In this document: piece after piece, positions 1-64,000 of the stretch
Position numbering within the stretch: the first letter of the stretch is position 1
Layout of the letters: every line of letters begins with the position of its first letter
Assembly: GCF_054482525.1 (NCBI RefSeq)
Contig: NZ_CM137006.1
Length of the DNA stretch: 64,000 nt
Reading direction: 5' to 3' (one strand)
Made by a program: the position numbers and the translations under genes
Notes under the pieces: model-generated
Told to the model about the DNA's origin: nothing
Database searches by the model: none
Seen by the model: the letters and a program-made list of their open reading frames with translations, nothing else

Positions 1-664
1 TAATTAATAAATGCCCATCGTTCTCAAACGAAATCCATCCCTGATCGAATAGAATATCAATATGCGCAGCCAATATAATTCCATTAAAAGGATCAAGCCG
101 TTCATTCCCATTCTCGCAGGCAGCCCACGGCTTTATATGGCTGGTACGCAGTAAAGGTGCAAACGTCGTTCCCGTAACAGGACATGCCGGATACAACATA
201 AGACAATTTTTCCGAAAGGTACCTTGCCCCAGCCGTGCCGCAATCAGCTGCTCGCGTACGGTATCTTCAATACTTTTATCCTGCTGAATAGCAAGACAGT
301 CACGTTGTGCCTGTTCATCTCCAGCAGAAGATATTAACGAAAGAACGCGCTGCTCAATCGCACTGTCTGAAAGCACACTCATTCGCTGATACACACGCTG
401 CGCTGAATGAGAAAGCGCAGCAGGAGCGCCCTGCTCGTCAAGCCAGCCGACACGCACATCACTAAGCCAGGAATCAAAACGGTCACGACTATTTTTCAGA
501 CTATTGTGAAACTCGCTGGCAGTTTTGCCCGCTCCAAATCGAGGATAAAACAAGGCAAAAGCCTCTTTCCATTTCTGAACACCCAGTCCTGCGGGTGGTT
601 GAGATTTTCCGTACTTCGACAAATACCACGCCACTTCAAGCAAATCGTCTTCAGAGCTATTCAA
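1..664 (-). CDS. HNH-nuclease-like protein, 3'-partial (C-terminus lies beyond the window start); start codon unresolved
   Basis: Minus-strand frame is open from 691 down to position 1 with no stop. Translation ends ...LYPACPVTGTTFAPLLRTSHIKPWAACENGNERLDPFNGIILAAHIDILFDQGWISFENDGHLLI, a His-Me finger / HNH-type pattern. First ATG is at 382; possible TTG/GTG starts at 664, 643, 634. Absent from the ORF track because it runs off the window. Confidence 0.5.
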   Translation of the reverse strand, partial: MNSSEDDLLEVAWYLSKYGKSQPPAGLGVQKWKEAFALFYPRFGAGKTASEFHNSLKNSRDRFDSWLSDVRVGWLDEQGAPAALSHSAQRVYQRMSVLSDSAIEQRVLSLISSAGDEQAQRDCLAIQQDKSIEDTVREQLIAARLGQGTFRKNCLMLYPACPVTGTTFAPLLRTSHIKPWAACENGNERLDPFNGIILAAHIDILFDQGWISFENDGHLLI

Positions 665-964
665 TATTACGTCCTGTTTTTGCAGAGTAAATTATCACCA
701 GATTATATCTGAAAAGATCGTTTACTAAACTGATCTGCTTACCTGCAAAACGGTACTGCAAACGCTAATACTCAGAACCATTAAGAGGAACAAGCAGGTG
801 CATTCCGCTGCCATCGGTCAGTTTGTATTGCTTATCCCCTGCCTCTAGGTACAAGCATTTTCGAAACGGAAATACCATTATCTGTTGGTAGATGTACGTT
901 GAAGTTGGTTCACCTGGAGAGAGTTAATATAGCGGGAAAGGTAGGTAAATACTGGATTTCAGGT

Positions 965-990
965 ATAAAAAAAGACCTCAGTTGAGGTCT
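965..990 (-). terminator. rho-independent terminator downstream of leuX
   Basis: Inverted repeat agacctca/gttgaggtct followed on the minus strand by a T-run (plus-strand A7). Confidence 0.6.
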
Positions 991-1003
991 ATTTACATAC
1001 TTT

Positions 1004-1088
1004 TGGTGCCGAAGGCCGGACTCGAACCGGCACGTATTTCTACGGTTGATTTTGAATCAACTGCGTCTACCGATTTCGCCACTTCGGC
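1004..1088 (-). tRNA. leuX: tRNA-Leu (anticodon CAA)
   Basis: 85-nt reverse complement reads GCCGAAGTGGCGAAATCGGTAGACGCAGTTGATTCAAAATCAACCGTAGAAATACGTGCCGGTTCGAGTCCGGCCTTCGGCACCA, with CAA anticodon and encoded CCA end. Confidence 0.96.
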
Positions 1089-1283
1089 ACTGAAGAGGTA
1101 TGCGGAAAACGTTGTGGATTATACCTGTCGCACGCCACCATGCAAGCGCCAGCTTGCTCCCACTTCGCTAAGTGCTGAAATTTTCAGCATTGCATACAGC
1201 GATGTGTAACCTTTGTCACACTCCAGGCACCCCGCCCTGCCATGCTCTACACTTCCCAGACAACACCAGAGAAGGACCAAAAA

Positions 1284-2303
1284 ATGTCGATGATAAAAAG
1301 CTATGCCGCAAAAGAAGCTGGCGGCGAACTGGAACTTTATGAGTACGATCCCGGTGAACTGAAGCCACAAGATGTTGAAGTGCAAGTGGATTACTGCGGG
1401 ATCTGCCATTCCGATCTGTCGATGATCGACAACGAATGGGGATTTTCACAATATCCGCTGGTTGCCGGGCATGAGGTGATTGGGCGCGTGGTGGCACTAG
1501 GGAGCGCCGCGCAGGATAAAGGTTTGCAGGTCGGTCAGCGTGTCGGGATTGGCTGGACGGCGCGTAGCTGTGGTCACTGCGATGCCTGTATTAGCGGTAA
1601 TCAGATCAACTGCGAGCAAGGCGCGGTGCCAACAATTATGAATCGCGGCGGCTTTGCCGAGAAGTTGCGTGCGGACTGGCAATGGGTGATTCCGCTGCCA
1701 GAAAATATTGATATCGAGTCTGCCGGACCGCTGTTGTGCGGCGGTATCACGGTCTTTAAGCCACTGTTGATGCACCATATCACTGCCACCAGCCGCGTCG
1801 GCGTGATTGGTATTGGCGGGCTGGGGCATATCGCTATAAAACTTCTGCACGCAATGGGATGCGAGGTGACAGCCTTTAGTTCAAATCCGGCGAAAGAGCA
1901 GGAAGTACTGGCGATGGATGCCGATAAAGTGGTGAATAGCCGCGATCCGCAGGCACTGAAAACTCTGGCGGGGCAGTTTGATCTCATTATCAATACTGTG
2001 AACGTCAGCCTCGACTGGCAGCCTTATTTTGAGGCGCTGACGTATGGCGGTAATTTCCACACCGTCGGTGCGGTTCTCACGCCGTTGCCGGTTCCGGCCT
2101 TTACGCTGATTGCGGGCGATCGCAGTGTCTCTGGCTCTGCTACCGGTACACCTTATGAGTTGCGTAAGCTGATGCGCTTTGCCGCCCGCAGCAAGGTTGC
2201 GCCGACTACCGAACTGTTCCCGATGTCGAAAATTAACGACGCCATCCAGCATGTGCGCGACGGTAAGGCGCGTTACCGCGTGGTGTTGAAAGCCGATTTT
2301 TGA
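1284..2303 (+). CDS. ahr: NADPH-dependent aldehyde reductase, Zn-dependent alcohol dehydrogenase family
   Basis: ORF 1242..2303; GHEVIG and CGICHSD zinc-ADH motifs; annotated start at [14 protein letters not shown] (339 aa) rather than the upstream ORF-track start. Confidence 0.9.
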
Positions 2304-2306
2304 AAA

Positions 2307-2870
2307 TCATTCGCAGCGCTGATCTGAGGCGCTGCCCTCTTTCGCACATATTCTGTTTTGTCGTATCGCCAGCACAGCCTGCCGACATTGTTCGGTGACA
2401 TTGGCAATATCATGGTTGATATCAATGCGCACAATATCCTGTTCATCTGCTTGTGGACGCTCCAGCGCCTCAAACTGACTTTTTAGTAACGCTACCGGCA
2501 TAAAATGCCCAGCCCGACGCTGCATTCGCGCGAGAATAGTTTCATAGTCGCCATCTAACCAGAGGAAATGAACATGGGGGCTACCCTTGCGTAAAATATC
2601 ACGATACTGTTTTTTTAATGATGAACAGACAATAAATCCTGTTTCATTCTTTTTATAAAGACTGTATGAAGCATCATTTAAGCGTTCCAGCCAGGGAAGT
2701 CGATCTTCATCAGATAATGGAATACCCTGCGACATTTTATCTATATTTTTGGCTGGATGAAGATCGTCACCATCAATAAATTTAGCAGATAATAACGCGG
2801 CAACCTTGCTACCAATTAATGTTTTACCACTCCCTGAAACGCCCATCAAAATAAAGCTTTCACCCGCCAT
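2307..2870 (-). CDS. idnK: thermosensitive gluconokinase (D-gluconate kinase)
   Basis: 187 aa, P-loop GVSGSGKT, matches IdnK. Confidence 0.92.
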   Translation of the reverse strand: MAGESFILMGVSGSGKTLIGSKVAALLSAKFIDGDDLHPAKNIDKMSQGIPLSDEDRLPWLERLNDASYSLYKKNETGFIVCSSLKKQYRDILRKGSPHVHFLWLDGDYETILARMQRRAGHFMPVALLKSQFEALERPQADEQDIVRIDINHDIANVTEQCRQAVLAIRQNRICAKEGSASDQRCE

Positions 2871-2971
2871 TTAAAATCTCCTGAATCATCTTACCTGCTG
2901 CGATACTACGCCTGGTGGCATAATAATTTCACGTTTTTTTATTTCTGCTGATAAGAATTACAAAGCACATC

Positions 2972-2987
2972 ACGTTATGCGTAACAT
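2972..2987. promoter_or_regulatory. candidate IdnR/GntR-type operator in the idnK-idnD divergent control region
   Basis: Near-palindrome acgttatgcgtaacat in the 216-bp divergent intergenic region; resembles the ATGTTAC half-site of GntR/IdnR operators. Not verified. Confidence 0.35.
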
Positions 2988-3086
2988 AGTAATGTAACAA
3001 TTTTCTAACGTGATCTTCATCACAAATAATGACAATTAAAACCGCTTAAATGCTTCCGAGGTGTCTACCTGACCAGTGAGGAATTT

Positions 3087-4118
3087 ATGCAAGTGAAAAC
3101 ACAGTCCTGCGTTGTTGCAGGCAAGAAAACTGTTGCCGTTACCGAGCAGACGATAGATTGGAATAATAATGGAACATTAGTACAAATAACCCGAGGTGGA
3201 ATTTGCGGTTCCGATTTACATTATTATCAGGAAGGAAAAGTAGGTAATTTCATGATAAAGGCACCGATGGTGTTAGGTCATGAAGTTATCGGTAAAGTTA
3301 TTCATAGCGACTCATCAAAATTACATGAAGGGCAAACGGTAGCCATTAATCCGTCTAAACCGTGCGGTCACTGCAAATACTGCATTGAACATAACGAGAA
3401 TCAGTGTACAGAGATGCGTTTTTTTGGCAGTGCCATGTATTTCCCTCATGTTGATGGTGGCTTTACCCGTTATAAAATGGTCGAAACGTCGCAATGTGTC
3501 CCTTATCCGGCCAAAGCTGACGAAAAGGTTATGGCTTTTGCCGAACCTTTAGCCGTCGCGATTCATGCCGCACATCAGGCCGGCGAGTTACAGGGCAAGC
3601 GAGTATTTATTTCTGGTGTTGGGCCCATTGGTTGCCTGATTGTCAGTGCTGTGAAAACACTGGGGGCCGCGGAAATTGTCTGTGCCGATGTGAGTCCCCG
3701 TTCCCTTTCGCTGGGCAAAGAGATGGGGGCGGATGTGCTCGTAAACCCACAAAACGACGACATGGATCACTGGAAAGCGGAAAAAGGCTATTTCGATGTC
3801 AGCTTTGAAGTGTCCGGTCATCCTTCATCAGTGAATACCTGTCTGGAGGTCACTCGTGCACGCGGCGTAATGGTGCAGGTAGGTATGGGAGGCGCGATGG
3901 CAGAATTCCCAATGATGACATTGATTGGTAAGGAGATTTCACTCAAAGGCTCTTTCCGTTTTACCAGCGAATTTAATACCGCAGTGTCATGGCTGGCGAA
4001 TGGCGTTATCAATCCACTGCCTTTACTGAGTGCTGAATATCCCTTCACTGACCTGGAAGAGGCGCTACGTTTCGCCGGTGATAAAACCCAGGCAGCAAAA
4101 GTCCAGCTTGTTTTCTAA
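3087..4118 (+). CDS. idnD: L-idonate 5-dehydrogenase
   Basis: 343 aa, zinc-ADH motifs (GICGSDLHYY, GHEVIG). Confidence 0.92.
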   Translation: MQVKTQSCVVAGKKTVAVTEQTIDWNNNGTLVQITRGGICGSDLHYYQEGKVGNFMIKAPMVLGHEVIGKVIHSDSSKLHEGQTVAINPSKPCGHCKYCIEHNENQCTEMRFFGSAMYFPHVDGGFTRYKMVETSQCVPYPAKADEKVMAFAEPLAVAIHAAHQAGELQGKRVFISGVGPIGCLIVSAVKTLGAAEIVCADVSPRSLSLGKEMGADVLVNPQNDDMDHWKAEKGYFDVSFEVSGHPSSVNTCLEVTRARGVMVQVGMGGAMAEFPMMTLIGKEISLKGSFRFTSEFNTAVSWLANGVINPLPLLSAEYPFTDLEEALRFAGDKTQAAKVQLVF

Positions 4119-4141
4119 GAGATAAATAAAGGAATAATACA

Positions 4142-4906
4142 ATGAACGATCTATTTTCACTGGCAGGAAAAAATATCTTGATTACCGGTTCAGCACAGGG
4201 CATTGGCTTTTTACTGGCAACCGGCCTGGGTAAATATGGCGCACAAATAATTATTAATGATATTACTGCCGAACGCGCAGAACTTGCTGTAGAAAAACTC
4301 CACCAGGAGGGTATTCAGGCCGTTGCCGCACCTTTTAATGTTACTCATAAACATGAAATTGATGCCGCCGTTGAACATATCGAAAAGAACATCGGCCCCA
4401 TTGATGTGCTGGTGAATAACGCCGGTATCCAGCGCCGTCATCCTTTTACTGAGTTCCCTGAACAAGAGTGGAATGATGTGATCGCAGTAAACCAGACCGC
4501 CGTGTTCCTGGTATCGCAAGCGGTAACTCGTCACATGGTTGAACGCAAGGCAGGTAAAGTTATTAATATTTGCTCGATGCAAAGCGAACTGGGACGTGAC
4601 ACCATCACCCCTTATGCCGCATCGAAAGGGGCGGTAAAAATGCTCACCCGCGGCATGTGCGTCGAGCTGGCGCGCCACAATATTCAGGTCAACGGTATTG
4701 CGCCGGGCTATTTCAAAACAGAAATGACTAAAGCACTGGTTGAGGACGAAGCCTTCACCGCCTGGTTGTGCAAACGGACCCCCGCCGCACGCTGGGGAGA
4801 TCCGCAGGAACTGATTGGTGCTGCGGTGTTCCTTTCTTCAAAAGCCTCTGATTTCGTAAACGGCCACCTGTTGTTTGTTGATGGCGGCATGTTAGTGGCT
4901 GTTTAA
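4142..4906 (+). CDS. idnO: 5-keto-D-gluconate 5-reductase (SDR family)
   Basis: 254 aa, SDR Rossmann motif TGSAQGIG and catalytic YAASK. Confidence 0.92.
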   Translation: MNDLFSLAGKNILITGSAQGIGFLLATGLGKYGAQIIINDITAERAELAVEKLHQEGIQAVAAPFNVTHKHEIDAAVEHIEKNIGPIDVLVNNAGIQRRHPFTEFPEQEWNDVIAVNQTAVFLVSQAVTRHMVERKAGKVINICSMQSELGRDTITPYAASKGAVKMLTRGMCVELARHNIQVNGIAPGYFKTEMTKALVEDEAFTAWLCKRTPAARWGDPQELIGAAVFLSSKASDFVNGHLLFVDGGMLVAV

Positions 4907-4970
4907 CAGCCACCATCCTACGTGCAGCGCGAAAGCGCTGCTTTTCTGGCACTAATAAGAGATAAAGACT

Positions 4971-6290
4971 ATGCCATTAATCATTATTGCGGCAGGCGTC
5001 GCGCTGCTTCTTATCCTGATGATCGGCTTTAAAGTTAACGGCTTTATTGCCCTCGTTCTGGTAGCTGCCGTCGTCGGATTTGCCGAAGGGATGGATGCAC
5101 AGGCCGTCCTGCACTCTATACAAAATGGTATCGGCAGCACGCTCGGCGGGCTGGCAATGATCCTCGGTTTCGGGGCCATGTTAGGCAAGCTGATTTCTGA
5201 TACGGGCGCGGCACAACGTATCGCCACTACGCTGATTGCTACTTTTGGTAAAAAACGCGTGCAATGGGCGCTAGTGATCACCGGTCTGGTTGTGGGCCTC
5301 GCCATGTTTTTTGAAGTGGGTTTTGTCCTGCTGTTGCCGTTGGTATTTACCATCGTAGCATCATCAGGATTACCCCTGTTGTATGTTGGCGTACCAATGG
5401 TAGCAGCGCTCTCTGTAACCCACTGTTTTCTGCCGCCACATCCAGGGCCTACTGCCATCGCGACTATCTTTGAGGCTAATCTCGGAACGACTTTACTGTA
5501 TGGATTTATCATTACCATTCCGACAGTTATTGTCGCAGGACCGCTGTTTTCTAAACTGCTAACTCGCTTTGAGAAAGCACCACCGGAAGGCTTATTTAAT
5601 CCTCATCTGTTTAGCGAAGAGGAGATGCCCTCCTTCTGGAACAGTATTTTCGCTGCCGTGATCCCGGTCATCCTGATGGCTATCGCCGCCGTTTGTGAAA
5701 TTACGTTACCGAAAACTAACACCGTGCGCCTCTTCTTTGAATTTGTCGGTAACCCTGCCGTTGCGCTGTTTATTGCCATTGTTATTGCGATTTTCACACT
5801 GGGCCGACGTAATGGACGCACCATCGAGCAAATCATGGATATCATTGGGGATTCTATAGGCGCTATCGCGATGATTGTGTTTATTATCGCTGGCGGCGGC
5901 GCGTTTAAGCAGGTATTAGTAGATAGCGGTGTCGGGCAGTATATTTCACACTTAATGACCGGAACTACACTTTCGCCGTTATTGATGTGCTGGACTGTTG
6001 CGGCGCTGTTGCGTATCGCTCTGGGCTCTGCCACCGTCGCGGCCATTACCACCGCGGGTGTGGTGTTGCCGATTATCAACGTTACCCATGCCGATCCCGC
6101 TTTAATGGTACTGGCAACCGGTGCGGGCAGCGTGATCGCGTCACACGTAAACGACCCTGGCTTCTGGCTATTTAAAGGGTATTTTAATCTGACGGTTGGT
6201 GAAACGTTGCGTACCTGGACGGTGATGGAAACCCTTATTTCTATTATGGGTTTGCTGGGCGTGTTAGCCATTAACGCCGTATTGCACTGA
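4971..6290 (+). CDS. idnT: L-idonate / 5-ketogluconate / gluconate transporter (GntP family)
   Basis: 439 aa polytopic membrane protein, matches IdnT. Confidence 0.92.
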   Translation: MPLIIIAAGVALLLILMIGFKVNGFIALVLVAAVVGFAEGMDAQAVLHSIQNGIGSTLGGLAMILGFGAMLGKLISDTGAAQRIATTLIATFGKKRVQWALVITGLVVGLAMFFEVGFVLLLPLVFTIVASSGLPLLYVGVPMVAALSVTHCFLPPHPGPTAIATIFEANLGTTLLYGFIITIPTVIVAGPLFSKLLTRFEKAPPEGLFNPHLFSEEEMPSFWNSIFAAVIPVILMAIAAVCEITLPKTNTVRLFFEFVGNPAVALFIAIVIAIFTLGRRNGRTIEQIMDIIGDSIGAIAMIVFIIAGGGAFKQVLVDSGVGQYISHLMTGTTLSPLLMCWTVAALLRIALGSATVAAITTAGVVLPIINVTHADPALMVLATGAGSVIASHVNDPGFWLFKGYFNLTVGETLRTWTVMETLISIMGLLGVLAINAVLH

Positions 6291-6356
6291 AAGAATAAAA
6301 TATTGTGATGTAGTTTCGGGGGAAGATTGAAGATTCCCCCGACGTTGGGAGAAGTT

Positions 6357-7355
6357 ATGCGCAATCACAGAATTTCTTTACAGGATATCGCTACGCTGGC
6401 TGGCGTAACAAAAATGACCGTGAGTCGTTATATCCGCTCGCCGAAAAAGGTGGCAAAGGAAACAGGCGAGCGCATCGCCAAAATTATGGAAGAGATCAAT
6501 TATATCCCTAATCGCGCTCCCGGCATGTTGTTGAATGCACAAAGTTATACCCTCGGTATCTTGATTCCGTCATTTCAAAATCAACTCTTCGCTGACATTC
6601 TCGCGGGAATAGAATCCGTCACCTCTGAGCATAATTATCAGACCCTTATTGCTAATTACAATTACGATCGCGATTCCGAAGAAGAGTCGGTGATTAACCT
6701 GCTCTCTTATAACATTGACGGGATTATACTTTCGGAAAAATATCACACCATCAGGACGGTGAAATTTCTGCGTTCAGCCACCATTCCGGTCGTGGAATTG
6801 ATGGATGTACAGGGAGAACGGCTGGATATGGAGGTCGGTTTTGATAATCGGCAGGCCGCTTTTGACATGGTGTGTACCATGCTGGAGAAGCGAGTCAGGC
6901 ACAAAATTCTGTATCTCGGTTCCAAAGATGACACCCGCGATGAACAGCGTTATCAGGGGTATTGCGATGCGATGATGCTGCATAATCTTTCCCCATTACG
7001 CATGAATCCACGCGCCATCTCATCCATTCATTTAGGAATGCAGTTAATGCGTGATGCCCTTAGCGCAAACCCGGATTTAGACGGTGTATTTTGCACCAAT
7101 GACGATATTGCGATGGGTGCGCTTCTGCTGTGCCGCGAGCGAAACCTCGCCGTGCCAGAACAAATTTCCATTGCGGGTTTTCATGGGCTGGAGATTGGCA
7201 GGCAAATGATCCCAAGCCTCGCCAGCGTAATTACTCCCCGTTTTGATATTGGTCGGATGGCCGCCCAAATGTTGCTGAGCAAAATTAAAAATAACGATCA
7301 CAACCACAACACTGTTGACCTCGGGTATCAGATTTATCACGGCAACACGCTTTAG
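6357..7355 (+). CDS. idnR: LacI-family transcriptional regulator of the idn operon
   Basis: HTH segment [20 protein letters not shown]; annotated start MRNHRISLQ (332 aa) inside ORF 6327..7355. Confidence 0.9.
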
Positions 7356-7432
7356 GTTATTTTCTCTTCATTACACGTATTCTCTTTGCCGGACGTTGCC
7401 TATACTCCAGGCAGGAAACTGGAGGATATCTC

Positions 7433-8935
7433 ATGAGCGAACCCCTGTTAATTGCCCGCACGCCAGACACAGAACTGTTTTTACTACCCGCTATGGCTAA
7501 CCGTCATGGGCTGATTACCGGCGCAACGGGGACGGGTAAAACCGTTACGCTGCAAAAACTGGCGGAGTCATTGTCGGAAATCGGCGTTCCGGTGTTTATG
7601 GCCGATGTGAAAGGCGATCTGACCGGCGTCGCGCAGGCAGGAACGGCGTCGGAAAAACTGCTCGCAAGGCTTAAAAATATCGGCGTAAATGACTGGCAAC
7701 CGCATGCTAATCCGGTGGTGGTGTGGGATATCTTTGGCGAGAAAGGCCATCCGGTGCGGGCGACGGTTTCGGATCTGGGGCCGCTGTTGCTGGCGCGACT
7801 GTTGAATCTCAACGATGTGCAATCTGGCGTGCTGAATATTATCTTTCGTATTGCTGATGATCAGGGGCTGTTACTGCTCGACTTTAAAGATTTGCGGGCG
7901 ATTACCCAGTACATCGGCGATAACGCCAAATCCTTCCAGAATCAGTACGGTAATATCAGTAGCGCATCGGTTGGTGCCATCCAGCGCGGGCTGTTGTCGC
8001 TGGAACAGCAAGGCGCAGCACACTTCTTTGGTGAGCCGATGCTGGATATCAAAGACTGGATGCGCACCGATGCCAACGGTAAAGGCGTTATCAATATCCT
8101 CAGCGCCGAGAAACTTTATCAGATGCCGAAACTGTACGCCGCCAGCCTGCTGTGGATGCTTTCAGAGTTGTATGAACAATTGCCTGAAGCGGGCGATCTG
8201 GAGAAACCAAAACTGGTGTTTTTCTTCGACGAAGCACATCTGCTGTTTAACGATGCACCGCAGGTACTGCTGGATAAGATTGAGCAGGTGATAAGGCTTA
8301 TTCGCTCAAAAGGCGTGGGCGTCTGGTTCGTTTCGCAAAACCCGTCAGATATTCCGGATAATGTGCTCGGGCAGCTCGGTAATCGCGTTCAGCACGCTTT
8401 GCGGGCTTTTACGCCAAAAGATCAGAAAGCAGTGAAGGCAGCGGCGCAAACCATGCGGGCCAATCCGGCGTTTGATACCGAAAAGGCAATCCAGGAACTG
8501 GGGACCGGCGAGGCGTTAATCTCGTTTCTCGATGCGAAAGGAAGCCCTTCAGTGGTGGAACGGGCGATGGTGATTGCCCCCTGTTCACGAATGGGGCCGG
8601 TGACGGAAGATGAGCGTAATGGCTTGATTAATCACTCCCCGGTGTATGGCAAGTACGAGGATGACGTGGACCGGGAATCCGCCTATGAGATGTTGCAAAA
8701 AGGCTTTCAGGCCAGTACCGAGCAGCAAAATAATCCTCCCGCGAAAGGGAAAGAGGTGGCGGTGGATGACGGTATTCTTGGTGGATTGAAGGATATTTTG
8801 TTTGGCACTACCGGACCACGCGGCGGGAAGAAAGATGGTGTGGTGCAAACAATGGCGAAAAGCGCCGCTCGCCAGGTGACGAATCAGATTGTACGCGGGA
8901 TGTTGGGGAGTTTGCTGGGGGGGAGAAAAAGATAA
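7433..8935 (+). CDS. yjgR: DUF853-family P-loop NTPase
   Basis: 500 aa, Walker A GATGTGKT, Walker-B-like FFFDEAH. Confidence 0.88.
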
Positions 8936-9095
8936 GTCAGGTGCGATTTGTCTTTGCCTGATGCGACGCTGGCGCGCTTTATCATGCCTACACTACTGCA
9001 ATATATTGAATTTTCATGATTTTTCAGGCATGAACGAAGCACACTTTGCTAACAATAATAAAGGGAGCTTTCGCTCCCTTTATTCGTTCATCAGG

Positions 9096-10178
9096 TTACG
9101 ATTTTCTCATTAACAGCCACAGGCTGATTAAGAAGAAGCTGGCGCTTGGCAACAGTGCGCCAATGATCGGCGGGATGCCATAAACCAACGTCAGCGGGCC
9201 GAAGATCTGGTCCAGTACGTAGAAAACAAAACCGAAGCTGATACCGGTGACCACACGCACGCCCATCGGTACGCTACGCAGTGGGCCAAAGATGAACGAC
9301 AGCGCCATCAACATCATCACCGCCACGGATAGCGGCTGGAAGATTTTGCTCCACATGTTGAGCTGATAACGTCCGGCATCCTGACCGCTCGACTTCAGAT
9401 ACTTCACATAGTTGTGCAAACCACTGATGGAGAGTGCATCCGGGTCCAGCGCCACCACGCCCAGTTTGTCTGGCGTGAGGTTGGTTTTCCAGGTGCCGCT
9501 CACCGTCTGCGAACCGGTGATCTGTTTCGGATTGGTCAAATCAGATTCATCAACCTGCGACAGACGCCAGACTTTATGTTCCGGGTCAAACTTCGCGGTA
9601 GCGGCATAACGTACGGATTGCAGACGACGATTCTCGTTAAAGGCATAAATACTGATGCCACCTAACTCCTCGTCACCTTTAACCCGCTCAATGTAGACGA
9701 AGTTGTTGCCATCTTTCGCCCATAAGCCTTGCTGGGTAGAGAGCAACGAGCCGCCGTACATCGCCTGCGCACGGTAGTTACGCGCCATCTGTTCGCCCTG
9801 CGGCGCGACCCATTCGCCAATCGCCATCGTCAGCAAGACCAGCGGAATGGCGGTTTTCATCACCGACAGCGCAACCTGCATACGGGTAAAACCAGAAGCC
9901 TGCATCACCACCAGTTCGCTGCGCTGCGCCAGCATCCCAAGACCAAGCAACGCCCCAAGCAGAGCCGCCATCGGGAAGAAGATTTGCACATCTTTCGGCA
10001 CGCTCAGCAAGGTATACATTCCTGCGCCTAACGCGTCGTAACTCCCCTGCCCGGCTTTTTTCAGCTGATCGACAAACTTGATAATGCCCGACAGCGACAC
10101 CAGCATGAACAGCGTCATCATGATGGTGGTGAAAATAGTTTTACCGATATAGCGGTCAAGTACGCCAAAAGGTTGCAT
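9096..10178 (-). CDS. lptG: LPS export ABC transporter permease
   Basis: ORF 9096..10181 begins with a GTG codon; the ATG one codon in gives the 360-aa LptG (MQPFGVLDRYIGK...). Confidence 0.92.
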   Translation of the reverse strand: MQPFGVLDRYIGKTIFTTIMMTLFMLVSLSGIIKFVDQLKKAGQGSYDALGAGMYTLLSVPKDVQIFFPMAALLGALLGLGMLAQRSELVVMQASGFTRMQVALSVMKTAIPLVLLTMAIGEWVAPQGEQMARNYRAQAMYGGSLLSTQQGLWAKDGNNFVYIERVKGDEELGGISIYAFNENRRLQSVRYAATAKFDPEHKVWRLSQVDESDLTNPKQITGSQTVSGTWKTNLTPDKLGVVALDPDALSISGLHNYVKYLKSSGQDAGRYQLNMWSKIFQPLSVAVMMLMALSFIFGPLRSVPMGVRVVTGISFGFVFYVLDQIFGPLTLVYGIPPIIGALLPSASFFLISLWLLMRKS

Positions 10179-22709: not shown

Positions 22710-23303
22710 TCACTCCTCGAGAATAGTTTTTATCGCTTCCCCCGCCATTGCAGCTGTTGCACAGAGTTGTTCGATGGAGTGCCCCTCCCGTGCCTTCGCA
22801 GAAAGCCCTGACATCACTGTACTCATAAAATCAGTCACACATTGTGCGCGTTGTGGATACCGCCTGGCGATATAGTCATAAATGGTCGTTTCTGCGGCGT
22901 GATAATATTGAACGGCAATATCACGCGCTTGTGGATCATGACTATGAATACCTTCAAGAACCATACAGCCAGCGCAGTCGCCATTTTGGCTATATCTGCG
23001 CGCCGCTTCTTTTAATACCTCAACCAGGCACTCGCCTACCGGACGATCATCACGAAGAATATCGGCAAGCGGAATAGCTTCCGTACCGACATATTCATTG
23101 AGAACACGGCTAAATAACCCAGCCTTACTGCCAAAAGCCGCGTAGAGGCTCGGGGGGTTAATACCAAGATAATCAGTAACTTCAGCAACACTGACAGCAT
23201 CGAAACCTTTTTGGTGAAAAAGCACTTTTGCCGCAGAGACTGCCTGCTCAGGAGCGAAACGTCTGGGACGACCTGGAACGCGAGATTGTTTTTTAGTGAC
23301 CAT
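22710..23303 (-). CDS. bdcR: TetR-family transcriptional repressor
   Basis: 197 aa; TetR HTH (GFDAVSVAEVTDYLGINPPSLYAAF). Confidence 0.9.
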   Translation of the reverse strand: MVTKKQSRVPGRPRRFAPEQAVSAAKVLFHQKGFDAVSVAEVTDYLGINPPSLYAAFGSKAGLFSRVLNEYVGTEAIPLADILRDDRPVGECLVEVLKEAARRYSQNGDCAGCMVLEGIHSHDPQARDIAVQYYHAAETTIYDYIARRYPQRAQCVTDFMSTVMSGLSAKAREGHSIEQLCATAAMAGEAIKTILEE

Positions 23304-23373
23304 TACAAAACTTATTGACAGAAAGTTAAAACAGTTTTGTAATGCATGTTACATAATAAATCAAGGAGTCCTT

Positions 23374-24087
23374 ATGGGCGCTTTTACAGGTAAGACAGTT
23401 CTCATCCTCGGTGGCAGCCGTGGAATCGGTGCCGCTATCGTACGTCGTTTCGTCACCGATGGGGCCAATGTACGATTCACCTATGCGGGGTCGAAAGATG
23501 CCGCTGAACGCCTGGCACAAGAGACTGGAGCGACAGCAGTATTCACAGATAGTGCTGACAGAGACGCTGTTATTGATGTCGTTCGTAAGAGCGGCGCATT
23601 GGATATCCTGGTGGTAAATGCAGGTATTGGCGTCTTTGGCGATGCCCTGGAATTAAATGCCGACGATATTGATCGCCTTTTCAAAATCAATATTCATGCT
23701 CCTTATCATGCCTCTGTTGAAGCCGCCCGGCAGATGCCCGAAGGCGGGCGCATCTTAATCATCGGCTCCGTGAATGGCGATCGTATGCCTGTTGCAGGCA
23801 TGGCTGCTTATGCCGCCAGTAAATCTGCCCTGCAAGGCATGGCGCGCGGGCTGGCCCGTGATTTTGGACCGCGAGGGATCACCATCAACGTCGTCCAGCC
23901 AGGACCAATTGATACCGACGCTAATCCCGCCAACGGGCCAATGCGCGATATGTTGCATAGTTTTATGGCCATCAAAAGACATGGGCAACCGGAAGAGGTC
24001 GCTGGTATGGTCGCATGGTTAGCAGGGCCAGAAGCCAGTTTTGTTACCGGCGCGATGCATACCATTGATGGCGCGTTTGGCGCATAA
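23374..24087 (+). CDS. bdcA: c-di-GMP-binding biofilm dispersal mediator, SDR-family oxidoreductase
   Basis: Start MGAFTGKTVLILGGSRGIG (237 aa), preceded by aggag; the ORF-track start at 23296 would overlap bdcR. Confidence 0.9.
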   Translation: MGAFTGKTVLILGGSRGIGAAIVRRFVTDGANVRFTYAGSKDAAERLAQETGATAVFTDSADRDAVIDVVRKSGALDILVVNAGIGVFGDALELNADDIDRLFKINIHAPYHASVEAARQMPEGGRILIIGSVNGDRMPVAGMAAYAASKSALQGMARGLARDFGPRGITINVVQPGPIDTDANPANGPMRDMLHSFMAIKRHGQPEEVAGMVAWLAGPEASFVTGAMHTIDGAFGA

Positions 24088-24217
24088 CCGACTACGCTCA
24101 ATTAAGCCCAGCCATTATCCATGATGTCTGGGCTTTGTTTACTTACGTCGTCCGCTAAAAGCGGCTCCCGGTAAATATAAATCTTCTGTTCATGTCGTAA
24201 ATCTTGAGGATAACCAA

Positions 24218-24613
24218 ATGGAAGAAAGAACCGCTGTTTTCCCTGCTGGCCGACATTCACTGTATGCTGAGCATCGTTATTCTGCGGCTATTCGTTCCGG
24301 CGATTTGCTGTTTGTTTCCGGGCAAGTAGGAAGTCGAGAGGACGGAACACCAGAACCCGATTTTCAGCAACAAGTCAGACTGGCCTTTGATAATTTGCAT
24401 GCGACCCTGGCTGCTGCGGGATGCACTTTTGACGATATCATTGATGTTACGAGCTTTCATACCGATCCAGAAAAACAATTTGAAGACATCATGACGGTGA
24501 AAAATGAAATATTTAGCGCCCCACCTTATCCAAACTGGACGGCGGTGGGTGTTACCTGGCTGGCAGGCTTTGATTTTGAAATTAAAGTGATAGCGCGCAT
24601 CCCTGAGCTATAA
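24218..24613 (+). CDS. yjgH: RidA/YjgF-family protein
   Basis: 131 aa. Confidence 0.85.
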   Translation: MEERTAVFPAGRHSLYAEHRYSAAIRSGDLLFVSGQVGSREDGTPEPDFQQQVRLAFDNLHATLAAAGCTFDDIIDVTSFHTDPEKQFEDIMTVKNEIFSAPPYPNWTAVGVTWLAGFDFEIKVIARIPEL

Positions 24614-24862
24614 GCAATAGTGTTAGCCGTTCGTTTTCACCCTCCGCCCTATAAGTCGGATGAATGGAATAAAATGCATATCTGATTGCGTGAAAATGAA
24701 AAAGAAAAAAGCAGGAAATGTCTGCAATTATTGATACCGAACGACACTTCCCCTCCAAAATCATAGAAAATAAAAATGCATATACTTTGACTTTTAATTC
24801 AAATAAACCGTTTGCGCTGACAAAATATTGCATCAAATGCTTGCACCGCTTCTGGCTATGAG

Positions 24863-24868
24863 TATAAT
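24863..24868 (+). promoter_or_regulatory. pyrBI promoter -10 hexamer (TATAAT)
   Basis: tataat about 25 nt upstream of the pyrL ATG, followed by the AATTTG initially transcribed region. Confidence 0.5.
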
Positions 24869-24893
24869 GCCGGACAATTTGCCGGGAGGATGT

Positions 24894-25028
24894 ATGGTTC
24901 AGTGTGTTCGACATTTTGTCTTACCGCGTCTGAAAAAAGACGCTGGCCTGCCGTTTTTCTTCCCGTTGATCACCCATTCCCAGCCCCTCAATCGAGGGGC
25001 TTTTTTTTGCCCAGGCGTCAGGAGATAA
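24894..25028 (+). CDS. pyrL: pyrBI operon leader peptide
   Basis: MVQCVRHFVLPRLKKDAGLPFFFPLITHSQPLNRGAFFCPGVRR (44 aa), embedded in ORF 24828..25028. Confidence 0.9.
   Translation: MVQCVRHFVLPRLKKDAGLPFFFPLITHSQPLNRGAFFCPGVRR
24983..25008 (+). terminator. pyrBI attenuator (intrinsic terminator within the leader)
   Basis: Hairpin gcccctc-aatc-gaggggc immediately followed by T8, inside the pyrL coding region. Confidence 0.85.
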
Positions 25029-25031
25029 AAG

Positions 25032-25967
25032 ATGGCTAATCCGCTATATCAGAAACATATCATTTCCATAAACGACCTTAGTCGCGATGACCTTAATCTG
25101 GTGCTGGCGACAGCGGCGAAACTGAAAGCAAACCCGCAACCAGAGCTGTTGAAGCACAAAGTCATTGCCAGCTGTTTCTTCGAAGCCTCTACCCGTACCC
25201 GCCTCTCTTTCGAAACTTCCATGCACCGCCTGGGTGCCAGCGTGGTGGGCTTCTCCGACAGCGCCAATACATCACTGGGTAAAAAAGGCGAAACGCTGGC
25301 CGATACCATTTCGGTTATCAGCACTTACGTCGATGCGATAGTGATGCGTCATCCGCAGGAAGGTGCGGCGCGCCTGGCCACCGAGTTTTCCGGCAATGTA
25401 CCGGTACTGAATGCCGGTGATGGCTCCAACCAACATCCGACGCAAACCTTGCTGGACTTATTCACCATTCAGGAAACCCAGGGGCGTCTGGACAATCTCC
25501 ACGTCGCAATGGTTGGTGACCTGAAATATGGCCGCACCGTTCACTCCCTGACTCAGGCGTTAGCGAAGTTCGACGGCAACCGTTTTTACTTCATCGCGCC
25601 GGACGCGCTGGCAATGCCGCAATACATCCTTGATATGCTCGATGAAAAAGGGATCGCCTGGAGTCTGCACAGCTCTATTGAAGAAGTGATGGCGGAAGTA
25701 GACATCCTGTACATGACTCGCGTGCAAAAAGAGCGTCTGGACCCGTCCGAGTACGCCAACGTGAAAGCGCAGTTTGTTCTTCGCGCCAGCGATCTCCACA
25801 ACGCCAAAGCCAATATGAAAGTGCTGCATCCGCTGCCGCGTGTTGATGAGATTGCCACCGATGTTGATAAAACGCCGCACGCCTGGTACTTCCAGCAGGC
25901 AGGCAACGGGATTTTCGCTCGCCAGGCGTTACTGGCACTGGTTCTGAATCGCGATCTGGTACTGTAA
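25032..25967 (+). CDS. pyrB: aspartate carbamoyltransferase catalytic subunit
   Basis: 311 aa; STRTR and HPLP motifs. Confidence 0.97.
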
Positions 25968-25979
25968 GGGGAAATAGAG

Positions 25980-26441
25980 ATGACACACGATAATAAATTG
26001 CAGGTTGAAGCTATTAAACGCGGCACGGTAATTGACCATATCCCCGCCCAGATCGGTTTTAAGCTGTTGAGTTTGTTCAAGCTGACCGAAACGGATCAGC
26101 GCATCACCATTGGTCTGAACCTGCCTTCTGGCGAGATGGGCCGCAAAGATCTGATCAAAATCGAAAATACCTTTTTGAGTGAAGATCAGGTAGATCAACT
26201 GGCATTGTATGCGCCGCAAGCCACGGTAAATCGTATCGACAACTATGAAGTGGTTGGCAAATCGCGCCCCAGTCTGCCGGAGCGCATCGACAATGTGCTG
26301 GTCTGCCCGAACAGCAACTGTATCAGCCATGCCGAACCGGTTTCATCCAGCTTTGCCGTGCGAAAACGCGCCAATGATATCGCGCTCAAATGCAAATACT
26401 GTGAAAAAGAGTTTTCCCATAATGTGGTGCTGGCCAATTAA
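25980..26441 (+). CDS. pyrI: aspartate carbamoyltransferase regulatory subunit
   Basis: 153 aa; C-terminal zinc-binding cysteines (CPNSNCISH ... CKYCE). Confidence 0.97.
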
Positions 26442-26513
26442 TTGCGGTTGGTAATAAAAGTCTGGCTCCCTATAATGAGCCAGACTTTTTACCGCTGTAA
26501 TAAAGGAGAAATC

Positions 26514-26900
26514 ATGAGCAAAACTATCGCGACGGAAAATGCACCGGCAGCTATCGGTCCTTACGTACAGGGCGTTGATCTGGGCAATATGATCATCACC
26601 TCCGGTCAGATCCCGGTAAATCCGAAAACGGGCGAAGTACCGGCAGACGTCGCTGCACAGGCTCGTCAGTCGCTGGATAACGTAAAAGCGATCGTCGAAG
26701 CCGCTGGCCTGAAAGTGGGCGACATCATTAAAACCACCGTGTTTGTGAAAGATCTGAACGACTTCGCAACCGTTAATGCTACTTACGAAGCCTTCTTCAC
26801 CGAACACAACGCCACCTTCCCGGCACGTTCTTGCGTTGAAGTTGCCCGTCTGCCGAAAGACGTGAAGATTGAGATCGAAGCGATCGCTGTTCGTCGCTAA
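26514..26900 (+). CDS. ridA: 2-iminobutanoate/2-iminopropanoate deaminase
   Basis: Start MSKTIATENAPAAIGPYVQG (128 aa), preceded by aaggag, inside ORF 26442..26900. Confidence 0.93.
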   Translation: MSKTIATENAPAAIGPYVQGVDLGNMIITSGQIPVNPKTGEVPADVAAQARQSLDNVKAIVEAAGLKVGDIIKTTVFVKDLNDFATVNATYEAFFTEHNATFPARSCVEVARLPKDVKIEIEAIAVRR

Positions 26901-26911
26901 TCTTGACGGAA

Positions 26912-26934
26912 ATCCGGGCTATCAAGCCCGGATT
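26912..26934 (+). terminator. putative ridA terminator hairpin
   Basis: atccgggct-atca-agcccggat; weak U-tract. Confidence 0.4.
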
Positions 26935-26957
26935 AAGTCTGATGACAAAAGCAAAAT

Positions 26958-27048
26958 CGCCCGATGCGCTACGCTTATCAGGCCTATGTGATTCCTGCAA
27001 TTTATTGAATTTGTAGGCCGGATTGGGCGTTTACGCCGCATCCGGCAT
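26958..27048. repeat. REP/BIME palindromic units between ridA and mgtA
   Basis: gcccgatgcgctacgcttatcaggcc and gtaggccggattgggcgtttacgccgcatccggcat match REP consensus. Confidence 0.6.
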
Positions 27049-27105
27049 GAACAAAGCTCACTTTGTCTGCAATATGAATCCGGGCCACCATGCCCAGTCT
27101 ATTCT

Positions 27106-29802
27106 TTACTGCCAGCCGTAACGACGGCTATAGAACCCTTTCACCAACTGGGTTAACGTCATATACCCTGCCAGAATCGCAACCAGCCACGGGAAATAGC
27201 TTAACGGCAGCGCCTGCAGCTGCAGATAACTGGCCAGCGGTGAAAACGGCAATGCGATCCCGACAATCATCACGATCACGGTCATGATCATTAACGGCCA
27301 CGATGCACAGCTCTGAATAAACGGCACACGACGGGTGCGGATCATATGCACAATCAGCGTTTGTGACAGCAAGCCCACCACAAACCAGCCCGACTGGAAC
27401 AGCGTTTGCGTTTCCGGCGTGTTGGCATGGAATACCCACCACATCAGGCAAAACGTCAGAATATCGAAGATCGAGCTGATCGGTCCGAAGAAGATCATAA
27501 AGCGCCCCAGATCCGCCGGATTCCAACGCTGCGGCTTTTGAATTTGCTCGTCGTCGACGTTATCAAACGGGATCGCCACCTGTGACACATCGTACAGCAA
27601 GTTCTGAATAAGCAAGTGTAACGGCAACATCGGCAGGAAGGGCAAGAAAGCACTCGCCACCAGCACGCTGAACACATTACCGAAGTTAGAACTCGCCGTC
27701 ATTTTGATGTATTTCAGCATATTGGCGAAAGTGCGACGTCCCTCAATAACCCCCTCTTCCAGCACCATCAGGCTTTTTTCCAGCAGGATGATATCAGCCG
27801 CTTCACGGGCAATATCTACCGCGCCGTCCACAGAAATGCCGATATCCGCAGCGCGTAAGGCGGGCGCATCATTAATACCATCGCCCATAAAGCCAACCAC
27901 ATGCCCTTCGCGCTTCAGTAAGGTCACAATGCGTTCTTTATGCATCGGCGTCAGGCGGGCAAACAGCGTGGTGCGCTGTGCGAGATTTGCCAGTTCGTCG
28001 TCAGATAGCGTTTCAATATCACTACCAATGACCACCTCTCCCGCGTCCAGCCCCACTTCATGGCACACTTTCGCTGCAACTAACTCACTGTCGCCAGTAA
28101 GGATTTTTACGGTAATGCCACTCGCTTTTAATGCCTTCAGTGCCGGAGCGGTTGTCTCTTTTGGCGGATCAAGGAAAGCAATATATCCTTCGAGGATCAG
28201 GTCGGACTCATCCGCTCGCTGGTAATCTCCTTCACGCGCTGGCAGGTATTTCGTCGCCACCGCAACCACGCGCAGCCCCTGACGATTCAGCGTATCGGTA
28301 ACCCGCTTAATCTTACGCAGCATGGTGTCATCGAGTGGTACAATCTCGCCATTGTGACGCACCTGCGAACACACATTGAGGATTTCCTGCAATGCGCCTT
28401 TGCAAACCAGCTGATGGTGTTCGGTATTTTCTGCCACTACCACCGACATCCGGCGACGCTCGAAATCAAACGGAATCTCATCAATTTTTTGCCAACGGCT
28501 GGCCAGCGAGCGCGCTGACTCTTCATCCGTACCTTCGAGCACCGCGGTATCAAGCAGGTTTTTAAGTCCGGTCTGGTAATGACTGTTCAACCACGCGCTA
28601 TGCAGCACGCGTTCGCTGGTTTTACCGGAGATATCGGTATGATTCTCCAGCACAATTTTATCCTGCGTCAGGGTGCCGGTTTTATCAGTGCACAGAATAT
28701 CCATTGCGCCAAAGTTCTGAATGGCATCCAGATGTTTGACAATCACTTTCTGTTTCGACAGCTTTACTGCGCCGCGCGCCAGCGTCGAGGTAACAATCAT
28801 CGGCAACATTTCCGGCGTTAAGCCTACCGCGACCGAAAGCGCAAACAGTGCCGCTTCCCACCAGTCGCCTTTGGTGTAACCGTTGATAAGCAACACCACC
28901 GGAGCCATCACCAGCATAAAGCGAATCAGCAGCATACTGACGCGGCTGATCCCTTGCTGAAAGGCATTCGGCTCGCTTTCCTGCTCACTAACACGCCCCG
29001 CCAGTTGACCAAACCAGGTGTTGGCTCCTGTAGCAATCACCATTGCTTGTGCCGTGCCGCTCACCACGGTGGTGCCCATAAAACACAGGGTGTCGCACTC
29101 CAGCGGATTGCTGTGCTCCGGCTGGCGAGTGGTGGCGGCTTTTTCCACGGGCAGAGACTCACCGGTTAACGACGCCTGAGCGACGAACAGATCCCGCGCC
29201 TGCAAGATACGTAAATCTGCCGGGATCATATCCCCCGCCGCCAGTTTTATAATATCGCCGGGCACCAGCTGGTCGATCGGGATCTCCAGCCAGCCATTTT
29301 CGCCTTTGTCGTTAATTACGCGCAGCACCGTCGCGGTATTGCTGACCATCGCTTTCAGGGCATCTGCCGCTTTAGTGGAACGTGCTTCCTGAATAAAGTT
29401 CAGCAACGTAGAAATAGCGACCATTAGCGCGATAACACCCGCGGCAAATAAATCTTCCGTGGCGTAAGAAATAGCGCCGAGAATGGTGAGTAAAATATTA
29501 AAGGGGTTGCGATAGCAGACCCATAAATGTACCCACCACGGCGACGGTTGTTGTGCGGGTAATTTATTATCACCATGTTGTTCGCGGGCAGATTCCACTT
29601 CCGCCTGATTTAATCCTTCCGGATGGGTGTCGAACGTTTTCCATAATTCTTCTTCGGGCATCACCGCCATTTTCAGGCAATGCGCACTTAAGGACGGCGG
29701 GACCGCCGTATTCACTGTCTGCTGCGCGCCAGGTAATGGATCGCGATGAACCAGACGGGAAGGTAAATGGCGAATGAACCGAGTAAAAATTTCTTTAAAC
29801 AT
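27106..29802 (-). CDS. mgtA: Mg2+-importing P-type ATPase
   Basis: 898 aa; DKTGTLT phosphorylation motif and GDGINDAPAL. Confidence 0.96.
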   Translation of the reverse strand: MFKEIFTRFIRHLPSRLVHRDPLPGAQQTVNTAVPPSLSAHCLKMAVMPEEELWKTFDTHPEGLNQAEVESAREQHGDNKLPAQQPSPWWVHLWVCYRNPFNILLTILGAISYATEDLFAAGVIALMVAISTLLNFIQEARSTKAADALKAMVSNTATVLRVINDKGENGWLEIPIDQLVPGDIIKLAAGDMIPADLRILQARDLFVAQASLTGESLPVEKAATTRQPEHSNPLECDTLCFMGTTVVSGTAQAMVIATGANTWFGQLAGRVSEQESEPNAFQQGISRVSMLLIRFMLVMAPVVLLINGYTKGDWWEAALFALSVAVGLTPEMLPMIVTSTLARGAVKLSKQKVIVKHLDAIQNFGAMDILCTDKTGTLTQDKIVLENHTDISGKTSERVLHSAWLNSHYQTGLKNLLDTAVLEGTDEESARSLASRWQKIDEIPFDFERRRMSVVVAENTEHHQLVCKGALQEILNVCSQVRHNGEIVPLDDTMLRKIKRVTDTLNRQGLRVVAVATKYLPAREGDYQRADESDLILEGYIAFLDPPKETTAPALKALKASGITVKILTGDSELVAAKVCHEVGLDAGEVVIGSDIETLSDDELANLAQRTTLFARLTPMHKERIVTLLKREGHVVGFMGDGINDAPALRAADIGISVDGAVDIAREAADIILLEKSLMVLEEGVIEGRRTFANMLKYIKMTASSNFGNVFSVLVASAFLPFLPMLPLHLLIQNLLYDVSQVAIPFDNVDDEQIQKPQRWNPADLGRFMIFFGPISSIFDILTFCLMWWVFHANTPETQTLFQSGWFVVGLLSQTLIVHMIRTRRVPFIQSCASWPLMIMTVIVMIVGIALPFSPLASYLQLQALPLSYFPWLVAILAGYMTLTQLVKGFYSRRYGWQ

Positions 29803-30062
29803 AAGGAGTCCCTCCGCACTGTCTGAAACAGTACAGAAATGTCTTCAGGCGTGGCGAAGCCTTACCTGAAGGTAATAAAGCTGAGCTGGGACGTTAAAAC
29901 GTCACGGCCTTACGCATCCGGTAACGCCGTGAAAAGACGGGCTTACCGGAAAAGTTTTAATCTCCGTCGAGGGAGAGGCGTGGGATCAGGTTCCATATAA
30001 CCTCCGGTAAGTGAAAAAAGCGCCGCAAATAATAAGGAGAATCCAATAATATTCGTAGCATC
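29803..30062 (-). promoter_or_regulatory. mgtA 5' leader (Mg2+- and proline-sensing attenuator region)
   Basis: About 260-nt untranslated leader between the putative -10 (30072..30077) and the mgtA start; contains mgtL. Confidence 0.65.
29943..29996 (-). CDS. mgtL: mgtA leader peptide (proline-rich)
   Basis: [17 protein letters not shown] (17 aa) = last 17 codons of the 113-aa ORF-track entry 29943..30284. Confidence 0.8.
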
Positions 30063-30088
30063 TATGGCGATATAATACCTGCTGGCAA

Positions 30089-30108
30089 CTAAACCAACGA
30101 TAAACCAG
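30089..30108 (-). promoter_or_regulatory. PhoP box in the mgtA promoter
   Basis: Minus strand reads CTGGTTTATCGTTGGTTTAG, a direct repeat of GGTTTA spaced 5 nt apart. Confidence 0.7.
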
Positions 30109-30180
30109 ACTTTACCCATTGCTGAATGCACGGGTAAAGTTAGGCTCAAATAATTAAACAACACGTTACGGGACAACAGG

Positions 30181-31128
30181 ATGCAAAATCGGCTGACCAT
30201 CAAAGACATCGCGCGCTTAAGCGGCGTGGGGAAATCTACGGTTTCCCGGGTGCTGAATAACGAAAGCGGCGTGAGCCAGCGCACGCGCGAGCGTGTTGAA
30301 GCAGTGATGAATCAGCATGGATTTTCCCCTTCCCGCTCTGCGCGCGCTATGCGTGGGCAAAGCGATAAAGTGGTCGCCATCATTGTGACCCGTCTGGATT
30401 CGTTGTCAGAAAATCTCGCCGTTCAAACCATGCTGCCAGCGTTCTATGAACAAGGTTACGATCCAATCATGATGGAAAGTCAGTTTTCCCCACAATTAGT
30501 TGCCGAACATTTGGGGGTGCTGAAACGGCGTAATATCGACGGCGTAGTGCTGTTCGGTTTTACCGGCATAACAGAAGAAATGATAGCCCACTGGCAGTCA
30601 TCGCTGGTTCTGCTGGCGCGTGACGCAAAAGGCTTTGCTTCGGTCTGTTATGACGACGAAGGGGCAATCAAGATCCTGATGCAACGGCTGTATGACCAGG
30701 GGCATCGTAATATCAGTTATCTCGGCGTGCCGCATAGTGACGTGACGACCGGTAAGCGACGTCACGAAGCCTACCTGGCGTTCTGCAAAGCGCATAAACT
30801 GCATCCCGTTGCCGCTCTGCCAGGCCTTGCTATGAAGCAAGGCTATGAGAACGTAGCAAAAGTGATTACGCCTGAAACTACCGCGTTACTGTGCGCAACC
30901 GACACGCTGGCACTTGGTGCAAGTAAATACCTGCAAGAGCAACGCATCGACACCTTGCAACTGGCGAGCGTCGGTAATACACCGTTAATGAAATTCCTCC
31001 ATCCGGAGATCGTCACCGTAGATCCCGGTTACGCCGAAGCTGGACGCCAGGCGGCCTGCCAGTTGATCGCGCAGGTAACCGGGCGCAGCGAACCGCAACA
31101 AATCATCATCCCCGCCACCCTGTCCTGA
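30181..31128 (+). CDS. treR: trehalose operon repressor (LacI family)
   Basis: 315 aa; HTH LTIKDIARLSGVGKSTVSRVLN. Confidence 0.95.
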   Translation: MQNRLTIKDIARLSGVGKSTVSRVLNNESGVSQRTRERVEAVMNQHGFSPSRSARAMRGQSDKVVAIIVTRLDSLSENLAVQTMLPAFYEQGYDPIMMESQFSPQLVAEHLGVLKRRNIDGVVLFGFTGITEEMIAHWQSSLVLLARDAKGFASVCYDDEGAIKILMQRLYDQGHRNISYLGVPHSDVTTGKRRHEAYLAFCKAHKLHPVAALPGLAMKQGYENVAKVITPETTALLCATDTLALGASKYLQEQRIDTLQLASVGNTPLMKFLHPEIVTVDPGYAEAGRQAACQLIAQVTGRSEPQQIIIPATLS

Positions 31129-31246
31129 TCGTTTCCTGAACGATAAATTGTGATCTTCGCTGCGTTTCGGGAACGTTCCCGTTTTTAAATTTTTCCGCGC
31201 AATATATTCTGCAGCCAACCAAAAATGTCATCTGCCATGGGGCTTT

Positions 31247-32668
31247 ATGATGAGCAAAATAAACCAAACGGATATCGATCGGTTGATTGAACTGGTCGGC
31301 GGGCGCGGCAATATTGCGACGGTGAGCCACTGTATTACTCGTCTGCGCTTTGTCCTCAACCAACCGGCCAATGCCAGACCGAAAGAAATTGAGCAACTCC
31401 CCATGGTGAAAGGCTGTTTCACCAATGCCGGGCAATTTCAGGTGGTGATTGGCACCAACGTGGGTGATTACTATCAAGCACTGATTGCGTCAACCGGACA
31501 GGCGCAGGTTGATAAAGAGCAGGTAAAAAAAGCCGCCCGGCAGAATATGAAATGGCATGAGCAGTTGATCTCTCATTTCGCGGAGATCTTCTTCCCGCTG
31601 CTGCCCGCGCTGATTAGCGGCGGTTTGATCCTCGGTTTTCGCAATGTGATCGGCGATTTACCCATGAGCAATGGTCAGACGCTGGCGCAAATGTACCCTT
31701 CCCTGCAAACGATCTACGATTTTCTGTGGTTGATCGGTGAAGCGATCTTCTTCTACCTGCCGGTCGGGATTTGCTGGTCAGCGGTGAAAAAAATGGGCGG
31801 CACGCCGATCCTTGGTATCGTGCTTGGCGTAACGCTGGTTTCTCCACAGCTGATGAACGCTTATCTGCTCGGACAGCAGCTGCCGGAAGTGTGGGACTTT
31901 GGCATGTTCAGCATCGCCAAAGTGGGCTATCAGGCGCAGGTGATCCCGGCACTGTTAGCCGGGCTGGCGCTGGGCGTTATTGAAACTCGTCTTAAGCGCA
32001 TCGTGCCGGATTACCTCTATCTGGTGGTGGTGCCCGTCTGTTCGCTGATCCTCGCGGTGTTCCTCGCCCATGCGCTGATTGGTCCGTTTGGTCGCATGAT
32101 TGGCGATGGCGTTGCCTTTGCGGTACGTCACCTGATGACCGGCAGCTTTGCTCCGATTGGCGCGGCATTGTTTGGCTTCCTGTACGCCCCGCTGGTGATC
32201 ACCGGCGTACATCAGACCACGCTTGCTATTGATTTGCAGATGATTCAAAGCATGGGTGGTACGCCAGTGTGGCCGCTGATTGCGCTGTCGAATATCGCTC
32301 AGGGTTCCGCCGTGATAGGCATTATCATTTCCAGCCGCAAGCACAATGAACGCGAGATCTCCGTGCCTGCCGCTATCTCCGCCTGGCTTGGAGTCACTGA
32401 GCCTGCTATGTACGGCATCAACCTGAAATATCGCTTCCCGATGCTGTGCGCGATGATTGGTTCTGGTCTGGCAGGATTGCTATGCGGCCTGAACGGCGTT
32501 ATGGCGAATGGCATCGGCGTAGGCGGCCTGCCGGGAATTCTCTCGATTCAACCGAGCTACTGGCAGGTGTTTGCGCTGGCAATGGCTATCGCCATCATCA
32601 TCCCGATTGTACTCACCTCGTTTATCTATCAGCGGAAATACCGCCTGGGCACGCTGGACATTGTTTAA
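31247..32668 (+). CDS. treB: PTS trehalose-specific EIIBC component
   Basis: 473 aa; EIIB cysteine motif (SHCITRLR) plus membrane EIIC domain. Confidence 0.95.
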   Translation: MMSKINQTDIDRLIELVGGRGNIATVSHCITRLRFVLNQPANARPKEIEQLPMVKGCFTNAGQFQVVIGTNVGDYYQALIASTGQAQVDKEQVKKAARQNMKWHEQLISHFAEIFFPLLPALISGGLILGFRNVIGDLPMSNGQTLAQMYPSLQTIYDFLWLIGEAIFFYLPVGICWSAVKKMGGTPILGIVLGVTLVSPQLMNAYLLGQQLPEVWDFGMFSIAKVGYQAQVIPALLAGLALGVIETRLKRIVPDYLYLVVVPVCSLILAVFLAHALIGPFGRMIGDGVAFAVRHLMTGSFAPIGAALFGFLYAPLVITGVHQTTLAIDLQMIQSMGGTPVWPLIALSNIAQGSAVIGIIISSRKHNEREISVPAAISAWLGVTEPAMYGINLKYRFPMLCAMIGSGLAGLLCGLNGVMANGIGVGGLPGILSIQPSYWQVFALAMAIAIIIPIVLTSFIYQRKYRLGTLDIV

Positions 32669-32717
32669 TTTTCTTCGGGGCGCAATTGCGCCCCCTCGCA
32701 TTTGCAGGAATAACGTA

Positions 32718-34373
32718 ATGACTAATCTTCCCCACTGGTGGCAAAACGGCGTTATCTACCAGATTTATCCAAAGAGTTTTCAGGACACCACGGGTAGCGG
32801 CACCGGCGATTTACGTGGCGTTATCCAGCGCCTGGACTATCTGCATAAACTGGGCGTTGATGCCATCTGGCTAACCCCCTTTTATGTCTCTCCCCAGGTT
32901 GATAACGGTTACGACGTAGCGAACTATACGGCGATTGATCCCACCTACGGCACGCTGGACGATTTTGACGAACTGGTGACACAGGCAAAATCGCGCGGGA
33001 TTCGTATCATTCTCGATATGGTGTTTAACCATACCTCTACCCAACATGCCTGGTTTCGCGAGGCGCTGAACAAAGCAAGCCCTTACCGCCAGTTTTATAT
33101 CTGGCGCGATGGAGAACCAGAAACGCCACCGAACAACTGGCGTTCAAAATTCGGTGGTAGTGCGTGGCGCTGGCATGCGGAAAGCGAACAGTACTATTTG
33201 CATCTCTTTGCACCAGAACAGGCGGATCTCAACTGGGAGAATCCAGCGGTACGCGCAGAGCTGAAAAAAGTCTGTGAGTTCTGGGCCGATCGTGGGGTCG
33301 ACGGGTTGCGCCTGGATGTGGTGAATCTGATCTCCAAAGACCCGCGTTTCCCTGATGACCTGGATGGCGACGGGCGTCGCTTCTACACCGACGGGCCACG
33401 AGCACACGAGTTTTTGCACGAGATGAACCGCGATGTGTTTACGCCACGCGGGTTAATGACCGTAGGTGAAATGTCCTCCACCAGCCTTGAGCATTGCCAG
33501 CGATACGCGGCTCTGACAGGCAGTGAATTGTCGATGACCTTTAATTTTCATCACCTGAAGGTCGATTATCCCGGTGGTGAGAAATGGACGCTGGCTAAAC
33601 CTGACTTTGTGGCGTTAAAAACATTGTTCCGCCACTGGCAACAAGGAATGCACAACGTGGCATGGAATGCCTTGTTCTGGTGTAACCACGATCAGCCGCG
33701 CATTGTTTCTCGCTTTGGTGATGAAGGTGAATACCGCGTGCCTGCGGCAAAAATGCTGGCGATGGTGCTGCATGGCATGCAGGGAACGCCATATATCTAC
33801 CAGGGCGAAGAGATTGGCATGACTAACCCACATTTCACGCGCATTACTGACTATCGCGACGTGGAGAGCCTCAATATGTTTGCCGAGCTGCGCAACGATG
33901 GGCGTGATACCGACGAGTTATTGGCAATCCTCGCCAGTAAATCCCGTGACAACAGTCGCACACCCATGCAATGGAGCAACGGCGATAATGCCGGGTTTAC
34001 GGCTGGCGAACCGTGGATTGGCCTGGGCGATAACTATCAGGAAATCAACGTAGAAGCCGCGCTGGCCGATGAGTCCTCGGTGTTTTACACCTACCAAAAG
34101 TTAATCGCACTGCGTAAGCAAGAAGCCGTCCTGACATGGGGCGATTACCAGGATCTGCTGCCAAACAGTCCTGTATTGTGGTGCTATCGCCGTGAATGGA
34201 AGGGGCAAACCTTGTTGGTCATTGCCAACCTTAGCCATGAGATCCAACCCTGGCAGCCAGGGCAAATGCGCGGCAACTGGCAGCTTGTGATGCATAACTA
34301 CGAAGAAGCCTCACCACAACCCTGTGCCATGACTTTACGGCCTTTTGAGGCTGTCTGGTGGTTACAGAAGTAA
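32718..34373 (+). CDS. treC: trehalose-6-phosphate hydrolase
   Basis: Start MTNLPHWWQNGVIYQIYPKSF (551 aa), GH13 family; the ORF-track start 32571 lies inside treB. Confidence 0.94.
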   Translation: MTNLPHWWQNGVIYQIYPKSFQDTTGSGTGDLRGVIQRLDYLHKLGVDAIWLTPFYVSPQVDNGYDVANYTAIDPTYGTLDDFDELVTQAKSRGIRIILDMVFNHTSTQHAWFREALNKASPYRQFYIWRDGEPETPPNNWRSKFGGSAWRWHAESEQYYLHLFAPEQADLNWENPAVRAELKKVCEFWADRGVDGLRLDVVNLISKDPRFPDDLDGDGRRFYTDGPRAHEFLHEMNRDVFTPRGLMTVGEMSSTSLEHCQRYAALTGSELSMTFNFHHLKVDYPGGEKWTLAKPDFVALKTLFRHWQQGMHNVAWNALFWCNHDQPRIVSRFGDEGEYRVPAAKMLAMVLHGMQGTPYIYQGEEIGMTNPHFTRITDYRDVESLNMFAELRNDGRDTDELLAILASKSRDNSRTPMQWSNGDNAGFTAGEPWIGLGDNYQEINVEAALADESSVFYTYQKLIALRKQEAVLTWGDYQDLLPNSPVLWCYRREWKGQTLLVIANLSHEIQPWQPGQMRGNWQLVMHNYEEASPQPCAMTLRPFEAVWWLQK

Positions 34374-34384
34374 ATCTTCGCTAA

Positions 34385-34415
34385 GCCCCGGTAATGCCTG
34401 TCATTCCGGGCTTTT
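34385..34415 (+). terminator. putative treC terminator
   Basis: Hairpin gccccgg ... ccgggc followed by TTTTG. Confidence 0.45.
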
Positions 34416-34766
34416 GCCTGTCAGTATGTTGTTTTTGTTGATTTTATAATCAAAAAATTCATTAAAAAATTTACATATCGTTGTAGCGCCCGTCATCCGT
34501 ACGCTCTGCTTTTTACTTTGAGCTACATCAAAAAAAGTTCAAACATCCTTGATGCAAAGCACTATATATAGACTTTAAAATGCGTCCCAACCCAATATGT
34601 TGTATTAATCGACTATAATTGCTACTACAGCTCCCCACGAAAAAGGTGCGGCGTTGTGGATAAGCGGATGGCGATTGCGGAAAGCACCGGAAAACGAAAC
34701 AAAAAAACCGGAAAACGCCTTTCCCAATTTCTGTGGATAACCTGTTCTTAAAAATATGGAGCGATC

Positions 34767-36905
34767 ATGACACCGCATGTGATGAAACGAGACGGCTGCA
34801 AAGTGCCGTTTAAATCAGAGCGCATCAAAGAAGCGATTCTGCGTGCAGCTAAAGCAGCGGAAGTCGATGATGCCGATTATTGCGCCACTGTTGCTGCGGT
34901 TGTCAGCGAGCAGATGCAGGGCCGCAACCAGGTGGATATCAATGAGATCCAGACCGCAGTTGAAAACCAGCTGATGTCGGGTCCATACAAACAACTGGCT
35001 CGTGCTTACATCGAGTACCGTCACGATCGCGACATTGAACGTGAAAAACGCGGTCGCCTGAACCAGGAGATCCGTGGTCTGGTCGAGCAGACCAACTCCT
35101 CGTTACTCAACGAAAACGCCAACAAAGACAGCAAGGTGATTCCAACCCAGCGCGATCTGCTGGCCGGGATCGTGGCTAAACACTATGCACGCCAGCACCT
35201 GCTGCCGCGTGACGTGGTGCAGGCACATGAACGTGGTGATATTCACTATCACGATCTCGATTACTCGCCGTTCTTCCCGATGTTCAACTGCATGTTGATC
35301 GACCTGAAAGGCATGCTGACCCAGGGCTTTAAAATGGGGAACGCCGAGATTGAACCGCCGAAGTCGATCTCTACGGCAACCGCTGTAACTGCGCAGATTA
35401 TTGCTCAGGTCGCCAGCCATATTTATGGCGGCACCACCATTAACCGTATCGATGAAGTGCTGGCACCGTTTGTCACCGCCAGCTACAACAAACATCGCAA
35501 GACCGCAGAAGAGTGGAACATCCCGGACGCCGAAGGCTACGCTAACTCTCGTACCATCAAAGAGTGCTACGATGCCTTCCAGTCGCTGGAGTACGAAGTA
35601 AACACCCTGCACACCGCCAACGGTCAAACACCGTTTGTGACCTTTGGTTTTGGTCTGGGCACCAGCTGGGAATCGCGCCTGATTCAGGAATCTATCCTGC
35701 GTAATCGTATCGCAGGCCTCGGTAAAAACCGTAAAACTGCGGTGTTCCCGAAACTGGTGTTTGCGATTCGCGATGGCCTGAACCATAAAAAAGGCGATCC
35801 GAACTACGACATCAAACAGCTGGCGCTGGAGTGCGCAAGCAAGCGCATGTATCCGGATATCCTGAACTACGATCAGGTAGTGAAAGTCACCGGTTCGTTT
35901 AAAACCCCGATGGGCTGCCGCAGCTTCCTCGGCGTGTGGGAAAATGAAAACGGCGAGCAGATCCACGATGGTCGTAACAACCTCGGCGTGATCAGCCTGA
36001 ACCTGCCGCGTATTGCTCTGGAGGCAAAAGGCGATGAAGCCACCTTCTGGAAGCTGCTGGATGAACGTCTGGTGCTGGCACGTAAGGCGCTGATGACCCG
36101 TATCGCTCGTCTCGAAGGCGTGAAAGCGCGCGTGGCCCCGATCCTCTATATGGAAGGTGCTTGTGGCGTGCGTCTCAATGCTGACGATGATGTTTCTGAA
36201 ATCTTCAAAAACGGTCGTGCGTCTATTTCGCTGGGTTACATCGGCATCCACGAAACCATTAACGCGCTGTTCGGCGGCGAGCATGTTTACGACAACGAGC
36301 AGCTTCGCGCGAAAGGTATCGCGATTGTTGAACGTCTGCGTCAGGCGGTGGATCAGTGGAAAGAAGAAACGGGTTATGGTTTCAGTCTCTACAGCACGCC
36401 AAGTGAAAACCTGTGCGACCGCTTCTGCCGTCTCGATACCGCTGAGTTTGGCGTGGTGCCGGGCGTGACCGATAAAGGTTACTACACCAACAGTTTCCAC
36501 CTTGATGTGGAGAAAAAGGTGAACCCGTATGACAAGATCGACTTTGAAGCGCCTTACCCGCCGCTGGCGAACGGTGGTTTCATTTGCTACGGCGAGTATC
36601 CAAACATTCAGCACAACCTGAAGGCGCTGGAAGATGTCTGGGATTACAGCTATCAGCATGTACCGTATTACGGCACCAATACGCCGATCGATGAGTGCTA
36701 CGAGTGTGGCTTTACCGGTGAGTTCGAGTGCACTAGTAAAGGCTTCACTTGCCCGAAATGTGGTAACCATGACGCCTCCCGTGTGTCGGTGACTCGCCGC
36801 GTGTGCGGATATTTAGGTAGCCCGGATGCACGTCCGTTTAACGCTGGTAAGCAGGAAGAAGTTAAGCGCCGCGTTAAACATTTGGGAAATGGGCAGATCG
36901 GTTAA
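34767..36905 (+). CDS. nrdD: anaerobic ribonucleoside-triphosphate reductase
   Basis: 712 aa; C-terminal glycyl-radical motif and zinc-ribbon cysteines. Confidence 0.97.
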   Translation: MTPHVMKRDGCKVPFKSERIKEAILRAAKAAEVDDADYCATVAAVVSEQMQGRNQVDINEIQTAVENQLMSGPYKQLARAYIEYRHDRDIEREKRGRLNQEIRGLVEQTNSSLLNENANKDSKVIPTQRDLLAGIVAKHYARQHLLPRDVVQAHERGDIHYHDLDYSPFFPMFNCMLIDLKGMLTQGFKMGNAEIEPPKSISTATAVTAQIIAQVASHIYGGTTINRIDEVLAPFVTASYNKHRKTAEEWNIPDAEGYANSRTIKECYDAFQSLEYEVNTLHTANGQTPFVTFGFGLGTSWESRLIQESILRNRIAGLGKNRKTAVFPKLVFAIRDGLNHKKGDPNYDIKQLALECASKRMYPDILNYDQVVKVTGSFKTPMGCRSFLGVWENENGEQIHDGRNNLGVISLNLPRIALEAKGDEATFWKLLDERLVLARKALMTRIARLEGVKARVAPILYMEGACGVRLNADDDVSEIFKNGRASISLGYIGIHETINALFGGEHVYDNEQLRAKGIAIVERLRQAVDQWKEETGYGFSLYSTPSENLCDRFCRLDTAEFGVVPGVTDKGYYTNSFHLDVEKKVNPYDKIDFEAPYPPLANGGFICYGEYPNIQHNLKALEDVWDYSYQHVPYYGTNTPIDECYECGFTGEFECTSKGFTCPKCGNHDASRVSVTRRVCGYLGSPDARPFNAGKQEEVKRRVKHLGNGQIG

Positions 36906-36926
36906 TCTTCACTCTGCGCTAAGCAA

Positions 36927-37055
<129 letters not shown>

Positions 37056-37062
37056 CGAAATA

Positions 37063-37527
37063 ATGAATTATCATCAGTACTATCCTGTCGACATCGTCAA
37101 CGGCCCCGGCACTCGCTGCACCCTGTTTGTCTCCGGGTGTGTTCATGAATGCCCCGGTTGCTATAACAAAAGCACCTGGCGGGTAAATTCCGGTCAGCCA
37201 TTTACCAAAGCAATGGAAGACCAGATCATTAACGATCTGAATGACACTCGCATCAAACGCCAGGGGATTTCCCTCTCCGGCGGCGATCCGCTGCATCCGC
37301 AAAACGTGCCGGATATTCTGAAACTGGTACAACGCATCCGCGCCGAATGTCCGGGTAAAGACATTTGGGTGTGGACAGGCTATAAACTCGACGAACTCAA
37401 CGCTGCGCAAATGCAGGTTGTTGATTTGATTAACGTACTGGTCGACGGCAAATTTGTGCAGGATTTAAAAGACCCTTCCCTGATCTGGCGCGGCAGCAGC
37501 AATCAGGTGGTGCATCATTTGCGTTAG
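37063..37527 (+). CDS. nrdG: anaerobic ribonucleotide reductase activating protein (radical SAM)
   Basis: 154 aa; radical-SAM cysteine motif CVHECPGC. Confidence 0.95.
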   Translation: MNYHQYYPVDIVNGPGTRCTLFVSGCVHECPGCYNKSTWRVNSGQPFTKAMEDQIINDLNDTRIKRQGISLSGGDPLHPQNVPDILKLVQRIRAECPGKDIWVWTGYKLDELNAAQMQVVDLINVLVDGKFVQDLKDPSLIWRGSSNQVVHHLR

Positions 37528-37818
37528 TCACTCATCCAGCCGTTTAGTCGCGTCTTCATAAACGGCTGAGTTCTCTCTCTTACCAATAGCTATCACCAAC
37601 ACGAGCAACTCTTTATCGTTAACCTGATAAACCAGGCGATATCCCTGTGTGCGCAGCTTAATTTTGTAGCAGTCCGGTAAATCCCGCAGTTTAGCCGATG
37701 GATTGCGCGGCCTTTTCAGCACATCCTCAAGCTTTTTTTTAAATTGTTCCCGGACTGTCACGCCCAGTTTTTGCCACTCTTTCAGCGCCCGCGGATCAAA
37801 CGCCAGCTCATAGTTCAT
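37528..37818 (-). CDS. RelE/StbE-family type II toxin (mRNA interferase)
   Basis: 96 aa from MNYELAFDPRALKEWQKLG...; closely resembles K-12 RelE (MAYFLDFDERALKEWRKLG...DCYKIKLRSSGYRLVYQV...). The ORF-track entry 37528..37896 over-extends the N-terminus. Confidence 0.8.
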   Translation of the reverse strand: MNYELAFDPRALKEWQKLGVTVREQFKKKLEDVLKRPRNPSAKLRDLPDCYKIKLRTQGYRLVYQVNDKELLVLVIAIGKRENSAVYEDATKRLDE

Positions 37819-38050
37819 CCAGTCGGACCTTAATGGCCTCTTGTGGGTTGGCCAGTCGTTCCCTGACAGTGCGTAACAAGGCTTCTTCACTATCACTGAC
37901 AGTGAGCGTTTTTACCGGCATTCGTCCATTTTCCGCAACGTACTGAAACAGCAGTCGCACTGCTTCAGTAGGCGTGATATTTAATTTTTCCAGCACCGCA
38001 TAAGCCTCATTTTTCAGTTTGTCATCCAGGCGGACGTTAAGTGTGGCCAT
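37808..38050 (-). CDS. RelB/DinJ-family antitoxin
   Basis: 80 aa MATLNVRLDDKLKNEAYAVLEKL... resembling RelB; overlaps the toxin start by 11 nt; GGAGGC RBS upstream. Confidence 0.8.
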   Translation of the reverse strand: MATLNVRLDDKLKNEAYAVLEKLNITPTEAVRLLFQYVAENGRMPVKTLTVSDSEEALLRTVRERLANPQEAIKVRLDEL

Positions 38051-38072
38051 TATGCCTCCGGTAATTATGAAA

Positions 38073-38110
38073 AGTGTAATGCATTATAGCATTACATATG
38101 CATTACATTC
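38073..38110. promoter_or_regulatory. candidate autoregulatory operator of the relBE-like cassette
   Basis: Repeated palindromic motif tgtaatgcattat / agcattacatatgcattacat 25-60 nt upstream of the antitoxin start. Confidence 0.45.
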
Positions 38111-38208
38111 ATTTCTGGAAAACGCCTCGCAAAAATGAGGACGACACGCAGGAATATGCCGTGGTGAAGATAGATATTGCGGTGATTTTACGAAGGGAGA
38201 AGAAAGCG

Positions 38209-38234
38209 TTGGGCGGTAACGTTTCACCGCCCAA
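38209..38234 (-). terminator. putative cybC terminator hairpin
   Basis: ttgggcggt-aacgtttc-accgcccaa just downstream of the cybC stop. Confidence 0.4.
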
Positions 38235-38241
38235 TAAGGAA

Positions 38242-38631
<390 letters not shown>

Positions 38632-38810
38632 TCACTTCCTTTTTTATTTACACTTCATCCTTCACACTGCCTCATCGACGGCTACGCTCATTCGCCCGAG
38701 TCACGTACTGCGAGTACGCTCCCCGGCCCTCATTCACTTTCCGTCTCGATGCAGTGCGAATGATTTTGTGTAATTTTTTAGTTTATAGCGCGGCAGGTCG
38801 CGCCAGTTTT

Positions 38811-40163
38811 TTACTGCCCGGCGATTTTCATCTCCGGCAACAGCACAGAACCACACTGTATATTACTGCGTGTTTCAATATCGTTACCGACGGTGACAAT
38901 ATTGCGCCACATATCTTTTAAATTACCTGCGATGGTGATTTCACTAACCGGATACTGAATTTCGCCATTCTCTACCCAGAAGCCCGCTGCACCACGGGAA
39001 TAATCACCGGTAATGGCACTCACGCCCTGGCCCATCAGCTCCGTCACCACCAGCCCGGTACCCATCTCTTTGAGCATTTGTTCGAAGCTTAGCCCTTGTC
39101 CGGCAATCCGCCAGTTGTGAATACCGCCTGCGTGTCCAGTGCTTTTCAGCCCCAGTTTCCGCGCCGAGTAGCTGGTCAGCAGCCACTGAGTCAGAATGCC
39201 ATCTTTAATAATATCGCGACGCTCGGTGCGCACACCTTCGCTGTCGAATGGCGTAGAGGCCAGCCCTTTCAGCAGATGCGGATGCTCTTCAATGGTCAGC
39301 CAGTCCGGCAGAATTTGTTTACCCAGCGAATCCAGCAGGAAGGTAGATTTACGGTAAACCGATCCACCCGCTATCGCCCCCACCAGATGCCCAAAAAGCC
39401 CGGTTGCCACTTCATTGGCAAAAATGACCGGCGCTTTCATGGTGGAGAGTTTACGCGGTGACAGGCGCGATAAAGTACGGCGAGCACAGTCGGCCCCAAC
39501 CCACTCTGGCGTTTGCAGATCGCTCATCGCACGACCAATGGTGTAGGCGTAATCACGCTCCATATCGCCATTTTCTTCAGCAATTACACAGCTGGAGAGC
39601 GAATGACGCGTAGAGCAGTAACCCTGCAACATGCCGTGGCTGTTGCCGAAAACTTTGACACCGTAGTGGCTGTTAAAGCTGCCGCCTTCGGTATTGGTGA
39701 TGCGTTTGTCCGCCTGCAATGCCGCCTGTTCTGCGCGGGCCGCCAGTTCAATGGCTTCATCCGGGGAAACTTCCGCAGGGTGGAACAAGTCGAGATCCGG
39801 TGCGTCAAAGGCCAGCAGCTCTTTGTCTGCCACGCCGGCACAGGGATCTGGCGAGGTATAACGGGCAATATCCAGTGCCGCCTGTACGGTGCGGGCAATG
39901 GCCTGCGGGCTTAAATCGGTAGACGATGCGCTACCTTTGCGGTTCTGGTGATAAACAGTGATCCCCAACGCGCCATCGCTATTGAATTCAACATTCTCCA
40001 CTTCACCATAACGCGTGCTTACGCTAATGCCGGTGGTCTTGCTGACGGCAACTTCCGCACCGTCCGATTTGCCTGAGGCCAACTCCAGCGCAGTGGAAAC
40101 TGCTTCTTCCAGAATCTTGCGCTGCGCTTCAACTTGAGAGATTACTTTCATTGCAAGTGCCAT
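38811..40163 (-). CDS. pmbA: metalloprotease TldE (PmbA), microcin B17 maturation / CcdA degradation
   Basis: 450 aa; matches PmbA/TldE. Confidence 0.94.
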
Positions 40164-40256
40164 AATGTAGAGAGTTTCTCTGAAGTCTAACAGAGAACCG
40201 TTTTTCAGTGCGCATCTTAACTGGTAACATTAGCCTCTTTTTTTAAGGAGCCTGAG

Positions 40257-40808
40257 ATGACTAAGCAGCCCGAAGACTGGCTCGACGACGTTCCCGGTGA
40301 TGACATCGAAGACGAAGGCGATGAAATTATCTGGGTCAGTAAAAGTGAAATTAAACGCGATGCCGAAGAGCTAAAACGCCTTGGCGCGGAAATTGTTGAT
40401 CTGGGGAAAAACGCGCTGGATAAGATCCCGTTAGATGCGGATCTGCGCGCGGCTATTGAGCTCGCCCAGCGTATTAAGATGGAAGGTCGCCGCCGCCAGT
40501 TGCAGCTCATCGGTAAGATGCTGCGCCAGCGCGATGTTGAACCGATCCGTCAGGCGCTGGATAAGCTGAAAAACCGTCACAACCAGCAGGTGGTACTGTT
40601 CCATAAACTGGAAAACCTGCGCGATCGTCTGATCGACCAGGGTGATGACGCCATCGCTGAAGTATTAAATCTGTGGCCCGATGCCGATCGTCAGCAACTG
40701 CGAACTCTGATCCGCAACGCGAAGAAAGAGAAAGAAGGGAATAAGCCGCCGAAATCCGCACGCCAGATTTTCCAGTATCTGCGCGAGTTAGCGGAGAACG
40801 AAGGGTAA
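40257..40808 (+). CDS. yjgA: ribosome-associated protein DarP (YjgA, DUF615)
   Basis: 183 aa; matches YjgA. Confidence 0.9.
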
Positions 40809-40834
40809 TTTTCGTTGTTGATGTGAGTATGGTT

Positions 40835-41630
<796 letters not shown>

Positions 41631-41734
41631 ATCAGCATACTTGTCCTTAGCCTTCTGCAGTGACAGCTGGTAGTACAGCGTGCTTCTGGCCAGCCCTGCA
41701 GCCTTTAACAGGTCAGACTGGCAGTGTCCGCACC

Positions 41735-42265
41735 TCAGGCTCCGGATGACTTTCGTTTTTTCTCCAGCTCCTGGCGCTTTTTTTCCAGGAGATGCTCCTG
41801 CATGGCTTTCAGATATGCATTTTCTGCGCGAAGATAACGCAGCTCATTCTTCATCTCTTCCGGCGTCATGTTTGCCTCGTTTTCATGGGTATCATCAGAA
41901 CGGGTCATGCTTTTCTCCTTCCTGCGCCTGATAAAGGCCTCATTACCAGATTTGCGGTAGCCTTTTATCCAGTTTTTAACCGTGTTGTGGCTGGGAATGT
42001 TAAACCGGGCAGCTACCCGGGGTAGAGACTCAGAATGCCCGAGAGCATAAAGAACCACGCAAAGTTTATCTTCAGGAGAATAGCTACGCTTGTGTCTGCA
42101 ATCCAGTGCCCGAGGACCGTGAAGAAGAAAAAGATTAATCCAGTGTGAGAGGCTGGTGTGAGAAAGTTGAAAGAGTTTTGCCGTAGAAATGATGCCTGCA
42201 TGACCAGCCAGGTAGTGATTTACAGCGGCAAGTTTTACTTCAAATGAATGTTTCATAAACTGCAC
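41735..42265 (-). CDS. IS3-family transposase OrfA (HTH DNA-binding protein)
   Basis: 176 aa with HTH and C-terminal leucine-zipper-like region (LRYLRAENAYLKAMQEHLLEKKRQELEKKRK). Confidence 0.8.
   Translation of the reverse strand: MQFMKHSFEVKLAAVNHYLAGHAGIISTAKLFQLSHTSLSHWINLFLLHGPRALDCRHKRSYSPEDKLCVVLYALGHSESLPRVAARFNIPSHNTVKNWIKGYRKSGNEAFIRRRKEKSMTRSDDTHENEANMTPEEMKNELRYLRAENAYLKAMQEHLLEKKRQELEKKRKSSGA
41777..41785 (-). other. programmed -1 ribosomal frameshift site (A AAA AAG) joining OrfA to OrfB
   Basis: Minus-strand gaaaaaaag heptad near the orfA C-terminus; orfB frame is -1 relative to orfA. Confidence 0.55.
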
Positions 42266-42307
42266 CTTCAGATGTCAGATTATGTCCAACATTTGGGGTG
42301 CAGTTCA

Positions 42308-42375
42308 TCAAGCGTCGCATCAGGCACTATGCTCAAATGCCGGATGCGGCGTAAACGCTTTATCCGGCATACACA
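42308..42375. repeat. REP palindromic units, right half of interrupted unit plus adjacent REP
   Basis: tcaagcgtcgcatcaggc ... atgccggatgcggcgtaaacgctttatccggcatac. Confidence 0.7.
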
Positions 42376-42394
42376 CACATGCAAGGCTTCAGAA

Positions 42395-43768
42395 TTACTG
42401 CGCGGCTTCCGCTTTCTTCGCCAGTCCATCCAGCAGTTTCTGATGGATCCCACCAAAACCGCCATTGCTCATCACCAGAATATGGTCGCCAGGCTGAGCG
42501 GTTTTCACCACCATATCTGCCAGCGTATCCACATCGCCGCTCCAGTGTGCAGGCTGAACGCAGGCTTCTGCCACTTCTGCCACCTGCCACGGAATATGCG
42601 CCGGTTGCAGCAGGAAGACTTCATCGGCACGACCTAATGAAGGTGCCAGATCGTCTTTGCAGATCCCCATTTTCATGGTATTCGAGCGCGGTTCCAGCAC
42701 AGCAATAATGCGCGCCGTACCACCAACTTTGCCACGCAGCGCCGCCAGCGTTGCCAGAATCGCCGTCGGGTGATGGGCAAAATCGTCATATACCGTGACG
42801 CCATTCGCTTCACCACGCAACTCCAGACGGCGACGAGCATTAATAAACGAACCCAGCGCGTTAGCGGCATCTGCCGGCGCTACACCAACATGGCGAGCCG
42901 CCGCAATCGCCATCAGGCCATTGTGCATATTATGTTCGCCTACCAGCGACCATTTCACTTCACCCACTTTTTCGCCATCCAGCAAGACTTCCCATTCAGA
43001 AGCGTCAGTGGTCAGCTTTTTCGCCTGCCAGTGACCTTGCTCGCCCACCAGCTCCTGCTCGCTCCAACAGCCCATCGCCATGGTCTGTTTCAGGTTGATG
43101 TCGTTTTCCGGCCAGATAATACGGCCCTGCCCCGGAACGATACGCACCAGATGGTGGAACTGTTTCTGGATCGCTTTCAGGTCGTCAAAGATATCGGCGT
43201 GATCGAACTCAAGGTTGTTGAGGATCAGCGTACGCGGGCAGTAATGGACAAATTTAGAGCGTTTGTCGAAGAAGGCGCAGTCGTACTCATCCGCTTCGAT
43301 AACAAAGAAGTCGCTTTCGCCCAGACGCGCCGAGACCTCAAAGTTCCCCGGCACACCGCCGATCACAAATCCTGGTTTGTAACCGCACTGTTCCAGAATC
43401 CAGGTCGCCATTCCCGCTGTAGTCGTTTTACCGTGTGTACCGGCGACGGCCAGCACCCAACGGTCACGCAGCACAAAATCGTGCAGCCACTGCGGACCTG
43501 ACATATAAGGGATGTTTTTTTCCAGTACCGCTTCCACACACGGATTTCCACGGGTCATGGCGTTGCCAATAATCACCAGATCCGGCTGCGGTTCGAGCTG
43601 GCTGGCATCGTAACCCTGAATCAGTTCAATGCCTTGCTTCTCAAGTAAGGTGCTCATCGGCGGATACACATTGGCGTCCGAACCCGTTACTTCATGGCCT
43701 AACTGGCGCGCCAGCATCGCCAGACCGCCCATAAACGTGCCACAAATTCCTAAAATATGAATGCGCAT
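42395..43768 (-). CDS. mpl: UDP-N-acetylmuramate:L-alanyl-gamma-D-glutamyl-meso-diaminopimelate ligase
   Basis: 457 aa; Mur ligase ATP-binding motif GTHGKTTT. Confidence 0.95.
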
Positions 43769-43943
43769 ACGTCACTATCCTTTTTTAATCTGCCGCTCAT
43801 TTTACGCATATGTCGGGCAAGTGAGAAACGCATTTCAGGATAATCCGCAATTTGCTGGCGCGATTCACCTGAGCGCAACATTGAGATTATTTGTTAAGAT
43901 TGTTGCGGTCGCTTTACTCCATAAACATTGCAGGGAAAGTTTT

Positions 43944-44942
43944 ATGAAAACGTTAGGTGAATTTATTGTCGAAAAGCAGCACGAGTTTTCTCATGCTACC
44001 GGTGAGCTCACTGCTTTGCTGTCGGCAATAAAACTGGGCGCCAAGATTATCCATCGCGATATCAACAAAGCAGGACTGGTTGATATCCTGGGTGCCAGCG
44101 GTGCTGAGAACGTGCAGGGCGAGGTTCAGCAGAAACTCGACTTGTTCGCTAATGAAAAACTGAAAGCCGCACTGAAAGCACGCGATATCGTTGCGGGCAT
44201 TGCCTCTGAAGAAGAAGATGAGATTGTCGTCTTTGAAGGCTGTGAACACGCAAAATACGTGGTGCTGATGGACCCCCTGGATGGCTCGTCCAACATCGAT
44301 GTTAACGTCTCTGTCGGTACCATTTTCTCCATCTACCGCCGCGTTACGCCTGTTGGCACGCCGGTAACGGAAGAAGATTTCCTCCAGCCTGGTAACAAAC
44401 AGGTTGCGGCAGGTTACGTGGTATACGGCTCCTCTACCATGCTGGTTTACACCACCGGATGCGGTGTTCACGCCTTTACTTACGATCCTTCGCTCGGCGT
44501 TTTCTGCCTGTGCCAGGAACGGATGCGCTTCCCGGAGAAAGGTAAAACCTACTCCATCAACGAAGGAAACTACATTAAGTTTCCGAACGGGGTGAAGAAG
44601 TACATTAAATTCTGCCAGGAAGAAGATAAATCCACCAATCGCCCGTATACCTCGCGTTATATCGGTTCACTGGTTGCGGATTTCCACCGTAACCTGCTGA
44701 AAGGCGGTATTTATCTCTACCCAAGCACCGCCAGCCACCCGGACGGCAAACTGCGTTTGCTGTATGAGTGCAACCCGATGGCATTCCTGGCGGAACAAGC
44801 GGGCGGTAAAGCGAGCGATGGCAAAGAGCGTATTCTGGATATCATCCCGGAAACCCTGCACCAGCGCCGTTCATTCTTTGTCGGCAACGACCATATGGTT
44901 GAAGATGTCGAACGCTTTATCCGTGAGTTCCCGGACGCGTAA
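43944..44942 (+). CDS. fbp: fructose-1,6-bisphosphatase class I
   Basis: Start [15 protein letters not shown] (332 aa) inside ORF 43761..44942, which would otherwise overlap mpl. Confidence 0.95.
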
Positions 44943-44949
44943 TCTCCTG

Positions 44950-44978
44950 CGCCTCTCCACACGGAGAGGCGTTTTTAT
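44950..44978. terminator. bidirectional terminator between convergent fbp and yjfF
   Basis: Hairpin cgcctctcc-acac-ggagaggcg followed by TTTTTAT. Confidence 0.7.
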
Positions 44979-45970
44979 CGCTGCGCAATATTGACTCTTG
45001 CCACTGGCGAACTCTGGCGATTCTCCCACAGCACCGTTAATCCACGCTGTAATGCTATAAAAATAAACAACAAAATACCGATGGCGATTTTCGTCCACCA
45101 TGAGCTCAGCGTGCCATCAAAGTTTATGTAAGTCTGAATCAGTCCCTGAATCGCCACGCCAAAAAGCGTTCCCAGCACCGTTCCTACCCCACCACTTAAC
45201 AACGTACCACCAATCACCACCGACGCGATGGCGTCCAGTTCCACACCTACGCCCGCCAGCGCATATCCTGCCTGGGTATAAATCGAGAAGACAATCCCCG
45301 CCAGCGTTGCCAGTCCGGTGGAGAGCATATAAATGCGAATAGTGGTGCTGCGAGTGGAAATCCCCATCAGGTTCGCCGACGTTGCGTTGCCGCCAATGGC
45401 GTATACCTGATTACCAAAACGGGTACGATGCGCGAGGAATATGCCGATAACCACCACCGCCAGCATCAGCAGCCCCATCGCACTTAAGCGACCGCCGCCA
45501 GGGATTTTCCATGCAAGGCTTGAGAGCGTGTCATAAATGGGGTGGTTTATCGGGATCGACTCTTCCGAAACGAGATAGCTGACGCCGCGCAAAAAGAACA
45601 TCCCTGCAAGGGTAATGATAAATGCCGGGATCTTCAGGGCGTCGATCAAAAGCCCCATAAATGCGCCAAAGGCACAGCCCATTACCAACACCAGCGGAAA
45701 CGCCAGCAACGGCGAGAGGCCGAAATCGCCAATCACTTTTGCCAGAAACACGCCGGTAAAGGCGATCACCGAACCGACGGAGAGATCGATCCCACCGGAG
45801 AGGATCACAAAGGTCATGCCAACGGCGATGATCCCCAGAAAAGCGTTATCGGTCAGGATATTGCAGATCACTCTTGTGGAAGCAAAACCGGGAAACTGCG
45901 TCAGACAGTAGAGATAACCCAGCACAAAGACGCCGATGGTGATCATCAGCGGCAGGTTACGTTTTATCAC
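44975..45970 (-). CDS. yjfF: galactofuranose ABC transporter permease
   Basis: 331 aa polytopic ABC permease. Confidence 0.9.
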   Translation of the reverse strand: MIKRNLPLMITIGVFVLGYLYCLTQFPGFASTRVICNILTDNAFLGIIAVGMTFVILSGGIDLSVGSVIAFTGVFLAKVIGDFGLSPLLAFPLVLVMGCAFGAFMGLLIDALKIPAFIITLAGMFFLRGVSYLVSEESIPINHPIYDTLSSLAWKIPGGGRLSAMGLLMLAVVVIGIFLAHRTRFGNQVYAIGGNATSANLMGISTRSTTIRIYMLSTGLATLAGIVFSIYTQAGYALAGVGVELDAIASVVIGGTLLSGGVGTVLGTLFGVAIQGLIQTYINFDGTLSSWWTKIAIGILLFIFIALQRGLTVLWENRQSSPVARVNIAQR

Positions 45971-46982
45971 GGCTACGCACTCCTTTAATCAGACTGATAA
46001 AGCGTTGCGACTGAACAATCAACACGCAAAGCACCACTACCGCTTTCACCACCTGGTTCATCTCTGGCGGAAAGCCCGAAAGCAAAATTCCGGTGTTCAT
46101 CCCCTGAATAATCAGCGCCCCTACCACTGAGAGCAGCAGGTTAAAACGCCCGCCCATCAGCGATCCGCCGCCAATCACCACCGCAAGAATGGCGTCCAGC
46201 TCCAGCCATAATCCGGCGTTGTTGGCATCGGCACCGCGAATATCCGCCGCCACGATAATGCCCGCAATCGCAGCACACAGCCCGCTCAACACATAAGTGA
46301 GCATGACGATGATTCGTGTGTTGACTCCGGTATTTTTGGCCGCCCGAATGTTGATACCAACGGCTTCGATAAACATCCCCAGTGCCGTTCTGCGGGTTAA
46401 CAGCCAGAAGAGGAGAAGCGTCAGTACCGCAATAATGACTGGTGTTGGCAGGAACACCAGCGATCCGCTGCCAAACCAGGAGAGATCCGGCGAGTTAAAC
46501 GTGACGATCTGTCCGGAGGTGATCAGTTGCGCCACGCCGCGCCCGGCGACCATCAGGATCAGGGTGGCAACAAACGGCTGAATTTTGAGGATCGCTACCA
46601 GTATGCCGTTCCACAATCCCGCCAGGATGCCAGTGCCCAGGGCACTTAACAAAACAATTGGCAGGCTGAATCCCGCGACCGTCATCGCAGCCGTTGTGGC
46701 TCCGGCGATAGCCATCACCGCCCCTACGGAGAGATCAATCCCACCAGTGGCGATAACCAGCGTCATGCCAATCGCCAACAGCGCAACGGGGGCCGCACGG
46801 TTAAGAATGTCGATAGGGCTACCGAACAAACGCCCATCCTGAAGCACCACCTGCCAGAAATGCGGGGCCACCAGGCTATCGACCAGCAGCACCAGCAACA
46901 GTGCTACCAGCTGCGGCATTCCTGTTGGCCAGCGAAAGCGCCTTTTCGGCGGCGTAGTGTCCGGGAGAGATTGAGGCATCAC
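45957..46982 (-). CDS. ytfT: galactofuranose ABC transporter permease
   Basis: ORF 45957..47003 starts at a TTG; likely GTG start giving 341 aa (MMPQSLPDTT...); overlaps yjfF by 14 nt. Confidence 0.88.
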   Translation of the reverse strand: MMPQSLPDTTPPKRRFRWPTGMPQLVALLLVLLVDSLVAPHFWQVVLQDGRLFGSPIDILNRAAPVALLAIGMTLVIATGGIDLSVGAVMAIAGATTAAMTVAGFSLPIVLLSALGTGILAGLWNGILVAILKIQPFVATLILMVAGRGVAQLITSGQIVTFNSPDLSWFGSGSLVFLPTPVIIAVLTLLLFWLLTRRTALGMFIEAVGINIRAAKNTGVNTRIIVMLTYVLSGLCAAIAGIIVAADIRGADANNAGLWLELDAILAVVIGGGSLMGGRFNLLLSVVGALIIQGMNTGILLSGFPPEMNQVVKAVVVLCVLIVQSQRFISLIKGVRSRDKT

Positions 46983-46992
46983 ACTGTTCTCC

Positions 46993-48495
46993 TTACGCCG
47001 CAATGGCGTTCATGATCGCCGGAACGGAAAGCTCTGCCAGCGGGATCTCCGCCACCTGTTTGCGATCGCGCATGATAATCACCCGGTCGGCATAGCCCAC
47101 CAGCTCTTCCAGTTCAGAGGAGATCACCAGCAGCGCCAGACCATCAGCGCACAGCGTTTCAATCAGGCGGATGATCTCGGCATGCGCACCAACGTCAATG
47201 CCGCGCGTTGGCTCATCGAGGATCAGAAATTGCGGTCGGGTCAGTAGCCAACGTGAAAGCAACACTTTTTGCTGATTGCCGCCGGAGAGAAATTCAATCG
47301 GTTGTTCAGTTGAAGGTGTGCGAATGCCAAGCTGGCGGATAAAGCGTTGGGCAATCTCTTGCTGTTCTTTGCGGGAAATCGGTCGTAGCCAGCCGCGCTG
47401 GGCCTGGAGAGCGAGGATGATATTTTCCCGCACCGAGGCGGCAGCGATGATGCCATCGGTTTTCCTGTCTTCCGGGCAGAAGCCAATGCCCAGTACCGAA
47501 GCCTGATGTGGTGATCGCAGGGTTTGCGGTTTGCCTTTGATCAACGCCGTGCCGCTGTCAGCAGGTTTGATCCCGAAGATCACTTCGGCGGTTTCGGTAC
47601 GTCCTGATCCCAGCAAGCCTGCCAGGCCAACGATCTCGCCGGGGCGTACTTCGAGATCAAACGGTGCGATCGTTCCTTTTTTGCCGTAATTTTTGAACGC
47701 GGCAACGGGTTTGTCGCTCAGCAATGTTCGTCCGGCACGCTGTAGCGCGTGGGTGTCCAGCTCGCGCCCCAGCATCATTTTTACCAGTTCGATCTGCGGT
47801 AGCTCGCGGGTTTCCCGACAGCCTACGAAACTGCCGTTGCGTAAGACGGTGATCCGATCGCTGACCTGATAGACCTGATCGAGAAAGTGAGTGACAAAGA
47901 TCAGGCTGACGCCGCGATCGCGCAACTGACGCATCAGGCCAAACAGTAACTCTACTTCCTGAGTGTCGAGGCTGGCGGTGGGTTCATCGAGGATCAGCAC
48001 TTTGGCAGAGAGATCGATAGCCCGGCAAATGGCGACGATTTGCTGCATCGCGACTGAAAAGCGGTTGAGCGGTTCCCGCACGTCGAGGGAGAAACCGTAA
48101 GATGCCATCAGTTCGGTGGCGCGCTTTTCCATCTCTTTACGGCGTAGAAGGCCGAAACGTTTGGGTTCGCGACCTATGAATAGATTATCAGCGACCGACA
48201 TATTGGGTAGCAGGTTGACTTCCTGATAGACGGTGCCGATGCCGAGTTGTTGTGCATGGGCGGTATTTTTCGGTGAGATAGTCTGGCCTTCCAGCCAGAT
48301 GGTGCCACGATCGGCGTGGTAGACACCGGTTAATGCTTTGATTAGCGTTGATTTTCCCGCCCCGTTTTCACCGAGCAGCGCCATGATTTCACCACGGCGC
48401 AGGCTGAAATCAACGTTGTCTAACGCTTTGACGCCGGGGAAAAATTTACTTAATCCTTCGGTGCGGAGGATTTCCTGGTGTTGGTTAGTATTCAT
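46993..48495 (-). CDS. ytfR: galactofuranose ABC transporter ATP-binding protein (duplicated ABC domains)
   Basis: Start MNTNQHQEILRTEGLSKFF (500 aa); Walker A GENGAGKST. Confidence 0.92.
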   Translation of the reverse strand: MNTNQHQEILRTEGLSKFFPGVKALDNVDFSLRRGEIMALLGENGAGKSTLIKALTGVYHADRGTIWLEGQTISPKNTAHAQQLGIGTVYQEVNLLPNMSVADNLFIGREPKRFGLLRRKEMEKRATELMASYGFSLDVREPLNRFSVAMQQIVAICRAIDLSAKVLILDEPTASLDTQEVELLFGLMRQLRDRGVSLIFVTHFLDQVYQVSDRITVLRNGSFVGCRETRELPQIELVKMMLGRELDTHALQRAGRTLLSDKPVAAFKNYGKKGTIAPFDLEVRPGEIVGLAGLLGSGRTETAEVIFGIKPADSGTALIKGKPQTLRSPHQASVLGIGFCPEDRKTDGIIAAASVRENIILALQAQRGWLRPISRKEQQEIAQRFIRQLGIRTPSTEQPIEFLSGGNQQKVLLSRWLLTRPQFLILDEPTRGIDVGAHAEIIRLIETLCADGLALLVISSELEELVGYADRVIIMRDRKQVAEIPLAELSVPAIMNAIAA

Positions 48496-48518
48496 AGTTT
48501 CCCCCGTTGTAAAGCGTG

Positions 48519-48600
48519 CGCCAGATAAGACACAACAGCGTCGCATCAGGCATCTCGCACAACCGCCGGATGCGGCGTGAATGCCTTATCCGGCGGCCCA
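48519..48600. repeat. REP/BIME palindromic units between ytfR and ytfQ
   Basis: gccagataagacacaacagcgtcgcatcaggc and ccgccggatgcggcgtgaatgccttatccggcgg. Confidence 0.6.
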
Positions 48601-48627
48601 CAAGTCGGCATTAGGCATTGATGCCCC

Positions 48628-49584
48628 TCAATACCCCATGTTTTTCTTCTTCTCTAACTCTTCTTTTGCGGTATTAGGCAGGTAAAGGGTGGACTTGGTC
48701 AGGGTCAGCTTTTCAGGCATGGTGCCGTCTTTTTTATATTTCTCCAGCGCATCAAAAGCGGGGCCTGCCATGTTCGGCGTCAATTCAACACTGGCGTTCG
48801 CTTCGCCATCAATCATCGCTTTGTAGATGTCCGGCACACCGTCGATAGAGCCTGTCAGGATATCTTTGCCCGGTTTCAGGCCCGCTTCTTTAATTGCCTG
48901 AATTGCACCAATCACCATGTCATCGTTATGGGCGTAAACCATGCAGATGTTTTTGCCGTTGTTTTCCGCTTTGATAAAGCTCTCCATCACTTCTTTGCCT
49001 TTGCTGCGGGTGAAGTCACCTGACTGCGAGCGGATAATTTTGATATTTGGCGCATTCTTAATGGCTTCGGCAAAGCCTTTCTTACGGTCAATGGCGACGC
49101 TGGCCCCAACGGTGCCCTGCAGCTCCACCACGTTGCATGGTTTGCCATTCACTTCTTTTACCAGCCAGTCACCAATCAACTTGCCTTCGAGGATGTTGTC
49201 GGCGGTGACAGTGGTCATATAGAGAGATTTGTCTTTCACATCGATGGAACGGTCAAGCAAGAAGACCGGGATTTCGGCATCTTTCGCCTCTTTTAATACC
49301 GGCTCCCAACCGGTCGCTACCACTGGAGCGATAAAGATCGCATCCACCCCTTGCGCGACGAAGGAACGTACCGCTTTAATCTGGTTTTCCTGCTTTTGCT
49401 GACCATCGGCAATTTTCAACGTAATTCCGCGCTTTTCGGCTTCACTTTTCGCCACATTGGTTTCTGCGGCGCGCCAGCCGGATTCCGATCCGACCTGCGA
49501 AAATCCAACGGTTAATGGAGCGGCCAACGCCATAGACGACATGGCTGCCGAGACTGCAGAGACTACAAGTAAGCGTTTCCACAT
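48628..49584 (-). CDS. ytfQ: galactofuranose ABC transporter periplasmic binding protein
   Basis: 318 aa with signal peptide. Confidence 0.92.
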   Translation of the reverse strand: MWKRLLVVSAVSAAMSSMALAAPLTVGFSQVGSESGWRAAETNVAKSEAEKRGITLKIADGQQKQENQIKAVRSFVAQGVDAIFIAPVVATGWEPVLKEAKDAEIPVFLLDRSIDVKDKSLYMTTVTADNILEGKLIGDWLVKEVNGKPCNVVELQGTVGASVAIDRKKGFAEAIKNAPNIKIIRSQSGDFTRSKGKEVMESFIKAENNGKNICMVYAHNDDMVIGAIQAIKEAGLKPGKDILTGSIDGVPDIYKAMIDGEANASVELTPNMAGPAFDALEKYKKDGTMPEKLTLTKSTLYLPNTAKEELEKKKNMGY

Positions 49585-49654
49585 AGGGTTGTCCTCGTCG
49601 GGGTAATTATTATTGGTGAAAAGATGTTCGCGAAAAAACTATAGACAATTCGTT

Positions 49655-49675
49655 ATGTAACGGATTGCGTTACAT
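49655..49675. promoter_or_regulatory. candidate operator palindrome upstream of ytfQ
   Basis: atgtaacg-gattg-cgttacat: perfect 8-bp inverted arms, about 70 nt upstream of the ytfQ start in the ytfQ-ppa divergent region. Confidence 0.35.
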
Positions 49676-49893
49676 CACACTTCAAAAAAGTAAATAAAAC
49701 GTTAATCACAAGTTTGTAATCGCTTTCACCTCACTATGAAAAATGCGGCTACGGTTATGGATTTTCCTGCTCTTTAAACCATCTTAAAACTGGCTAAAAA
49801 GGAAAATGAAGAAGAAAACAAGCGAAGACATTCGGCGCGAGTTGGCTATAATACTCGGCACTTGTTTGCCACATATTTTTAAAGGAAACAGAC

Positions 49894-50424
49894 ATGAGCT
49901 TACTCAACGTCCCTGCGGGTAAAGATCTGCCGGAAGACATCTACGTTGTTATTGAGATCCCGGCTAACGCAGATCCGATCAAATACGAAATCGACAAAGA
50001 GAGCGGCGCACTGTTCGTTGACCGCTTCATGTCCACCGCGATGTTCTATCCGTGCAACTACGGTTACATCAACCACACCCTGTCTCTGGACGGTGACCCG
50101 GTTGACGTACTGGTCCCGACTCCGTACCCGCTGCAGCCGGGTTCTGTGATCCGTTGCCGTCCTGTTGGCGTTCTGAAAATGACCGACGAAGCCGGTGAAG
50201 ATGCGAAACTGGTTGCGGTTCCGCACAGCAAGCTGAGCAAAGAATACGATCACATTAAAGACGTTAACGATCTGCCTGAACTGCTGAAAGCACAGATCGC
50301 TCACTTCTTCGAGCACTACAAAGACCTCGAAAAAGGCAAGTGGGTGAAAGTTGAAGGCTGGGAAAACGCAGAAGCCGCTAAAGCTGAAATCGTTGCCTCC
50401 TTCGAGCGCGCAAAGAATAAATAA
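49894..50424 (+). CDS. ppa: inorganic pyrophosphatase
   Basis: 176 aa, matches E. coli Ppa. Confidence 0.97.
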
Positions 50425-50502
50425 GTTCTTCTAGCGTAATAACCCTGAACGCCGGGCTTCGGTTAGTAGGGGTTTTTTATGCCCGCGATAAATAAACACA
50501 CC

Positions 50503-50853
50503 TTATTCCACCACCGCCTGCAAACGTAATAACGCCTCTTCCACCACCTCACCCGCAGCCAGACCAATACGCTTTGCCAGCCGGGCGCGTAGATCCATCA
50601 TCCGCACCTGATTCACCAGCACCACGCCGTGCACATCGCCTTCTTCGCAATGTAAAGGAACGCTAAATCCGGCATAACGGGCAAAATTTCCGCCCTGCGT
50701 AATGGGGGCCACCAGCGTCATTCCCAGTTGATTAAAGGCTTGAACGGAGAGCACAAGCGCAGGTCGACCAGCACCTTGCTGTTCATGGCCGCTTGCTGGA
50801 TCAAAGCCAACCAGCACAATGTCTCCCCGTTCAAATTCACTTTTCTTTACCAT
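50503..50853 (-). CDS. chpB: MazF-family endoribonuclease toxin ChpB
   Basis: 116 aa, MVKKSEFERGDIVLVGFDPASGHEQQGAGRPALVLS... Confidence 0.93.
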   Translation of the reverse strand: MVKKSEFERGDIVLVGFDPASGHEQQGAGRPALVLSVQAFNQLGMTLVAPITQGGNFARYAGFSVPLHCEEGDVHGVVLVNQVRMMDLRARLAKRIGLAAGEVVEEALLRLQAVVE

Positions 50854-51098
50854 ATTTCGTCACCCGCAGGGGTGGATTTACCCCAGACATCCTGCTCGCT
50901 AAGTTCCGTGGCGTTCATGTCACACTGTGCCAGCAGTTCATCAAGCGAGTAGCGCCTGGAGATGGGTGTCAGAATCAGTTGATTGTTGCTCACTTGCGCC
51001 TCCACGCTCTGCCCCGGCCGTAAGTTAAGTTCTTTCATCACAACATTAGGAATGACCATACCTGAACTGTTCCCCCATCTTTTTATGGTAATACGCAT
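50847..51098 (-). CDS. chpS: antitoxin ChpS (AbrB/MazE fold)
   Basis: Start MRITIKRWGNSSGMVIP (83 aa); overlaps chpB by 7 nt. Confidence 0.9.
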   Translation of the reverse strand: MRITIKRWGNSSGMVIPNVVMKELNLRPGQSVEAQVSNNQLILTPISRRYSLDELLAQCDMNATELSEQDVWGKSTPAGDEIW

Positions 51099-51270
51099 CT
51101 GCACCTCCTTAAGTTATACAAAGTATAACTCACGGTGCTACAGGAAACGTTTTACCCCTGCGCATTTGTGAACGCCAGCAGAGTTTTTTATGCGTTAACA
51201 GATATGGAAAGCGGCTCGGAGAGAAAAGCAAAAGGTGAGGGAATTACAAAACAGAATGCGAGTCGTCTCG

Positions 51271-51299
51271 CAAAAAACAACGCCACCCGAAGGTGGCGT
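51271..51299 (-). terminator. rho-independent terminator downstream of ytfP
   Basis: Hairpin cgccaccc-gaa-ggtggcg followed on the minus strand by TTGTTTTTTG. Confidence 0.7.
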
Positions 51300-51309
51300 A
51301 TGCGTATGG

Positions 51310-51651
51310 TTACTTATCCCTGTCTAACCAGTCGCCGCTTTCAATTAGCTTTAATCCATCGACGGGTCGTTGATAAACGTACATCCATGCACTCCCGTAC
51401 GGCGTCTGAATCAACTGGCGCGCGTATTCACCGCCCCTGGTGCGCAAGGCATCAAGTTCGGCCAGCGTGGCGTTGTCAATACGATAAACTTCACCGTGTA
51501 CTGTTCCGTTCCCCAGAACTGCGCCTGGATAGTGGCCCAGGCTATACAACTGGTAGTTATCGATACTGAAATCGCCCAGTAACTGGGCATTGGTCATCCA
51601 GTGACTGTTGCCTTGTTTGTGGCGTAAACTGCCGTAGACAAATATTCGCAT
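51310..51651 (-). CDS. ytfP: gamma-glutamylcyclotransferase family protein
   Basis: 113 aa, MRIFVYGSLRHKQGNSHWM... Confidence 0.9.
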   Translation of the reverse strand: MRIFVYGSLRHKQGNSHWMTNAQLLGDFSIDNYQLYSLGHYPGAVLGNGTVHGEVYRIDNATLAELDALRTRGGEYARQLIQTPYGSAWMYVYQRPVDGLKLIESGDWLDRDK

Positions 51652-51653
51652 TG

Positions 51654-57205
<5,552 letters not shown>

Positions 57206-57368
57206 TTAAACGGCTTAACAAAAATCCAGTAATATGGATTAAAAAGCAGACTAAACCCCAAATATTTCTTATGTTTTACTTTAGACCTATTCACGGCGGT
57301 TATTGTGTGCAAATACGCCTCTTGTTACAACCTTAACCCCAATGACCGATTTTCGGGAGAGCGACACC

Positions 57369-58007
57369 ATGAGTTTATTCGATAAAAAGCATCTGGTTTC
57401 CCCCGCCGATGCCCTGCCTGGACGTAACACCCCGATGCCCGTAGCCACACTGCATGCGGTCAACGGTCACTCAATGACCAATGTACCTGACGGAATGGAG
57501 ATTGCCATTTTTGCGATGGGTTGTTTCTGGGGTGTGGAGCGTCTGTTCTGGCAGTTACCCGGCGTTTACAGCACCGCCGCAGGCTATACCGGCGGCTATA
57601 CGCCAAATCCGACTTATCGGGAAGTGTGCTCCGGTGATACAGGTCATGCCGAAGCGGTACGCATTGTTTACGATCCTTCCGTCATCAGCTATGAACAGTT
57701 GCTACAAGTATTTTGGGAGAATCACGATCCCGCCCAGGGAATGCGTCAGGGCAATGACCACGGCACGCAGTATCGTTCAGCGATTTATCCACTGACCCCA
57801 GAACAGGATGCTGCTGCTCGCGCCAGTCTGGAACGTTTTCAGGCGGCGATGCTTGCCGCCGATGACGATCGTCACATCACCACGGAAATCGCGAACGCCA
57901 CACCGTTTTATTATGCCGAAGATGACCACCAGCAATATCTGCATAAAAACCCGTATGGTTACTGTGGAATTGGCGGAATTGGCGTCTGTCTGCCGCCGGA
58001 AGCATAG
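57369..58007 (+). CDS. msrA: peptide methionine sulfoxide reductase A
   Basis: Start [18 protein letters not shown] (212 aa); GCFWG catalytic motif. Confidence 0.95.
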
Positions 58008-58052
58008 CGTTACGGGTACAAATGTAGATTGTTGATAAAGTGCTATTTGTCT

Positions 58053-58152
58053 ATGCCGGATGCGGCGTAAACGCCTTGCCAGGCCTACAAAATCGTCCAA
58101 AATCAATATATTGTGGGGACTGCGTAGGCCTGATCGGCGTAGCGCATCAGCC
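58053..58152. repeat. REP/BIME palindromic units between msrA and ytfL
   Basis: atgccggatgcggcgtaaacgccttgccaggcctac and gtaggcctgatcggcgtagcgcatcagcc. Confidence 0.6.
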
Positions 58153-58329
58153 AGTTTTTCATTTATCAGCAGTCTGAATTTTAACCCTCTGGCGGCTTTA
58201 CAGTACCTTACGCTATACTAGCCACTGAAAATGCCGGTTCACTTTCTTCGAATCGGCTTTCAATGTGTATTTCACACAAATTAATCAACTTCCCCTTCCG
58301 AGGATCTGGCCTGAAAGGTCGGATAAGAT

Positions 58330-59673
58330 ATGTTAAACAGTATTTTAGTCATACTCTGCTTGATCGCTGTAAGTGCGTTCTTCTCGATGTCCGAGATCTC
58401 GCTTGCGGCCTCACGCAAAATCAAACTTAAACTGCTGGCTGATGAAGGCAATATAAATGCCCAACGCGTTCTGAATATGCAGGAAAATCCCGGCATGTTC
58501 TTTACCGTGGTCCAAATCGGTCTGAACGCAGTGGCGATTCTCGGCGGTATCGTCGGTGATGCGGCATTTTCTCCAGCTTTTCACAGCCTGTTCTCCCGCT
58601 ATATGTCGGCAGAACTCTCTGAGCAACTGAGCTTTATTCTCTCTTTCTCGTTAGTGACTGGCATGTTTATCCTGTTTGCGGATTTAACCCCGAAACGCAT
58701 CGGTATGATTGCGCCAGAAGCAGTGGCTTTGCGTATCATCAACCCGATGCGCTTCTGCCTGTACGTTTGCACCCCGCTGGTGTGGTTCTTCAACGGCCTG
58801 GCGAACATAATCTTCCGTATTTTCAAACTGCCAATGGTACGTAAAGATGACATCACTTCTGATGACATCTACGCGGTAGTGGAAGCCGGTGCGCTGGCGG
58901 GCGTGTTACGTAAACAGGAACACGAGCTGATTGAAAACGTCTTTGAGCTGGAATCCCGTACCGTTCCGTCTTCAATGACACCGCGTGAAAACGTGATTTG
59001 GTTTGATCTCCACGAAGATGAGCAAAGCCTGAAGAATAAGGTGGCGGAACATCCGCACTCTAAGTTCCTCGTCTGTAATGAAGATATTGACCACATCATC
59101 GGCTATGTCGATTCTAAAGACCTGCTGAACCGCGTGCTGGCTAACCAAAGCCTGGCACTGAACAGCGGCGTACAAATTCGCAACACGCTGATTGTGCCGG
59201 ATACGTTAACCCTTTCAGAGGCGTTGGAAAGTTTTAAAACCGCAGGTGAAGACTTCGCGGTGATCATGAACGAGTACGCGCTGGTGGTGGGGATCATCAC
59301 CCTCAACGACGTGATGACCACGCTGATGGGCGATCTGGTCGGTCAGGGGCTGGAAGAGCAGATTGTCGCCCGTGATGAGAACTCATGGCTGATTGACGGC
59401 GGCACCCCAATTGACGACGTCATGCGCGTGTTGGATATTGACGAGTTCCCGCAGTCGGGCAACTACGAAACCATTGGAGGCTTTATGATGTTTATGCTGC
59501 GTAAGATTCCGAAACGCACCGATTCGGTGAAATTCGCCGGCTACAAATTTGAAGTGGTGGATATCGATAACTACCGCATCGACCAGCTGCTGGTGACCCG
59601 AATCGACAGCAAGGCCACCGCCCTTTCGCCAAAATTGCCTGATGCTAAAGATAAAGAAGAAAGCGTCGCGTAA
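58330..59673 (+). CDS. ytfL: UPF0053 inner membrane protein (DUF21 + CBS pair + CorC/HlyC C-terminal domain)
   Basis: 447 aa. Confidence 0.92.
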   Translation: MLNSILVILCLIAVSAFFSMSEISLAASRKIKLKLLADEGNINAQRVLNMQENPGMFFTVVQIGLNAVAILGGIVGDAAFSPAFHSLFSRYMSAELSEQLSFILSFSLVTGMFILFADLTPKRIGMIAPEAVALRIINPMRFCLYVCTPLVWFFNGLANIIFRIFKLPMVRKDDITSDDIYAVVEAGALAGVLRKQEHELIENVFELESRTVPSSMTPRENVIWFDLHEDEQSLKNKVAEHPHSKFLVCNEDIDHIIGYVDSKDLLNRVLANQSLALNSGVQIRNTLIVPDTLTLSEALESFKTAGEDFAVIMNEYALVVGIITLNDVMTTLMGDLVGQGLEEQIVARDENSWLIDGGTPIDDVMRVLDIDEFPQSGNYETIGGFMMFMLRKIPKRTDSVKFAGYKFEVVDIDNYRIDQLLVTRIDSKATALSPKLPDAKDKEESVA

Positions 59674-59688
59674 CCCCCAGAAACATCA

Positions 59689-59711
59689 ACGGCTCCTGAA
59701 TCAGGAGCCGT
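59689..59711. terminator. hairpin terminator between convergent ytfL and ytfK
   Basis: acggctcctga-atcaggagccgt. Confidence 0.5.
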
Positions 59712-59734
59712 CTTATTACTGCATAGCACTTTGG

Positions 59735-59941
59735 TTAAGCCATCTCTGTTTGCAGACGCATAACCTGACGGTTAACTTCGGACATCACTGACAAATGCAG
59801 CTTATCCTTCACTTTTGGGATAAGAATCTTACCCTTATCAAATTCAAAAGCGCCAACGTCCTTGATGTATAACCGTCCACGGAACAGGATCTTTACGTAC
59901 TTCGCCACCTGAAGTGGGTTGTACCGTTGGAAAATTTTCAT
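59735..59941 (-). CDS. ytfK: small protein YtfK (DUF1107)
   Basis: Start [22 protein letters not shown] (68 aa) inside ORF 59735..60007. Confidence 0.88.
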
Positions 59942-60265
59942 TGTTATCTCCTGCTGAGTATTACGCCTGTGCGGTGCCACAATCGGCCCAACTATTATGA
60001 GGCGCAAATTTTAATGCTTAGTGACTATAGACTATCCGGGCAATGTTTCCACCGCGTATAACTTTTTTTACCTAAAGGTTACAATTATTCAGAATTATCT
60101 TTTTACCGAAGCGCCGTCTTCAGTATAAGCATTCATTTTTCATATGATTTGTGCGCTTGACCGCAAACTGGCATCACACTTGCGGGAAATTCGATAAATA
60201 GCACATATGATTAAAACTCAGACCCAAGTGGTCGGATCACCTGCATATCATAAGAAGGAAACACC

Positions 60266-60820
60266 ATGACCCTACGCAAGATTCTGGCACTCACCTGCCT
60301 GCTGTTGCCGATGATGGCTTCCGCACATCAGTTCGAAACCGGTCAGCGAGTGCCGCCGATTGGCATTACCGATCGGGGCGAGTTGGTGCTTGATAAAGAT
60401 CAGTTTAGCTACAAAACCTGGAACAGCGCGCAGTTAGTGGGAAAAGTGCGAGTACTGCAACATATTGCTGGTCGCACCTCTGCAAAAGAGAAAAATGCGA
60501 CACTGATTGAAGCGATTAAAGCTGCGAACTTACCGCACGATCGTTACCAGACCACCACCATTGTTAACACCGACGACGCAATTCCGGGTTCCGGCATGTT
60601 TGTGCGCAGCAGTCTGGAGAGTAATAAAAAGCTTTATCCCTGGTCGCAGTTTATTGTCGATAGCAATGGCGTCGCGCGCGGTGCCTGGCAGCTGGATGAA
60701 GAAAGTTCCGCTGTAGTGGTGCTGGATAAAGACGGTCGCGTGCAATGGGCCAAAGACGGGGCGCTCACACAGGAAGAGGTGCAGCAAGTGATGGACCTGC
60801 TGCAAAAGTTGCTCAAATAA
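60266..60820 (+). CDS. ytfJ: periplasmic protein YtfJ
   Basis: 184 aa with signal peptide. Confidence 0.9.
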   Translation: MTLRKILALTCLLLPMMASAHQFETGQRVPPIGITDRGELVLDKDQFSYKTWNSAQLVGKVRVLQHIAGRTSAKEKNATLIEAIKAANLPHDRYQTTTIVNTDDAIPGSGMFVRSSLESNKKLYPWSQFIVDSNGVARGAWQLDEESSAVVVLDKDGRVQWAKDGALTQEEVQQVMDLLQKLLK

Positions 60821-60851
60821 TGGCAATAACATAAATTCTGCAAAAATAATT

Positions 60852-60882
60852 TTCCCCTATCGTTATCTATGGGATAGGGGAA
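60852..60882. terminator. hairpin terminator downstream of ytfJ
   Basis: ttcccctatc-gttatctat-gggatagggg. Confidence 0.5.
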
Positions 60883-60909
60883 TTAAGCCTCTGAGTTCTT
60901 ACGCCGAAC

Positions 60910-64000: not shown

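Follow-up and report, generated by a model that had tools for sequence, protein, structure and literature searches.

Our analysis suggests that YjgR, the product of a core chromosomal gene of Escherichia coli, is a stand-alone hexameric translocase that is tethered to the inner membrane and probably acts on DNA, a reading which, taken as a whole, we regard as evenly balanced between right and wrong. In this scheme RecA-like subunits would assemble into a hexameric ring, a "pumping ATPase" of the FtsK-HerA type, which binds ATP and very probably also hydrolyses it. As the product of a vertically inherited core gene, the protein would act alone, without a HAS-barrel region or a partner gene. A variable flexible spacer would join the motor to a C-terminal cationic amphipathic helix serving as a reversible tether at the cytoplasmic face of the inner membrane, so that motor, linker and anchor would follow one another in the order opposite to that in FtsK, SpoIIIE or TrwB. 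At the membrane, the ring would use ATP to thread a polymer, most probably double-stranded DNA, through its central pore, probably in stationary phase or under stress rather than during growth. Because the gene, its family, its fold and a solved structure are already known and on record, YjgR does not represent a new kind of system. What goes beyond the existing annotation is the lack of the HAS-barrel region, the lack of a partner gene together with near-absence from true plasmids, and the architecture of the tail.

The yjgR gene and its locus

The yjgR coding sequence spans positions 7433..8935 of the forward strand of the window, i.e. the whole 64,000-nucleotide stretch of DNA that was analysed. 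It is an ATG-initiated frame with the 500 aa (plus a stop) and the Walker A motif GATGTGKT that the initial annotation had described, the motif being at aa 30-37; a Shine-Dalgarno sequence, GGAGGA (7421..7426, +), is recognizable in the sequence 6 nt before the ATG. The identical protein of E. coli PCN033 is recorded in RefSeq as yjgR, "helicase HerA-like C-terminal domain-containing protein". The Pfam profile HerA_C (PF05872, formerly DUF853) matches YjgR at 845.9 bits (cut-off 22, E = 1e-254), with residues 5-500 covering positions 3-502 of the 502 in the profile, which amounts to its full length. Given this match, the thousands of homologues recovered by homologue searches and the 17 peptides seen by proteomics in a membrane preparation, yjgR is a real gene rather than a chance ORF, and its product is the founding member of this family.

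The view of YjgR as an unplaced P-loop NTPase is not supported. The "YjgR family of the HerA clade" was defined within the FtsK-HerA superfamily in a 2004 classification, in the wording quoted from it by later work, DUF853 is now HerA_C, and a structure 99.2% identical in sequence to the YjgR of the window has been deposited as PDB 11kk ("HerA like helicase YjgR", six chains). The accompanying statement that no function has been assigned agrees with the searched literature (to August 2026), in which YjgR, DUF853, PF05872 or Rv2510c receive passing mentions only, no paper describing 11kk was found, and a 2025 study terms YjgR "an uncharacterized protein".

The gene lies, as had been stated, between the idn genes and the convergent lptFG pair: idnT (4971-6290, +) and idnR (6327-7355, +) are upstream, while lptG (9096-10181, -) and, beyond it, lptF (10178-11278, -) and then pepA are downstream. 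A candidate -10 element of the sigma-S/sigma-70 type, CTATACT (7400..7406, +), was located in the sequence 27 nt upstream of the ATG, and is suggestive by position only because the motif is not enriched in the window (2 observed versus 2.9 expected). A sigma-70 scan returned no full promoter upstream of yjgR, no intrinsic terminator was detected between idnR and CTATACT, and Rfam gave no match within or adjoining the gene. The yjgR-lptG spacer contains two strand-neutral elements. The first is an imperfect, REP-like inverted repeat (8941..9044; arms of 21 nt, 71% complementary) that probably lies outside the function of yjgR. The second is a perfect 12-bp hairpin, AAUAAAGGGAGC-UUUC-GCUCCCUUUAUU (9057..9084; deltaG -17.6 kcal/mol; z = -5.35; equally stable structures in 0 of 200 shuffles), which is a candidate bidirectional intrinsic terminator common to the convergent yjgR and lptG.

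The ATPase core and its relatives

The first approximately 435 residues (7433..8737, +) form an ATPase core with the RecA-like fold. The structure comparison that had been proposed as a check, carried out against a fold library of PDB releases up to 2026-04-08 that did not include 11kk, places this core unambiguously in the HerA/VirB4/TrwB branch. The Walker A motif or P-loop (7520..7543, +) is preceded by an NRHG signature (R24, H25, G26) of the HerA type, and across 60 diverse members H25, G30, G33, G35 and K36 are invariant. A DVKGD motif (7604..7618, +; aa 58-62) follows the second core strand, with D58 and D62 invariant and K60 and G61 at least 90% conserved in the same members; we take it to be the counterpart of the "D-P-K" motif in FtsK, VirB4 and HerA. 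An all-helical insertion between core strands (7751..8077, +; aa ~107-215) harbors Q130, which is invariant in the family, as well as D153 and R185, which are almost invariant. The motif that the initial annotation called "Walker-B-like" is indeed present, but it is a full Walker B, VFFFDE (8216..8233, +; aa 262-267), with the catalytic glutamate; A268 and H269 follow it directly, and D266, E267, A268 and H269 are each at least 90% conserved among the 60 members. The arginine-finger/sensor segment (8303..8344, +; aa 291-304) lines up, residue by residue, with "EGRKYGIGMMLVSQRP" from a bacterial HerA, and its R291, S292, G294 and Q302 show at least 90% conservation in the same set; by analogy with the homologues, R291 would correspond to the arginine finger and Q302 to the sensor. 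The catalytic set (K36/T37 of Walker A, D266/E267 of Walker B, R291 and Q302) is thus intact, and the core features of the FtsK-HerA superfamily are all found, namely a RecA-like core, Walker A, Walker B of the form hhhhDE, a trans arginine finger and a polar sensor after the next strand.

In an E. coli lysate YjgR was reported to be "strongly stabilized by ATP", with the stabilized peptides at or adjoining the P-loop. The sole basis for a hexamer is the six-chain count of PDB 11kk, as given by the entry listing rather than by coordinates. With ATP binding shown, a six-chain structure in existence and the remainder deduced from the conserved motifs and fold, it is highly probable that YjgR is a ring ATPase of the HerA/VirB4/TrwB branch.

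The top structural match is HerA, the archaeal and Deinococcus DNA end-resection translocase of the HerA-NurA system (PDB: 4d2i, 7f6d, 9x1m), with 15-19% identity and a superposition that takes in about 305 of the roughly 435 residues of the core. Several differences separate the two. YjgR lacks the first roughly 137 residues of HerA, which comprise the HAS-barrel region: its Walker A starts at residue 30, its residue 18 falls opposite residue 155 in the alignment with a bacterial HerA, and its predicted model opens directly with the core strands. The NCBIfam HerA equivalog models score it at 38.0 bits (cut-off 800) and 29.3 bits (cut-off 970), below both thresholds. Furthermore, YjgR has a C-terminal linker and amphipathic tail, an arrangement of which we know no description for HerA. 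These comparisons bear on the alternative that YjgR is a soluble, nucleoid-associated helicase or translocase of DNA repair and recombination, a NurA-free bacterial counterpart of HerA whose tail binds DNA or a repair partner. The structural ranking and the depositors' name for 11kk, "HerA like helicase", both speak for it, but the missing HAS-barrel region speaks against it, as does the searched literature, in which neither a DNA-damage phenotype nor SOS control of yjgR was found; overall, we consider it possible but doubtful.

FtsK and SpoIIIE belong to the same superfamily as YjgR and would share with it a common logic of membrane anchor, long variable linker and hexameric DNA pump. The DxK, arginine-finger and TQRP-type motifs of FtsK have equivalents in YjgR. 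Among the ATPases of type IV secretion systems (T4SS), which include the coupling protein TrwB/VirD4 (PDB: 1e9r, 1gl6), DotL and VirB4 (PDB: 4ag5), TrwB is anchored by an N-terminal pair of transmembrane (TM) helices, whereas the putative anchor of YjgR is a C-terminal amphipathic helix. The NCBIfam VirB4, TraC and TraD models score YjgR at 14-32 bits, far below their cut-offs of 520-643.

The nearest relatives with an established function, HerA, DptH, TdpA, TrwB and FtsK, act on DNA, and because the closest structural relatives act on double-stranded DNA, this is the most probable polymer; VirB4 and EccC of the same structural branch, which work in protein secretion, count against a DNA substrate. 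We hold the threading of a polymer, most probably double-stranded DNA, and its use in stationary phase or stress only tentatively, somewhat short of an even chance. A membrane-associated ATPase of the VirB4 or EccC/EssC kind, acting on proteins or peptides in export, extraction or remodelling at the inner membrane, would fit a membrane-tether architecture equally. However, where the substrates of the closest relatives are known, they are mostly DNA, and the NCBIfam VirB4, TraC and EccC models reach 15-32 bits against cut-offs of 509-643. In some family members the fusion partner is a TerD or GYF_2 module and not a DNA-binding domain, and Genomic SELEX has reported binding sites for the RpoE and RpoH holoenzymes at yjgR, both of which would favor a protein substrate, the latter through an envelope-stress role; yet these peaks are located within yjgR itself and are classed as type D, i.e. 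at non-promoter positions. Together with the lack of secretion-system genes near yjgR in any of 66 loci (see below), these observations make a protein substrate of this kind unlikely.

Phyletic distribution and gene neighborhoods

As a single chromosomal copy, yjgR is found in 5,425 of 5,426 complete E. coli genomes, and its GC content (0.51-0.52) is typical of the host. Its expression has been reported to rise 4.7-fold at entry to stationary phase in E. coli O157:H7. Elsewhere, loss-of-function alleles are reported to be tolerated and even linked with larger colonies. Both reports favor a use of YjgR in stationary phase or stress. To follow the neighborhood conservation suggested as a further check, the ORFs called in 80 loci were grouped under both strict and loose clustering thresholds, and 66 loci from six phyla were analysed; no conserved partner gene emerged. 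The commonest neighboring family, the divergently oriented YebC, occurs in 12 of the 66 loci, all from Burkholderiales, and the other neighbors with synteny at the level of this order, PurD, NadD, HemF and Upp, are unrelated housekeeping genes. Under loose clustering no neighboring family was present in more than 3 taxon groups, and the metagenomic contexts of three distant representatives were unrelated. Several large neighbor "clusters" proved to be spurious antisense ORFs in GC-rich DNA and were rejected.

Since no neighbor is conserved beyond order-level synteny in the 66 loci, yjgR behaves as a single-gene unit, in line with the expectation of an isolated gene. The use of its position as a pointer to function is upheld only in that the gene is solitary: the idn/lptFG setting is limited to Escherichia, Citrobacter and Enterobacter, and is uninformative on function. 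No nurA, Mre11, Rad50 or other repair gene was found near yjgR at the E. coli locus or in any of the 66 loci, a further point against a soluble repair helicase. Likewise, the 66 loci contain no neighboring Sir2, other nuclease, T4SS, relaxase or secretion-system genes, which further distinguishes YjgR from the T4SS ATPases.

Matches on plasmids are confined to 31 of 72,556 records, nearly all of them megabase-sized replicons, and those on "plasmids" of 4-5 Mb were discounted as chromosomes or chromids, leaving yjgR essentially absent from true plasmids. On the grounds of this comparative genomics, YjgR is with good probability the product of a stand-alone core gene.

The same patterns weigh on the idea of a defence role, in which YjgR would be an ATPase directed against phages or mobile elements, by itself or together with effectors whose genes lie elsewhere. 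Many of its top structural neighbors are defence complexes, the relatives of this kind including SIR2-HerA (PDB: 8wiv, 8sub, 8j4u), DUF4297-HerA (PDB: 8ziq, 9c1m), the DptH/DndH C-domain (PDB: 7es4), TdpA (PDB: 8wet) and Mad8 of the MADS system (PADLOC PDLC04140). In PADLOC it is matched best by mad8 (69 bits, E = 1e-19, aa 22-366) and next by several defence-HerA models, but these matches are restricted to the shared ATPase core, and the NCBIfam anti-phage HerA models give 17-18 bits where 800-850 would be required. A "YjgR" domain is recorded as co-occurring with one UG12 reverse transcriptase, a label that may be a generic HerA COG name. Defence HerA genes share operons with effectors and vary in their presence, whereas yjgR is a core, single-copy gene at a fixed housekeeping locus in E. 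coli, has no adjoining effector gene conserved in any lineage of the 66 loci, and is essentially absent from true plasmids. Even with the presence of homologues in phages, as is often the case for conflict systems, a defence function is most improbable.

The phage homologues belong to the PHROGs family phrog_7035, annotated as "unknown function", and their genes sit among those for a Cas4 exonuclease, a RuvC-like resolvase and DNA ligase, i.e. within DNA-metabolism modules, a setting that speaks for DNA as the substrate and that also favors the soluble repair helicase. Matches to "Acinetobacter phage MD-2021a" were discounted as probable bacterial contigs.

The C-terminal tail as a candidate membrane tether

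Beyond the core, a flexible linker (8738..8851, +; aa 436-473; pLDDT below 55) with a clade-conserved 10-aa stretch (8810-8839, +; aa 460-469) leads to a conserved cationic amphipathic C-terminal element (8852..8932, +; aa 474-500), which is proposed here as the membrane tether. Across the family the linker ranges in length between 32 and 320 aa and commonly consists of a low-complexity segment rich in E/K/R/A. For the tail of YjgR, which is rich in Gly/Ser/Thr/Arg and has a net charge of +3 to +4, AlphaFold2 (AF2) predicts an isolated helix at 474-490, with pLDDT below 50. An R[GS]hhG motif occurs within the last 45 aa in 65 of the 66 genomic loci. Measured over 77 diverse members, the final 14 aa carry a mean net charge of +3.0 and are 34% hydrophobic, as against +0.4 and 21% in the linker. 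Helical periodicity exceeds that of composition-matched shuffles (p<0.05) in the tail of 31% of members and in the linker control of 6%, the combined p-value being inflated because the sequences are related; the E. coli tail by itself does not reach significance (p = 0.14) and has a low mean hydrophobicity. It is at the level of the family that a terminal cationic amphipathic helix, of the type found in MinD and FtsA, is conserved in character.

The C-terminal targeting sequences of MinD and FtsA share with the YjgR tail the form of a short, cationic, hydrophobic-periodic helix placed after a flexible segment, and the net charge and hydrophobic moment of the tail are in the same range. MinD terminates in "...KGFLKRLFGG", and endings of the YjgR family such as "...RGILGSLKK" are similar in character. 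Drawn from sequence alone, this likeness is a resemblance only, and it has a limit: the MinD/FtsA sequences are loosely conserved, whereas the YjgR motif is conserved in sequence, Gly-rich and with GxxxG-like spacing. Conservation of the tail across phyla, including its Gly positions, is as strong as that of the core, which exceeds what generic lipid binding demands; a specific protein partner or helix-helix packing would fit as well. This sequence-specific conservation, with the charge and composition of the tail, would also suit a soluble repair helicase with a defined partner.

A different indication comes from the phage relatives, in which a TM-like hydrophobic helix (KD19 1.8-2.8) stands in place of the tail in 4 of 5 lineages: RcZahn gp71, Klebsiella phage N133 gp059, Rhizobium phage RHph_X2_30 and RcSalem gp87, the last type being present in about 23 related phages. 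Several metagenomic representatives have a TM-like helix at the same position. A DNA-binding tail would not be expected to be exchanged for a TM helix, as happened in these four phage lineages and metagenomic members, and this counts against the soluble repair helicase; a conserved tail that is replaced by a TM helix in phage relatives suggests, instead, that YjgR is tethered to the inner membrane. Data on localization are divided. YjgR is catalogued in STEPdb as peripheral to the inner membrane (category "IM-cyto"), and its 17 peptides came from a membrane preparation, but in that proteomic study its sucrose-gradient profile groups with those of soluble proteins instead of inner-membrane vesicles, as would suit a soluble helicase, and the authors regard many "IM-cyto" proteins as contaminants. 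YjgR is also absent from the supplementary tables of the Min-dependent membrane proteome. On balance, we rate the tail as a reversible inner-membrane tether at slightly better than an even chance. A fusion to Ltp repeats (P0145) had been considered in this connection, but gives no support to a tether because the TM segment expected between the ATPase and the surface-lipoprotein repeats is not present.

Taken further, the YjgR family might represent an unrecognized class of minimal membrane-docked polymer pumps whose task in stationary phase would be to handle DNA or would be linked to the envelope, although we judge this rather unlikely. Six Gly-rich amphipathic helices, or TM helices in the phages, would then assemble under the ATPase ring at the inner membrane, with the spacer setting the distance of the motor and the helices possibly forming or gating a conduit. 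If this were true, the task would be one that the known systems of E. coli leave uncovered, and phages would have adopted the family for genome traffic at the membrane.

The YjgR family, with about 1,700 clusters at 50% identity with E ≤ 1e-30, extends over many bacterial phyla and several phage lineages, and yjgR itself is one of the remaining widely conserved "y-genes" of E. coli with a clear enzymatic fold and no assigned role. Our analysis sets aside its interpretation as a HerA-NurA repair gene, a defence island gene or a conjugation gene, and adds a hypothesis that can be tested cheaply, namely that the conserved C-terminal element is a membrane tether. As a core, partner-less relative of DNA pumps such as FtsK, HerA, TrwB and the viral packaging ATPases, YjgR is a reasonable place to search for an unassigned DNA- or envelope-related housekeeping activity.

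The yjgR gene and its surroundings

The yjgR gene (7433-8935, plus strand) begins with an ATG, is preceded by a Shine-Dalgarno sequence (GGAGGA, 7421-7426, plus strand) and encodes a 500-residue protein with a Walker A motif, GATGTGKT, at residues 30-37 and a canonical Walker B motif, VFFFDE, at residues 262-267. At the DNA level it matches yjgR of E. coli PCN033 with 100% identity; in the RefSeq annotation of that genome idnK and, on the same strand, idnDOTR lie upstream, with the convergent lptG-lptF, then pepA, holC and valS, downstream. The ORF, the motifs and this placement therefore bear out the initial annotation, which described a P-loop NTPase between the idn operon and convergent lptFG. 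Single-copy and chromosomal in 5,425 of 5,426 complete E. coli genomes, and with a host-typical GC content of 0.51-0.52, yjgR is a native core gene.

The finding is thus real and correctly described, yet the gene, family and fold are already catalogued and a structure has been deposited. The Pfam family HerA_C (PF05872, previously DUF853) matches the whole protein with a score of 846 bits, and the PDB sequence set contains a six-chain entry named "HerA like helicase YjgR" (11kk), which is 99.2% identical to the YjgR of the window (differences A20G, A72V, D410E and K499R). This entry must be very recent because it is absent from a fold library with releases up to 2026-04-08, and a literature search found no accompanying publication. 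The absence of an assigned function, also claimed in the initial annotation, agrees with the literature searched to August 2026, which yielded no functional assignment for YjgR.

Several other elements were recognized in the window. Just past the yjgR stop lies an imperfect inverted repeat with the REP-like sequence GCCTGATGCGACGCT (8941-9044; 21-nt arms, 71% complementary). Between the convergent yjgR and lptG is a perfect 12-bp hairpin with A- and U-tract flanks (9057-9084; -17.6 kcal/mol, z = -5.35), a candidate that is probably a bidirectional terminator and that went undetected in a simple terminator scan. The 16-residue micro-protein gene ytgA (RefSeq, PCN033; ~11341-11391, minus strand; 12909-12959 in the genome locus record L001) is situated between lptF and pepA, and Ysr276, a family of Yersinia antisense sRNAs, is matched over its full length by a segment antisense inside pepA (12103-12297, minus strand; Rfam score 185.8 bits, gathering score 100). 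At the left end of the window, a tRNA (Rfam; 1007-1088, minus strand) annotated as tRNA-Leu in PCN033, where a tyrosine integrase is immediately adjacent, represents a typical island integration site. Rfam matches above the gathering score further include a Magnesium-II riboswitch (29896-30011, minus), naRNA4 (48519-48595, minus), STnc450 (58211-58268, plus) and the ES239 sRNA (62840-62962, minus).

The ATPase core and its relatives

An AlphaFold2 model built from 60 diverse family members is confident from residue 1 to about 435 (pLDDT mostly >95), and residues 458-500 are unstructured except for an isolated predicted helix at 474-490. Structure comparison, which the initial annotation had proposed, recovered HerA, DptH/DndH and VirB4 as the best-placed relatives, with scores of 28.1 for S. 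solfataricus HerA, 27.4 for the DptH/DndH C-domain, 26.5 for the VirB4 C-terminal domain and 24.5 for D. radiodurans HerA, followed by TrwB (22.0), TdpA (18.5), DotL (17.3), STIV2 B204 and EccC (both 16.0), FtsK (14.9) and RecA (~12). The set of catalytic motifs is complete and conserved: R24-H25-G26 precedes the P-loop with its K36 and T37, a conserved DVKGD motif occupies residues 58-62, the acidic pair of Walker B is D266-E267, and residues 291-304 align residue for residue with the arginine-finger/sensor block of bacterial HerA, GRKYGIGMMLVSQRP. YjgR is an intact, ATP-binding P-loop ATPase of the HerA/VirB4/TrwB branch, for which a six-chain structure exists. Whereas HerA proper possesses an N-terminal HAS-barrel region, YjgR opens directly at the ATPase core and lacks that region, as its residue 18 already corresponds to HerA residue 155 in the alignment. 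The NCBIfam equivalog models for HerA, CedD, VirB4 and TraC all score it far below their cut-offs (at best 49 bits against 600).

The C-terminal tail and its proposed membrane association

The main new result of this analysis concerns the extreme C-terminus. Among 1.8 billion representative proteins, 1,680 clusters of the YjgR family were retrieved at E <= 1e-30. In full-length members the conserved core stops near YjgR residue 430 and is followed by 32-320 residues (median 80), comprising a low-complexity spacer, often rich in E, K, R and A and very variable in length, and a conserved closing segment. A typical ending reads "...AKSAAR..G...GRQLxRGVLGSLLGGxKR", and at 65 of the 66 genomic loci, which represent six phyla, the protein carries the motif R[GS]hhG within its last 45 residues. 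In a set of 77 diverse members, the mean net charge over the last 14 residues is +3.0 and 34% of these residues are hydrophobic, as against +0.4 and 21% in the linker; the helical hydrophobic moment, taken over the last 24 residues, is larger than in composition-matched shuffles (p<0.05) in 31% of members, against 6% for the linker control. The combined p for the tail helical moment, ~4e-21, is inflated by relatedness of the sequences (linker control 0.34); the E. coli tail by itself gives p = 0.14. Distant members have generic basic amphipathic endings ("...SLFK", "...LFGGKKK", "...LLKLSK"), and several metagenomic representatives carry a hydrophobic TM-like helix at the tail position.

Of the five genuine phage lineages with a YjgR homologue, all known from complete, annotated genomes, four have such a helix as well. 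Rhodobacter phage RcZahn gp71 ends in "...EVLGVLLIGVLIGVGLTLIMT" (C-terminal hydrophobicity, KD19, 2.77), two hydrophobic segments are present in both Klebsiella phage YMC16/01/N133 gp059 (2.25) and Rhizobium phage RHph_X2_30 (2.51), and RcSalem gp87 with ~23 related phages reaches 1.79. In the remaining lineage, that of Xanthomonas jumbo phage Xoo-sp13, an "RGMLG...RRMFKTA" ending is retained. Because a TM helix can take the place of the cationic amphipathic one after a flexible spacer, the tail has the properties one expects of a membrane-attachment device. An alternative, which we consider doubtful, is that YjgR is soluble and works in repair as a helicase like HerA, using its tail to bind DNA or a partner. 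A DNA-binding tail is hard to square with the helix interchange. The strong conservation of the motif in sequence, its GxxxG-like glycine spacing included, would also be compatible with binding to a specific protein partner or with helix packing.

Two further peculiarities of this region were observed. A second conserved element, "TGPRGG[KR]x[DQ]G", lies within the variable linker ahead of the terminal helix (window 8810-8839, residues 460-469) in Enterobacteria, Betaproteobacteria, Methylococcales and others, and could be a hinge, protease site or binding site. In certain family representatives (among P0142, P0153, P0239 and P0145) the tail is replaced by other modules, namely TerD (two independent cases), GYF_2 and Ltp repeats; another representative, P0131, has an N-terminal extension of J-domain-like appearance that lacks a Pfam match.

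Published fractionation data are mixed. In STEPdb, YjgR is assigned to the peripheral proteins of the inner membrane. A 2020 study detected it in a membrane preparation (17 peptides) with a sucrose-gradient profile peaking at mid to high density and grouped with soluble proteins; its authors regarded many such proteins as contaminants, large complexes or conditional binders. This behavior could be compatible with a ~330-kDa hexamer on a reversible tether, possibly dependent on nucleotide or growth phase.

Distribution, setting and probable role

A pattern scan with one genome per species recovered at least 597 confirmed yjgR loci, of which the best 80 were analyzed, spanning Entero-, Beta-, Gamma- and Alphaproteobacteria, Acidobacteriota, Verrucomicrobiota, Planctomycetota, Spirochaetes and Clostridia. 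At the 66 loci with an anchored orthologue, the commonest neighbor family, the divergently oriented YebC/TACO1, occurs only 12 times, always in Burkholderiales-type genomes, followed by PurD, NadD, HemF and Upp; when neighbors were clustered at loose thresholds, no family reached more than three taxon groups and positions were inconsistent. The neighborhood check suggested in the initial annotation hence revealed no conserved partner gene, and the idn/lptFG setting is confined to Escherichia, Citrobacter and Enterobacter. Relatives occur in 31 of 72,556 plasmid records, nearly all megabase-sized replicons. The lack of recurring neighbors and the near-absence from plasmids indicate that yjgR is a vertically inherited, stand-alone gene, which counts against HerA-NurA, defense-island and conjugation readings. 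A defense ATPase is accordingly very improbable: the top PADLOC match, to Mad8 from the MADS system at 69 bits, covers just the ATPase core, and genes for a nuclease, Sir2, a methylase or a T4SS do not recur beside yjgR at the 66 loci. A membrane ATPase directed at proteins, as are VirB4 and EccC, is likewise an unlikely reading.

Many PLSDB "plasmids" bearing yjgR are chromosome-sized (3.5-5.4 Mb), a database labeling problem. Similarly, two 240-kb "Acinetobacter phage MD-2021a" records (CAKLQH020000003.1, CAKLQF020000004.1) carry yjgR with 56.6% identity to the query and look like bacterial contigs because Acinetobacter baumannii copies in PLSDB are equally similar (56-57%).

YjgR-like ATPases are encoded by several unrelated tailed phages (locus records L085, 4956-6305; L086, 4935-6431; L087, 3001-4365; L088, 2956-4209; L089, 2878-4089) in early or DNA-metabolism regions, near genes for a Cas4 exonuclease, a RuvC-like resolvase and DNA ligase and, in Xoo-sp13, for a GTP pyrophosphokinase; PHROGs lists them as phrog_7035, "unknown function". 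In the explanation that we favor, to which we give an even chance overall, YjgR would form a hexameric ring in which R291 serves as the trans arginine finger for ATP hydrolysis and through whose pore a polymer is threaded, with the spacer tethering the ring to the inner membrane on its cytoplasmic side, a layout equivalent to that of FtsK/SpoIIIE/TrwB in reversed order. Our confidence is high for the ATPase ring and moderate for the tether. It is low for the substrate, most probably DNA, a choice suggested by the action of the nearest relatives of known function on DNA and by the genes adjoining the phage copies.

[quoted passage not shown] Genomic SELEX placed RpoH- and RpoE-holoenzyme binding peaks within the gene (K-12 coordinate 4486746, type D), and the gene is listed in the MazF-processed set. 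The stationary-phase induction and the tolerance of null alleles, together with a -10-like CTATACT element (plus strand) 27 nt ahead of the ATG, whose occurrence is statistically non-significant, suggest a conditional, non-growth role. On the whole, the comparative analysis narrows the role of YjgR to that of a stand-alone, probably membrane-tethered translocase.

Follow-up and report, generated by a model that had tools for sequence, protein, structure and literature searches.

The attenuator in the leader of the E. coli K-12 pyrBI operon was reportedly described by Turnbough, Hicks and Donahue in 1983 and by Roland, Liu and Turnbough in 1988. A minor upstream promoter, P1, also appears in the older pyrBI literature. 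The leader is a historic model of regulation without a repressor. Its leader peptide gene, pyrL, is still a standard template for studies of transcription-translation coupling (PMC10135430, PMC5021804). At the pyrBI start site, the nascent AAUUU transcript slips at the sequence AATTTG, and at high UTP AAUUUUn transcripts are released in which n reaches >30 or >100, depending on the paper (PMC7039003, PMC6524683, PMC12709180). This reiterative transcription lowers productive initiation ~7-fold (PMC7039003, PMC6524683). The promoter is also stringent, being sensitive to ppGpp (PMC6245113, PMC6524683). Further downstream, RNA polymerase pauses on U-rich template under limiting UTP (PMC10135430), and a coupled ribosome blocked termination on pyrL at 5 μM UTP in an in vitro reconstitution (PMC10135430). 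The pyrL hairpin cuts expression of a downstream reporter ~18-fold in vivo, and a ribosome stalled upstream of the hairpin gives more termination (PMC5021804). That the terminator lies inside the 135-bp leader gene has also been noted (PMC4824070). The details of pausing are unsettled in published work; one study placed a pyrL pause ~24 nt 5' of the classical one and saw no dependence on NusA or the predicted hairpin (PMC9291695).

The locus studied here lies on the plus strand of a 64,000-nt stretch of DNA, which we call the window. It is the E. coli pyrBI promoter-leader region, canonical, intact, and already known. Direct alignment showed 100% identity with K-12 MG1655 from the -10 box (24863) through to beyond the pyrB ATG, and all 15 substitutions relative to K-12 MG1655 were upstream of the -10 box. 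Positions 24614-25100 (487 nt) had matches in 5,424 of 5,426 complete E. coli genomes, with 100% identity in three strains, among them PCN033. The annotations under these genome matches read "pyrL: pyr operon leader peptide" and "pyrB." In RefSeq, the K-12 gene order yjgH, pyrL (b4246), pyrB, pyrI, ridA, mgtA is that of the window, and the PCN033 annotation likewise has pyrL followed by pyrB, pyrI, and ridA. The upstream neighbors in E. coli are yjgH-bdcA-bdcR. Downstream of the leader are pyrB (25032-25967, plus strand), which encodes the aspartate carbamoyltransferase catalytic chain (Pfam OTCace_N, 164 bits; OTCace, 106 bits), and pyrI (25980-26441, plus strand), which encodes the regulatory chain (PyrI, 107 bits; PyrI_C, 67.5 bits). 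In the wider window, the identity with PCN033 (4740742-4803905) is 99.8-99.99% over positions 873-64000. Positions 1-1000 find their PCN033 match ~49 kb further on, and the strain therefore lacks the PCN033 island adjoining tRNA-Leu.

With PyrL as the query, a protein search yielded 65 homologues, each of which belongs to PF08052. The named sources were mainly Escherichia, Salmonella, Citrobacter, Kosakonia, Pluralibacter, Phytobacter, and Intestinirhabdus, and two short partial records carry the name Pseudomonas. We picked 10 orthologous leaders from other Enterobacteriaceae among these homologues and aligned them with the window leader (n = 11). Invariant or nearly so in the 11 leaders are TATAAT, GGAGG, an upstream hairpin GCGTCTG...GACGC, GCCGTTTTTCTTYCCGTT, and the terminator stem. 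The leaders are too similar for analysis by covariation, with RNAalifold finding a compensatory change in 1 of 45 predicted pairs and a covariation term of +0.67, and so per-sequence folds were used to compare structures.

It is close to certain that this promoter-leader region adjusts the production of aspartate carbamoyltransferase to the UTP level by two mechanisms, neither of which requires a repressor protein. We determined directly the sequence anatomy, the fold, the identity with K-12, and the conservation of layout across genera; for UTP dependence, pausing, and ribosome-mediated antitermination we rely on experiments published for the K-12 leader, which has the identical sequence. At the sequence level, the locus combines the features of a pyrBI attenuator, namely a PF08052 ORF with a Shine-Dalgarno sequence, a terminator overlapped by that ORF, a U-rich stretch, and adjacent pyrB-pyrI genes.

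The pyrBI promoter has a -10 hexamer, TATAAT (24863-24868), that can be read directly as a perfect consensus match and is present in 11/11 leaders. The hexamer TTGCAC (24841-24846) precedes the -10 box by 16 nt and on the basis of this spacing is the probable -35 element. It agrees with TTGACA at only three of six positions, and the leader alignment showed the -35 region to be unconserved across genera. A consensus promoter scan of the region gave no σ70 match because the -35 hexamer is weak; the promoter was assigned from the perfect TATAAT, the K-12 identity, and the literature. Three of the 15 differences from K-12 fall in the -35 hexamer or the spacer (TTGCAC in the window versus TTGCGC in K-12, and GGCTATGAG versus GACGATGAG), given which promoter strength could differ slightly from that in K-12. 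The GC-rich discriminator GCCGGAC (24869-24875), directly after the -10 box, is consistent with the reported ppGpp sensitivity of the promoter.

The sequence AATTTG (24876-24881), 7 nt after TATAAT, equals the published pyrBI initially transcribed region (PMC7039003, PMC6524683) and would comprise the transcription start and the site of UTP-sensitive reiterative transcription. Transcription would be expected to start at the first A (24876) and to yield AAUUUUn ladders at high UTP, as in the identical K-12 sequence. The arrangement associated with reiterative initiation, that is, at least three T residues on the non-template strand directly after the start, was found here with a -10-to-start distance of 7 nt. 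Conservation is strict at this site, with ACAATTTGCC invariant in 11/11 leaders and always located 7 nt past the -10 box. The interval appears to hold a second UTP sensor, reiterative transcription at AATTTG, besides the attenuator.

The pyrL gene (24894-25028; 135 nt, stop codon TAA at 25026-25028) encodes the 44-residue leader peptide MVQCVRHFVLPRLKKDAGLPFFFPLITHSQPLNRGAFFCPGVRR. This peptide matched Pfam PF08052 (PyrBI_leader) over residues 1-44 of 44 with a score of 117.1 bits against a cut-off of 25, and RefSeq places the same 135-nt, 44-amino acid pyrL at the equivalent position in PCN033 and K-12. The Shine-Dalgarno sequence GGAGG (24885-24889), read directly, is 4 nt before the ATG and is found in 11/11 orthologs. 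At the other end of the gene, the pyrL stop codon falls between the pyrB Shine-Dalgarno sequence AGGAG (25020-25024) and the pyrB ATG (25032-25034), both of which were read directly; GTCAGGAG, just 5' of the pyrB start codon, is invariant in the orthologs.

Three competing ORFs were considered. The ORF list contains a 66-codon ORF that runs from TTG 24828 to 25028, of which only residues 23-66 match the Pfam family. Its TTG precedes the -10 box by 35 nt and the published start site (24876; PMC7039003) by 48 nt and is therefore not on the mRNA, so that the longer ORF is an artifact. The preliminary description had treated this ORF as an over-extension of pyrL, with which we agree. The interval that it gave, 24830-25030, does correspond to the 66-codon ORF but is offset by a trivial 2 nt from the actual coordinates, 24828-25028. 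It made no mention of the pyrBI promoter and the reiterative-transcription site inside the same interval. The second candidate, a 49-codon out-of-frame ORF from ATG 24890, was rejected: it has no Pfam match, its ATG touches the Shine-Dalgarno sequence with zero spacing, and that ATG is missing from 7 of the 10 other leaders. An antisense ORF of 110 codons (24582-24914, minus strand) was taken as spurious, being unannotated in RefSeq and crossing the promoter.

The attenuator, an intrinsic terminator, is the hairpin AGCCCCUC-AAUC-GAGGGGCU (24982-25001), which occupies pyrL codons 30-36. Direct reading gave the arms as gcccctc (24983-24989) and gaggggc (24994-25000) around the loop aatc (24990-24993); one added A-U pair makes this GC-rich stem 8 bp in length (24982-25001). 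Codon Q30 begins at 24981, and the 3' arm ends in codon A36. The T8 tract (25001-25008; U8 in the RNA), likewise read directly, encodes F37-F38 of PyrL. It ends 23 nt before the pyrB ATG (25032) and would be the release site of an attenuated transcript of ~130 nt. When positions 24975-25012 were folded as RNA, exactly this hairpin was obtained, with an energy of -15.9 kcal/mol and 80% of the ensemble, followed by U8. None of 200 dinucleotide shuffles was equally stable (shuffle mean -7.0 ± 2.2; z = -4.13), and the hairpin is also contained in the fold of the full leader. The preliminary description had placed the same letters, hairpin and T8, inside pyrL and had recognized in them the textbook layout of UTP-sensitive attenuation. 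Both points hold, and the second is borne out by the 100% identity with K-12 of the stretch that begins at the -10 hexamer and includes the pyrB start, by the stable fold with its U8 tract, by the PF08052 match, and by the RefSeq annotation pyrL-pyrB-pyrI.

A consensus terminator scan recognized the attenuator as a terminator-like site with eight pairs, six of them GC. The scan of the region returned two sites against 1.1 expected, a count that is not in itself significant, and the other match (24711-24725; five pairs) is of chance-level strength. The attenuator is the sole strong terminator-like site within 24400-25300. A further scan, over the two strands of the whole 64-kb window, looked for hairpins directly followed by a run of at least six T. 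The attenuator ranked third among 33 sites and is the only strong site with T8, and its 20-mer occurs once in the window. The two stronger sites are found directly beyond the 3' ends annotated for valS and ytfP, unlike the attenuator, which is on the 5' side of a gene and within a mini-ORF. Direct reading of the minus strand revealed no T-run after the hairpin; a bidirectional terminator was rejected on this ground, and the attenuator is a one-way terminator.

Because yjgH is on the same strand and lies 370 nt before the hairpin, the latter might be read as a plain terminator that insulates yjgH, with the small ORF as an untranslated chance ORF. We consider this extremely improbable. A perfect TATAAT and a conserved start region intervene between yjgH and the hairpin, the small ORF has a strong match to PF08052, and its start codon and Shine-Dalgarno sequence are invariant, unlike the out-of-frame ATG 24890. 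Moreover, the gene upstream of the leader varies by genus, being an argR-like gene, tabA, or yjgH, and the hairpin, Shine-Dalgarno sequence, and ORF are jointly conserved beside pyrB where an argR-like gene or tabA replaces yjgH. As the upstream neighbor changes and the leader stays with pyrB, the element belongs to pyrB.

Between the pyrL start and the attenuator are two further elements. The upstream hairpin CCGCGUCU-GAAAAA-AGACGC(U)GG (24924-24946; pyrL codons 11-18) was found in both the minimum free energy and the centroid folds of the leader. All orthologs retain it, with changes limited to U-A to U-G. It probably corresponds to what pyrBI papers call the "pause hairpin"; PMC10135430 refers to a hairpin pause. 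Next comes the U/C-rich tract GCCGUUUUUCUUCCCGUUG (24950-24968; codons L19-L25, including FFF), which equals the K-12 sequence and is almost invariant in the 11 orthologs. This tract is a candidate pause site at UTP scarcity, and slowing of RNA polymerase in the U-rich tract when UTP is scarce has been reported (PMC10135430, PMC3641672). The mechanism depends on this tract no less than on the attenuator hairpin.

The three consecutive Phe codons in this tract (24954-24962), with two more in the T8 tract, raise the question of an attenuator of the trp/phe type, in which ribosome stalling at FFF would lead to an antiterminator and the leader would sense charged tRNA-Phe and not UTP. In Rfam, a weak match to Trp_leader points in the same direction but, at 19.7 bits, falls far short of the gathering score of 41. 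Such a mechanism has next to no likelihood in our estimation. In the whole-leader folds, nothing competes for the 5' arm of the terminator and no antiterminator is predicted. Stalling of a ribosome upstream raises termination, which is the opposite of the trp logic (PMC5021804). The genes under control, pyrB and pyrI, make pyrimidines and not phenylalanine, and the U-rich pause tract brings the Phe codons with it as a by-product. For UTP-sensitive attenuation, no alternative antiterminator RNA appears to be involved, and the ribosome itself would act as the antiterminator (PMC10135430, PMC5021804); no structure competing for the terminator 5' arm was present in the minimum free energy, centroid, or alignment-consensus folds.

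On the basis of the identical K-12 sequence, the two UTP-dependent steps would operate as follows. At high UTP, RNA polymerase would slip on the three T residues of AATTTG and AAUUUUn transcripts would be released, and at low UTP normal elongation from the AATTTG start would prevail. Polymerases that escape would transcribe the 156-nt leader while a ribosome initiates on pyrL (24894). At low UTP, polymerase would dwell in the U-rich tract (24950-24968), so that the ribosome could catch up and trail closely. A close ribosome would cover the emerging 5' arm (24982-24989), leaving the terminator unfolded and permitting read-through into pyrB and pyrI. At high UTP, polymerase would not wait, the ribosome would lag, and the hairpin with U8 would form; the transcript would then end ~130 nt from its start and 23 nt before pyrB. 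A rise in read-through on falling UTP is thus expected by analogy with the identical K-12 sequence.

The comparison across the Enterobacteriaceae fits this scheme. Per-sequence folds gave a terminator hairpin in every one of the 11 leaders, with energies from -10.7 to -16.8 kcal/mol, and the T-run after the hairpin varied between 7 and 9 T across orthologs. The stem differs in three leaders. In Pluralibacter a C-G pair is exchanged for U-A in compensatory fashion, in C. koseri an A-to-G change at the stem base preserves pairing, and in one C. portucalensis genome a 1-nt deletion weakens the stem. PyrL ranges in length from 33 to 48 residues and is unconserved past about codon 25. Proteins of 33-34 residues, with a TGA inside the hairpin, are found in S. 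bongori, S. enterica subsp. salamae, C. amalonaticus, and Kosakonia; the remaining leaders encode PyrL of 43-48 residues with the stop codon ~25-35 nt beyond the hairpin. Translation reaches the hairpin in all 11 leaders, and the overlap of ORF and terminator is kept in 11/11. Judged from these sequences, what is conserved is the reach of translation into the hairpin and not the C terminus of the peptide, as is predicted by a mechanism in which the ribosome is the physical antiterminator. The comparison between genera indicates that the RNA and DNA signals and the translation reach are under selection and that the C-terminal peptide sequence is not.

The folds also predict pairing between the segment 24883-24898, which holds the ribosome-binding site and the start codon of pyrL, and the U/C-rich tract (24950-24965). 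This closing helix is present in the minimum-energy fold of 10 of the 11 leaders. In a stepwise fold of the window leader, the helix became stable only once polymerase had passed ~24978, with the energy changing from -22 to -31 kcal/mol and the probability that the AUG is paired from ~0.3 to 0.99. The folding model raises the possibility that the helix is a third, kinetic layer of control, although we think this unlikely. Were it so, dwelling of polymerase in the U-tract at low UTP would keep the pyrL start open for ribosome loading, and fast polymerase at high UTP would close the start, exclude late ribosomes, and reinforce termination. Both segments are conserved for other reasons, one as the Shine-Dalgarno sequence and the other as the pause tract with its Phe codons, and any CU-rich run is inherently anti-Shine-Dalgarno-like. 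Covariation analysis found no compensatory change in this helix among the 11 leaders.

A search of Rfam at gathering scores returned no match in 24600-25100, and neither Trp_leader nor any related amino acid leader family reached threshold. No PyrR binding site was found in 24600-25100 even at E-values up to 10, nor at the gathering score in the whole window. Permissive matches, several of them driven by the terminator, were rejected as chance; these included Chlorobi-1 (24.5 bits versus a gathering score of 50) and GcvB (24.2 versus 42) in addition to Trp_leader (19.7 versus 41). No curated Rfam family exists for the pyrBI leader, which is covered by Pfam, RefSeq, and published work. A hairpin and a U-tail, the usual shape bound by Hfq, form the end of the attenuated transcript, which also has sub-threshold similarity to the small RNAs GcvB (24.2 bits), Hrs1, and STnc100; these features would suit a terminated ~130-nt leader RNA that doubles as a trans-acting small regulatory RNA. 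We consider this additional role very unlikely, since these scores are well under the gathering thresholds, several of the matches span little beyond the terminator, and no trans role is reported in PMC5021804, PMC9291695, or PMC10135430.

The closest known system to the locus is the K-12 pyrBI leader itself (pyrL, b4246), which has the same 44-residue peptide, hairpin, U8, U-rich tract, and AATTTG start region. The pyrBI leader is the founding example of its class and not merely a relative. The leaders of Salmonella, C. amalonaticus, and Kosakonia share with it the promoter core, AATTTG, the Shine-Dalgarno sequence, both hairpins, the U-rich tract, and the distance to pyrB, and have a T8-9 tract. 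In these leaders the loop AATC is replaced by AATTG or TATTG, which creates a TGA within the hairpin. Their PyrL consequently ends inside the terminator, whereas that of the window ends 25 nt past the hairpin.

At the start site, the pyrBI promoter, itself the founding example, shares with the other UTP-sensitive reiterative promoters, codBA, upp-uraA, and carAB P1, a run of at least three T residues that follows the start closely on the non-template strand; codBA and upp exert the effect via start-site switching (PMC12709180). The attenuator has its counterparts in trpL, hisL, pheL, leuL, and thrL, where likewise a short translated leader ORF precedes an intrinsic terminator and coupling decides read-through. 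The signal in pyrBI is the speed of RNA polymerase, set by UTP, whereas in the amino acid leaders it is ribosome stalling. In contrast to those leaders, pyrBI has no antiterminator hairpin, the ribosome itself blocking a terminator that is within the ORF. Here a close ribosome leads to read-through and a stalled ribosome to termination.

The pyrBI promoter of the window differs from that of K-12 by three substitutions in the -35/spacer region (24841-24857). The -35 element reads TTGCAC in the window and TTGCGC in K-12, and the spacer reads GGCTATGAG and GACGATGAG, respectively. Only 706 of the 5,424 matching complete E. coli genomes have at least 99% identity to the whole 487-nt region (24614-25100), which argues, at the level of sequence comparison, that the -35/spacer sequence of the window is one among several natural pyrBI promoter alleles.

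Within the leader, folding predicted a long-range helix in which the Shine-Dalgarno sequence and initiation codon of pyrL (24883-24898) pair with the U/C-rich pause tract (24950-24965). Of the 11 orthologous leaders (the window's own and 10 from other Enterobacteriaceae), 10 had the helix in their minimum free energy fold. In stepwise folding of the window's leader it was predicted to form only once the polymerase is beyond about 24978. No covariation was found for this helix among the 11 leaders.

Comparing fetched loci L004, L006, L007, and L009-L012 with L003, L008, and the window shows that the gene 5' of pyrL varies by genus. The E. coli order upstream is tabA-bdcR-bdcA-yjgH-pyrL. Citrobacter, Salmonella, Kosakonia, and Pluralibacter carry an argR-like repressor upstream of pyrL; E. 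albertii and Phytobacter have a DUF386 (TabA-like) gene there. A variant pyrL of 43 amino acids was observed in a single genome, that of Citrobacter portucalensis (locus L012, 555-747). The terminator of this variant has a 1-nt deletion in its 5' arm and a T-run of just T7, and its hairpin is weakened in the predicted fold, to -10.7 kcal/mol. Either a regulatory mutation or an error in sequencing could account for the variant.

At the start of the window (1-1088), a tRNA on the minus strand (1007-1088; Rfam tRNA, annotated as tRNA-Leu in PCN033) directly abuts an HNH-endonuclease region. In PCN033 this region lies ∼48.8 kb from the tRNA-Leu, on the far side of an integrase-bearing island, and the sequence of window 873-1000 is found at both ends of that island, resembling an att repeat. 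The direct junction and the duplicated sequence together indicate that the strain of the window lacks the PCN033 island.

An 18-nt tandem repeat (21150-21435; 15.9 copies, 90% matching) is located within a minus-strand open reading frame (20119-21990) and encodes hexapeptide repeats of the form LN[ND][SH]Q[KGDE]. The product, annotated solely as hypothetical, has 623 amino acids in the window and 635 in PCN033; the copy number of the repeat may differ between strains.

Coordinate correspondence with the PCN033 annotation placed two further features: between mpl and yjgA, an IS3-family element (IS1397; about 40908-42256), and between cybC and nrdG, a RelB/RelE toxin-antitoxin pair (about 37528-38050). 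By the same correspondence, four Rfam matches above the gathering score lie inside the pepA coding region (Ysr276, 12103-12297, minus), between cpdB and cysQ (ES239, 62840-62962, minus), between paeA and msrA (STnc450, 58211-58268, plus), and between ytfQ and ytfR (naRNA4, 48519-48595, minus). For treR (30178-31128), the record of the near-identical PCN033 gives a pseudogene annotation ("missing N-terminus"), which may reflect either a true defect or an annotation artefact.

A Magnesium riboswitch on the minus strand (29896-30011; Rfam RF01056, 125.8 bits) lies with the mgtL leader peptide 5' of mgtA. This arrangement is a second leader-peptide attenuator, ∼5 kb from pyrL and unrelated to it.

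Follow-up and report, generated by a model that had tools for sequence, protein, structure and literature searches.

How is the Mg2+ importer gene mgtA controlled at this locus, and how much of the open reading frame called upstream of it is a real gene? The program-made ORF track places a 113-codon frame across the space between mgtA and its divergent neighbor treR, and the first-pass annotation of the same DNA saw there a PhoP-dependent promoter, a long leader, and a leader peptide gene of only 17 codons. Our analysis indicates that this space is the canonical mgtA control region of Escherichia coli, operating in two layers (control of initiation and control of elongation), a reading to which we assign a probability of about 95%. 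In the region itself we observed the sequence elements and their positions, their family membership, conservation and covariation, and two mutually exclusive folds. No observation speaks against the identification; the reservations given below bear on the mechanism. Every defining feature of Rfam RF01056, Pfam PF17059, and an architecture I PhoP promoter that sequence can test is present. The control region is already known and is one of the best-characterized bacterial leader systems; the region conforms to that system except for one leader substitution and the side observations given below. All positions refer to the whole 64,000-nucleotide (nt) stretch of DNA that was analyzed, called the window here.

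Identity of the locus and collection of orthologues

The control region lies between two divergently transcribed genes:

27106..29802, minus strand: mgtA, Mg2+-importing P-type ATPase of 898 amino acids (TIGR01524, 1608.9 bits with a cutoff of 610.75, and RefSeq annotation)
30181..31128, plus strand: treR, the divergent neighbor, 315 amino acids (TIGR02405, 590.2 bits, and RefSeq annotation)

A 601-nt query matched 5425 of 5426 complete E. coli genomes, that of E. coli PCN033 with 100% identity, and 11 of the 12 matches listed carry annotations of treR, mgtL, and mgtA at this place. Alignment with the characterized K-12 leader, which the first-pass annotation had proposed as a check, runs without gaps from inside treR to mgtA codon 7 of strain MG1655 and gives 416 identities in 421 nt, with mgtL identical. 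Of the five substitutions, two precede the PhoP box and a third (30085, C versus T) falls in the spacer between the box and the -10 hexamer; the leader itself contains only one (29887, A versus T), and the last is in mgtA codon 6-7. The A at 29887 is missing from the other 24 sequences of the alignment described next.

Orthologous loci were collected by scanning one genome per species with the back-translated MgtA peptide WWVHLWVCY, which lies about 265 nt inside the gene. Because mgtA coding sequence served as the bait, the loci were chosen independently of the leader. The search yielded 25 loci, from Escherichia (four species-level groups), Salmonella, Citrobacter, Leclercia, Yokenella, Kosakonia, and Enterobacter, and the divergent treR-mgtA arrangement is present in every orthologous locus that extends far enough. 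The 25-sequence alignment shows little or no variation in the second half-site of the PhoP box (GGTTTA), the T-A-T-n-A-T of the -10 hexamer, both arms of stem A, and mgtL codons 1 to 9; variation is found in the spacers and in the C-terminal half of MgtL.

PhoP box and promoter

Two elements make up the predicted promoter:

30090..30106, minus strand: PhoP box, direct repeat GGTTTA-TCGTT-GGTTTA (GGTTTATCGTTGGTTTA), predicted from its match to the consensus
30072..30077, minus strand: -10 hexamer TATTAT, 12 nt (30089..30078) downstream of the PhoP box

A PhoP box on the minus strand was among the claims of the first-pass annotation, and it is confirmed as the sole match to KGTTTA-N5-KGTTTA on both strands of the 64-kb window, where 0.03 matches are expected; 3 of 100 shuffled sequences contained any match. 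The 20-mer spanning the box (30108..30089, minus strand) reads CTGGTTTATCGTTGGTTTAG. The -10 hexamer, previously a candidate, was also confirmed at 30077..30072, its T-A-T-n-A-T being invariant in the 25 aligned sequences. A single box in direct orientation, (T/G)GTTTA-N5-(T/G)GTTTA, about 12 nt from the -10 hexamer and overlapping the -35 position, is the arrangement of architecture I. The mgtA promoter of Salmonella has been described as such an architecture I PhoP promoter (class II), with the box 12 nt from the -10 hexamer and the sequence TGGTTTATCGTTGGTTTAA (PMC3335776); the Salmonella box differs from the one here solely in the last flanking base. Within the alignment, half-site 2 (GGTTTA) is invariant, and half-site 1 takes two forms: GTTTA (Escherichia, Salmonella, C. 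sedlakii, and Leclercia) and GTATA (C. freundii group and Kosakonia).

A scan of 29700..30300 for the sigma-70 consensus found no complete promoter and no recognizable -35 element, because the PhoP box occupies the -35 position. Such a null result is expected and uninformative, since the promoter is activator dependent and lacks a -35 element.

As a separate observation, a near-invariant block, GCAATGGGYAAAGTCTG (30122..30106), adjoins the PhoP box in seven genera. A MarA/SoxS/Rob box was considered for this conserved block upstream of the PhoP box and dropped, since its GCA-to-AAA spacing, judged by eye, departs from the consensus for such boxes.

Transcription start and length of the leader

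The start and extent of the leader were placed as follows:

30064, minus strand: inferred transcription start (+1), K-12 coordinate 4467363, calibrated to published numbering, with an uncertainty of about 2 nt
29803..30064, minus strand: mgtA 5' leader, 262 nt, with one difference from K-12 (at 29887)

Two independent calibrations agree on this start. (i) In the published numbering of the E. coli mgtA 5' region, GUAAGGCCGUGA occupies nt 152-163 and one C is nt 175 (Vezina Bedard et al., PMC11552253); both numberings are compatible with +1 at 30064 alone. (ii) The Salmonella mgtA leader is 264 nt long, with a -10-to-+1 distance of 7 (PMC3335776). Counted from the alignment column of 30064, the leaders of the two Salmonella sequences are 264 nt long (266 from the column of 30066), and the distance of 7 also fits +1 at 30064. 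From a start at 30064, it follows that the E. coli leader would be 262 nt long and mgtL would start at +69, which bears out the earlier estimate of a leader of about 260 nt. As a caveat, the +1 nucleotide would be a U, which is unusual. Starts at 30066 or 30065, derived from the -10 spacing alone, were superseded by 30064 after calibration to the published numbering.

The leader peptide gene mgtL

Within the leader lies a short gene:

29943..29996, minus strand: mgtL, 17 codons plus stop (ATG at 29996, TAA at 29943), RefSeq mgtL, WP_001387276.1, K-12 b4702

The codons read ATG-GAA-CCT-GAT-CCC-ACG-CCT-CTC-CCT-CGA-CGG-AGA-TTA-AAA-CTT-TTC-CGG-TAA, which places prolines at codons 3, 5, 7, and 9 and acidic residues at codons 2 and 4, and a Shine-Dalgarno (SD) sequence, GGAGG, stands at 30005..30001, 5 nt before the ATG. 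The profile PF17059 (MGTL) is matched over its full length, 1-17, with 38.6 bits (cutoff 25, E = 7.1e-10). The gene thus has the features of MgtL: about 17 codons, its own SD sequence, prolines at 3, 5, 7, and 9, and a location inside stem-loop A upstream of mgtA. RefSeq annotates it at the same coordinates, and its sequence matches K-12 b4702 exactly, which confirms the 17-codon gene proposed at first pass. In E. coli MG1655, the identical mgtL sequence is translated and its translation controls mgtA (PMC11282234).

An ORF whose product begins M-[DE]-P-[DE]-P-T-P-[LH]-P-[RK] is kept in all 24 of the 24 loci with enough upstream DNA; the orthologous ORFs have 15-17 codons and lie 185-200 nt before the mgtA ATG. 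The first-pass annotation had held that a leader or mgtL not conserved in orthologous regions would speak against its claims; we found mgtL in 24 of 24 loci and the leader helices kept with compensatory changes.

Two other short frames in the leader were considered as genes. A 34-codon ORF (29957..30061, minus strand), starting 4 nt after +1, was rejected, its ATG being absent from non-Escherichia orthologues, including those of Salmonella and Citrobacter (CATAATTGCC). A 53-codon ORF antisense to the leader (29839..30000, plus strand) was set aside, as nothing favors it as a gene.

Leader RNA family and alternative folds

The leader RNA carries the following predicted elements:

29896..30011, minus strand: Rfam RF01056, Magnesium-II / Mg sensor (leader +54..+169), comprising stem-loop A with mgtL and stem-loop B; 125.8 bits
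29942..30011, minus strand: stem-loop A, outer helix CUUACCGGA (30011..30003) with UCCGGUAAG (29950..29942), from the minimum-free-energy (MFE) fold
29902..29932, minus strand: stem-loop B, the "OFF"-state helix (leader +133..+163), from the MFE fold
29917..29950, minus strand: alternative stem-loop C, the "ON" state, pairing the A 3' arm (UCCGGUAA) with the B 5' arm (UUACCGGA), from constrained folding
29808..29892, minus strand: downstream helices +194-201/+215-222 and +228-238/+242-252 and the closing helix GUCCC/GGGAC (+173-177/+253-257), from the MFE fold

The Rfam scan for the Mg2+ sensor that had been recommended at first pass returned RF01056 far above its gathering score of 40 (E = 5.5e-25, model positions 1-115 of 115), with the match ending 94 nt upstream of the ATG of mgtA, a magnesium-translocating P-type ATPase by TIGR01524. 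The MFE of the leader (264 nt from 30066) is -88.4 kcal/mol, with z = -4.85, and none of 200 dinucleotide-shuffled controls folds as well. Stem-loop A encloses the mgtL SD sequence and almost all of mgtL. In constrained folding, blocking the stretch from the mgtL SD sequence to codon 8 or 12, which imitates a stalled ribosome, leads to the formation of stem C, and blocking all of mgtL plus 10 nt, which imitates a ribosome at the stop codon, gives stem B instead. The computed folds thus include the two mutually exclusive states, A+B versus C, that characterize RF01056.

Placed on the 25 aligned sequences, the full fold leaves 85.4% of cells paired, versus 37-44% after shifting the partners by 1-3 columns, a comparison in which the tested structure is favored because it was derived from the window sequence itself. 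In this fold, 19 pairs are changed on both sides, and its covariation score was reached by none of 500 shuffles. Stem B (helix 8) is 96.3% paired and shows compensatory pairs (UA/GC 18:7, UA/CG 13:10, AU/GC 19:3); downstream of it, helix 9 is 92.8% paired, and helices 11 and 12 contain 4 and 5 pairs with compensatory changes, respectively. Stem A (helix 4) is 100% paired in the 25 sequences with all 9 pairs invariant, so that covariation is silent on it. Stem C is 93.3% paired, versus 12-43% when slid, and is mostly invariant; covariation gives no support to stem A and most of stem C, both being invariant. This invariance would be expected if one sequence serves as SD sequence, coding sequence, A arm, and C arm at once.

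A further observation concerns the mgtA start. The mgtA SD sequence, GGAGG (29815..29811), is buried in helix +228-238/+242-252, which has five compensatory pairs, and in GUCCC/GGGAC. Such burial could add translational control after read-through, and the block GCAATGGGYAAAGTCTG could be a regulatory site shared by treR and mgtA, not merely the treR -35 region; we regard this as unlikely. Both SD burial and the block are apparently outside the standard description of the system, and either may already have been described.

Proposed mechanism and the Mg2+ sensor

The two-layer operation can be set out stepwise; the literature is the source for binding of PhoP, for the start of transcription, for Rho dependence, and for the dependence of mgtL translation on Mg2+ and proline. 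Low periplasmic Mg2+ would activate PhoQ/PhoP, and phosphorylated PhoP would bind the direct repeat at 30106..30090. Standing at the -35 place, 12 nt upstream of TATTAT, PhoP would direct class II activation of transcription from about 30064. The 262-nt leader would then fold either as stem-loops A and B, with mgtL within A, or as stem-loop C. With ample Mg2+, ample Pro-tRNA, and help from EF-P and EttA, mgtL would be translated to its stop codon and the ribosome would cover the A 3' arm; stem B would then form, C-rich single-stranded RNA would be accessible, and Rho would terminate transcription before mgtA. Under low cytoplasmic Mg2+, low proline, or hyperosmotic stress, ribosomes would stall or fall off at M-E-P-D-P-T-P-L-P, leaving the A 5' arm unavailable, so that the A 3' arm and the B 5' arm would pair as stem C and RNA polymerase would enter mgtA.

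In published work, high Mg2+ favors A+B and repression, and low Mg2+ favors C; mgtL is translated inefficiently at low Mg2+ owing to the prolines and acidic residues of its product, and completed translation of mgtL leads to Rho-dependent termination (PMC11552253). In E. coli MG1655, ribosomes drop off at EPDP, which is counteracted by EttA, and the E2Q/D4N change abolishes mgtA expression (PMC11282234). Within the mechanism, Rho-dependent termination and the identity of the Mg2+ sensor are least certain.

With regard to the sensor, opinion is divided on whether the RNA senses Mg2+ directly or the signal passes through translation of mgtL (PMC11552253). The leader may be primarily a Mg2+-binding riboswitch, in which the metal stabilizes A+B without mgtL translation and mgtL is secondary, acting mainly as a proline sensor. 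Rfam classifies the element as a magnesium riboswitch aptamer, A+B is the unconstrained MFE fold, and Mg2+-dependent RNA folding alone sufficed to modulate Rho termination in vitro (work cited by PMC11552253). However, more recent work cited in PMC11552253 and PMC11282234 points to Mg2+ sensing through mgtL translation, by destabilization of the ribosome at EPDP and with dependence on bL31 and EttA. In addition, M-[DE]-P-[DE]-P-T-P is strictly conserved at the peptide level across seven genera, which argues that translation is under selection. We therefore view a primarily metal-binding leader as a possible but rather doubtful alternative to sensing through mgtL translation; the two models are compatible with each other.

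Premature termination in the leader

For the Rho step, published 3' ends of K-12 could be transferred to the window:

29851, minus strand: position homologous to the K-12 Term-seq 3' end 4467576 (leader +214), mapped through the gap-free K-12 alignment

In K-12, this 3' end is at -49 nt relative to the mgtA ATG, and the region that holds it is marked "Yes" for significant Rho termination (Adams et al., PMC7815308, Supplementary file 3), with a Rho score of 1.56 and the label riboswitch. A second K-12 3' end, 4467490, from the same study (PMC7815308) falls at window position 29937 (+128), just after mgtL. These Term-seq/bicyclomycin data flag the mgtA leader as Rho dependent (PMC7815308), whereas an earlier ChIP-based study gave no evidence of Rho-dependent termination for E. 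coli mgtA (as stated by PMC11552253). The evidence for the Rho step is therefore firmer in Salmonella than in E. coli.

Alternatively, premature termination might be intrinsic, by a hairpin and U tract, and GACGUUUUAACG, with a short U run, does follow stem B. Yet our scan for intrinsic terminators over 29700..30300 found no terminator-like site within the leader, its sole match (30286..30269) lying outside it, and the K-12 3' end at -49 scores 1.46 as an intrinsic terminator, below the threshold of 3, and lies in a significant Rho termination region (PMC7815308). We consider intrinsic termination very improbable and retain Rho as the candidate factor.

The 113-codon ORF-track entry

There remains the entry that raised the question of what is a gene here:

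29943..30284, minus strand: 113-codon ORF-track entry with a GTG start, in frame with mgtL, codons 97-113 being mgtL; an artifact

That the ORF track fuses mgtL into a frame running over the treR start had been noted at first pass, and the overlap with treR (start 30181, plus strand) amounts to 104 nt. The GTG at 30284 precedes the inferred mgtA transcription start by about 220 nt and falls within treR, which is encoded on the other strand. Pfam MGTL matches residues 97-113 only, leaving residues 1-96 matchless, and a search of the 113-residue translation in NCBIfam gave no match, the MgtL part included. Ahead of the mgtL ATG, the orthologues differ widely in how far the frame stays open: 11 codons in Kosakonia oryzendophytica, the shortest case, and at least 97 in the longest. 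Five loci in which the frame is not cut by a sequence edge contain no in-frame start codon upstream of that ATG. The Pfam match, the unconserved extension, and the position of the GTG within treR support the earlier statement that only the last 17 codons are real. The entry is produced by lengthening the mgtL frame at its 5' side, as far as the first GTG that follows a stop codon.

That it is instead a protein-coding gene with MgtL as its C terminus is hardly credible: its 113 uninterrupted codons begin with GTG, and the mgtL frame is open for at least 90 codons also in K-12 and three Citrobacter loci, but families are found at residues 97-113 alone, the extension is not conserved, the frame crosses the PhoP box, the -10 hexamer, and the transcription start, its first 104 nt are antisense to treR, and RefSeq annotates only the 17-codon mgtL.

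The value of the mgtA region lies in quality control, in that the arrangement of promoter, leader, and leader peptide is recognizable from raw sequence. The ORF track systematically overextends short or N-terminally ambiguous genes, giving mgtL 113, ridA 152, and treC 600 amino acids, and long ORFs antisense to real genes are not to be trusted at face value.

Comparison with known systems

The E. coli K-12 mgtA leader (b4702; 4467363..4467624) is the same locus, with the same order, treR <> mgtL-mgtA; mgtL, the PhoP box, the -10 hexamer, and stems A, B, and C are identical to those described here, and the differences are the five single bases listed above. The Salmonella enterica mgtA leader is orthologous, with 264 nt versus 262 nt here, the same 12 nt between PhoP box and -10 hexamer, mgtL likewise inside stem-loop A, the same A+B versus C folds, and an invariant stem A sequence. 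It differs in that its MgtL departs from that of E. coli at 6 of 17 positions (MDPEPTPLPRWR[IV]FLFR), stem B carries compensatory substitutions, and the -10 hexamer is TATGAT; its Rho dependence is documented more firmly than that of E. coli.

In the trpL, hisL, and pheL attenuators, too, the progress of translation along a short leader ORF picks between alternative RNA hairpins. These attenuators use intrinsic terminators and runs of codons for the regulatory amino acid, whereas the mgtL system would have a Rho-dependent readout and stalling through Pro and acidic codons and Mg2+-dependent ribosome stability. The corA leader of E. coli and Salmonella, with corL, has a similar three-way junction enclosing an upstream ORF, two exclusive folds, and Rho-dependent termination (PMC11552253). 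It belongs to another locus, the corA promoter is constitutive rather than PhoP dependent, and corL has a single proline.

Helices around the mgtA ribosome-binding site

The mgtA Shine-Dalgarno sequence GGAGG (29815..29811, minus strand) lies within two conserved helices that were predicted by folding of the leader (29808..29837). In the alignment of 25 orthologous sequences, including the window, helix +228-238/+242-252 shows compensatory changes at 5 pairs, and pairing in the GUCCC/GGGAC closing helix reaches 92.8%. This placement suggests that the mgtA ribosome-binding site may be occluded. At 29887 (minus strand; leader position +178), which adjoins the GUCCC arm of the long-range leader helix, the window carries the PCN033-type A, against a T in K-12 and in 22 further orthologues of the alignment and a C in one.

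Conserved blocks upstream of the PhoP box

In the ortholog alignment, two near-invariant blocks precede the PhoP box in Escherichia, Salmonella, Citrobacter, Leclercia, and Kosakonia:

30106..30122, minus strand, block GCAATGGGYAAAGTCTG
30134..30142, minus strand, block TAACTTTAC

Three Citrobacter and three Kosakonia genomes carry an insertion of about 30 to 45 nt between the first block and the PhoP box. In plus-strand orientation, the two blocks give TTTACC (30111..30116) and TAAAGT (30135..30140), separated by 18 nt, a weak candidate for the treR promoter (8/12); this hexamer pair was absent from the output of a sigma-70 consensus scan of 29700..30300.

Annotation of neighboring genes

In the RefSeq/PGAP annotation of the matching E. 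coli PCN033 locus (L001), treR, which is identical to that of the window, is labeled a pseudogene with a “missing N-terminus” (L001 673..1623, corresponding to window 31128..30178), and its annotated start is placed 3 nt upstream of the ATG. The window open reading frame encodes a full-length TreR of 315 amino acids (TIGR02405, 590 bits) that is 99.4% identical to the K-12 protein over residues 1 to 315. The pseudogene label looks like an annotation quirk and not a real defect.

The mechanical ORF track also over-extends two genes in the neighborhood of mgtA and mgtL, both from TTG starts:

26442..26900, plus strand, ridA entry, 152 amino acids
32571..34373, plus strand, treC entry, 600 amino acids

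Going by the K-12 proteins, RidA proper probably begins with MSKTIATENAP (ATG at 26514; 128 amino acids) and TreC proper with MTNLPHWWQNG (ATG at 32718; 551 amino acids).

Besides the Mg sensor, five further Rfam matches in the 64-kb window exceed the gathering score:

12103..12297, minus strand, Ysr276, 185.8 bits
62840..62962, minus strand, ES239, 157.4 bits
58211..58268, plus strand, STnc450, 77.2 bits
48519..48595, minus strand, naRNA4, 63.6 bits
1007..1088, minus strand, tRNA, 59.4 bits

Distribution and comparison with K-12

A search of the E. coli genome collection left the control region without a match in 1 of 5426 complete genomes, and three matches fell on plasmid-labeled records. 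In the dolphin isolate GCU-H1, the match is limited to the treR-side 240 nt; therefore, the mgtA leader is deleted or interrupted there.

Among the K-12 Term-seq 3' ends reported in PMC7815308, one at 4467490 corresponds to window position 29937 (minus strand; leader position +128). This position is 6 nt past the mgtL stop codon, at the 5' foot of stem B, and the 3' end could stem from pausing, from processing, or from termination.

Follow-up and report, generated by a model that had tools for sequence, protein, structure and literature searches.

The nrdDG operon codes for the oxygen-sensitive (class III) ribonucleotide reductase and has been studied in Escherichia coli K-12 (Boston & Atlung 2003; Torrents et al. 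2007; Roca et al. 2008; Myers et al. 2013; Rozman Grinberg et al. 2025; and a DnaA ChIP-seq study of 2024). An FNR ChIP-seq peak lies at nrdD in this strain, with a predicted site, TTGATGTAGCTCAA, that has a PatSer score of 15.68 and an ln p of -14.45, against a threshold of -10.75 (PMC3688515). The differential-expression table of that study lists nrdD and nrdG at 0.36 and 0.27, respectively. A 54-mer containing both FNR sites of the promoter binds two FNR dimers, as seen by SEC-SAXS, and the sites are centred at -33.5 (site 1) and -64.5 (site 2) (PMC10425943). According to Roca et al. 2008, as quoted in PMC10425943, site 2 is the tighter of the two and is necessary and sufficient for activation, the contribution of site 1 being only additive. 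The authors of PMC10425943 describe the mechanism of nrdD activation as 'a remaining mystery'. Other tandem-site FNR promoters, such as those of yfiD, ndh and cydA, resemble nrdD in that their two boxes face the same side of the helix, the distal one being strong and the proximal one weaker. Unlike them, nrdD has its sites at -64.5 and -33.5, positions that are neither canonical class II (-41.5) nor usual class I.

Two further proteins bind in the same region. NrdR, together with ATP and dATP, binds a 57-mer from the nrdD promoter with a Kd of ~160 nM (PMC12176259), and an overlap between NrdR box 1 and an FNR site has been noted for Salmonella. DnaA gives a ChIP-seq peak with a 62-fold enrichment ~79 bp upstream of the nrdD ATG, and a 'double DnaA box', tTTAAGAACAggTTATCCACAg, is listed at nrdD in the same 2024 study (PMC11317965). 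In addition, the amount of NrdD protein is increased in DARS2 deletion mutants, and genomic SELEX with RpoD lists, between treC and nrdD of K-12, a 'constitutive promoter' with the elements TTTTCA-16-AAAAAT. The nrdAB promoter of E. coli shares with nrdDG the combination of NrdR boxes and a pair of DnaA boxes, which ties both reductase operons to nucleotide pools and to the replication initiator. The two differ in that nrdAB is FNR-independent and has its DnaA boxes upstream of the promoter, whereas those of nrdDG are in the transcribed leader. In what follows, protein binding, the position of the start site and the mutational hierarchy of the FNR sites are taken from these papers, while the coordinates of the sites, their scores above chance, the identity with K-12 and the conservation across Enterobacteriaceae were computed here.

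The DNA analysed is a stretch of 64,000 nucleotides (64 kb, hereafter the window) from E. coli. Positions 34374-34766 are the spacer between treC, whose stop codon ends at 34373, and nrdD, whose ATG is at 34767. The gene order is treR-treB-treC, spacer, nrdD-nrdG, all on one strand, according to the RefSeq annotation of the identical stretch of E. coli PCN033, with which the list of open reading frames agrees. A 501-bp region around the spacer is 100% identical to PCN033 and was found in 5425 out of 5426 complete E. coli genomes, as a single copy and always between treC and nrdD, with an overall identity of 95-99% in most of them. The preliminary description of this locus had presented the spacer as long (393 bp) and AT-rich, and its composition bears this out, with 39.9% G+C compared to 50.4% for the whole window and 31% between 34420 and 34620. 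Taking together the evidence presented below, the spacer is almost certainly the known nrdDG regulatory region, where FNR, NrdR and DnaA bind. This control element is already known in detail, its major sites having all been mapped in K-12. The features located in the spacer and the adjoining genes are collected in Table 1.

Table 1. Features of the treC-nrdD spacer and the nrdDG operon (window coordinates; positions relative to the transcription start where given).
Feature	Coordinates	Strand	Position	Score or basis
Probable treC intrinsic terminator, hairpin then TTTT	34383-34415	+		Fold -14.7 kcal/mol, z -1.9; flagged by the terminator scan
Conserved block A, TGTTTTTGTTGA-N8-TCA(A/G)	34431-34453			Footprint
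14-mer from the TTGAT at 34438	34438-34451			FNR matrix -11.5 bits, no match
Conserved block B, AATTTACA	34468-34475			Footprint, 57 sequences
Conserved block C, G+C-rich, AGCGCCCGTCATCCGTAC	34485-34502			Footprint, 57 sequences
FNR site 2, TTGAGCTACATCAA	34518-34531		Centre -64.5 (published)	17.8 bits, rank 1 of 64 kb
FNR site 1, TTGATGCAAAGCAC	34549-34562		Centre -33.5 (published)	10.7 bits, rank 9 of 64 kb
NrdR box 1	34559-34574		-30 to -15	Exact match to the published 57-mer
nrdD promoter -10 hexamer, TAAAAT	34576-34581	+	-13 to -8 from the inferred start	Conserved in the footprint
Transcription start	34589	+	+1	Inferred from the published centres -33.5 and -64.5 (34555.5 and 34524.5)
NrdR box 2	34590-34605		+2 to +17	Exact match to the published 57-mer; conserved
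TAnnAT motif, TATAAT in E. coli	34614-34619	+	+26 to +31	Conserved across genera
Perfect DnaA box, TTATCCACA	34655-34663	-	+67 to +75	
Perfect DnaA box (34732-34740) and adjacent weak box (34743-34751)	34732-34751	-	Just 5' of the ribosome-binding site	
Shine-Dalgarno, GGAG	34758-34761	+	5 nt 5' of the nrdD ATG	Conserved
nrdD, anaerobic ribonucleoside-triphosphate reductase, 712 aa	34767-36905	+		List of open reading frames; RefSeq annotation of the identical PCN033 sequence
nrdG, activating enzyme, 154 aa, second gene of the operon	37063-37527	+		List of open reading frames; RefSeq annotation

Several observations concern the surroundings of this region. The hairpin that follows treC is probably its intrinsic terminator, a function assigned from the fold and the terminator scan, and its sequence is little conserved between genera. 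An open reading frame of 57 aa on the minus strand (34605-34778) was rejected as spurious, as it overlaps the unconserved nrdD leader. In the locus tags of PCN033, RS23440 is skipped between treC (RS23445) and nrdD (RS23435), which suggests that the spacer once had an annotated gene, withdrawn later. On the other side of the operon, a RelE/RelB-DinJ toxin-antitoxin pair is encoded on the minus strand at 37528-38050 of the window, directly 3' of nrdG and before cybC; in K-12, nrdG is followed by a cybC pseudogene and the RelE/RelB-DinJ module is not annotated between them.

The preliminary description had also proposed the spacer as a candidate FNR control region, on account of TTGAT-type half-sites around 34437 and 34549, while considering that no canonical site could be placed with confidence by eye. 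The spacer contains four TTGAT or ATCAA pentamers (TTGAT at 34438-34442 and 34549-34553, ATCAA at 34449-34453 and 34527-34531), where ~1.2 are expected. This enrichment is mild, since at least four were present in 157 out of 5000 dinucleotide shuffles (3%). Searching the 64 kb for the consensus TTGATNNNNATCAA with up to two mismatches was uninformative, as it returned 50 matches compared to 35 expected. Both of these figures would suit a reading in which the pentamers occur by chance in A+T-rich DNA and the spacer lacks a specific FNR site. The matrix scan suggested in the preliminary description was run with a matrix built from 62 ChIP-supported sites given by Myers et al. 2013 (PMC3688515, Table S6), from which the nrdD site was excluded and which was made symmetric; the lowest-scoring of its training sites has 11.8 bits and their median is 15.3 bits. 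The best match in the entire window was FNR site 2, a TTGAT-N4-ATCAA sequence with one mismatch that had been overlooked by eye. It scores clearly above threshold and above the median of the ChIP-supported sites (17.8 versus 15.3 bits), a value attained by only 2 out of 5000 dinucleotide shuffles of the spacer. The outcome that the preliminary description had named as refuting its proposal, a spacer devoid of FNR matrix matches above threshold, was thus clearly not obtained. This site is the reverse complement of the site predicted in K-12, TTGATGTAGCTCAA, lies under the published ChIP-seq peak (PMC3688515) and is conserved across genera. The chance reading is, therefore, already refuted, and we assign it practically no probability. 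The FNR control region was correctly proposed, with its strongest site being one that had escaped notice.

FNR site 1 lies exactly 31 bp from site 2, and a pair of FNR sites at this distance appeared in none of 5000 shuffles of the spacer. By itself it is weaker than the weakest training site (10.7 versus 11.8 bits). Its left arm is the TTGAT at 34549, so one of the two half-sites named initially is indeed half of an FNR site. The other one, at 34438, is not: the 14-mer that begins there scores as a non-match and the spacing of its arms is wrong, as discussed below.

Alignment to the K-12 promoter, which the preliminary description had suggested along with the matrix scan, showed that all the known nrdD sites are identical in the two strains. 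There are twelve SNPs between the window and K-12 MG1655 in 421 aligned bp, and none of them falls in a known site. The treC terminator region accounts for four of them and a cluster at 34446-34454 for five; the other three are at 34481, 34538 and 34701, so that only the last two lie within 34482-34780. The K-12 nrdDG promoter is the same locus, its FNR sites 1 and 2, NrdR boxes, -10 hexamer, DnaA boxes and ribosome-binding site being base-for-base identical to those of the window. The published 54-mer bound by FNR differs from the window by a single SNP, 34538, located between the two FNR sites. At the five clustered SNPs, K-12 has TTGATTTTTCAACCAGC and no palindrome, whereas the window strain has the perfect palindrome TTGATTTTATAATCAA.

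From the published centres of the two FNR sites, the transcription start would be at position 34589 of the window, equivalent to position 4462838 of the K-12 chromosome (NC_000913.3), giving the nrdD leader a length of 178 nt. This position is consistent with a published promoter fragment described as '87 bp until TSS'. The promoter has a good -10 hexamer (TAAAAT) and no recognisable -35. A sigma-70 scan of the spacer reported a sole match, on the minus strand (34590-34561) and within the palindromic region of the NrdR boxes, where 0.9 matches are expected by chance. The -35 of the promoter obtained by RpoD SELEX falls in the polymorphic patch and is absent from the window strain.

The 57-mer bound by NrdR is found intact in the window from position 34554, and consists of a 5-nt flank, a 16-bp box, a 15-bp linker, a second 16-bp box and another 5-nt flank. 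The locus thus contains an NrdR operator, with two palindromic boxes of 16 bp and a linker of 15 bp, within the 15-16 bp required. From these boxes, located on either side of the -10 and the start, NrdR with bound ATP and dATP would repress transcription. Box 1 and the right arm of FNR site 1 have 4 bp in common and, therefore, the repressor and the activator can compete there.

We fetched 80 nrdD loci from Enterobacterales genomes and derived a phylogenetic footprint from the 450 bp upstream of the ATG in the window and 56 of these loci (57 sequences), almost all of them from Enterobacteriaceae. Among the 57 sequences, conservation is 90-100% at the FNR sites, the NrdR boxes, the -10, the DnaA boxes and the ribosome-binding site, and is lacking in the treC terminator region and in the stretch of leader that separates the DnaA boxes. 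Of the 80 Enterobacterales loci, 75 contain an FNR site that scores 11.8 bits or more. Tandem FNR sites exactly 31 bp apart were found in 51 out of 55 Enterobacteriaceae loci, while in the 25 loci of other families (e.g. Yersinia, Serratia, Pectobacterium, Hafnia and Edwardsiella) there is only one FNR site, a strong one. The tandem arrangement is, hence, specific to Enterobacteriaceae. Unlike in E. coli, the promoter-proximal site (TTGATGCAAATCAC) matches better than the distal one in 44 of the 51 tandem loci; a G in the proximal site weakens the match in both E. coli and E. albertii. Two loci, those of Escherichia sp. ESNIH1 and Pseudescherichia vulneris, have a leader that is ~105 bp shorter, their FNR sites being at -144 and -113 relative to the ATG. 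Both lack perfect DnaA boxes, and P. vulneris keeps CGTGGATAA.

The window contains only two perfect DnaA boxes in its 64 kb, and both are in the nrdD leader, in the same orientation and 77 bp apart; two such boxes were not obtained in any of 20000 shuffles of the spacer. The upstream box is ~100% conserved and its flanks are not. The downstream box and its neighbour correspond to the 'double DnaA box' of the ChIP-seq study, tTTAAGAACAggTTATCCACAg being the reverse complement of 34731-34752. With two perfect boxes and one weak neighbour, the leader has the make-up of a DnaA-bound regulatory region. Two perfect DnaA boxes are a conserved feature of nrdD leaders throughout the order Enterobacterales, in a variable arrangement. 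In Enterobacteriaceae the boxes are direct repeats separated by 77-78 bp. Most loci of other families have a convergent pair, TTATCCACA ... TGTGGATAA, separated by 55-56 bp, with the upstream box abutting NrdR box 2. In the leader, DnaA would tie the supply of reductase to the initiation of replication. The rise of NrdD in DARS2 mutants suggests repression by DnaA-ATP, and we infer that DnaA-ATP most likely represses nrdD or acts as a roadblock.

The leader is unusually long, and this length could point to an RNA element acting in cis within its 178 nt, for instance a riboswitch or an attenuator. We consider this highly improbable. At E values of up to 1, Rfam returned only two matches, both at chance level (16-20 bits compared to gathering thresholds of 46-50), and four orthologous loci gave no match. 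The fold of the leader is no better than that of its shuffles (z -1.2). Moreover, the sequence between the DnaA boxes is unconserved and the conserved parts of the leader are DNA boxes. An Rfam hit to STnc410 at 34403-34470 was rejected, given its score of 16 bits against a gathering threshold of 50 and its absence from the loci of Salmonella, Citrobacter, Enterobacter and E. albertii.

Upstream of the FNR sites, the footprint revealed three further conserved blocks (A to C, Table 1), which span -160 to -90 and whose sequence and spacing to the FNR sites are kept in most of the 57 sequences. The distance of block A to nrdD is constant in most Enterobacteriaceae, and in genomes that lack treC, or have it farther off, the blocks still lie 330-335 bp from the ATG of nrdD. 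Since they keep their distance to nrdD without treC nearby, they belong to nrdD. Block A includes the perfect palindrome of the window strain (34438-34453, TTGAT-N6-ATCAA), to which the first of the half-sites named initially belongs. With its perfect TTGAT and ATCAA arms, and a left arm and T-tract that are conserved across Enterobacteriaceae, this palindrome might be taken for a third FNR site, or a site for another member of the CRP/FNR family, acting from ~-143.5. However, its TGA and TCA cores are 8 bp apart, instead of the 6 bp of FNR and CRP sites, and the FNR matrix gives it -11.5 bits. The right arm is absent from K-12, where FNR control is nonetheless normal, and it is missing in most E. 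coli. This arm is a polymorphic hot spot within the species, differing in K-12 and in most genomes: the patch 34418-34480 has at least 99% identity to the window in 703 out of 5425 E. coli genomes (~13%) and 80-90% identity, i.e. ~7 of 63 positions different, in 3632 (67%), the K-12-type allele being the commoner one. We, therefore, regard a third site of this family as very unlikely.

Neither was block A taken for a hairpin. Symmetric changes of TTGA..TCAA to TCGA..TCGA occur in a few genomes, most changes are uncompensated, and the pattern was not read as covariation. The aligned hairpin of Buttiauxella is probably the terminator of the upstream gene.

It is possible, and we put it forward tentatively, that the module 34431-34502 is a platform for a further protein that modulates nrdDG, with IHF, H-NS or an ArgR-like protein as candidates, in addition to FNR, NrdR and DnaA. 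The conservation of blocks A-C, their fixed spacing and their anchoring to nrdD argue for it. In most genera block A reads GTTGAATAATTAATCAGA, which is one mismatch from the ARG-box consensus and also close to WATCAR-N4-TTR, the IHF consensus. H-NS is also named among the nrdDG regulators in one sentence of a review. On the other hand, the second ARG box is poor and the polymorphic right arm of block A argues against a strong constraint. In the K-12 FNR study (PMC3688515), enrichment of IHF, H-NS or Fis is not listed over the nrdD FNR site. ArgR as the specific candidate at block A was rejected as unsupported: its case consists of the likeness to the consensus, and nrdD and treC go unmentioned in the main text of the ArgR ChIP-exo paper.

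The footprint also highlighted a TAnnAT motif downstream of NrdR box 2, a perfect TATAAT in E. coli, in which nearly all genera retain T1, A2 and T6 and differ at the inner bases. Such constancy of T1, A2 and T6 is the pattern expected of a -10 hexamer, and the motif might be the -10 of a second, or even the main, nrdD promoter with a start near 34626, which we judge unlikely. FNR centred at -33.5 is in an atypical position for activation. With a start near 34626, FNR site 1 would be at ~-71 (class I), site 2 at ~-102 and NrdR box 2 over the -35 region, a geometry that we likewise judge unlikely. The published start stands against it, as does the 87-bp fragment ending there, which has been reported as FNR-responsive, though weak. 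Also, the sequence 17 bp upstream of the motif (CCCAAT) does not resemble a -35, the promoter scan did not report 34614-34619, and the motif may instead be what is left of a DnaA box, the TTATCCACA that adjoins NrdR box 2 at this position in Yersinia, Serratia and Pectobacterium. That the nrdDG region holds more than its known sites, with the upstream module binding an additional regulator and the TAnnAT motif marking a second promoter, is conceivable, albeit rather doubtful. If true, the second promoter would put the FNR sites at class I-type distances (~-71 and ~-102) and would help to explain the activation by FNR at '-33.5'.

Considering the published promoter, with its inferred start at 34589, the following picture would apply to the window strain. 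Without oxygen, dimeric [4Fe-4S]-FNR would occupy the two tandem sites, whose separation of 31 bp corresponds to roughly three turns of the helix. Activation would require the strong upstream site (34518-34531, -64.5), and the weak promoter-proximal site (34549-34562, -33.5) would boost it only when 34518-34531 is occupied. The locus is a textbook oxygen-responsive promoter that supplies DNA precursors in anaerobic growth, and the analysis has little import beyond its correct annotation. The comparative footprint is of modest added value, with a tandem FNR arrangement specific to Enterobacteriaceae, DnaA boxes conserved order-wide and two extra conserved elements. The latter could be of interest to work on how FNR activates from atypical positions.

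Follow-up and report, generated by a model that had tools for sequence, protein, structure and literature searches.

The nrdDG operon of this Escherichia coli DNA appears to carry its 3'-end signal inside the coding sequence of its convergent neighbor, a relE-family toxin gene, and the relBE transcript, which lacks an intrinsic terminator, most likely ends through Rho in nrdG antisense; a probability of about 0.55 is given to this reading. According to it, the nrdDG signal would consist of a stem-loop and a following T-rich tract encoded opposite the last ~15 codons of the toxin (Table 1). Because both elements lie opposite these codons, nrdDG transcripts would end ~45–55 nt into relE, with the overlap confined to the toxin 3' end. 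The relBE transcript would continue beyond the toxin stop and become antisense to nrdG, until Rho most likely halts it; RNA-polymerase collisions may add to this halt when nrdDG is induced. The features of the hairpin suggest that it terminates or stabilizes the nrdDG mRNA, and analogy with K-12 points to Rho acting on relBE read-through in strains bearing the toxin-antitoxin (TA) pair. Some regulatory coupling of nrdDG and relBE may follow from this layout.

The window (the whole stretch of 64,000 nucleotides analyzed) was 100% identical to E. coli strain PCN033 across the 1.8 kb compared. In the nrdDG operon nrdD is the first gene, and the NrdG protein is identical to K-12 NrdG WP_001106233.1. 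The nrdG stop (TAG, 37525–37527) directly adjoins the toxin ORF, which runs from its ATG (37818–37816) to its TGA (37530–37528; the plus strand reads tca). The convergent stops with zero spacer that a preliminary description had reported were confirmed by the ORF coordinates and by the same RefSeq PCN033 annotation. The gaps of the 12 convergent pairs in the window were 0, 3, 32, 45, 53, 56, 61, 78, 89, 99, 160, and 205 nt, so that the nrdG/toxin gap is the smallest, extreme but not unique (idnK/ahr, 3 nt). A special role for exactly zero nucleotides was rejected, the orthologous loci spanning 0 to 9 nt; in Enterobacter sp. Bisph1 the toxin ORF extends 63 nt into nrdG. Rfam at a permissive threshold left the junction empty, and matched only REP-like sub-threshold naRNA4 in the nrdD-nrdG spacer.

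Table 1. Features of the nrdDG/relBE region (positions in the window).
Feature	Position	Strand	Basis
nrdD, anaerobic ribonucleoside-triphosphate reductase	34767..36905	+	ORF; RefSeq annotation of identical PCN033 sequence
REP-element cluster, nrdD-nrdG spacer	36892..37043	.	Sub-threshold Rfam naRNA4 (REP-derived) matches; sequence
nrdG, activase, 154 aa	37063..37527	+	Fer4_12, E = 1e-56; PCN033 RefSeq annotation
nrdG antisense, putative relBE read-through path	37063..37527	-	Terminator scan; K-12 bicyclomycin data; C/G 1.2–1.4
TA segment, 709 bp	37524..38232	.	Comparison of TA-bearing and K-12-type genomes
relE-family toxin gene, 96 aa	37528..37818	-	PF05016; RelE structure match; TIGR02385
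CATCCAG direct repeat, copy 1	37533..37539	.	Sequence comparison
Hairpin, arms CAGCCGTTTA (37537–37546) and TAAACGGCTG (37559–37568), 12-nt loop	37537..37568	+	Inverted repeat, fold, covariation
Pyrimidine/T-rich tail AGTTCTCTCTCTT, 7 T; proposed weak U-tract	37569..37581	+	Sequence; T counts
relB/dinJ-family antitoxin gene, 80 aa	37808..38050	-	PF04221, 58.6 bits; NF008412 equivalog, 130 bits (cutoff 96)
CATCCAG direct repeat, copy 2, includes toxin start codon	37816..37822	.	Sequence comparison
relBE predicted promoter/operator	38075..38107	-	Read from sequence; palindrome reported by scan; function inferred
cybC terminator-like hairpin, TTGGGCGGTGAAACGTTACCGCCCAA then CGCTTTCTTC	38209..38234	-	Scan; -18.0 kcal/mol
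cybC, cytochrome b562, far-side neighbor	38242..38628	-	ORF, domain, PCN033 annotation

The same description had stated that there was neither a terminator between the two genes nor a hairpin at the junction. The latter is contradicted by a perfect 10-bp inverted repeat with 5 G-C pairs, starting 10 nt past the nrdG stop and located in toxin codons 84–94, which folds at -14.6 kcal/mol (z = -4.36; 0/200 shuffles fold as well). The former is literally correct, since no "between" exists, and misses a candidate terminator that sits inside the toxin ORF. The tail that follows is the complement of toxin codons K80–S84. A stable, G+C-containing stem-loop just past the last stop, as expected of an intrinsic terminator, is thus present in the window. 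The loop of 12 nt exceeds the usual 3–8 nt, which is observed in Citrobacter and Enterobacter (4–6 nt), and the tail AGUUCUCUCUCUU lacks the usual U-tract of at least 5 U in the 8 positions right after the stem. Orthologues with the tails GAUUUUUCC or GAUUUCUCUC were flagged by the terminator scanner, and no call was made by this generic scanner on the hairpin in the window or in Salmonella. Besides its long loop, the E. coli hairpin has an A/T-rich stem interior and a tail that begins with AG and holds ~4 U in its first 8 positions, and its two strands are nearly equal in stability (-13.1 in the nrdG sense versus -12.2 in the TA sense). With this loop and poor U-tract it is the weakest-looking version of the element, and for that reason partial nrdDG read-through is possible in E. 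coli. Beyond the hairpin, the RNA in the nrdG sense is C-rich, G-poor (C/G 2.1–2.3) and untranslated.

The adjacency of relBE and nrdG is far from chance, since nrdG was the convergent neighbor in 24/24 loci with an antitoxin at least 80% identical, and in 0/66 of the more distant homologues. The linked loci come from E. coli, E. albertii and E. marmotae, Salmonella enterica (including arizonae), Citrobacter (four), Enterobacter, Klebsiella (two), Kosakonia, Cronobacter, Trabulsiella, and Kluyvera, and the stop-to-stop distance was 0–9 nt in the 19 of them with an intact toxin ORF. Orthologues convergent to nrdG were found in at least 10 genera. The far-side neighbor was cybC in Escherichia only and a PRD/Mga regulator elsewhere. 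The convergence of relBE on nrdDG appears, from these comparisons, to be an old and compact Enterobacteriaceae arrangement, of which the abutting stops are one instance.

The helix is conserved along with this arrangement. Pairing was kept in 78.2% of cells in the linked loci, compared with 29–50% when the partners were slid. The covariation score was 0.225 versus 0.178 in shuffles and double-sided changes occurred in 15 cells versus 5.9 (for both, 0/500 shuffles reached the observed value), although the number of hairpin pairs with a double-sided change, 5/14 versus 4.0 in shuffles, showed no excess. RNAalifold recovered the same helix de novo, with three compensatory pairs and G·U intermediates. 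The compensatory substitutions therefore exceed the controls, as in a conserved structured RNA (n = 22 related sequences). In the linked loci the nrdG-sense strand was the more stable one (-14.5 versus -11.2; Wilcoxon p = 9e-5), for example in Salmonella (-15.0 versus -6.6), and in Kosakonia the hairpin folds in the TA sense too (-18.8). The linked loci form one clade, and thus the following linked-versus-unlinked tests are not phylogenetically independent: the ΔG of the 32-nt hairpin was -14.5 (n = 22) versus -4.6 (n = 61; p = 1e-11), the G·U:A·C ratio was 36:15 versus 99:103 (binomial p = 0.0015), and the T count in the 12-nt tail was 6.7 versus 4.2 (p = 2e-8), this T-richness being due in part to the conserved GKRE[KN] residues.

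The choice of codons points in the same direction as the pairing. The Arg93 codon is CGG in 86% of the clade, compared with a top-codon use of 21–39% at five other conserved Arg positions, and the Ala85 codon is GCC in 89%, so that, measured against the remaining Arg and Ala codons of these genes, both are strongly constrained. Overall, stem-codon entropy was only borderline lower (p = 0.054). Unlinked toxins with the same AVY...KRL residues still do not have the hairpin, and genomes with a broken toxin gene (E. albertii, E. marmotae, E69, and O158:H23 with IS100) retain it beside nrdG. In C. amalonaticus, C. farmeri, and E. wuhouensis the element, read in the nrdG sense, was flagged as terminator-like by the generic scanner; these Citrobacter/Enterobacter elements have 12–13 bp, loops of 4–6 nt, and the tails GATTTTTCC / GATTTCTCTC.

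In the opposite direction, no intrinsic terminator for relBE was found by the scan of the minus strand of the nrdG 3' coding region, and the folds of this region did not stand out from shuffles (z = -1.5 and +0.5). Of the read-through in both directions proposed in the preliminary description, the premise is contradicted on the nrdDG side, where a conserved hairpin and T-rich tract lie 10–55 nt past the stop. Since the relBE-direction scan finds no intrinsic terminator, the nrdG 3' end may plausibly be covered by some antisense RNA. A region of bicyclomycin-sensitive (Rho) termination antisense to nrdG, ~286 nt in, has been described in K-12 (4460186 +, Rho score 3.05, p = 9.8e-6; PMC7815308 supplementary file 2). 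Its equivalent is centered at about position 37241 of the window. The nrdG 3' end is absent from the K-12 Term-seq lists, which cover aerobic growth.

The "RelE-like" label given earlier to the toxin was well founded. The protein matched PF05016 with 55.9 bits (cutoff 23), TIGR02385 with 29.9 bits (cutoff 27.9), and the E. coli RelE structures (PDB 4V7K/4FXE) with E = 2e-35, and is a genuine RelE homologue of the RelE/StbE branch of the RelE/ParE superfamily. The antitoxin gene lies directly upstream and shares 11 nt (37808–37818) with the start of the toxin gene. The catalytic and ribosome-contact residues of E. coli RelE are K52, K54, R61, R81, and Y87, and at the aligned positions the motifs CYKIKLR, GYRLVY, and GKRE..VY are kept. 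By family, residues, and upstream RHH antitoxin, the pair is classified as a putative type II TA module of the RelBE family. The antitoxin ATG at 38050 is preceded by the SD GGAGG, and further upstream lies a putative promoter with the extended -10 TGCTATAAT (TATAAT at 38088–38083), within the palindrome TGTAATGC-TATAAT-GCATTACA at 38096–38075, with a third GCATTACA half-site at 38100–38107. A palindrome around a perfect extended -10 is also kept in other genera. The sigma-70 promoter scan of 36800–38700 gave zero matches, as it demands a -35; the promoter was read by eye. The terminator-like hairpin of cybC is predicted to insulate relBE from this gene. A plasmid origin of relBE was considered and rejected: true plasmid homologues are at most 66% identical and nrdG-unlinked, and the only match of at least 99% and the two best ~73% matches are records of 0.55–5.4 Mb, of which at least two are of chromosome size and were filed as plasmids.

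The relBE pair was chromosomal in 393/5,426 E. coli genomes. In K-12-type genomes a 39-bp hairpin spacer of unrelated sequence stands in place of the TA segment, with the left boundary within the last nrdG codon (CGT TAG versus CGA TGA), and a stable hairpin (-19.5) lies 4 nt past the nrdG stop. A MAFFT alignment of this spacer to antitoxin codons had prompted the idea that it is a decayed TA remnant, which was discarded because 553 out of 1,000 dinucleotide shuffles attained the local-alignment score of 16 as well. An orphan-antitoxin allele (e.g., O145:H28) corresponds to a deletion between the two CATCCAG copies, by which the hairpin is lost too.

Other explanations of the junction were weighed against this reading. 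It is considered unlikely that neither direction has an effective terminator and that mutual read-through of nrdDG and relBE couples both through anaerobic (FNR-driven) antisense RNA or interference. The zero spacer, the scan without a relBE terminator, an E. coli hairpin weak by canonical criteria and unflagged by the scanner, and an mRNA overlap of at least ~45 nt even with a working hairpin speak for it, but a conserved, covarying hairpin biased toward the nrdG sense lies with its T-tract precisely where a terminator is needed. Moreover, the RNA past the hairpin would suit Rho well as a substrate, Rho ends transcription antisense to nrdG in K-12 (PMC7815308), and no expression link between nrdDG and relBE was found in literature searches. 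A similarly low probability is given to a collision-type overlapping bidirectional terminator, at which polymerases pause from either side and head-on and trailing collisions free both transcripts. Ju et al. (2019) described this class (cited in 10.1101/2022.10.23.513370), which would suit a convergent-pair hairpin that folds on both E. coli strands without a good U-tract on either, as well as the K-12-type nrdG-cybC spacer hairpin, likewise without U-tracts. Against it, the helix is clearly better in the nrdG sense across genera, the one-sided T-tract fits a unidirectional intrinsic terminator, and relBE polymerases need to cross the hairpin to complete the toxin ORF; the collision model is also best for highly expressed pairs, according to the same source, and weak transcription is expected of relBE as a presumably autorepressed operon.

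Two further explanations leave nrdDG aside. In one, the hairpin acts on the relBE mRNA, protecting its 3' end from exonucleases or slowing the translation of the toxin, or is a DNA-level site; its location inside the toxin ORF and the fold that it also forms in the TA sense, seen in E. coli and in Kosakonia, would agree with this. The idea is nevertheless very improbable, given that RelE homologues outside the nrdG context do not have it even with identical residues, that the favored G·U pairs become A·C mismatches in the TA sense, that it is kept where the toxin is a pseudogene or split by IS100, and that, lying upstream of the toxin stop, it does not mark the relBE 3' end. The relatedness of the linked loci and the lack of excess in pairs with double-sided change would also be compatible with a functionless by-product of the amino-acid sequence inherited in one clade, or with chance; the fold (z = -4.4), the compensatory changes with G·U intermediates, the constrained Arg93 and Ala85 codons, and the lack of the helix in unlinked homologues that have the same residues make this extremely improbable.

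With a terminator embedded in the toxin gene as the preferred reading, convergent abutting stops need not mean an absent terminator, since the signal can reside in the coding sequence of the neighbor, and a hairpin terminator would limit the extent of any TA-nrdDG expression coupling. The relBE module here is a core-like syntenic locus in at least 10 enteric genera, not a mobile one, and a reason suggested for this fixity is that the toxin 3' end also supplies the 3'-end signal for an operon required in anaerobic DNA synthesis. The locus would be a case of dual coding, with protein on one strand and RNA structure on the other, for which the K-12-type, orphan-antitoxin, and pseudogenized-toxin alleles are natural controls. 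A speculative and rather doubtful extension is that toxin C-terminal codons and nrdDG terminator form one dual-coded element that has locked a normally mobile relBE into a fixed chromosomal site throughout the history of the Enterobacteriaceae, and that the ~45–55-nt mRNA overlap and head-on polymerases let FNR-driven nrdDG lower relBE output or trigger relE 3'-end cleavage, which would tie RelE to the aerobic-anaerobic switch. Both this TA family and the placement of a terminator within a convergent gene are already known in kind, and the practical impact is modest.

Among known systems, the K-12 RelBE pair (Qin prophage; 4V7J/4V7K, 4FXE) aligns with the window toxin over residues 1–94 (E = 2e-35) and shares with it the conserved key positions, a RelB/DinJ antitoxin, the antitoxin-first order with overlapping genes, and a palindrome, a putative operator, over the -10. 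By contrast, the window antitoxin is at most 56% identical to the nrdG-unlinked loci (a group that includes the K-12 RelE C-terminal sequence), the window locus is chromosomal-core and syntenic beside nrdG, not part of a prophage or plasmid, and the K-12-type relE has no C-terminal hairpin. The toxins of this E. coli locus, E. albertii, and Trabulsiella carry two extra residues (DE) compared with K-12 RelE. The Salmonella orthologue, which occurs in over 2,000 blocks of the collection, is presumably STM4449-50, judging by locus-tag order (nrdG = STM4451). Its antitoxin is 84% identical and it has the same convergent relB-relE / nrdG-nrdD layout, with a 3-nt spacer, the hairpin, and a tail, AAUGUUCUCG, less U-rich than that of the window. 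STM4449-STM4450 of Salmonella Typhimurium has been catalogued as a relBE-type TA module (PMC4070546, PMC8708949; retracted PMC3868539); the literature searched gave only such catalogue mentions of STM4449/4450, and no discussion of the junction with nrdG or of a terminator common to both operons.

The nrdG sequence for which Rho silencing of antisense transcription is seen in K-12 (PMC7815308) is also found here, downstream of relE; the incoming transcription comes from cybC in that case and would come from relBE in this one, the K-12 data having been obtained in a strain without the TA pair. The overlapping bidirectional terminators of convergent E. coli genes (Ju et al., 2019; ynaJ-uspE model, 10.1101/2022.10.23.513370) are similar in the convergent pair, in a hairpin crossed by both transcripts, and in the poor resemblance to a classic terminator in E. 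coli, but the window element lies in coding sequence and not in a shared 3' UTR, and the strand bias of its helix and a T-tract on one side only speak for use mainly in one direction. A canonical intrinsic terminator is resembled in the stable stem-loop 10 nt past the last stop and the T-rich run that follows. The element differs from it in being dual-coded inside a convergent ORF and, in the E. coli and Salmonella versions, in its loop and U-tract; those of Citrobacter and Enterobacter agree with the standard pattern definition of intrinsic terminators.

The nrdG gene and the gene of a RelE-family toxin converge in the window, and their stop codons abut. The window matches E. coli. The zero spacer of the preliminary description is real (the TAG ends at 37527, the toxin stop occupies 37528-37530, and the RefSeq coordinates of E. 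coli PCN033 agree), and the 1.8-kb junction query was 100% identical to this strain. The stop-to-stop gaps of the 12 annotated convergent pairs in the window were 0, 3, 32, 45, 53, 56, 61, 78, 89, 99, 160, and 205 nt. The gap of 0 nt is the most extreme of them, though not unique: ahr (+, 1248-2267) and idnK (-, 2271-2834) form a second near-zero pair, with 3 nt between stops. The lack of a hairpin at this junction, also part of that description, proved to be wrong, since a perfect 10-bp inverted repeat starts 10 nt past the nrdG stop, inside the toxin gene. Folded as RNA in the nrdG sense, it reached -14.6 kcal/mol (z = -4.36), and none of 200 dinucleotide shuffles was as stable.

Features of the nrdG-relBE junction, in window coordinates
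Feature	Position	Strand	Details
nrdG	37063-37527	+	stop TAG 37525-37527
Toxin ORF, 96 aa	ATG 37818-37816, stop 37528-37530	-	stop TGA (tca)
Antitoxin ORF, 80 aa	37808-38050	-	upstream of toxin ORF, 11-nt overlap with toxin
Hairpin arms	CAGCCGTTTA (37537-46) / TAAACGGCTG (37559-68)		12-nt loop; toxin codons 84-94
Tail 3' of hairpin	37569-81		AGTTCTCTCTCTT
CATCCAG direct repeats	37533-39 and 37816-22		
relBE control region	38075-38107		three GCATTACA/TGTAATGC half-sites surrounding a perfect extended -10, TGCTATAAT

The hairpin in the window was not called by a simple terminator scanner because its loop exceeds 8 nt and fewer than 5 T occur among the first 8 tail bases. As it fails on loop length and U-tract, the E. 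coli copy is not classed as a canonical intrinsic terminator; it is predicted to act like one. On the nrdG-sense strand, the same generic scanner independently gave terminator-like calls in C. amalonaticus, C. farmeri, and E. wuhouensis, with 12-13 pairs, loops of 4-6 nt and the tails CGATTTTTCC, GATTTTTCCC, and GATTTCTCTC, and no call for the Salmonella hairpin. The Citrobacter and Enterobacter orthologues fit the intrinsic-terminator pattern. The E. coli hairpin is the least canonical version; therefore, partial read-through may occur.

For the covariation analysis, 22 distinct linked loci (relBE homologues with nrdG as convergent neighbor) each contributed a codon-anchored 78-nt segment (alignment A3). 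In the 14-pair helix 78.2% of the cells were paired, compared with 29-50% when the partners were slid by 1-3 columns. Both the covariation score (0.225 vs. 0.178 shuffled) and the number of cells with double-sided change (15 vs. 5.9) were reached in 0 of 500 shuffles, while the number of pairs with double-sided change in these loci (5 vs. 4.0) was not exceptional. De novo folding with RNAalifold returned an identical 9-pair core, with series such as U-A / U·G / C-G and G-C / G·U / A-U. When nrdG-unlinked RelE homologues were compared at the same codons, the mean for the 32-nt hairpin was -14.5 kcal/mol in the linked loci (n = 22) and -4.6 in the unlinked ones (n = 61; p = 1e-11), a gap that persists though several unlinked toxins share the AVY...KRL residues. 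The 12-nt tail contained 6.7 T in linked and 4.2 in unlinked loci (p = 2e-8). Codon choice provided a within-clade control that phylogeny does not confound: 86% of the linked toxins have CGG for Arg93, which lies in the stem core, whereas at the other five Arg positions conserved in these genes the commonest codon reaches only 21-39%. Ala85 is GCC in 89%.

The most economical reading, to which we give a probability of roughly 0.55, is that the last ~15 codons of relE carry, embedded in them, the 3'-end signal of nrdDG. The nrdDG and relBE mRNAs would then overlap by only ~45-55 nt, and relBE termination would depend on Rho, perhaps also on polymerase collisions as described for convergent pairs. 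Set beside the covariation and codon data, a hairpin formed by chance is very improbable. Service to relBE is improbable too: in the linked loci the relBE-sense fold is weaker than the nrdG-sense one (-11.2 vs. -14.5, p = 9e-5), and the ratio of G·U, valid in the nrdG sense only, to A·C was 36:15 against 99:103 in controls (binomial p = 0.0015). A collision-type bidirectional element, for which the fold of the E. coli hairpin in both senses would speak, is unlikely given the same strand bias. We hold it just as doubtful that read-through couples nrdDG and toxin-antitoxin expression, as initially proposed; the sequence neither supports nor excludes coupling.

On the minus strand, scanning from the toxin stop to nrdD detected no terminator-like site, and the folds past the toxin stop were unremarkable. 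In K-12, a bicyclomycin-sensitive Rho-dependent termination region lies antisense to nrdG at 4460186 (+) (Rho score 3.05, p = 9.8e-6; PMC7815308, supplementary file 2), which, with nrdG at 4459900-4460364 (-), is ~286 nt into nrdG antisense (window ~37241). Since a near-identical nrdG (the NrdG protein is identical) sits downstream of relE here, relBE read-through is probably also stopped by Rho. The RNA past the hairpin in the nrdG sense is C-rich, G-poor (C/G 2.1-2.3), and untranslated, and nrdG-sense read-through would therefore be a good Rho substrate. A strong K-12 Rho region within nrdD near its 5' end (NC_000913.3 4462398 (-), ~window 35029 (+); score 6.6, p = 1e-54, aerobic LB; PMC7815308, supplementary file 2) suggests premature Rho termination of uninduced nrdDG. 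The nrdD-nrdG intergenic spacer carries a REP-element cluster (36892-37043), to which the REP-derived Rfam family naRNA4 gave three matches below threshold, with both strands represented.

All features that can be tested in sequence place the toxin-antitoxin pair in the RelBE family. The toxin matches PF05016 (Pfam) and TIGR02385 (NCBIfam), as well as E. coli RelE structures in a PDB search (E = 2e-35) with conserved catalytic-site positions; the antitoxin matches PF04221 and the NF008412 equivalog (Pfam, NCBIfam). The RefSeq names at the same coordinates in PCN033 are RelE-family toxin and RelB/DinJ antitoxin, and the control-region palindrome is kept in orthologues of Citrobacter, Enterobacter, and Klebsiella. 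The window holds a second type II toxin-antitoxin operon, chpS-chpB (50503-51098), convergent on ppa with a 78-nt spacer.

A cross-species scan with one genome per species yielded 80 loci. Every locus with an antitoxin at least 80% identical had nrdG-nrdD convergent (E. coli, E. albertii, Citrobacter amalonaticus, three Enterobacter, three Kosakonia, a soil MAG, and Enterobacter sp. Bisph1, with K. pneumoniae added from a separate search), and 0 of 66 loci with an antitoxin at most 56% identical or undetected had this neighbor. The same layout was found in 10 of 10 extra lineages picked by protein search (Salmonella enterica, its subsp. arizonae, Cronobacter, Trabulsiella, C. farmeri, C. tructae, Kluyvera, K. 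huaxiensis, E. ludwigii, and E. marmotae). The spacer is 0-9 nt where the toxin ORF is intact; frameshifted copies stop early. In Bisph1 (locus L031, ~2780-2860) the usual stop is missing from the toxin ORF, which continues …KRLEWFLAQVMHDLVTAAAPDKHRIF* and runs for 63 nt antisense to the 3' coding region of nrdG. The far-side neighbor of relBE is cybC in Escherichia only and a PRD/Mga-type regulator elsewhere; therefore, the conserved unit is specifically the relE-nrdG junction. This conservation favors an ancestral locus that was lost repeatedly, or persistent site-linked inheritance, over a recent insertion. In Salmonella the orthologue is near-core (>2,000 collection blocks) and, by locus-tag order, very probably corresponds to STM4449-STM4450, a catalogued relBE-type module.

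Within E. coli, the toxin gene was detected in 393 of 5,426 complete genomes, always chromosomal and at a single place in 392, the exception being an IS100-split copy; a further ~60 genomes, e.g., O145:H28 (12E115), have the antitoxin without the toxin. Most E. coli, K-12 and Nissle included, have instead, between nrdG and cybC, a 44-nt spacer that contains a hairpin of its own (-19.5 kcal/mol, 4 nt past the nrdG stop). In base-level alignment, the alleles part within the final codon of nrdG (CGT TAG vs. CGA TGA) and meet again just ahead of the cybC stop, so that a 709-bp segment (37524-38232) lies opposite an unrelated 39 bp (K-12-type locus L002, 1125-1163), with no detectable similarity between them. 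The orphan-antitoxin allele is the product of a 283-bp deletion between the CATCCAG repeats, which takes out toxin and hairpin; its antitoxin, 79 aa long with the end ...RLDE*, once more lies directly against the nrdG stop (L003, 1101-1340). The toxin was independently inactivated, with the antitoxin retained, by IS100 in O158:H23 (L008, 2501-4801) and by frameshifts in E. coli E69, E. albertii NBRC 107761, and E. marmotae, all of which keep the nrdG-adjacent hairpin. Elsewhere in the window, an IS1397 (IS3-family) copy lies between mpl and yjgA (40908-42256), and treR (30178-31128) is annotated as a pseudogene without its N-terminus in the identical PCN033 record, beside intact treB and treC. 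The edge (1-1052), with a tRNA-Leu (968-1052) and a tyrosine recombinase/integrase gene (1-781), is likely a genomic-island integration site.

No paper on the nrdG-relE junction was found in the literature. Modestly surprising here are the synteny across the family and the dual coding; relBE modules on chromosomes and terminators within convergent ORFs are both of known kinds.

Follow-up and report, generated by a model that had tools for sequence, protein, structure and literature searches.

A RelBE-family toxin–antitoxin operon convergent on nrdG in Escherichia coli, probably an old enterobacterial locus lost by most sequenced strains

Among described systems, two stand closest to the locus reported here: RelBE of Escherichia coli K-12 (b1563/b1564; structures 4FXE, 4V7J/4V7K and 2K29), which lies in prophage Qin and is followed by hokD/relF, and the STM4449–STM4450 pair of Salmonella enterica (SL1344_4379-4380), named ‘RelBE’ in one study (PMC4669091) and relBE2ST in another (PMC4366850). 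Induction of S. Typhimurium relE (SL1344 4379-4380) arrests growth, with relief upon co-expression of relB, and leads to higher ciprofloxacin tolerance (PMC4669091); functional toxicity was likewise seen for RelE2ST (SL4379-4380) (PMC4366850). In a paper since retracted, over-expression of STM4450 in E. coli BL21 caused only slight attenuation of growth (PMC3868539), a result that carries little weight, and toxicity may depend on the level of expression. The primers of PMC4669091 encode MTYELEFDP and MATLNV, in agreement with the Salmonella proteins aligned here. Enterobacteriaceae plasmids, hundreds of them from E. coli, Klebsiella and Pantoea, carry relBE/stbDE-type modules with RelE-family toxins, sharing 65–77% local DNA identity with parts of the relE described below; the matches are partial (15–70% of the query), many of these modules pair the toxin with Phd/YefM antitoxins, unlike the RelB of our locus, and the near-full-length plasmid matches are to chromosome- or megaplasmid-sized records filed as plasmids.

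In the window, the 64,000-nucleotide stretch of contig NZ_CM137006.1 (RefSeq assembly GCF_054482525.1) analysed here, a gene pair of this kind lies on the minus strand between nrdG and cybC (Table 1). A preliminary description had proposed two overlapping genes for an 80-residue RelB-like and a 96-residue RelE-like protein, and both reading frames are present, relB coming first in a bicistronic operon and overlapping relE by 11 nt (ATGAACTATGA). RefSeq/PGAP places the gene boundaries identically in a genome with a 100% identical cassette (relE, WP_001105433.1; relB, WP_000212715.1). Assignment to a known family, also proposed at that stage, agrees with the curated RelE and RelB models that the proteins pass and with their already correct names in RefSeq. 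On sequence grounds, the locus is an intact and already annotated type II RelB/RelE-family toxin–antitoxin operon, and it is very probably a functional chromosomal one, the Escherichia orthologue of Salmonella STM4449–STM4450. Judged from substitution patterns, the intact alleles of both genes are under purifying selection (dN/dS of 0.08–0.36 for relE and 0–0.33 for relB), with RelE evolving 2–3 times faster than RelB at the protein level (dN of 0.18–0.32 versus 0.06–0.14). PADLOC defence models gave only a sub-threshold RelE-domain match (E = 0.003), with no catalogued defence system indicated, and a literature search, in which cybC-related papers were judged by title and abstract, found no paper on the E. 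coli nrdG-side relBE.

Table 1. Features of the relBE cassette and its surroundings, in window coordinates.
Feature	Position	Strand	Basis or remark
Whole presence/absence segment, 709 nt	37525..38233		Window junctions compared with loci L002 and L003
relE-type toxin gene, 96 aa	37528..37818	−	Open reading frame and translation; internal ATG of a listed 122-aa reading frame
TCATCCAG(C/T)CG microhomology	left 37532..37542, right 37815-37825		Direct repeat
10-bp perfect hairpin, CAGCCGTTTA/TAAACGGCTG, 12-nt loop	37537..37568	+	Within the last relE codons
(AG)n run, relE codons K80-R81-E82	37572..37581	−	2-nt frameshifts recur here in relatives
A8 homopolymer in relE, codons F26-K29	37733..37740	−	Frameshifts recur here in relatives
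relB-type antitoxin/autorepressor gene, 80 aa	37808..38050	−	Predicted N-terminal ribbon-helix-helix and RelE-binding C-terminus
5′ leader	38051..38074	−	GGAGG ribosome-binding site at 38056-38060, 5 nt upstream of the relB ATG, read from the sequence
Predicted promoter and putative operator	38075..38107	−	Gene strand: ATGTAATGC-ATA-TGTAATGC-TATAAT-GCATTACA
Upstream homologous stretch	38108..38135	−	blastn-short and alignment to other genera
Escherichia-specific spacer between cybC and the relBE promoter	38136..38241	−	No homology outside Escherichia

The toxin scores above the cut-offs of Pfam PF05016 (55.9 bits; cut-off 23) and NCBIfam TIGR02385 RelE_StbE (29.9 bits; cut-off 27.9), matches the solved RelE structures 4V7K/4FXE (phmmer E = 2e-35) and is 65% identical to K-12 RelE over 94 residues without a gap. 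Residues K52, K54, R61, R81 and Y87 of K-12 RelE, a set reportedly identified as catalytic by Neubauer and colleagues in 2009, all align to identical residues of the toxin, which thus has five of the five conserved RelE positions, and all five are invariant in 12 of 12 nrdG-linked RelE orthologues. A catalytic role of R81 and Y87 is also backed by PMC12301738 and PMC3507626. Given its 65% identity to the K-12 enzyme, the window RelE would be expected to cleave A-site codons in a ribosome-dependent manner. The antitoxin passes PF04221 RelB (58.6 bits; cut-off 22.4), the RelB equivalog NF008412 (130.1 bits; cut-off 96) and TIGR02384 (73.8 bits; cut-off 45.65); its residues 1–80 align to residues 1–79 of RelB chain 4FXE_A (phmmer 1e-20), and it is 48% identical to K-12 RelB over the full length. 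For both proteins, similarity of this degree greatly exceeds what chance would give.

The window pair thus shares family and architecture with K-12 RelBE, although no similarity between the two cassettes is detectable at the DNA level (‘distant’ blastn), and it occupies a core-genome slot beside nrdG rather than a prophage. Its earlier designation as a second RelBE paralogue can be kept in part: at protein level it is a paralogue of Qin relBE, and the statement holds at the level of the species. The Salmonella pair is the positional orthologue (RelB 84% and RelE 69% identical), likewise convergent on nrdG with 0–3 nt between the stop codons, an 11-nt gene overlap and a three-box operator. Upstream of relB, Salmonella has the PRD-regulator sugar island STM4440–4448, whereas in E. 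coli an Escherichia-specific spacer of 190 nt leads to cybC; its RelE has 94 residues and ends in ...KRL, as against 96 residues ending in ...KRLDE in the window. Residue 45 of RelE is Arg in the window and in K-12 but Asn in Salmonella; the remaining nrdG-linked orthologues mostly have His there.

Upstream of relB are three boxes of the TGTAATGC type, located at 38075-38082 (TGTAATGC), 38089-38096 (GCATTACA) and 38100-38107 (a third box, again GCATTACA); two are direct and 11 nt apart, one is inverted, and between TGTAATGC and the first GCATTACA box lies the −10 hexamer TATAAT (38083-38088, gene strand), which the boxes bracket. Across nine sequences representing six genera none of the three boxes varies, in contrast to the surrounding bases, and the leader GGAGGCATAATGG is invariant across six genera. 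The palindromic operator of the preliminary description was recovered by the repeat search, as a combination of inverted and direct boxes. The core TGTAA of the boxes matches the hexad [A/T]TGT[A/C]A of the K-12 operator relO, established by mutagenesis and footprinting (PMC2812701). Both operators are built of TGTAA(T) repeats overlapping the −10, with a different layout: in K-12 four hexads make up two 12-bp half-sites that abut, and in the window three 8-nt boxes flank TATAAT. A consensus promoter scan of 37400-38400 reported no −35/−10 promoter, and the −35 region is poor; we assign a promoter here because TATAAT is perfect, has a TG upstream of it and is conserved across genera, and the TGc preceding the hexamer may constitute an extended −10. 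Within Escherichia, relB together with the operator shows unusually low divergence.

Beyond the operator, DNA homology to other genera ends at about 38135, at the stop codon of the PRD-regulator gene; the counterpart of 38108–38135 in those genera spans this stop codon, TGA there and TGC in Escherichia. Positions 24–85 of the spacer have blastn-short homology to 11 loci (84–92%), and a tblastn search of the 190-nt spacer found no remnant of the PRD-regulator gene. Two terminator-like hairpins are situated in the spacer on the minus strand, at 38234-38209 and 38162-38141, and the hairpin region 38209-38241 is identical in E. albertii.

The mode of action proposed here is modelled on K-12 RelBE by close homology. 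The extended −10 promoter would transcribe relB and then relE, and the 11-nt overlap suggests that the translation of the two is coupled. Dimers of RelB are predicted to bind the three TGTAATGC boxes around the −10 through the N-terminal ribbon-helix-helix, repressing the operon, with RelE as co-repressor under conditional cooperativity, and the C-terminus of RelB would neutralize RelE by wrapping around it and displacing the C-terminal helix that carries Y87. Upon depletion of RelB, which in K-12 occurs through Lon, free RelE would enter the ribosomal A site and cleave mRNA with K52, K54, R61, R81 and Y87, halting translation and growth. Lability to Lon and conditional cooperativity of the window RelB are expected by extension from K-12 RelBE (PMC2812701, PMC3507626). 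The system itself adds little, as RelBE is a textbook mRNA-interferase pair, is named in RefSeq and has been tested in its Salmonella orthologue.

In K-12 MG1655, nrdG is followed by cybC at a distance of 44 nt, in line with the preliminary description, and the pair is missing from K-12. In 5,426 complete E. coli genomes the cassette is in the minority, with about 390 genomes (about 7%) carrying it in full and about 65 in part, the partial cassettes being relB-only where inspected. A 41-nt hairpin filler, one copy per genome, takes its place in 4,960 genomes (~91%). In these empty genomes the whole segment is replaced by ATGATAAGTTCCCTGTTACCTGAGTGCAGGCAACAGGGAAA, which contains a hairpin and provides nrdG with its stop codon; the filler, single-copy wherever present, is no repeat element and does not occur in the Salmonella loci. 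Between strains whose flanking nrdD and pmbA differ by 2–7%, the cassette and the non-coding spacer remain 99.6–100% identical (in strain E69, 191 of 191 spacer positions are identical and pmbA is 92.9% identical). Being more alike between lineages than its flanks, the cassette therefore also moves by homologous recombination.

The accessory insertion relative to K-12 that was originally suggested is not borne out. The order nrdG→ ←relE–relB is found in Salmonella (annotated STM4449), Klebsiella, Citrobacter, Enterobacter and Kosakonia, placing the same pair, orientation, nrdG junction and operator in at least six genera, and these syntenic homologues are 80–91% (RelB) and 60–75% (RelE) identical to the window proteins, as against only 37–56% for non-syntenic RelB. 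The Salmonella order yjgA-pmbA-cybC-[STM4440-4448]-relBE-nrdG-nrdD equals that of E. coli with the island added. E. albertii also has the nrdG–relEB–cybC layout, as does at least one further Escherichia lineage, in loci whose flanks are 91–93% identical to E. coli (7–8% diverged), and the 94.2% identity of relE to that of E. albertii is close to the 90–93% of its flanks. No integrase, insertion sequence, transposase, tRNA target, flanking direct repeats or target-site duplications were found at the locus, where only core genes flank the pair, and nothing there marks a mobile genomic islet or an integrated element; its GC content, 48% as against 51–54% in the flanks, was counted as no compositional anomaly. 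In the phage collection the sole match was a misfiled Salmonella chromosomal contig, and in the plasmid search true plasmids matched at 60–80% identity only, none carrying the cassette (one ‘plasmid’ record matching at ≥99% is a 4.9-Mb chromosome filed as a plasmid). The pair is probably ancestral and was probably lost by most E. coli, including K-12, rather than gained by this strain, loss being a more economical reading of the absence in most E. coli than insertion. A recent horizontal insertion at the nrdG–cybC junction, confined to a minority of E. coli lineages and with the K-12 arrangement ancestral, would fit the patchy distribution, the lateral exchange evident in cassettes more alike than their flanks, and the structure of the empty allele (as the empty site holds 41 nt of unrelated filler, simple deletion does not lead from either allele to the other); set against the conservation across genera and the lack of a mobile source, it appears improbable. 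On the favoured reading, a slot convergent on nrdG would be old and conserved across Enterobacteriaceae, with the adjacent sugar-utilization island absent in Escherichia and relBE replaced by a short hairpin in most E. coli, K-12 among them. What the comparison offers is a correction: an apparent insertion relative to K-12 is probably an old enterobacterial locus lost by ~91% of sequenced E. coli.

Intermediate states of such a loss occur in relatives. The A8 tract is altered with a net loss of 1 nt in E. albertii L017 (A6GG) and in locus L094 (T+A6); locus L093 has the same gap at the tract, and L095 and L097 share the truncated relE call of 82 residues. One AG unit is missing from the (AG)n run in E. 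coli E69 (L006) and 2020CK-00188 (L090, annotated ‘frameshifted’). The microhomology exists in two copies because the two proteins have the C-terminal ending ...RLDE in common, and in E. coli O145 RM12275 relE is deleted exactly between them, leaving a 79-residue RelB abutting nrdG. The locus is thus probably ancestral and decaying through frameshifts at A8 and (AG)n and through microhomology-mediated deletion of relE, and inactivation of the toxin is frequent enough in relatives that a live toxin is not selected for in every case. The repeated toxin inactivation at two slippage tracts, the clean deletion and the 91% complete loss, together with the faster evolution of RelE and the slight toxicity of STM4450 in the one retracted study (PMC3868539), could also mean that the window pair is itself a remnant, intact by chance, its function gone through an attenuated toxin or a silent operon, and heading for loss. 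We consider this very unlikely: in the window the frames are open, the five catalytic residues, ribosome-binding site and operator are all intact, relE is constrained among intact alleles, and the Salmonella orthologue was toxic and neutralized in two independent studies (PMC4366850, PMC4669091). Least credible is a gyrase poison of the ParE type in place of a RelE-type mRNA endonuclease, a notion invited by the names of the best Pfam matches (PF05016 ‘ParE_toxin’ and PF15781 ‘ParE-like_toxin’); PF05016 spans the entire RelE/ParE superfamily, the gap-free identity to K-12 RelE, the retained RNase residues and the match to RelE_StbE point to RelE, and the partner passes the RelB equivalog and falls below the cut-off of the RelB_ParD model (30.2 versus 60 bits), leaving this reading a negligible probability. 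A ParE-type toxin with a ParD-type antitoxin is effectively refuted by the RelE identity and the RelB equivalog partner. With an intact RelBE pair, frameshifted toxins, an orphan antitoxin and full replacement all in one chromosomal slot, the locus provides a natural allelic series that could serve the study of chromosomal toxin–antitoxin decay and of the protection that an orphan RelB may give against related plasmid-borne toxins.

The relE stop codon (37528-37530) directly abuts that of nrdG (37525-37527), with no intergenic base between them. This leaves the hairpin in the last codons of relE as the only candidate nrdDG terminator. The arms of this hairpin encode A-V-Y87 and K-R-L of RelE; on the nrdG-sense strand it starts 10 nt past the nrdG stop codon, with AGTTCTCTCTCTT after it, a pyrimidine-rich stretch antisense to the relE codons G-K-R81-E. 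Its minimum free energy is −14.6 kcal/mol (z = −4.0), and none of 200 shuffled sequences was equally stable. Stems of at least 8 bp are present in 11 of the 13 distinct nrdG-linked relE sequences and in 2 of 55 non-syntenic homologues, the Arg93 codon is CGG in 12 of 13 versus 13 of 55, and three base pairs of the hairpin show compensatory changes. We infer from this that the hairpin is a candidate nrdDG terminator or 3′-end structure. The terminator idea is tempered by a terminator scan of the orthologous Salmonella region, in which the relE hairpin was not flagged because of a weak T-tract.

A physical integration of the nrdG-linked relBE with the anaerobic nrdDG operon through this hairpin is speculative and unlikely. 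If the hairpin does terminate or stabilize nrdDG transcripts, the C-terminal coding sequence of relE could experience dual selection, in keeping with the compensatory changes and with a CGG codon that is rare yet near-fixed. Read-through from the FNR-induced nrdDG transcript, running antisense to relE, could then couple toxin expression to anaerobiosis, and the presence of a replacement hairpin directly after nrdG in every empty E. coli allele would be explained. The hairpin that the relE coding sequence shares with the end of the nrdDG operon offers a small and testable example of how constraints can overlap where two genes converge. Rfam, searched over 36900-38800 at a permissive threshold, gave no match in the cassette or the spacer. 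REP-type naRNA4 matches lie between nrdD and nrdG, and a weak match lies in the cybC–pmbA spacer.

Between nrdG and cybC is a minus-strand cassette of two genes, a relB-like antitoxin gene and a relE-like toxin gene, overlapping by 11 nt (ATGAACTATGA). The preliminary description of two overlapping genes encoding an 80-aa RelB and a 96-aa RelE agrees with the open reading frames, the family models and the PGAP gene boundaries, which are the same in a genome whose cassette matches this one at 100% identity. PGAP names the products 'RelB/DinJ family antitoxin' (WP_000212715.1) and 'RelE family toxin' (WP_001105433.1), and E. coli PCN033 is identical to the window across 30000–46000.

Coordinates of the cassette genes and of the hairpin at the nrdG–relE junction
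Feature	Position in window	Strand	Remark
relB-like antitoxin gene, 80 aa	37808–38050	minus	ORF
relE-like toxin gene, 96 aa	37528–37818	minus	internal ATG of a 122-aa mechanically listed ORF
perfect 10-bp hairpin	arms 37537–37546 and 37559–37568	plus (nrdG sense)	starts 10 nt past the nrdG stop, in the last relE codons

The toxin matches PF05016 (55.9 bits, cut-off 23) and TIGR02385 RelE_StbE (29.9 bits, cut-off 27.9), and the antitoxin matches PF04221 (58.6 bits, cut-off 22.4) and the NCBIfam RelB equivalog NF008412 (130.1 bits, cut-off 96). Toxin residues 1–94 align gap-free to the E. coli K-12 RelE structures 4V7K and 4FXE (E = 2e-35), the alignment of the antitoxin to RelB structure 4FXE_A covers the entire protein (E = 1e-20), and BLASTP identities of 65% to K-12 RelE and 48% to K-12 RelB uphold the family assignment first proposed. 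Retained in the window toxin, at the same positions as in K-12 RelE, are K52, K54, R61, R81 and Y87, the established set of RelE catalytic residues; for R81 and Y87 this role is backed by published work (PMC12301738, PMC3507626). A ParE-type gyrase poison was considered and rejected, the Pfam label 'ParE_toxin' being a superfamily name and no indicator of gyrase poisoning. The pair is an already-known system, as first judged, annotated in RefSeq and with a characterized orthologue in Salmonella.

On the gene strand, the region 5′ of relB reads ATGTAATGC-ATA-TGTAATGC-TATAAT-GCATTACA, followed by the leader, in which a ribosome-binding site, GGAGG, lies 5 nt upstream of the ATG. Two operator boxes are direct and 11 nt apart, and the third, inverted, lies beyond the perfect −10 hexamer, which is preceded by TGc as in an extended −10; the repeats correspond to I9, D11 and D15 in the repeat-finder output. 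When nine sequences from six genera are aligned, neither the three boxes nor the ribosome-binding site show any change and the neighbouring bases are variable, a phylogenetic footprint that bears out the putative palindromic operator of the preliminary description. The K-12 relO hexad [A/T]TGT[A/C]A, defined through mutagenesis and footprinting (PMC2812701), is matched by the window operator core TGTAA. A simple consensus scan of the relBE region returned no −35/−10 promoter, so the relBE promoter is assigned by inference. By homology, RelB dimers would act on the three boxes to repress this promoter, RelE serving as co-repressor, and the RelB C-terminus would sequester RelE; nothing in the window sequence contradicts such a mechanism.

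Induction of S. Typhimurium relE (SL1344 4379–4380, equivalent to STM4449–4450) results in growth arrest, relieved by relB co-expression, and in higher ciprofloxacin tolerance (PMC4669091); the primers used encode MTYELEFDP and MATLNV, as in the aligned Salmonella orthologue sequences. RelE2ST (SL4379–4380) was rated a functional toxin in an independent study (PMC4366850), and slight attenuation only was described for STM4450 in E. coli BL21, in a retracted paper (PMC3868539). Both genes are under constraint, with dN/dS of 0.08–0.36 for intact relE alleles and 0–0.33 for relB, and at the protein level RelE changes 2–3 times faster than RelB (between-genus dN of 0.18–0.32 for RelE, 0.06–0.14 for RelB and 0.03–0.08 for nrdG). 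Repeatedly and independently, relE has been inactivated by slippage: an A8 run (37733–37740) has lost a net 1 nt in both E. albertii and a diverged Escherichia lineage, and E. coli E69 and 2020CK-00188 each lack one unit of an (AG)n run at codons K80-R81-E82 (37572–37581). The window keeps the reading frame at both tracts. relB is kept intact, although in E. albertii its 5′ part is deleted.

Among toxin homologues from one genome per species, with flanks screened by tblastn, relBE is convergent on nrdG in Citrobacter amalonaticus, three Enterobacter, three Kosakonia, Salmonella enterica and Klebsiella pneumoniae, and likewise in the unclassified Proteobacteria MAG CTSoil_132, with 0–3 nt between the nrdG and relE stop codons. 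Identity to the window RelB is 80–91% in these syntenic genomes versus 37–56% for non-syntenic homologues; for RelE it is 60–75% in the syntenic group. In Salmonella, where the relBE genes next to nrdG are annotated STM4449 and STM4450, and in the other syntenic genera, a PRD-domain regulator and a sugar-utilization operon (STM4440–4448) separate relB from cybC, whereas Escherichia has the same gene order without this island. The homology of E. coli to the other genera spans the operator and stops at the regulator's stop codon (~38135). The order nrdG–relE–relB–cybC is also found in the frameshifted E. albertii locus, in the Escherichia lineage with flanks 91–93% identical to E. coli, and in loci carrying a RelB variant assigned by NCBI to E. 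fergusonii, with flanks 96–98% identical to the window.

As stated in the preliminary description, nrdG in K-12 MG1655 is directly followed by cybC, across a 44-nt gap and without the pair. Among 5,426 complete genomes, a 901-nt query spanning the locus identified 390 with the entire cassette, and a cassette-only query found it at full length in 389; in whole or in part, it is present at at least 90% identity in 454 records. Empty genomes carry a 41-nt filler (ATGATAAGTTCCCTGTTACCTGAGTGCAGGCAACAGGGAAA) that supplies the nrdG stop codon and a hairpin, with exactly one copy in each of 4,960 genomes, and the presence/absence segment is 709 nt long (37525–38233). Partial cassettes, a third state of the locus, occur in about 65 complete genomes. 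In the one inspected, E. coli O145 RM12275, relE is missing exactly between two TCATCCAG(C/T)CG copies (37532–37542 and 37815–37825), leaving an orphan 79-aa RelB abutting nrdG (L088, the RM12275 locus, 1497–1736). relE was lost there through recombination between these 8–11-nt microhomology copies, which exist because RelE and RelB both terminate in RLDE.

The cassette was at first taken for an accessory insertion relative to K-12. Absence from most E. coli stands (4,960 genomes with filler against 390 with the full cassette), but insertion is probably the wrong direction, even though simple deletion from the occupied allele does not yield the empty one and cassettes often differ less between strains than the flanking sequences do. 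The same pair, with operator homology, is convergent on nrdG in other enteric genera, and its order recurs elsewhere in Escherichia, including E. albertii. There is no sign of a mobile element at relBE: terminal repeats, integrase, IS and tRNA were not found around the cassette, which has a GC content of 48% versus 51–54% in its neighbours. As for a donor, a search of the phage collection gave a misfiled Salmonella chromosomal contig as its sole match, and true plasmids reach only 60–80% identity, mostly over part of the query. Loss by most E. coli of an ancestral enterobacterial locus is the more economical reading and probably the correct one, and the cassette is better described as retained here and lost by K-12.

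The greater similarity of cassettes than of flanks indicates that the cassette also moves between lineages by homologous recombination. Between strain E69 and the window, the 191-nt spacer is identical at 191 of 191 positions, with pmbA only 92.9% identical. Compared with the diverged Escherichia lineage, relB and its operator (37800–38100) show 6 differences in 300 nt (~2%), against 6–10 per 100 nt in the flanks (genes 7–8% diverged) and 23 per 100 nt in the spacer just upstream of this block; dS is 0.034 for relB versus 0.33–0.45 for nrdG, cybC and pmbA. This low divergence is most likely due to short-tract recombination between lineages.

The nrdG stop codon (37525–37527) directly abuts that of relE (37528–37530), and the hairpin beyond it has a minimum free energy of −14.6 kcal/mol (z = −4.0; 0 of 200 shuffles as stable). 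Directly 3′ of it, extending to 37581, is a pyrimidine-rich tract, AGTTCTCTCTCTT. The arms comprise the A-V-Y87 and K-R-L codons, and the tract is antisense to G-K-R81-E-N. Stems of 8 bp or more are found in 11 of 13 distinct nrdG-linked relE sequences versus 2 of 55 non-syntenic homologues, and the rare CGG codon for Arg93 in 12 of 13 versus 13 of 55. This conservation covers six genera, with compensatory changes in three pairs and a covariation score above that of 497 of 500 shuffles, in a small sample of related sequences. The hairpin may serve as an nrdDG terminator or 3′-end stabilizer; at the orthologous Salmonella site a terminator scan made no call, and the T-tract there is weak. It seems improbable that nrdDG and relBE are coupled in their regulation.

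On the other side of nrdG, the nrdD–nrdG spacer (36918–37043) varies more between Escherichia lineages than any other stretch (47–55 differences per 100 nt), with sub-threshold Rfam naRNA4 matches on both strands that we read as REP-type repeats. The cybC–pmbA spacer (38629–38810) is 182 nt long in the window versus 52–54 nt in the cassette-bearing CFSAN018748 and 2020CK-00188; the extra ~130 nt have a weak Rfam V_AS5 match (E = 0.024) and presumably resemble a degenerate ERIC/IRU intergenic repeat. In K-12, cybC (L003, the MG1655 locus, 2173–2538) is annotated at 366 nt versus 387 nt in the window (38242–38628), 7 codons shorter, and the last codons of the two alleles differ. This difference explains why megablast matches of K-12 and O157:H7 to the locus end at nrdG. 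Chromosomal records are filed among 'phages' and 'plasmids', namely a Salmonella Infantis SARB27 contig, a 5.37-Mb Klebsiella 'plasmid' and a 4.9-Mb E. coli 'plasmid' (L086 and L089 being Salmonella records and L087 Klebsiella), and three 'plasmid' placements in the cassette and filler counts may have the same cause.

Follow-up and report, generated by a model that had tools for sequence, protein, structure and literature searches.

A conserved inverted repeat over the ytfQ core promoter of Enterobacteriaceae is probably the operator of a dimeric DNA-binding protein

Introduction

Repressors of the HypR/SifR/SaiR/YwnA type of the Rrf2 family occur mostly in Firmicutes, where the regulator gene lies beside its site, and they control their own genes together with redox- or quinone-detoxifying enzymes. 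They are expected to repress as homodimers, from operators that have a TGTAAC-N7-GTTACA core with a mostly unconstrained central 7 bp and that overlap promoter elements. Gel shifts with S. aureus HypR showed binding to TAATTGTAACTA-N3-CAGTTACAATTA and its loss on mutation of the arms (PMC6067689). S. pneumoniae SifR binds TGTAA-N9-TTACA with a Ka of about 1e8 per M, and the authors of that study call this sequence the canonical Rrf2 operator (PMC9218516). For the ScNsrR-hmpA1 complex, the central 7 bp of the operator could be altered without effect on binding (PMC9338935).

Operators of GalR/GalS (galOE/OI, mglB, and galP) are built on the half-site TGTAAC or GTTACAT, and at galE one operator lies upstream of the gene and another just inside it. 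At CRP-dependent sugar or nucleoside promoters with a repressor operator over the CRP site, such as lac O1 with LacI and the promoters shared by CytR and CRP, the specific repressor competes or interacts with CRP, an arrangement that we propose here for ytfQ. The CytR half-site ATGCAAC is one base apart from the ATGTAAC of the palindrome described below and, as Pedersen and Valentin-Hansen are said to have found in 1997, tolerates variable spacing. CytR requires TGCAA and binds in the gap between two CRP dimers spaced by about 53 bp; unlike a CytR site, the ytfQ palindrome lies downstream of a single strong CRP site and reads TGTAA.

The literature describes the promoter of the ytfQRT-yjfF operon as under GalR/GalS, AraC, and CRP. 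Control by GalR/GalS is stated in PMC10191376, and GalR binding at ppa/ytfQ has been reported (PMC5110547). Control by AraC is stated in PMC10191376, which cites Stringer 2014. Genomic SELEX with CRP recovered the ppa<>ytfQ spacer (PMC3105977), and in a cya mutant ytfQ was down 3.6-fold and ytfR 5.2-fold (PMC4512719).

Here we describe a palindrome in the spacer between ytfQ and ppa. It resembles the HypR/SifR/SaiR/YwnA operators in that the core and the spacing are identical, the central 7 bp are mostly unconstrained, and promoter elements are overlapped; repression by a homodimer would be the expected mode here too. It differs from them in its target, a sugar (furanose) ABC transporter, and in having no adjacent regulator gene. 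With the GalR/GalS operators it shares the half-site and the physiological regulon, and the two true GalR operators of ytfQ are arranged around it as those at galE are arranged; it differs from them in half-sites that stand 5 bp further apart, in the lack of a central CG, and in a far lower matrix score.

Results

Sequence, position, and chance expectation

The window, that is, the whole stretch of DNA that was analysed (64,000 nucleotides), carried ATGTAACGGATTGCGTTACAT at 49655-49675 on the plus strand with zero mismatches. This is the perfect 8-bp inverted repeat with a 5-nt spacer that the earlier note had seen in the ytfQ-ppa control region, and it was the single match in the 64 kb with up to three mismatches allowed. 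The palindrome lay inside the 309-bp spacer between the two divergent genes, and its proximal edge was 71 nt upstream of the ytfQ ATG, which agrees with the earlier estimate of about 70 nt.

48628..49584, minus strand: ytfQ coding sequence; the controlled gene, which opens the ytfQRT-yjfF operon
49894-50424, plus strand: ppa, divergent neighbour of ytfQ
49655..49675, no strand: palindrome, conserved core 7-7-7; arms 49655-49661 and 49669-49675, spacer 49662-49668

The identities of ytfQ and ppa were assigned from annotated E. coli PCN033, with which the DNA is 100% identical, and from 5,425 of 5,426 complete E. coli genomes, in which the stretch is present and bears both annotations. In this strain the palindrome has an 8-5-8 layout, ATGTAACG-GATTG-CGTTACAT. 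K-12 (MC1061) reads ATGTAACGCAATCTGTTACAT, with two 7-bp arms and a 7-bp spacer; the innermost (8th) pair is already lost there (GCAATCT vs GCAATCC), and the perfect 8 bp is a feature specific to this strain.

Perfect 8-bp inverted repeats with spacers of 0-10 bp gave 51 register hits at approximately 27 separate loci in the whole window, five of the hits having a 5-bp spacer, against first-order Markov expectations of 12.6 (0-10 bp spacers) and 1.2 (5-bp spacer). Many of these loci are presumably terminators. An 8-bp inverted repeat by itself is statistically unremarkable; the palindrome is significant because it is conserved, and chance was rejected on conservation alone. There was no second copy of the motif in the window (up to three mismatches) or in the mglB-galS, als, or yfhH regions, and therefore no regulon was visible in the regions examined.

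Conservation among Enterobacteriaceae

A scan with the YtfQ protein, using one genome per species, yielded 80 loci, among which the 23 Enterobacteriaceae with ppa as the divergent neighbour formed the comparison set; it includes Escherichia, Citrobacter, Enterobacter, Pseudocitrobacter, Phytobacter, Superficieibacter, Mangrovibacter, and Pluralibacter. The phylogenetic footprinting that the earlier note had proposed showed that the core was kept: ATGTAAC-N7-GTTACAT was perfect in 21 of the 23 ytfQ-ppa spacers, had one change in Enterobacter cloacae, and was lost in Pluralibacter gergoviae. All 14 arm columns were identical in at least 22 of the 23 species. Within the spacer, positions 2 and 3 ("CA") were invariant, position 5 was the same in 21/23, and the remaining four positions were variable, while the 5-nt linker between the palindrome and the next conserved block, the -10 region, had 21 different sequences among the 23 species. 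Arm columns differed from spacer plus linker columns with p = 7e-5 (Fisher test, 23 species). Judged from the alignment, invariant arms with a largely free centre and flanks are the signature of a putative site for a dimeric protein, and together with the overlap with the CRP site and the -35 region described below this pattern supported the earlier suggestion, drawn from size and symmetry, of a dimeric repressor operator.

The palindrome was absent from the ytfQ upstream regions of Erwiniaceae, Pectobacteriaceae, Yersiniaceae, Aeromonas, and Vibrio. Many of the taxa lacking it (Erwiniaceae, Aeromonas, and Vibrio) retain AraC-type half-sites and TGTGA upstream of ytfQ. In Enterobacteriaceae bacterium RIT691, approximately 110 bp of additional sequence separates the ribosome-binding site from the conserved -10 block; the palindrome of this genome is otherwise intact, at 201 nt from the ATG.

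Architecture of the ytfQ promoter

The elements located around the palindrome were as follows. The GalR matrix was built from 18 ChIP-derived, published GalR operators.

49664..49679, minus strand: CRP-type site TGTGA-TGTAAC-GCAAT, centre 49671.5, about -40.5 to -41.5 from the predicted start
49638..49643, minus strand: predicted -10 box TATAGT, within invariant CTATAGTT, in 23/23 species
49714..49729, minus strand: upstream GalR/GalS-type operator GTGAAAGCGATTACAA, 16.4 bits with the GalR matrix
49567..49582, plus strand: published GalR operator AAGTAAGCGTTTCCAC, overlapping the ytfQ start codon, 18.8 bits
49735..49772, minus strand: AraC-type I1-I2 direct repeat GAGCAGGAAAATCCATA-4 bp-TAGCCGCATTTTTCATA, one mismatch each to TAGC-N7-TCCATA

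The 6-bp spacer of the CRP-type site is the left arm of the palindrome, which starts at the last base of TGTGA. The overlapping TGTGA-N6-GCAAT agrees with CRP in the left half and, in the right half, in the conserved "CA", and in the pattern TGTGA-N6-nCAnT both TGTGA and this "CA" were present in 23/23 species; the overlapping CRP site thus explains the two invariant columns of the palindrome spacer. The predicted -10 box lies 12 bp downstream of the palindrome core, and no -35 hexamer was recognisable at the ytfQ core promoter. With TATAGT taken as the -10 box, transcription is predicted to start near 49631, which places the CRP centre at about -41, the class II position. On this prediction, the palindrome stretches from about -44 to about -24 in a class II CRP promoter; this argument from position is weaker if transcription starts further upstream.

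A canonical GalR/GalS-type operator was found at the homologous upstream place in 23/23 species, and the sequence of the ppa/ytfQ GalR operator is listed in Tables 3 and 4 of PMC5110547. The two GalR/GalS operators lie 40 bp upstream and 73 bp downstream of the palindrome. The AraC I1-I2 repeat was likewise conserved in the 23 species. The distance from the AraC-GalR module to the block containing the CRP site and the palindrome was 23, 34, or approximately 126 bp depending on the genus, and the palindrome therefore belongs with the core promoter and not with that module. For the same reason AraC cannot act at ytfQ by touching the -35 region as it does at araBAD. The AraC repeat itself sits 5 bp from the GalR/GalS operator in all 23 Enterobacteriaceae (49714-49772), and an interplay of AraC and GalR, by displacement or loop breaking, is a possibility.

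Three further conserved stretches were observed in this region. The operator at 49567-49582 covers the ytfQ codons M-W-K-R-L-L, where operator and coding constraints coincide, and this stretch is conserved across Enterobacteriaceae and nearly unchanged in Erwiniaceae. Just upstream of the CRP site, at 49690-49705, both the short and the long spacer classes have a conserved TTAAC-N6-TT(T/C)AC, which looks like a direct repeat of 11-bp period; it might be bound by a response regulator or touched by the alpha subunit of polymerase. In the predicted 5' leader, 49592-49618 contains a strongly conserved CCAA(C/T)AATAA...CTACGAGGA that reaches well past the ribosome-binding site and is a candidate target of small-RNA or translational control.

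Separability of the palindrome from the promoter

The palindrome is embedded in a highly conserved block that runs from TGTGA to CTATAGTT; its left arm is the CRP spacer and its right arm lies in the region covered by polymerase. These positions favour a reading without any separate factor, in which the arms are conserved because CRP and RNA polymerase themselves require them at this class II promoter, be it for DNA shape, for bendability, or for contacts with the alpha or sigma subunits. We consider this improbable. P. gergoviae keeps TGTGA, GCATT, ATTGTC, and TATAGT with block length and spacing unchanged, and has replaced 5/7 bases of the left arm and 3/7 of the right arm, which read CCTCGC and GTTCATT, respectively. 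Since the CRP half-sites and the -10 box are retained there without the arms, the promoter and the CRP site do not need the arms. In this comparison the palindrome is an element separable from the CRP site and the promoter, both arms having been lost together. CRP spacers and the -30 to -24 region are normally without sequence constraint at class II promoters, which also counts against a requirement of the promoter itself. Moreover, the two arms are reverse complements of each other, and a one-sided promoter contact would not require that.

An RNA hairpin was weighed as a further explanation. The AraC I1-I2 repeat lies approximately 60 bp upstream of the palindrome, and activation as at araBAD, with a start at about 49700, would put the palindrome into the leader of a longer, AraC-dependent transcript, where its 8-bp stem (-9.2 kcal/mol) could affect stability, termination, or translation. 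However, none of the three spacer classes had a -10 box suitably spaced from the AraC site, and the palindrome is upstream of the predicted transcription start. The fold was not unusual (z = -1.48), no U-tract follows the stem, a terminator scan found none, and the best Rfam hit reached 22 bits against a threshold of 60. Compensatory changes were also missing: the E. cloacae variant breaks a pair without compensation, and in other species the innermost pair is G-T or T-T. An RNA stem would leave the invariant sequence of the arms unexplained, and we regard this reading as very improbable.

Comparison with the idnK-idnD site

The earlier note had pointed to a related half-site in the idnK-idnD control region and to the possibility of a shared or related sugar-acid regulator. 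The sequence ACGTTATGCGTAACAT was indeed found at 2972-2987. It is a 16-bp palindrome with the half-site ATGTTAC and a 2-bp centre, the LacI-type layout reported as common to IdnR/GntR (PMC4052901). The relationship to the ytfQ motif did not hold. Both sites are A/T-rich palindromes with GTAAC and GTTAC in control regions of sugar genes, as binding by one regulator of the IdnR/GntR type would suggest; however, the half-sites are ATGTTAC (idn) and ATGTAAC (ytfQ), with TGTTAC vs TGTAAC at their core, GTTAC and GTAAC stand in reversed order, the centres are 2 and 7 bp, and the total lengths are 16 and 21 bp. The ytfQ palindrome thus departs from ATGTTAC-NN-GTAACAT in half-site, order, and spacing. 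The resemblance is one of base composition only, and a common regulator is hardly credible. A lone ATGTAAC without a partner stands at 2992-2998 behind the idn palindrome, and at 2972-2999 the idn palindrome is directly followed by GTAACA-N6-GTAACA, which includes this lone ATGTAAC.

GalR/GalS and other known regulators

The palindrome has half-sites of the GalR type, (G/A)TGTAA(N)C. Its arm GTTACAT is the half-site end of several GalR operators, for example GTGGTAGCGGTTACA at galE (PMC5110547), and orthologous upstream operators share the arm half-site, such as GTGTAACCGGTTACAC in one orthologous locus (L011). GalR ChIP gave a strong signal at ppa/ytfQ (ratio 22; PMC5110547), and the palindrome is flanked by two canonical GalR operators. 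It might therefore be a third, non-canonical GalR/GalS site whose arms are perfect half-sites 5 bp further apart than normal. The arms would be occupied by two dimers, or by a single one whose headpieces are flexibly tethered, and would help a loop between the upstream operator and the start-codon operator to close over the promoter. The ChIP-chip peak spans the whole ppa/ytfQ spacer and is too broad to tell occupancy of the palindrome from that of the two canonical operators (PMC5110547).

Against this reading, the palindrome is not the contiguous 16-bp even palindrome with a central CG that GalR recognises: the spacer is 7 bp vs 2, and the central CG is not conserved, with T there in three species. 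The best GalR matrix score touching the palindrome was 7.2 bits, whereas the 18 source sites of the matrix scored at least 14.4. In a survey of 1303 LacI-family motifs, 1251 were even palindromes and almost always had a central CG, and the remainder were off by one base and not by five (PMC4052901). The distance between the upstream GalR operator and the palindrome varies by approximately 100 bp between genera, and no split site of the GalR type was seen in the mglB-galS region. A GalR/GalS site is thus an outside chance. Two other GalR-like sequences were observed. The GalR matrix gave 16.6 bits for TTGATAACGGTTACG at 32899-32913 of the window, a score on a par with that of the upstream ytfQ operator, and upstream of mglB in MG1655 (L082, 4540-4557) TGTAAC-CCGTA-TGTAAC forms a direct repeat in the mglB direction, with half-sites of the GalR type in tandem and not inverted.

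CRP was rejected as the reader of the palindrome, which has TGTAA-N9-TTACA vs the TGTGA-N6-TCACA of CRP; the overlapping CRP site is separate and is kept in P. gergoviae. For AraC, only a half-site with three mismatches overlaps the right arm, and the palindrome lacks TAGC-N7-TCCATA direct repeats with a 21-bp period. The NsrR motif is gATGyAT-N5-ATrCATc (PMC1274295), with an 11-1-11 layout. NsrR belongs to the Rrf2 family, and the GATGTA of the palindrome half-site fits the gATGyA of E. coli NsrR operators such as that of ytfE, whose genuine site is AAGATGCATTTAAAATACATCTT. The motif differs in a seventh base and is 4 bp narrower, with a spacer of 5 bp vs the 9 bp that the palindrome has in the same register, and NsrR was rejected.

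YtfH was rejected because its own promoter has a different palindrome, read by eye as ACTTAC-N5-GTAAGT. The gene ytfH encodes an uncharacterised regulator of the HxlR type, and the palindrome in the qorB-ytfH spacer of MG1655, which is outside the window (L205, 2577-2593, ACTTAC-TTTTA-GTAAGT), is likely the YtfH operator. Neither AlsR nor YfhH (RpiR family) had a similar motif in its own control region. In the ChIP-exo tables for 34 uncharacterised E. coli regulators, only two peaks were assigned to ytfQ/ppa and none fell on the palindrome: by inferred position, the YfeC peak (ytfQ) is at approximately 49420-49452 and the YcjW peak (ppa) at 50205-50231, which, on the assumption of U00096.2 coordinates (deduced from the alsB entry), puts both within coding sequence at a distance of some 200 bp or more from the palindrome.

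None of the regulators known or proposed for the ytfQ promoter fits the palindrome, and this includes the four that the earlier note had named as candidates (GntR, IdnR, GalR/GalS, and CRP). That note had also reckoned with a palindrome neither conserved in orthologous spacers nor matched by a regulator motif; it proved to be conserved, and no E. coli regulator motif among those tested matched it.

Match to Rrf2-type operators

The palindrome core TGTAA-N9-TTACA is an exact match to the published operator of HypR/SifR/YwnA-type Rrf2 proteins. Four columns of the central 7 bp vary, as expected if the protein does not read the centre. In sequence and geometry, the E. coli palindrome is a putative operator of the HypR/SifR/YwnA class. 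A scan of metagenome contigs for exact ATGTAAC-N7-GTTACAT gave at least 120 loci, at least six of which were enterobacterial ytfQ promoters. Among the matches listed, 12 of the 114 non-ytfQ loci had a gene of the Rrf2 family within 700 bp, and the motif stood mostly at the start codon of those genes; exact copies of the E. coli 7-7-7 motif thus stand at the start of metagenomic Rrf2 genes. Pfam PF02082 was matched with E = 1e-31, and the nearest solved relatives were 1YLF and YwnA 1XD7. There was no second E. coli locus among the matches listed, of which only about two derived from E. coli.

A YwnA-like Rrf2 gene, 60% identical to the metagenomic ones, was found on a conjugative IncF plasmid of Klebsiella pneumoniae (NZ_CP094480.1; L206, 978-2429), divergent from an NAD(P)/FAD oxidoreductase gene. 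Such a gene is carried by 24 Klebsiella plasmids. It had no blastn match in any of 5,426 E. coli genomes, a DNA-level search of limited reach with which a remote YwnA-type homologue in E. coli may be compatible. To our knowledge, E. coli K-12 has only two Rrf2 proteins, IscR and NsrR. Their reading helices and motifs differ from those of the YwnA type. A search for the written-out motif found no literature, and no paper linking ytfQ to NsrR, IscR, or Rrf2 was found. It is a long shot that a core regulator of Enterobacteriaceae outside any recognisable YwnA clade, or a new binding mode of IscR, NsrR, GalR, or GalS, reads TGTAA-N9-TTACA here.

Two related sequences were noted. Five metagenome contigs of 62-69% G+C (L086, L153, L155, L156, and L192) carry the longer palindrome AACATGTAACGTATTACGTTACATGTT with no Rrf2 gene within 700 bp, and this may be the operator of another regulator family with the same core. 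At 20854-20872 of the window, TGTAAGGTTAACCTTTGCA contains the perfect 12-bp palindrome AAGGTTAACCTT and is one mismatch from TGTAA-N9-TTACA.

Discussion

The pattern of conservation makes it quite likely that the palindrome is a functional protein site. We put at roughly 0.65 the probability that a dimeric DNA-binding protein, most likely a repressor, uses it as an operator over the ytfQ core promoter, and we think it probable that the palindrome gives the ytfQRT-yjfF promoter an input separate from AraC, GalR/GalS, and CRP. As to the binder, a small share of the protein-site estimate goes to a non-canonical mode of GalR/GalS and a similarly small one to an Rrf2-like reader; the rest goes to some other regulator.

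In the proposed model, a homodimeric repressor would occupy the palindrome at -44 to -24, with ATGTAAC at about -44/-38 and GTTACAT at about -30/-24 as counted from the conserved -10 box. This would place the left arm between the two half-sites of the class II CRP site and the right arm at the -35 contact of RNA polymerase. An overlap with the CRP site and the -35 region is a typical position for a repressor. The bound protein would exclude CRP, RNA polymerase, or both, and so turn the core promoter off, and this repression would act independently of the upstream AraC-GalR module.

The finding concerns one operon and one site. At this promoter the sites for GalR/GalS, AraC, and CRP are located, and its best-conserved symmetric element belongs to none of them. 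If nothing binds the palindrome, it presents an unusual case in which part of a class II CRP promoter is under strong and symmetric constraint. Should a protein bind there, one input is missing from the regulatory map of a well-studied E. coli operon, and there is a testable target for one of the uncharacterised regulators. A concrete hypothesis that is cheap to test comes from the exact match to the operator of redox- and quinone-sensing Rrf2 repressors; were such a regulator or binding mode to be found, the furanose transporter would gain a fourth input, possibly the sensing of redox state or electrophiles, that overrides activation by CRP.

Follow-up and report, generated by a model that had tools for sequence, protein, structure and literature searches.

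The chpSB operon in the window

The gene pair at positions 50503–51098 of the window (the whole 64-kb stretch of DNA analysed) is almost certainly the type II toxin-antitoxin (TA) operon chpS-chpB of the E. coli chromosome, also designated chpBI-chpBK, in an intact allelic form. It is an already known system, found here in its usual chromosomal place and with ordinary allelic variation. Both ORFs lie on the minus strand, exactly where the original prediction had placed a ChpS/ChpB pair. As indicated by the ORF and by Pfam and NCBIfam matches, chpB (nt 50503–50853) is predicted to code for the 116-aa ChpB (ChpBK) toxin, a putative endoribonuclease of the PemK/MazF fold, and chpS (nt 50847–51098) for the 83-aa ChpS (ChpBI) antitoxin, having a predicted AbrB/MazE-type DNA-binding domain at the N-terminus and an acidic C-terminal tail with a final Trp. 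The layout is that of a type II TA module: both proteins are small, and their genes overlap on one strand, with that of the antitoxin directly upstream.

The assignment is carried first by the family models. ChpB matched the NCBIfam ChpB equivalog NF007320 with 226.8 bits against a cut-off of 129 (E = 3.9e-68, residues 1–116 on model positions 1–116), and ChpS matched the ChpS equivalog NF008463 with 192.8 bits against a cut-off of 101 (E = 7e-58, residues 1–83 on model positions 1–83); since both matches run end to end at such E-values, a chance match is ruled out. At the level of the broader domains, ChpB scored 88.7 bits with Pfam PF02452 (PemK_toxin, cut-off 23.1), and residues 5–49 of ChpS scored 44.5 bits with PF04014 (MazE_antitoxin; MazE/AbrB/SpoVT, cut-off 24.7).

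The two genes overlap by 7 nt (ATGGTAA, nt 50847–50853, minus strand), the chpB start codon falling within the chpS end. Indeed, read on the minus strand, chpS ends with GAA ATA TGG TAA and chpB begins with ATG GTA AAG, an arrangement consistent with translational coupling. The expectation that this overlap would be as in K-12 was borne out in strain W3110, where chpB and chpS occupy nt 680–1030 and 1024–1275 of the retrieved segment, respectively. A 7-nt overlap of the ATGGTAA type was also found in E. whittamii, Escherichia sp. E1V33, Trabulsiella and homologues of the Burkholderia group.

A Shine-Dalgarno sequence AGGAGG (nt 51104–51109, minus strand; …TTAAGGAGGTGCAGATG) is located 5 nt 5′ of the chpS AUG. 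In the mechanically generated ORF list the chpS ORF is prolonged to a GTG at nt 51104; because this GTG falls within the Shine-Dalgarno sequence, the ATG at nt 51098 was taken as the start codon. In accordance with the end coordinate 51098, positions 1–83 of the NCBIfam ChpS model correspond to residues 1–83 of the ATG-started protein. Two plus-strand ORFs covering the pair (74 and 76 aa) were taken as shadow ORFs of the well-supported minus-strand genes.

The gene order around the pair, ytfQ(-), ppa(+), chpB(-), chpS(-), ytfP(-), tamB(-), is identical in K-12 and SMS-3-5. Moreover, the DNA of the 885-bp ppa–ytfP interval recurs with 100% identity in over 20 E. coli chromosomes, SMS-3-5 among them, each of which is annotated with chpB/chpS there. 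Like the window, the K-12 chpS-chpB operon (Masuda et al. 1993 and Zhang et al. 2005, as cited in PMC2814082 and PMC5408214) codes for proteins of 83 and 116 aa from genes that overlap by 7 nt, and it shares the neighbouring genes as well as the palindrome and the motif upstream (see below); over the 885-bp region it is 98.2% identical to the window at the DNA level, with allelic differences only. The comparison with K-12 ChpB and ChpS, suggested as a check of the original prediction, gave 98.3% identity for the toxin (114 of 116 residues) and 95.2% for the antitoxin (79 of 83). The window ChpB carries R89 and G101 in place of H89 and D101 of W3110, whereas in ChpS the residues S12, V19, R27 and T64 correspond to A, I, Q and A in W3110. 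Among the alleles checked, only that of K-12 has H89; the common state is R89, which is shared by EDL933, 00-3076, JNE151685 and other Escherichia species. Overall, nothing was found against the identification as chpSB, and caveats concern its function only.

Upstream region and boundaries of the transcription unit

In the region upstream of chpS (nt 51099–51309), a perfect 19-bp palindrome with 8-bp arms, AGTTATAC-TTT-GTATAACT, was found at nt 51112–51130, 2 nt upstream of the chpS Shine-Dalgarno sequence. It contains a −10-like TATACT (nt 51127→51122, minus strand). K-12, E. whittamii and Escherichia sp. E1V33 carry the palindrome without any change, and Trabulsiella has a nearly retained form, GGTTATACTTTGTCTAACT, in an upstream region that is otherwise unalignable. 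As the mazEF and parD operators suggest by analogy, the palindrome is probably the operator for ChpS or for ChpS-ChpB. A scan with the sigma-70 consensus retrieved no minus-strand promoter for chpSB, and its sole match, within chpB on the plus strand, is no more than chance would yield; when read by hand, the TATACT element is accompanied by a poor −35 upstream.

Upstream, the chpSB transcription unit is bounded by the ytfP intrinsic terminator (nt 51280–51299, minus strand), made of an 8-bp GC-rich stem followed by a T run; chpSB should therefore have its own promoter. Two tandem hairpins were predicted at this terminator (−25.2 kcal/mol, z = −4.3), which is conserved in all alleles and in Trabulsiella. 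On the other side, between the convergent ppa and chpB, a hairpin on the plus strand (AACCCT…AGGGGT followed by TTTTTT, nt 50441–50481) is the probable terminator of ppa. Its sequence is invariant in the chpSB, relic (see below) and K-12 alleles, and its fold energy is not significant (z = −0.45 on the plus strand and +0.73 on the minus strand). No convincing intrinsic terminator was seen on the minus strand 3′ of chpB (fold z = +0.73). An Rfam scan of nt 49500–52000 at E ≤ 1 gave no match, thus no known RNA element or antisense RNA was detected in this interval.

Further upstream, the sequence TGCGA-N6-TCGCA (nt 51257–51272) represents a candidate CRP site of the kind that depends on Sxy (CRP-S). 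Sites of this class have TGCGA as their core (PMC1635313), and Sxy overexpression up-regulates chpSB according to a 2025 review (PMC11951105); the link between Sxy and chpSB rests on this review, since three other Sxy/CRP-S papers make no mention of chpSB. The motif occurs a single time in the 64-kb window, against 0.15 occurrences expected, which together with the reported induction of chpSB by Sxy argues for a regulatory site, and we put the chance of its being a CRP-S site at about even. It could just as well be no more than a small hairpin, the second in the region of the ytfP terminator, with no role in chpSB regulation: the scan flags it as terminator-like (a 6-bp stem and then a T-rich tail) directly after the main ytfP terminator, some 150 nt separate it from the palindrome downstream, by eye no −10 stands out at the canonical CRP spacing, and in E. 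whittamii one half-site is altered by a mismatch. The Escherichia sp. E1V33 sequence retains the two half-sites and differs at all six spacer bases, a pattern that speaks for the CRP-S site, yet fits a stem-loop too.

Three states of the ppa–ytfP site and the ChpB family beyond E. coli

Presence and absence across strains, also proposed as a check, were assessed in 5,426 complete E. coli genomes, where chpSB proved to be intact in about 57%: the ppa-chpSB-ytfP stretch was whole in 3,085 genomes, and in 3,097 when a narrower query was used. Most of the other genomes have a 379-bp interval instead, as for example BL21(DE3) (nt 1501–1879 of the retrieved segment), in which the chpB stop codon region is followed by 127 nt having 72% identity to the N-terminal half of chpB (E = 1e-14). 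This chpB relic is broken by stops in every frame, and both chpS and the palindrome are deleted. A third allele, consisting of the relic plus esiB (nt 3001–5035 of the retrieved segment), was found with at least 80% query coverage in 188 genomes. The three states have been published by Pastorello et al. 2013, with 53% of 47 genomes carrying chpBS, 32% neither and 15% esiB (PMC3735183); in the passage concerned, the short allele is described as being without both genes and the relic is left unmentioned. As a separate observation, the ppa-chpSB-ytfP stretch of E. coli strain 746 (NZ_CP023353.1) measures 1,883 bp versus 1,758 bp and matches in two pieces, with about 125 bp inserted at some point of the interval.

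When the window was compared with BL21, the non-coding flanks inside the interval were 88–92% identical, whereas ppa, ytfP, tamB, ytfQ and the ytfQ–ppa spacer were 97–99.7% identical. Because of this difference, the chpSB and relic haplotypes look much older than their surroundings. The idea that the BL21-type relic is closer to the Trabulsiella chpB than to the E. coli chpB was rejected, as the relic gave no match to Trabulsiella and was 72–73% identical to all three Escherichia alleles.

The family was searched for among species-representative genomes by a degenerate DNA pattern for the shared toxin motif APITQGGxFARYAGF, which retrieved 59 loci, mostly from Pseudomonas, Burkholderiales and Xanthomonadales. 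The only Enterobacteriaceae among them were E. whittamii, Escherichia sp. E1V33 and Trabulsiella odontotermitis. At nearly all of the 59 loci a gene for an 80–86-aa antitoxin is found upstream, overlapping the toxin gene by 1, 4 or 7 nt. In E. whittamii and Escherichia sp. E1V33 the pair is located between ppa and ytfP, and in Trabulsiella it adjoins tamB-ytfP; from this shared placement it follows that the site was occupied before E. coli diverged, which fits with the relic being a product of decay. The pairs from Pseudomonas, Burkholderiales and Xanthomonadales, as well as those of Burkholderia plasmids, resemble chpSB in size (toxins of 112–117 aa, antitoxins of 80–86 aa) and in an antitoxin ending in W-x5-G-x-E-x-(W/L), but differ in their contexts and upstream repeats, and the identity with chpSB is only 50–62% for the toxin and 30–42% for the antitoxin. 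In the pair of the Burkholderia glumae plasmid pR52p (nt 1256–1851 of the retrieved segment), gene lengths and the 7-nt overlap are identical to those of chpSB. On plasmids, chpSB copies at 99% identity or more were found in seven records only, the next-closest copies being those of Burkholderia, with 61–62% identity, the same gene lengths and the 7-nt overlap.

We tentatively propose, as a possibility that we hold to be rather doubtful, that two very old haplotypes coexist in E. coli: an intact chpSB with a conserved putative operator and, possibly, an Sxy/CRP-S second promoter as in hicAB, versus the short relic allele. If true, the presence or absence of chpSB would reflect a long-lived polymorphism, or re-import by recombination from a distant lineage, and not a recent loss.

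Proposed function and selection

In K-12, ChpBK cleaves single-stranded RNA at ACY (Y = U, A or G), on either side of the A, and the cut end carries a 2′,3′-cyclic phosphate (PMC5408214); the toxin is grouped with the ribosome-independent mRNA interferases (PMC2814082). Given the identity of about 98% with K-12 ChpB, a ribosome-independent cleavage at ACY may be expected for the window allele as well. ChpBK lowers protein synthesis only to about 60%, and its acidic pI has been proposed as the reason (PMC5408214, review). The calculated pI of ChpB is 5.90 for the window allele and 5.51 for K-12, the window protein having two fewer net negative charges.

By analogy with MazE-MazF and Kis-Kid, ChpS would be made first from the shared transcript, with chpB being translationally coupled through the 7-nt overlap. 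The acidic C-terminal tail of ChpS would then block the ChpB dimer, and its AbrB/MazE-type N-terminal domain would bind the 19-bp palindrome over the −10-like element, leading to repression of the operon, as modelled on related systems. Should the breakdown of labile ChpS outpace its renewal, ChpB set free would be expected, again by analogy, to cleave mRNA. The upstream TGCGA-N6-TCGCA motif may add an Sxy/CRP-dependent induction.

Residues relevant for activity were compared in an alignment of ChpB, K-12 ChpB, Kid and MazF. ChpB R30 and T52 align with MazF R29 and T52, the catalytic pair of MazF, and both columns are invariant. H17 of Kid, the toxin of plasmid R1, has its counterpart in ChpB H23, and ChpB also keeps the GxRP and PxT motifs. 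On the contrary, the proposed catalytic residues R73 and D75 of Kid are replaced by L79 and N81 in ChpB, including the K-12 allele, a substitution that may be linked to the weak activity reported for ChpBK.

The literature has not settled on a biological role for chpSB, and the operon is dispensable, given that about 43% of complete E. coli genomes lack it or have it in decayed form. It might be asked whether the genes are intact and the module nonetheless domesticated or fading, with little or no toxin activity, and kept by drift or by linkage to ppa/ytfP instead of serving as a functional addiction or stress module. In accordance with this, ChpBK is a weak toxin in K-12 (PMC5408214), Kid R73/D75 are not kept in ChpB, about 39% of complete E. 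coli genomes have only the decayed chpB relic and about 4% the relic plus esiB, and experiments with Lon overproduction showed no effect of deleting chpB together with further TA loci (PMC7167474). Such a fading appears unlikely, however. About 3,090 genomes have both reading frames at full length, the Arg/Thr pair of the MazF type is invariant, the pair architecture and the putative operator are conserved into Trabulsiella, and cleavage by ChpBK has been demonstrated biochemically (PMC5408214). Furthermore, dN/dS stays at about 0.1–0.2 over divergence at the species and genus level: compared with E. whittamii, Escherichia sp. E1V33 and Trabulsiella odontotermitis, values of 0.08–0.10 were obtained for chpB and of 0.09–0.19 for chpS, and both genes are under purifying selection.

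Relation to mazEF and to plasmid pemIK modules

The original prediction had described the pair as MazEF-paralogous, and this holds: E. coli mazE-mazF (chpA), located elsewhere in the genome and adjoining relA, codes for a toxin 40% identical to ChpB and an antitoxin 33% identical to ChpS. ChpBK is a weaker toxin than MazF and cuts at ACY, whereas MazF cuts at ACA (PMC5408214). The full length of ChpS can be aligned with MazE from the MazE-MazF crystal structure (chains of 1ub4/1mvf), the match covering MazE residues 5–82 and including the Trp-ended acidic C-terminal tail (terminal …E(I/V)W); the antitoxin ending W-x5-G-x-E-x-W is conserved across the ChpS-family homologues.

By sequence, the closest characterised relative of ChpB is Kid/PemK (45%) and not MazF, which fits with chpB having reportedly been described at first as a pem homologue. 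Kid, 45% identical to ChpB, also gave the best PDB match (1m1f, E = 6e-21), and plasmid copies of PemK are 43–44% identical to ChpB. The kis-kid and pemI-pemK modules (parD/pem) of plasmids R1 and R100 share the fold family and the operon order with chpSB, but chpSB is chromosomal and not plasmid-borne. The cleavage specificity differs as well, being ACY for ChpBK and UAH or UUACU for Kid (PMC5408214).

Divergence pointing to a different MazEF-family member had been named beforehand as the result that would contradict the assignment, and the scores went the other way, with the MazF equivalog NF007386 reaching 62.7 bits on ChpB (cut-off 120) and the MazE equivalog NF007312 34.8 bits on ChpS (cut-off 113). 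Although the PemK/MazF and MazE Pfam domains are in common and Kid is the closest solved structure, an identity of the pair with mazEF itself or with a plasmid-integrated pemIK/kis-kid is refuted, to the point of being practically inconceivable, by these equivalog scores and by identities of 40% to MazF, 33% to MazE and 44–45% to PemK/Kid versus 98% and 95% to K-12 ChpB and ChpS, the pair occupying, moreover, the chromosomal chpSB site.

A second TA locus and other features of the window

The window was also said to hold two type II TA loci about 13 kb apart, and a second one was indeed located at nt 37528–38050, at a distance from chpSB of 12.45 kb between the nearest edges and of 13.0 kb between the starts. 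It comprises, on the minus strand, a 96-aa toxin of the RelE/ParE fold (nt 37528–37818; PF05016, 55.9 bits; TIGR02385, 29.9 bits) and an 80-aa RelB/DinJ antitoxin (nt 37808–38050; NF008412, 130.1 bits; PF04221, 58.6 bits). The RelE/RelB-type pair lies between nrdG and cybC, with the same annotation in SMS-3-5, and is an accessory locus much rarer than chpSB, being found in 389 of the 5,426 complete E. coli genomes and in none of their plasmids.

Two differences from SMS-3-5 were observed in the window. An insertion of about 1.49 kb (nt 40847–42337) is located between yjgA and mpl and contains minus-strand ORFs of 176 aa (nt 41735–42265) and 240 aa (nt 40908–41630), presumably related to orfA and orfB of the IS3 family (IS150-like). 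A segment of about 1.2 kb between ytfJ and cysQ (nt 60808–62032), absent from SMS-3-5, contains a 303-aa minus-strand ORF (nt 60910–61821) that we take to correspond to K-12 ytfI.

Significance

The window is an E. coli chromosomal segment with a textbook chpSB operon and a rarer RelE/RelB-type module, and its description aids annotation and strain typing. The additions made here to what is known of chpSB are modest and consist of the operator-like palindrome, the candidate CRP-S site and the relic nature of the "absent" allele. Two of the observations go slightly beyond routine annotation: genomes described as being without chpSB keep the remains of a decayed chpB, on a haplotype that has diverged deeply, and the operator-like palindrome is conserved out to Trabulsiella. 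Together, the relic and the conservation of the palindrome could feed studies on the gain, retention and loss of chromosomal TA systems.
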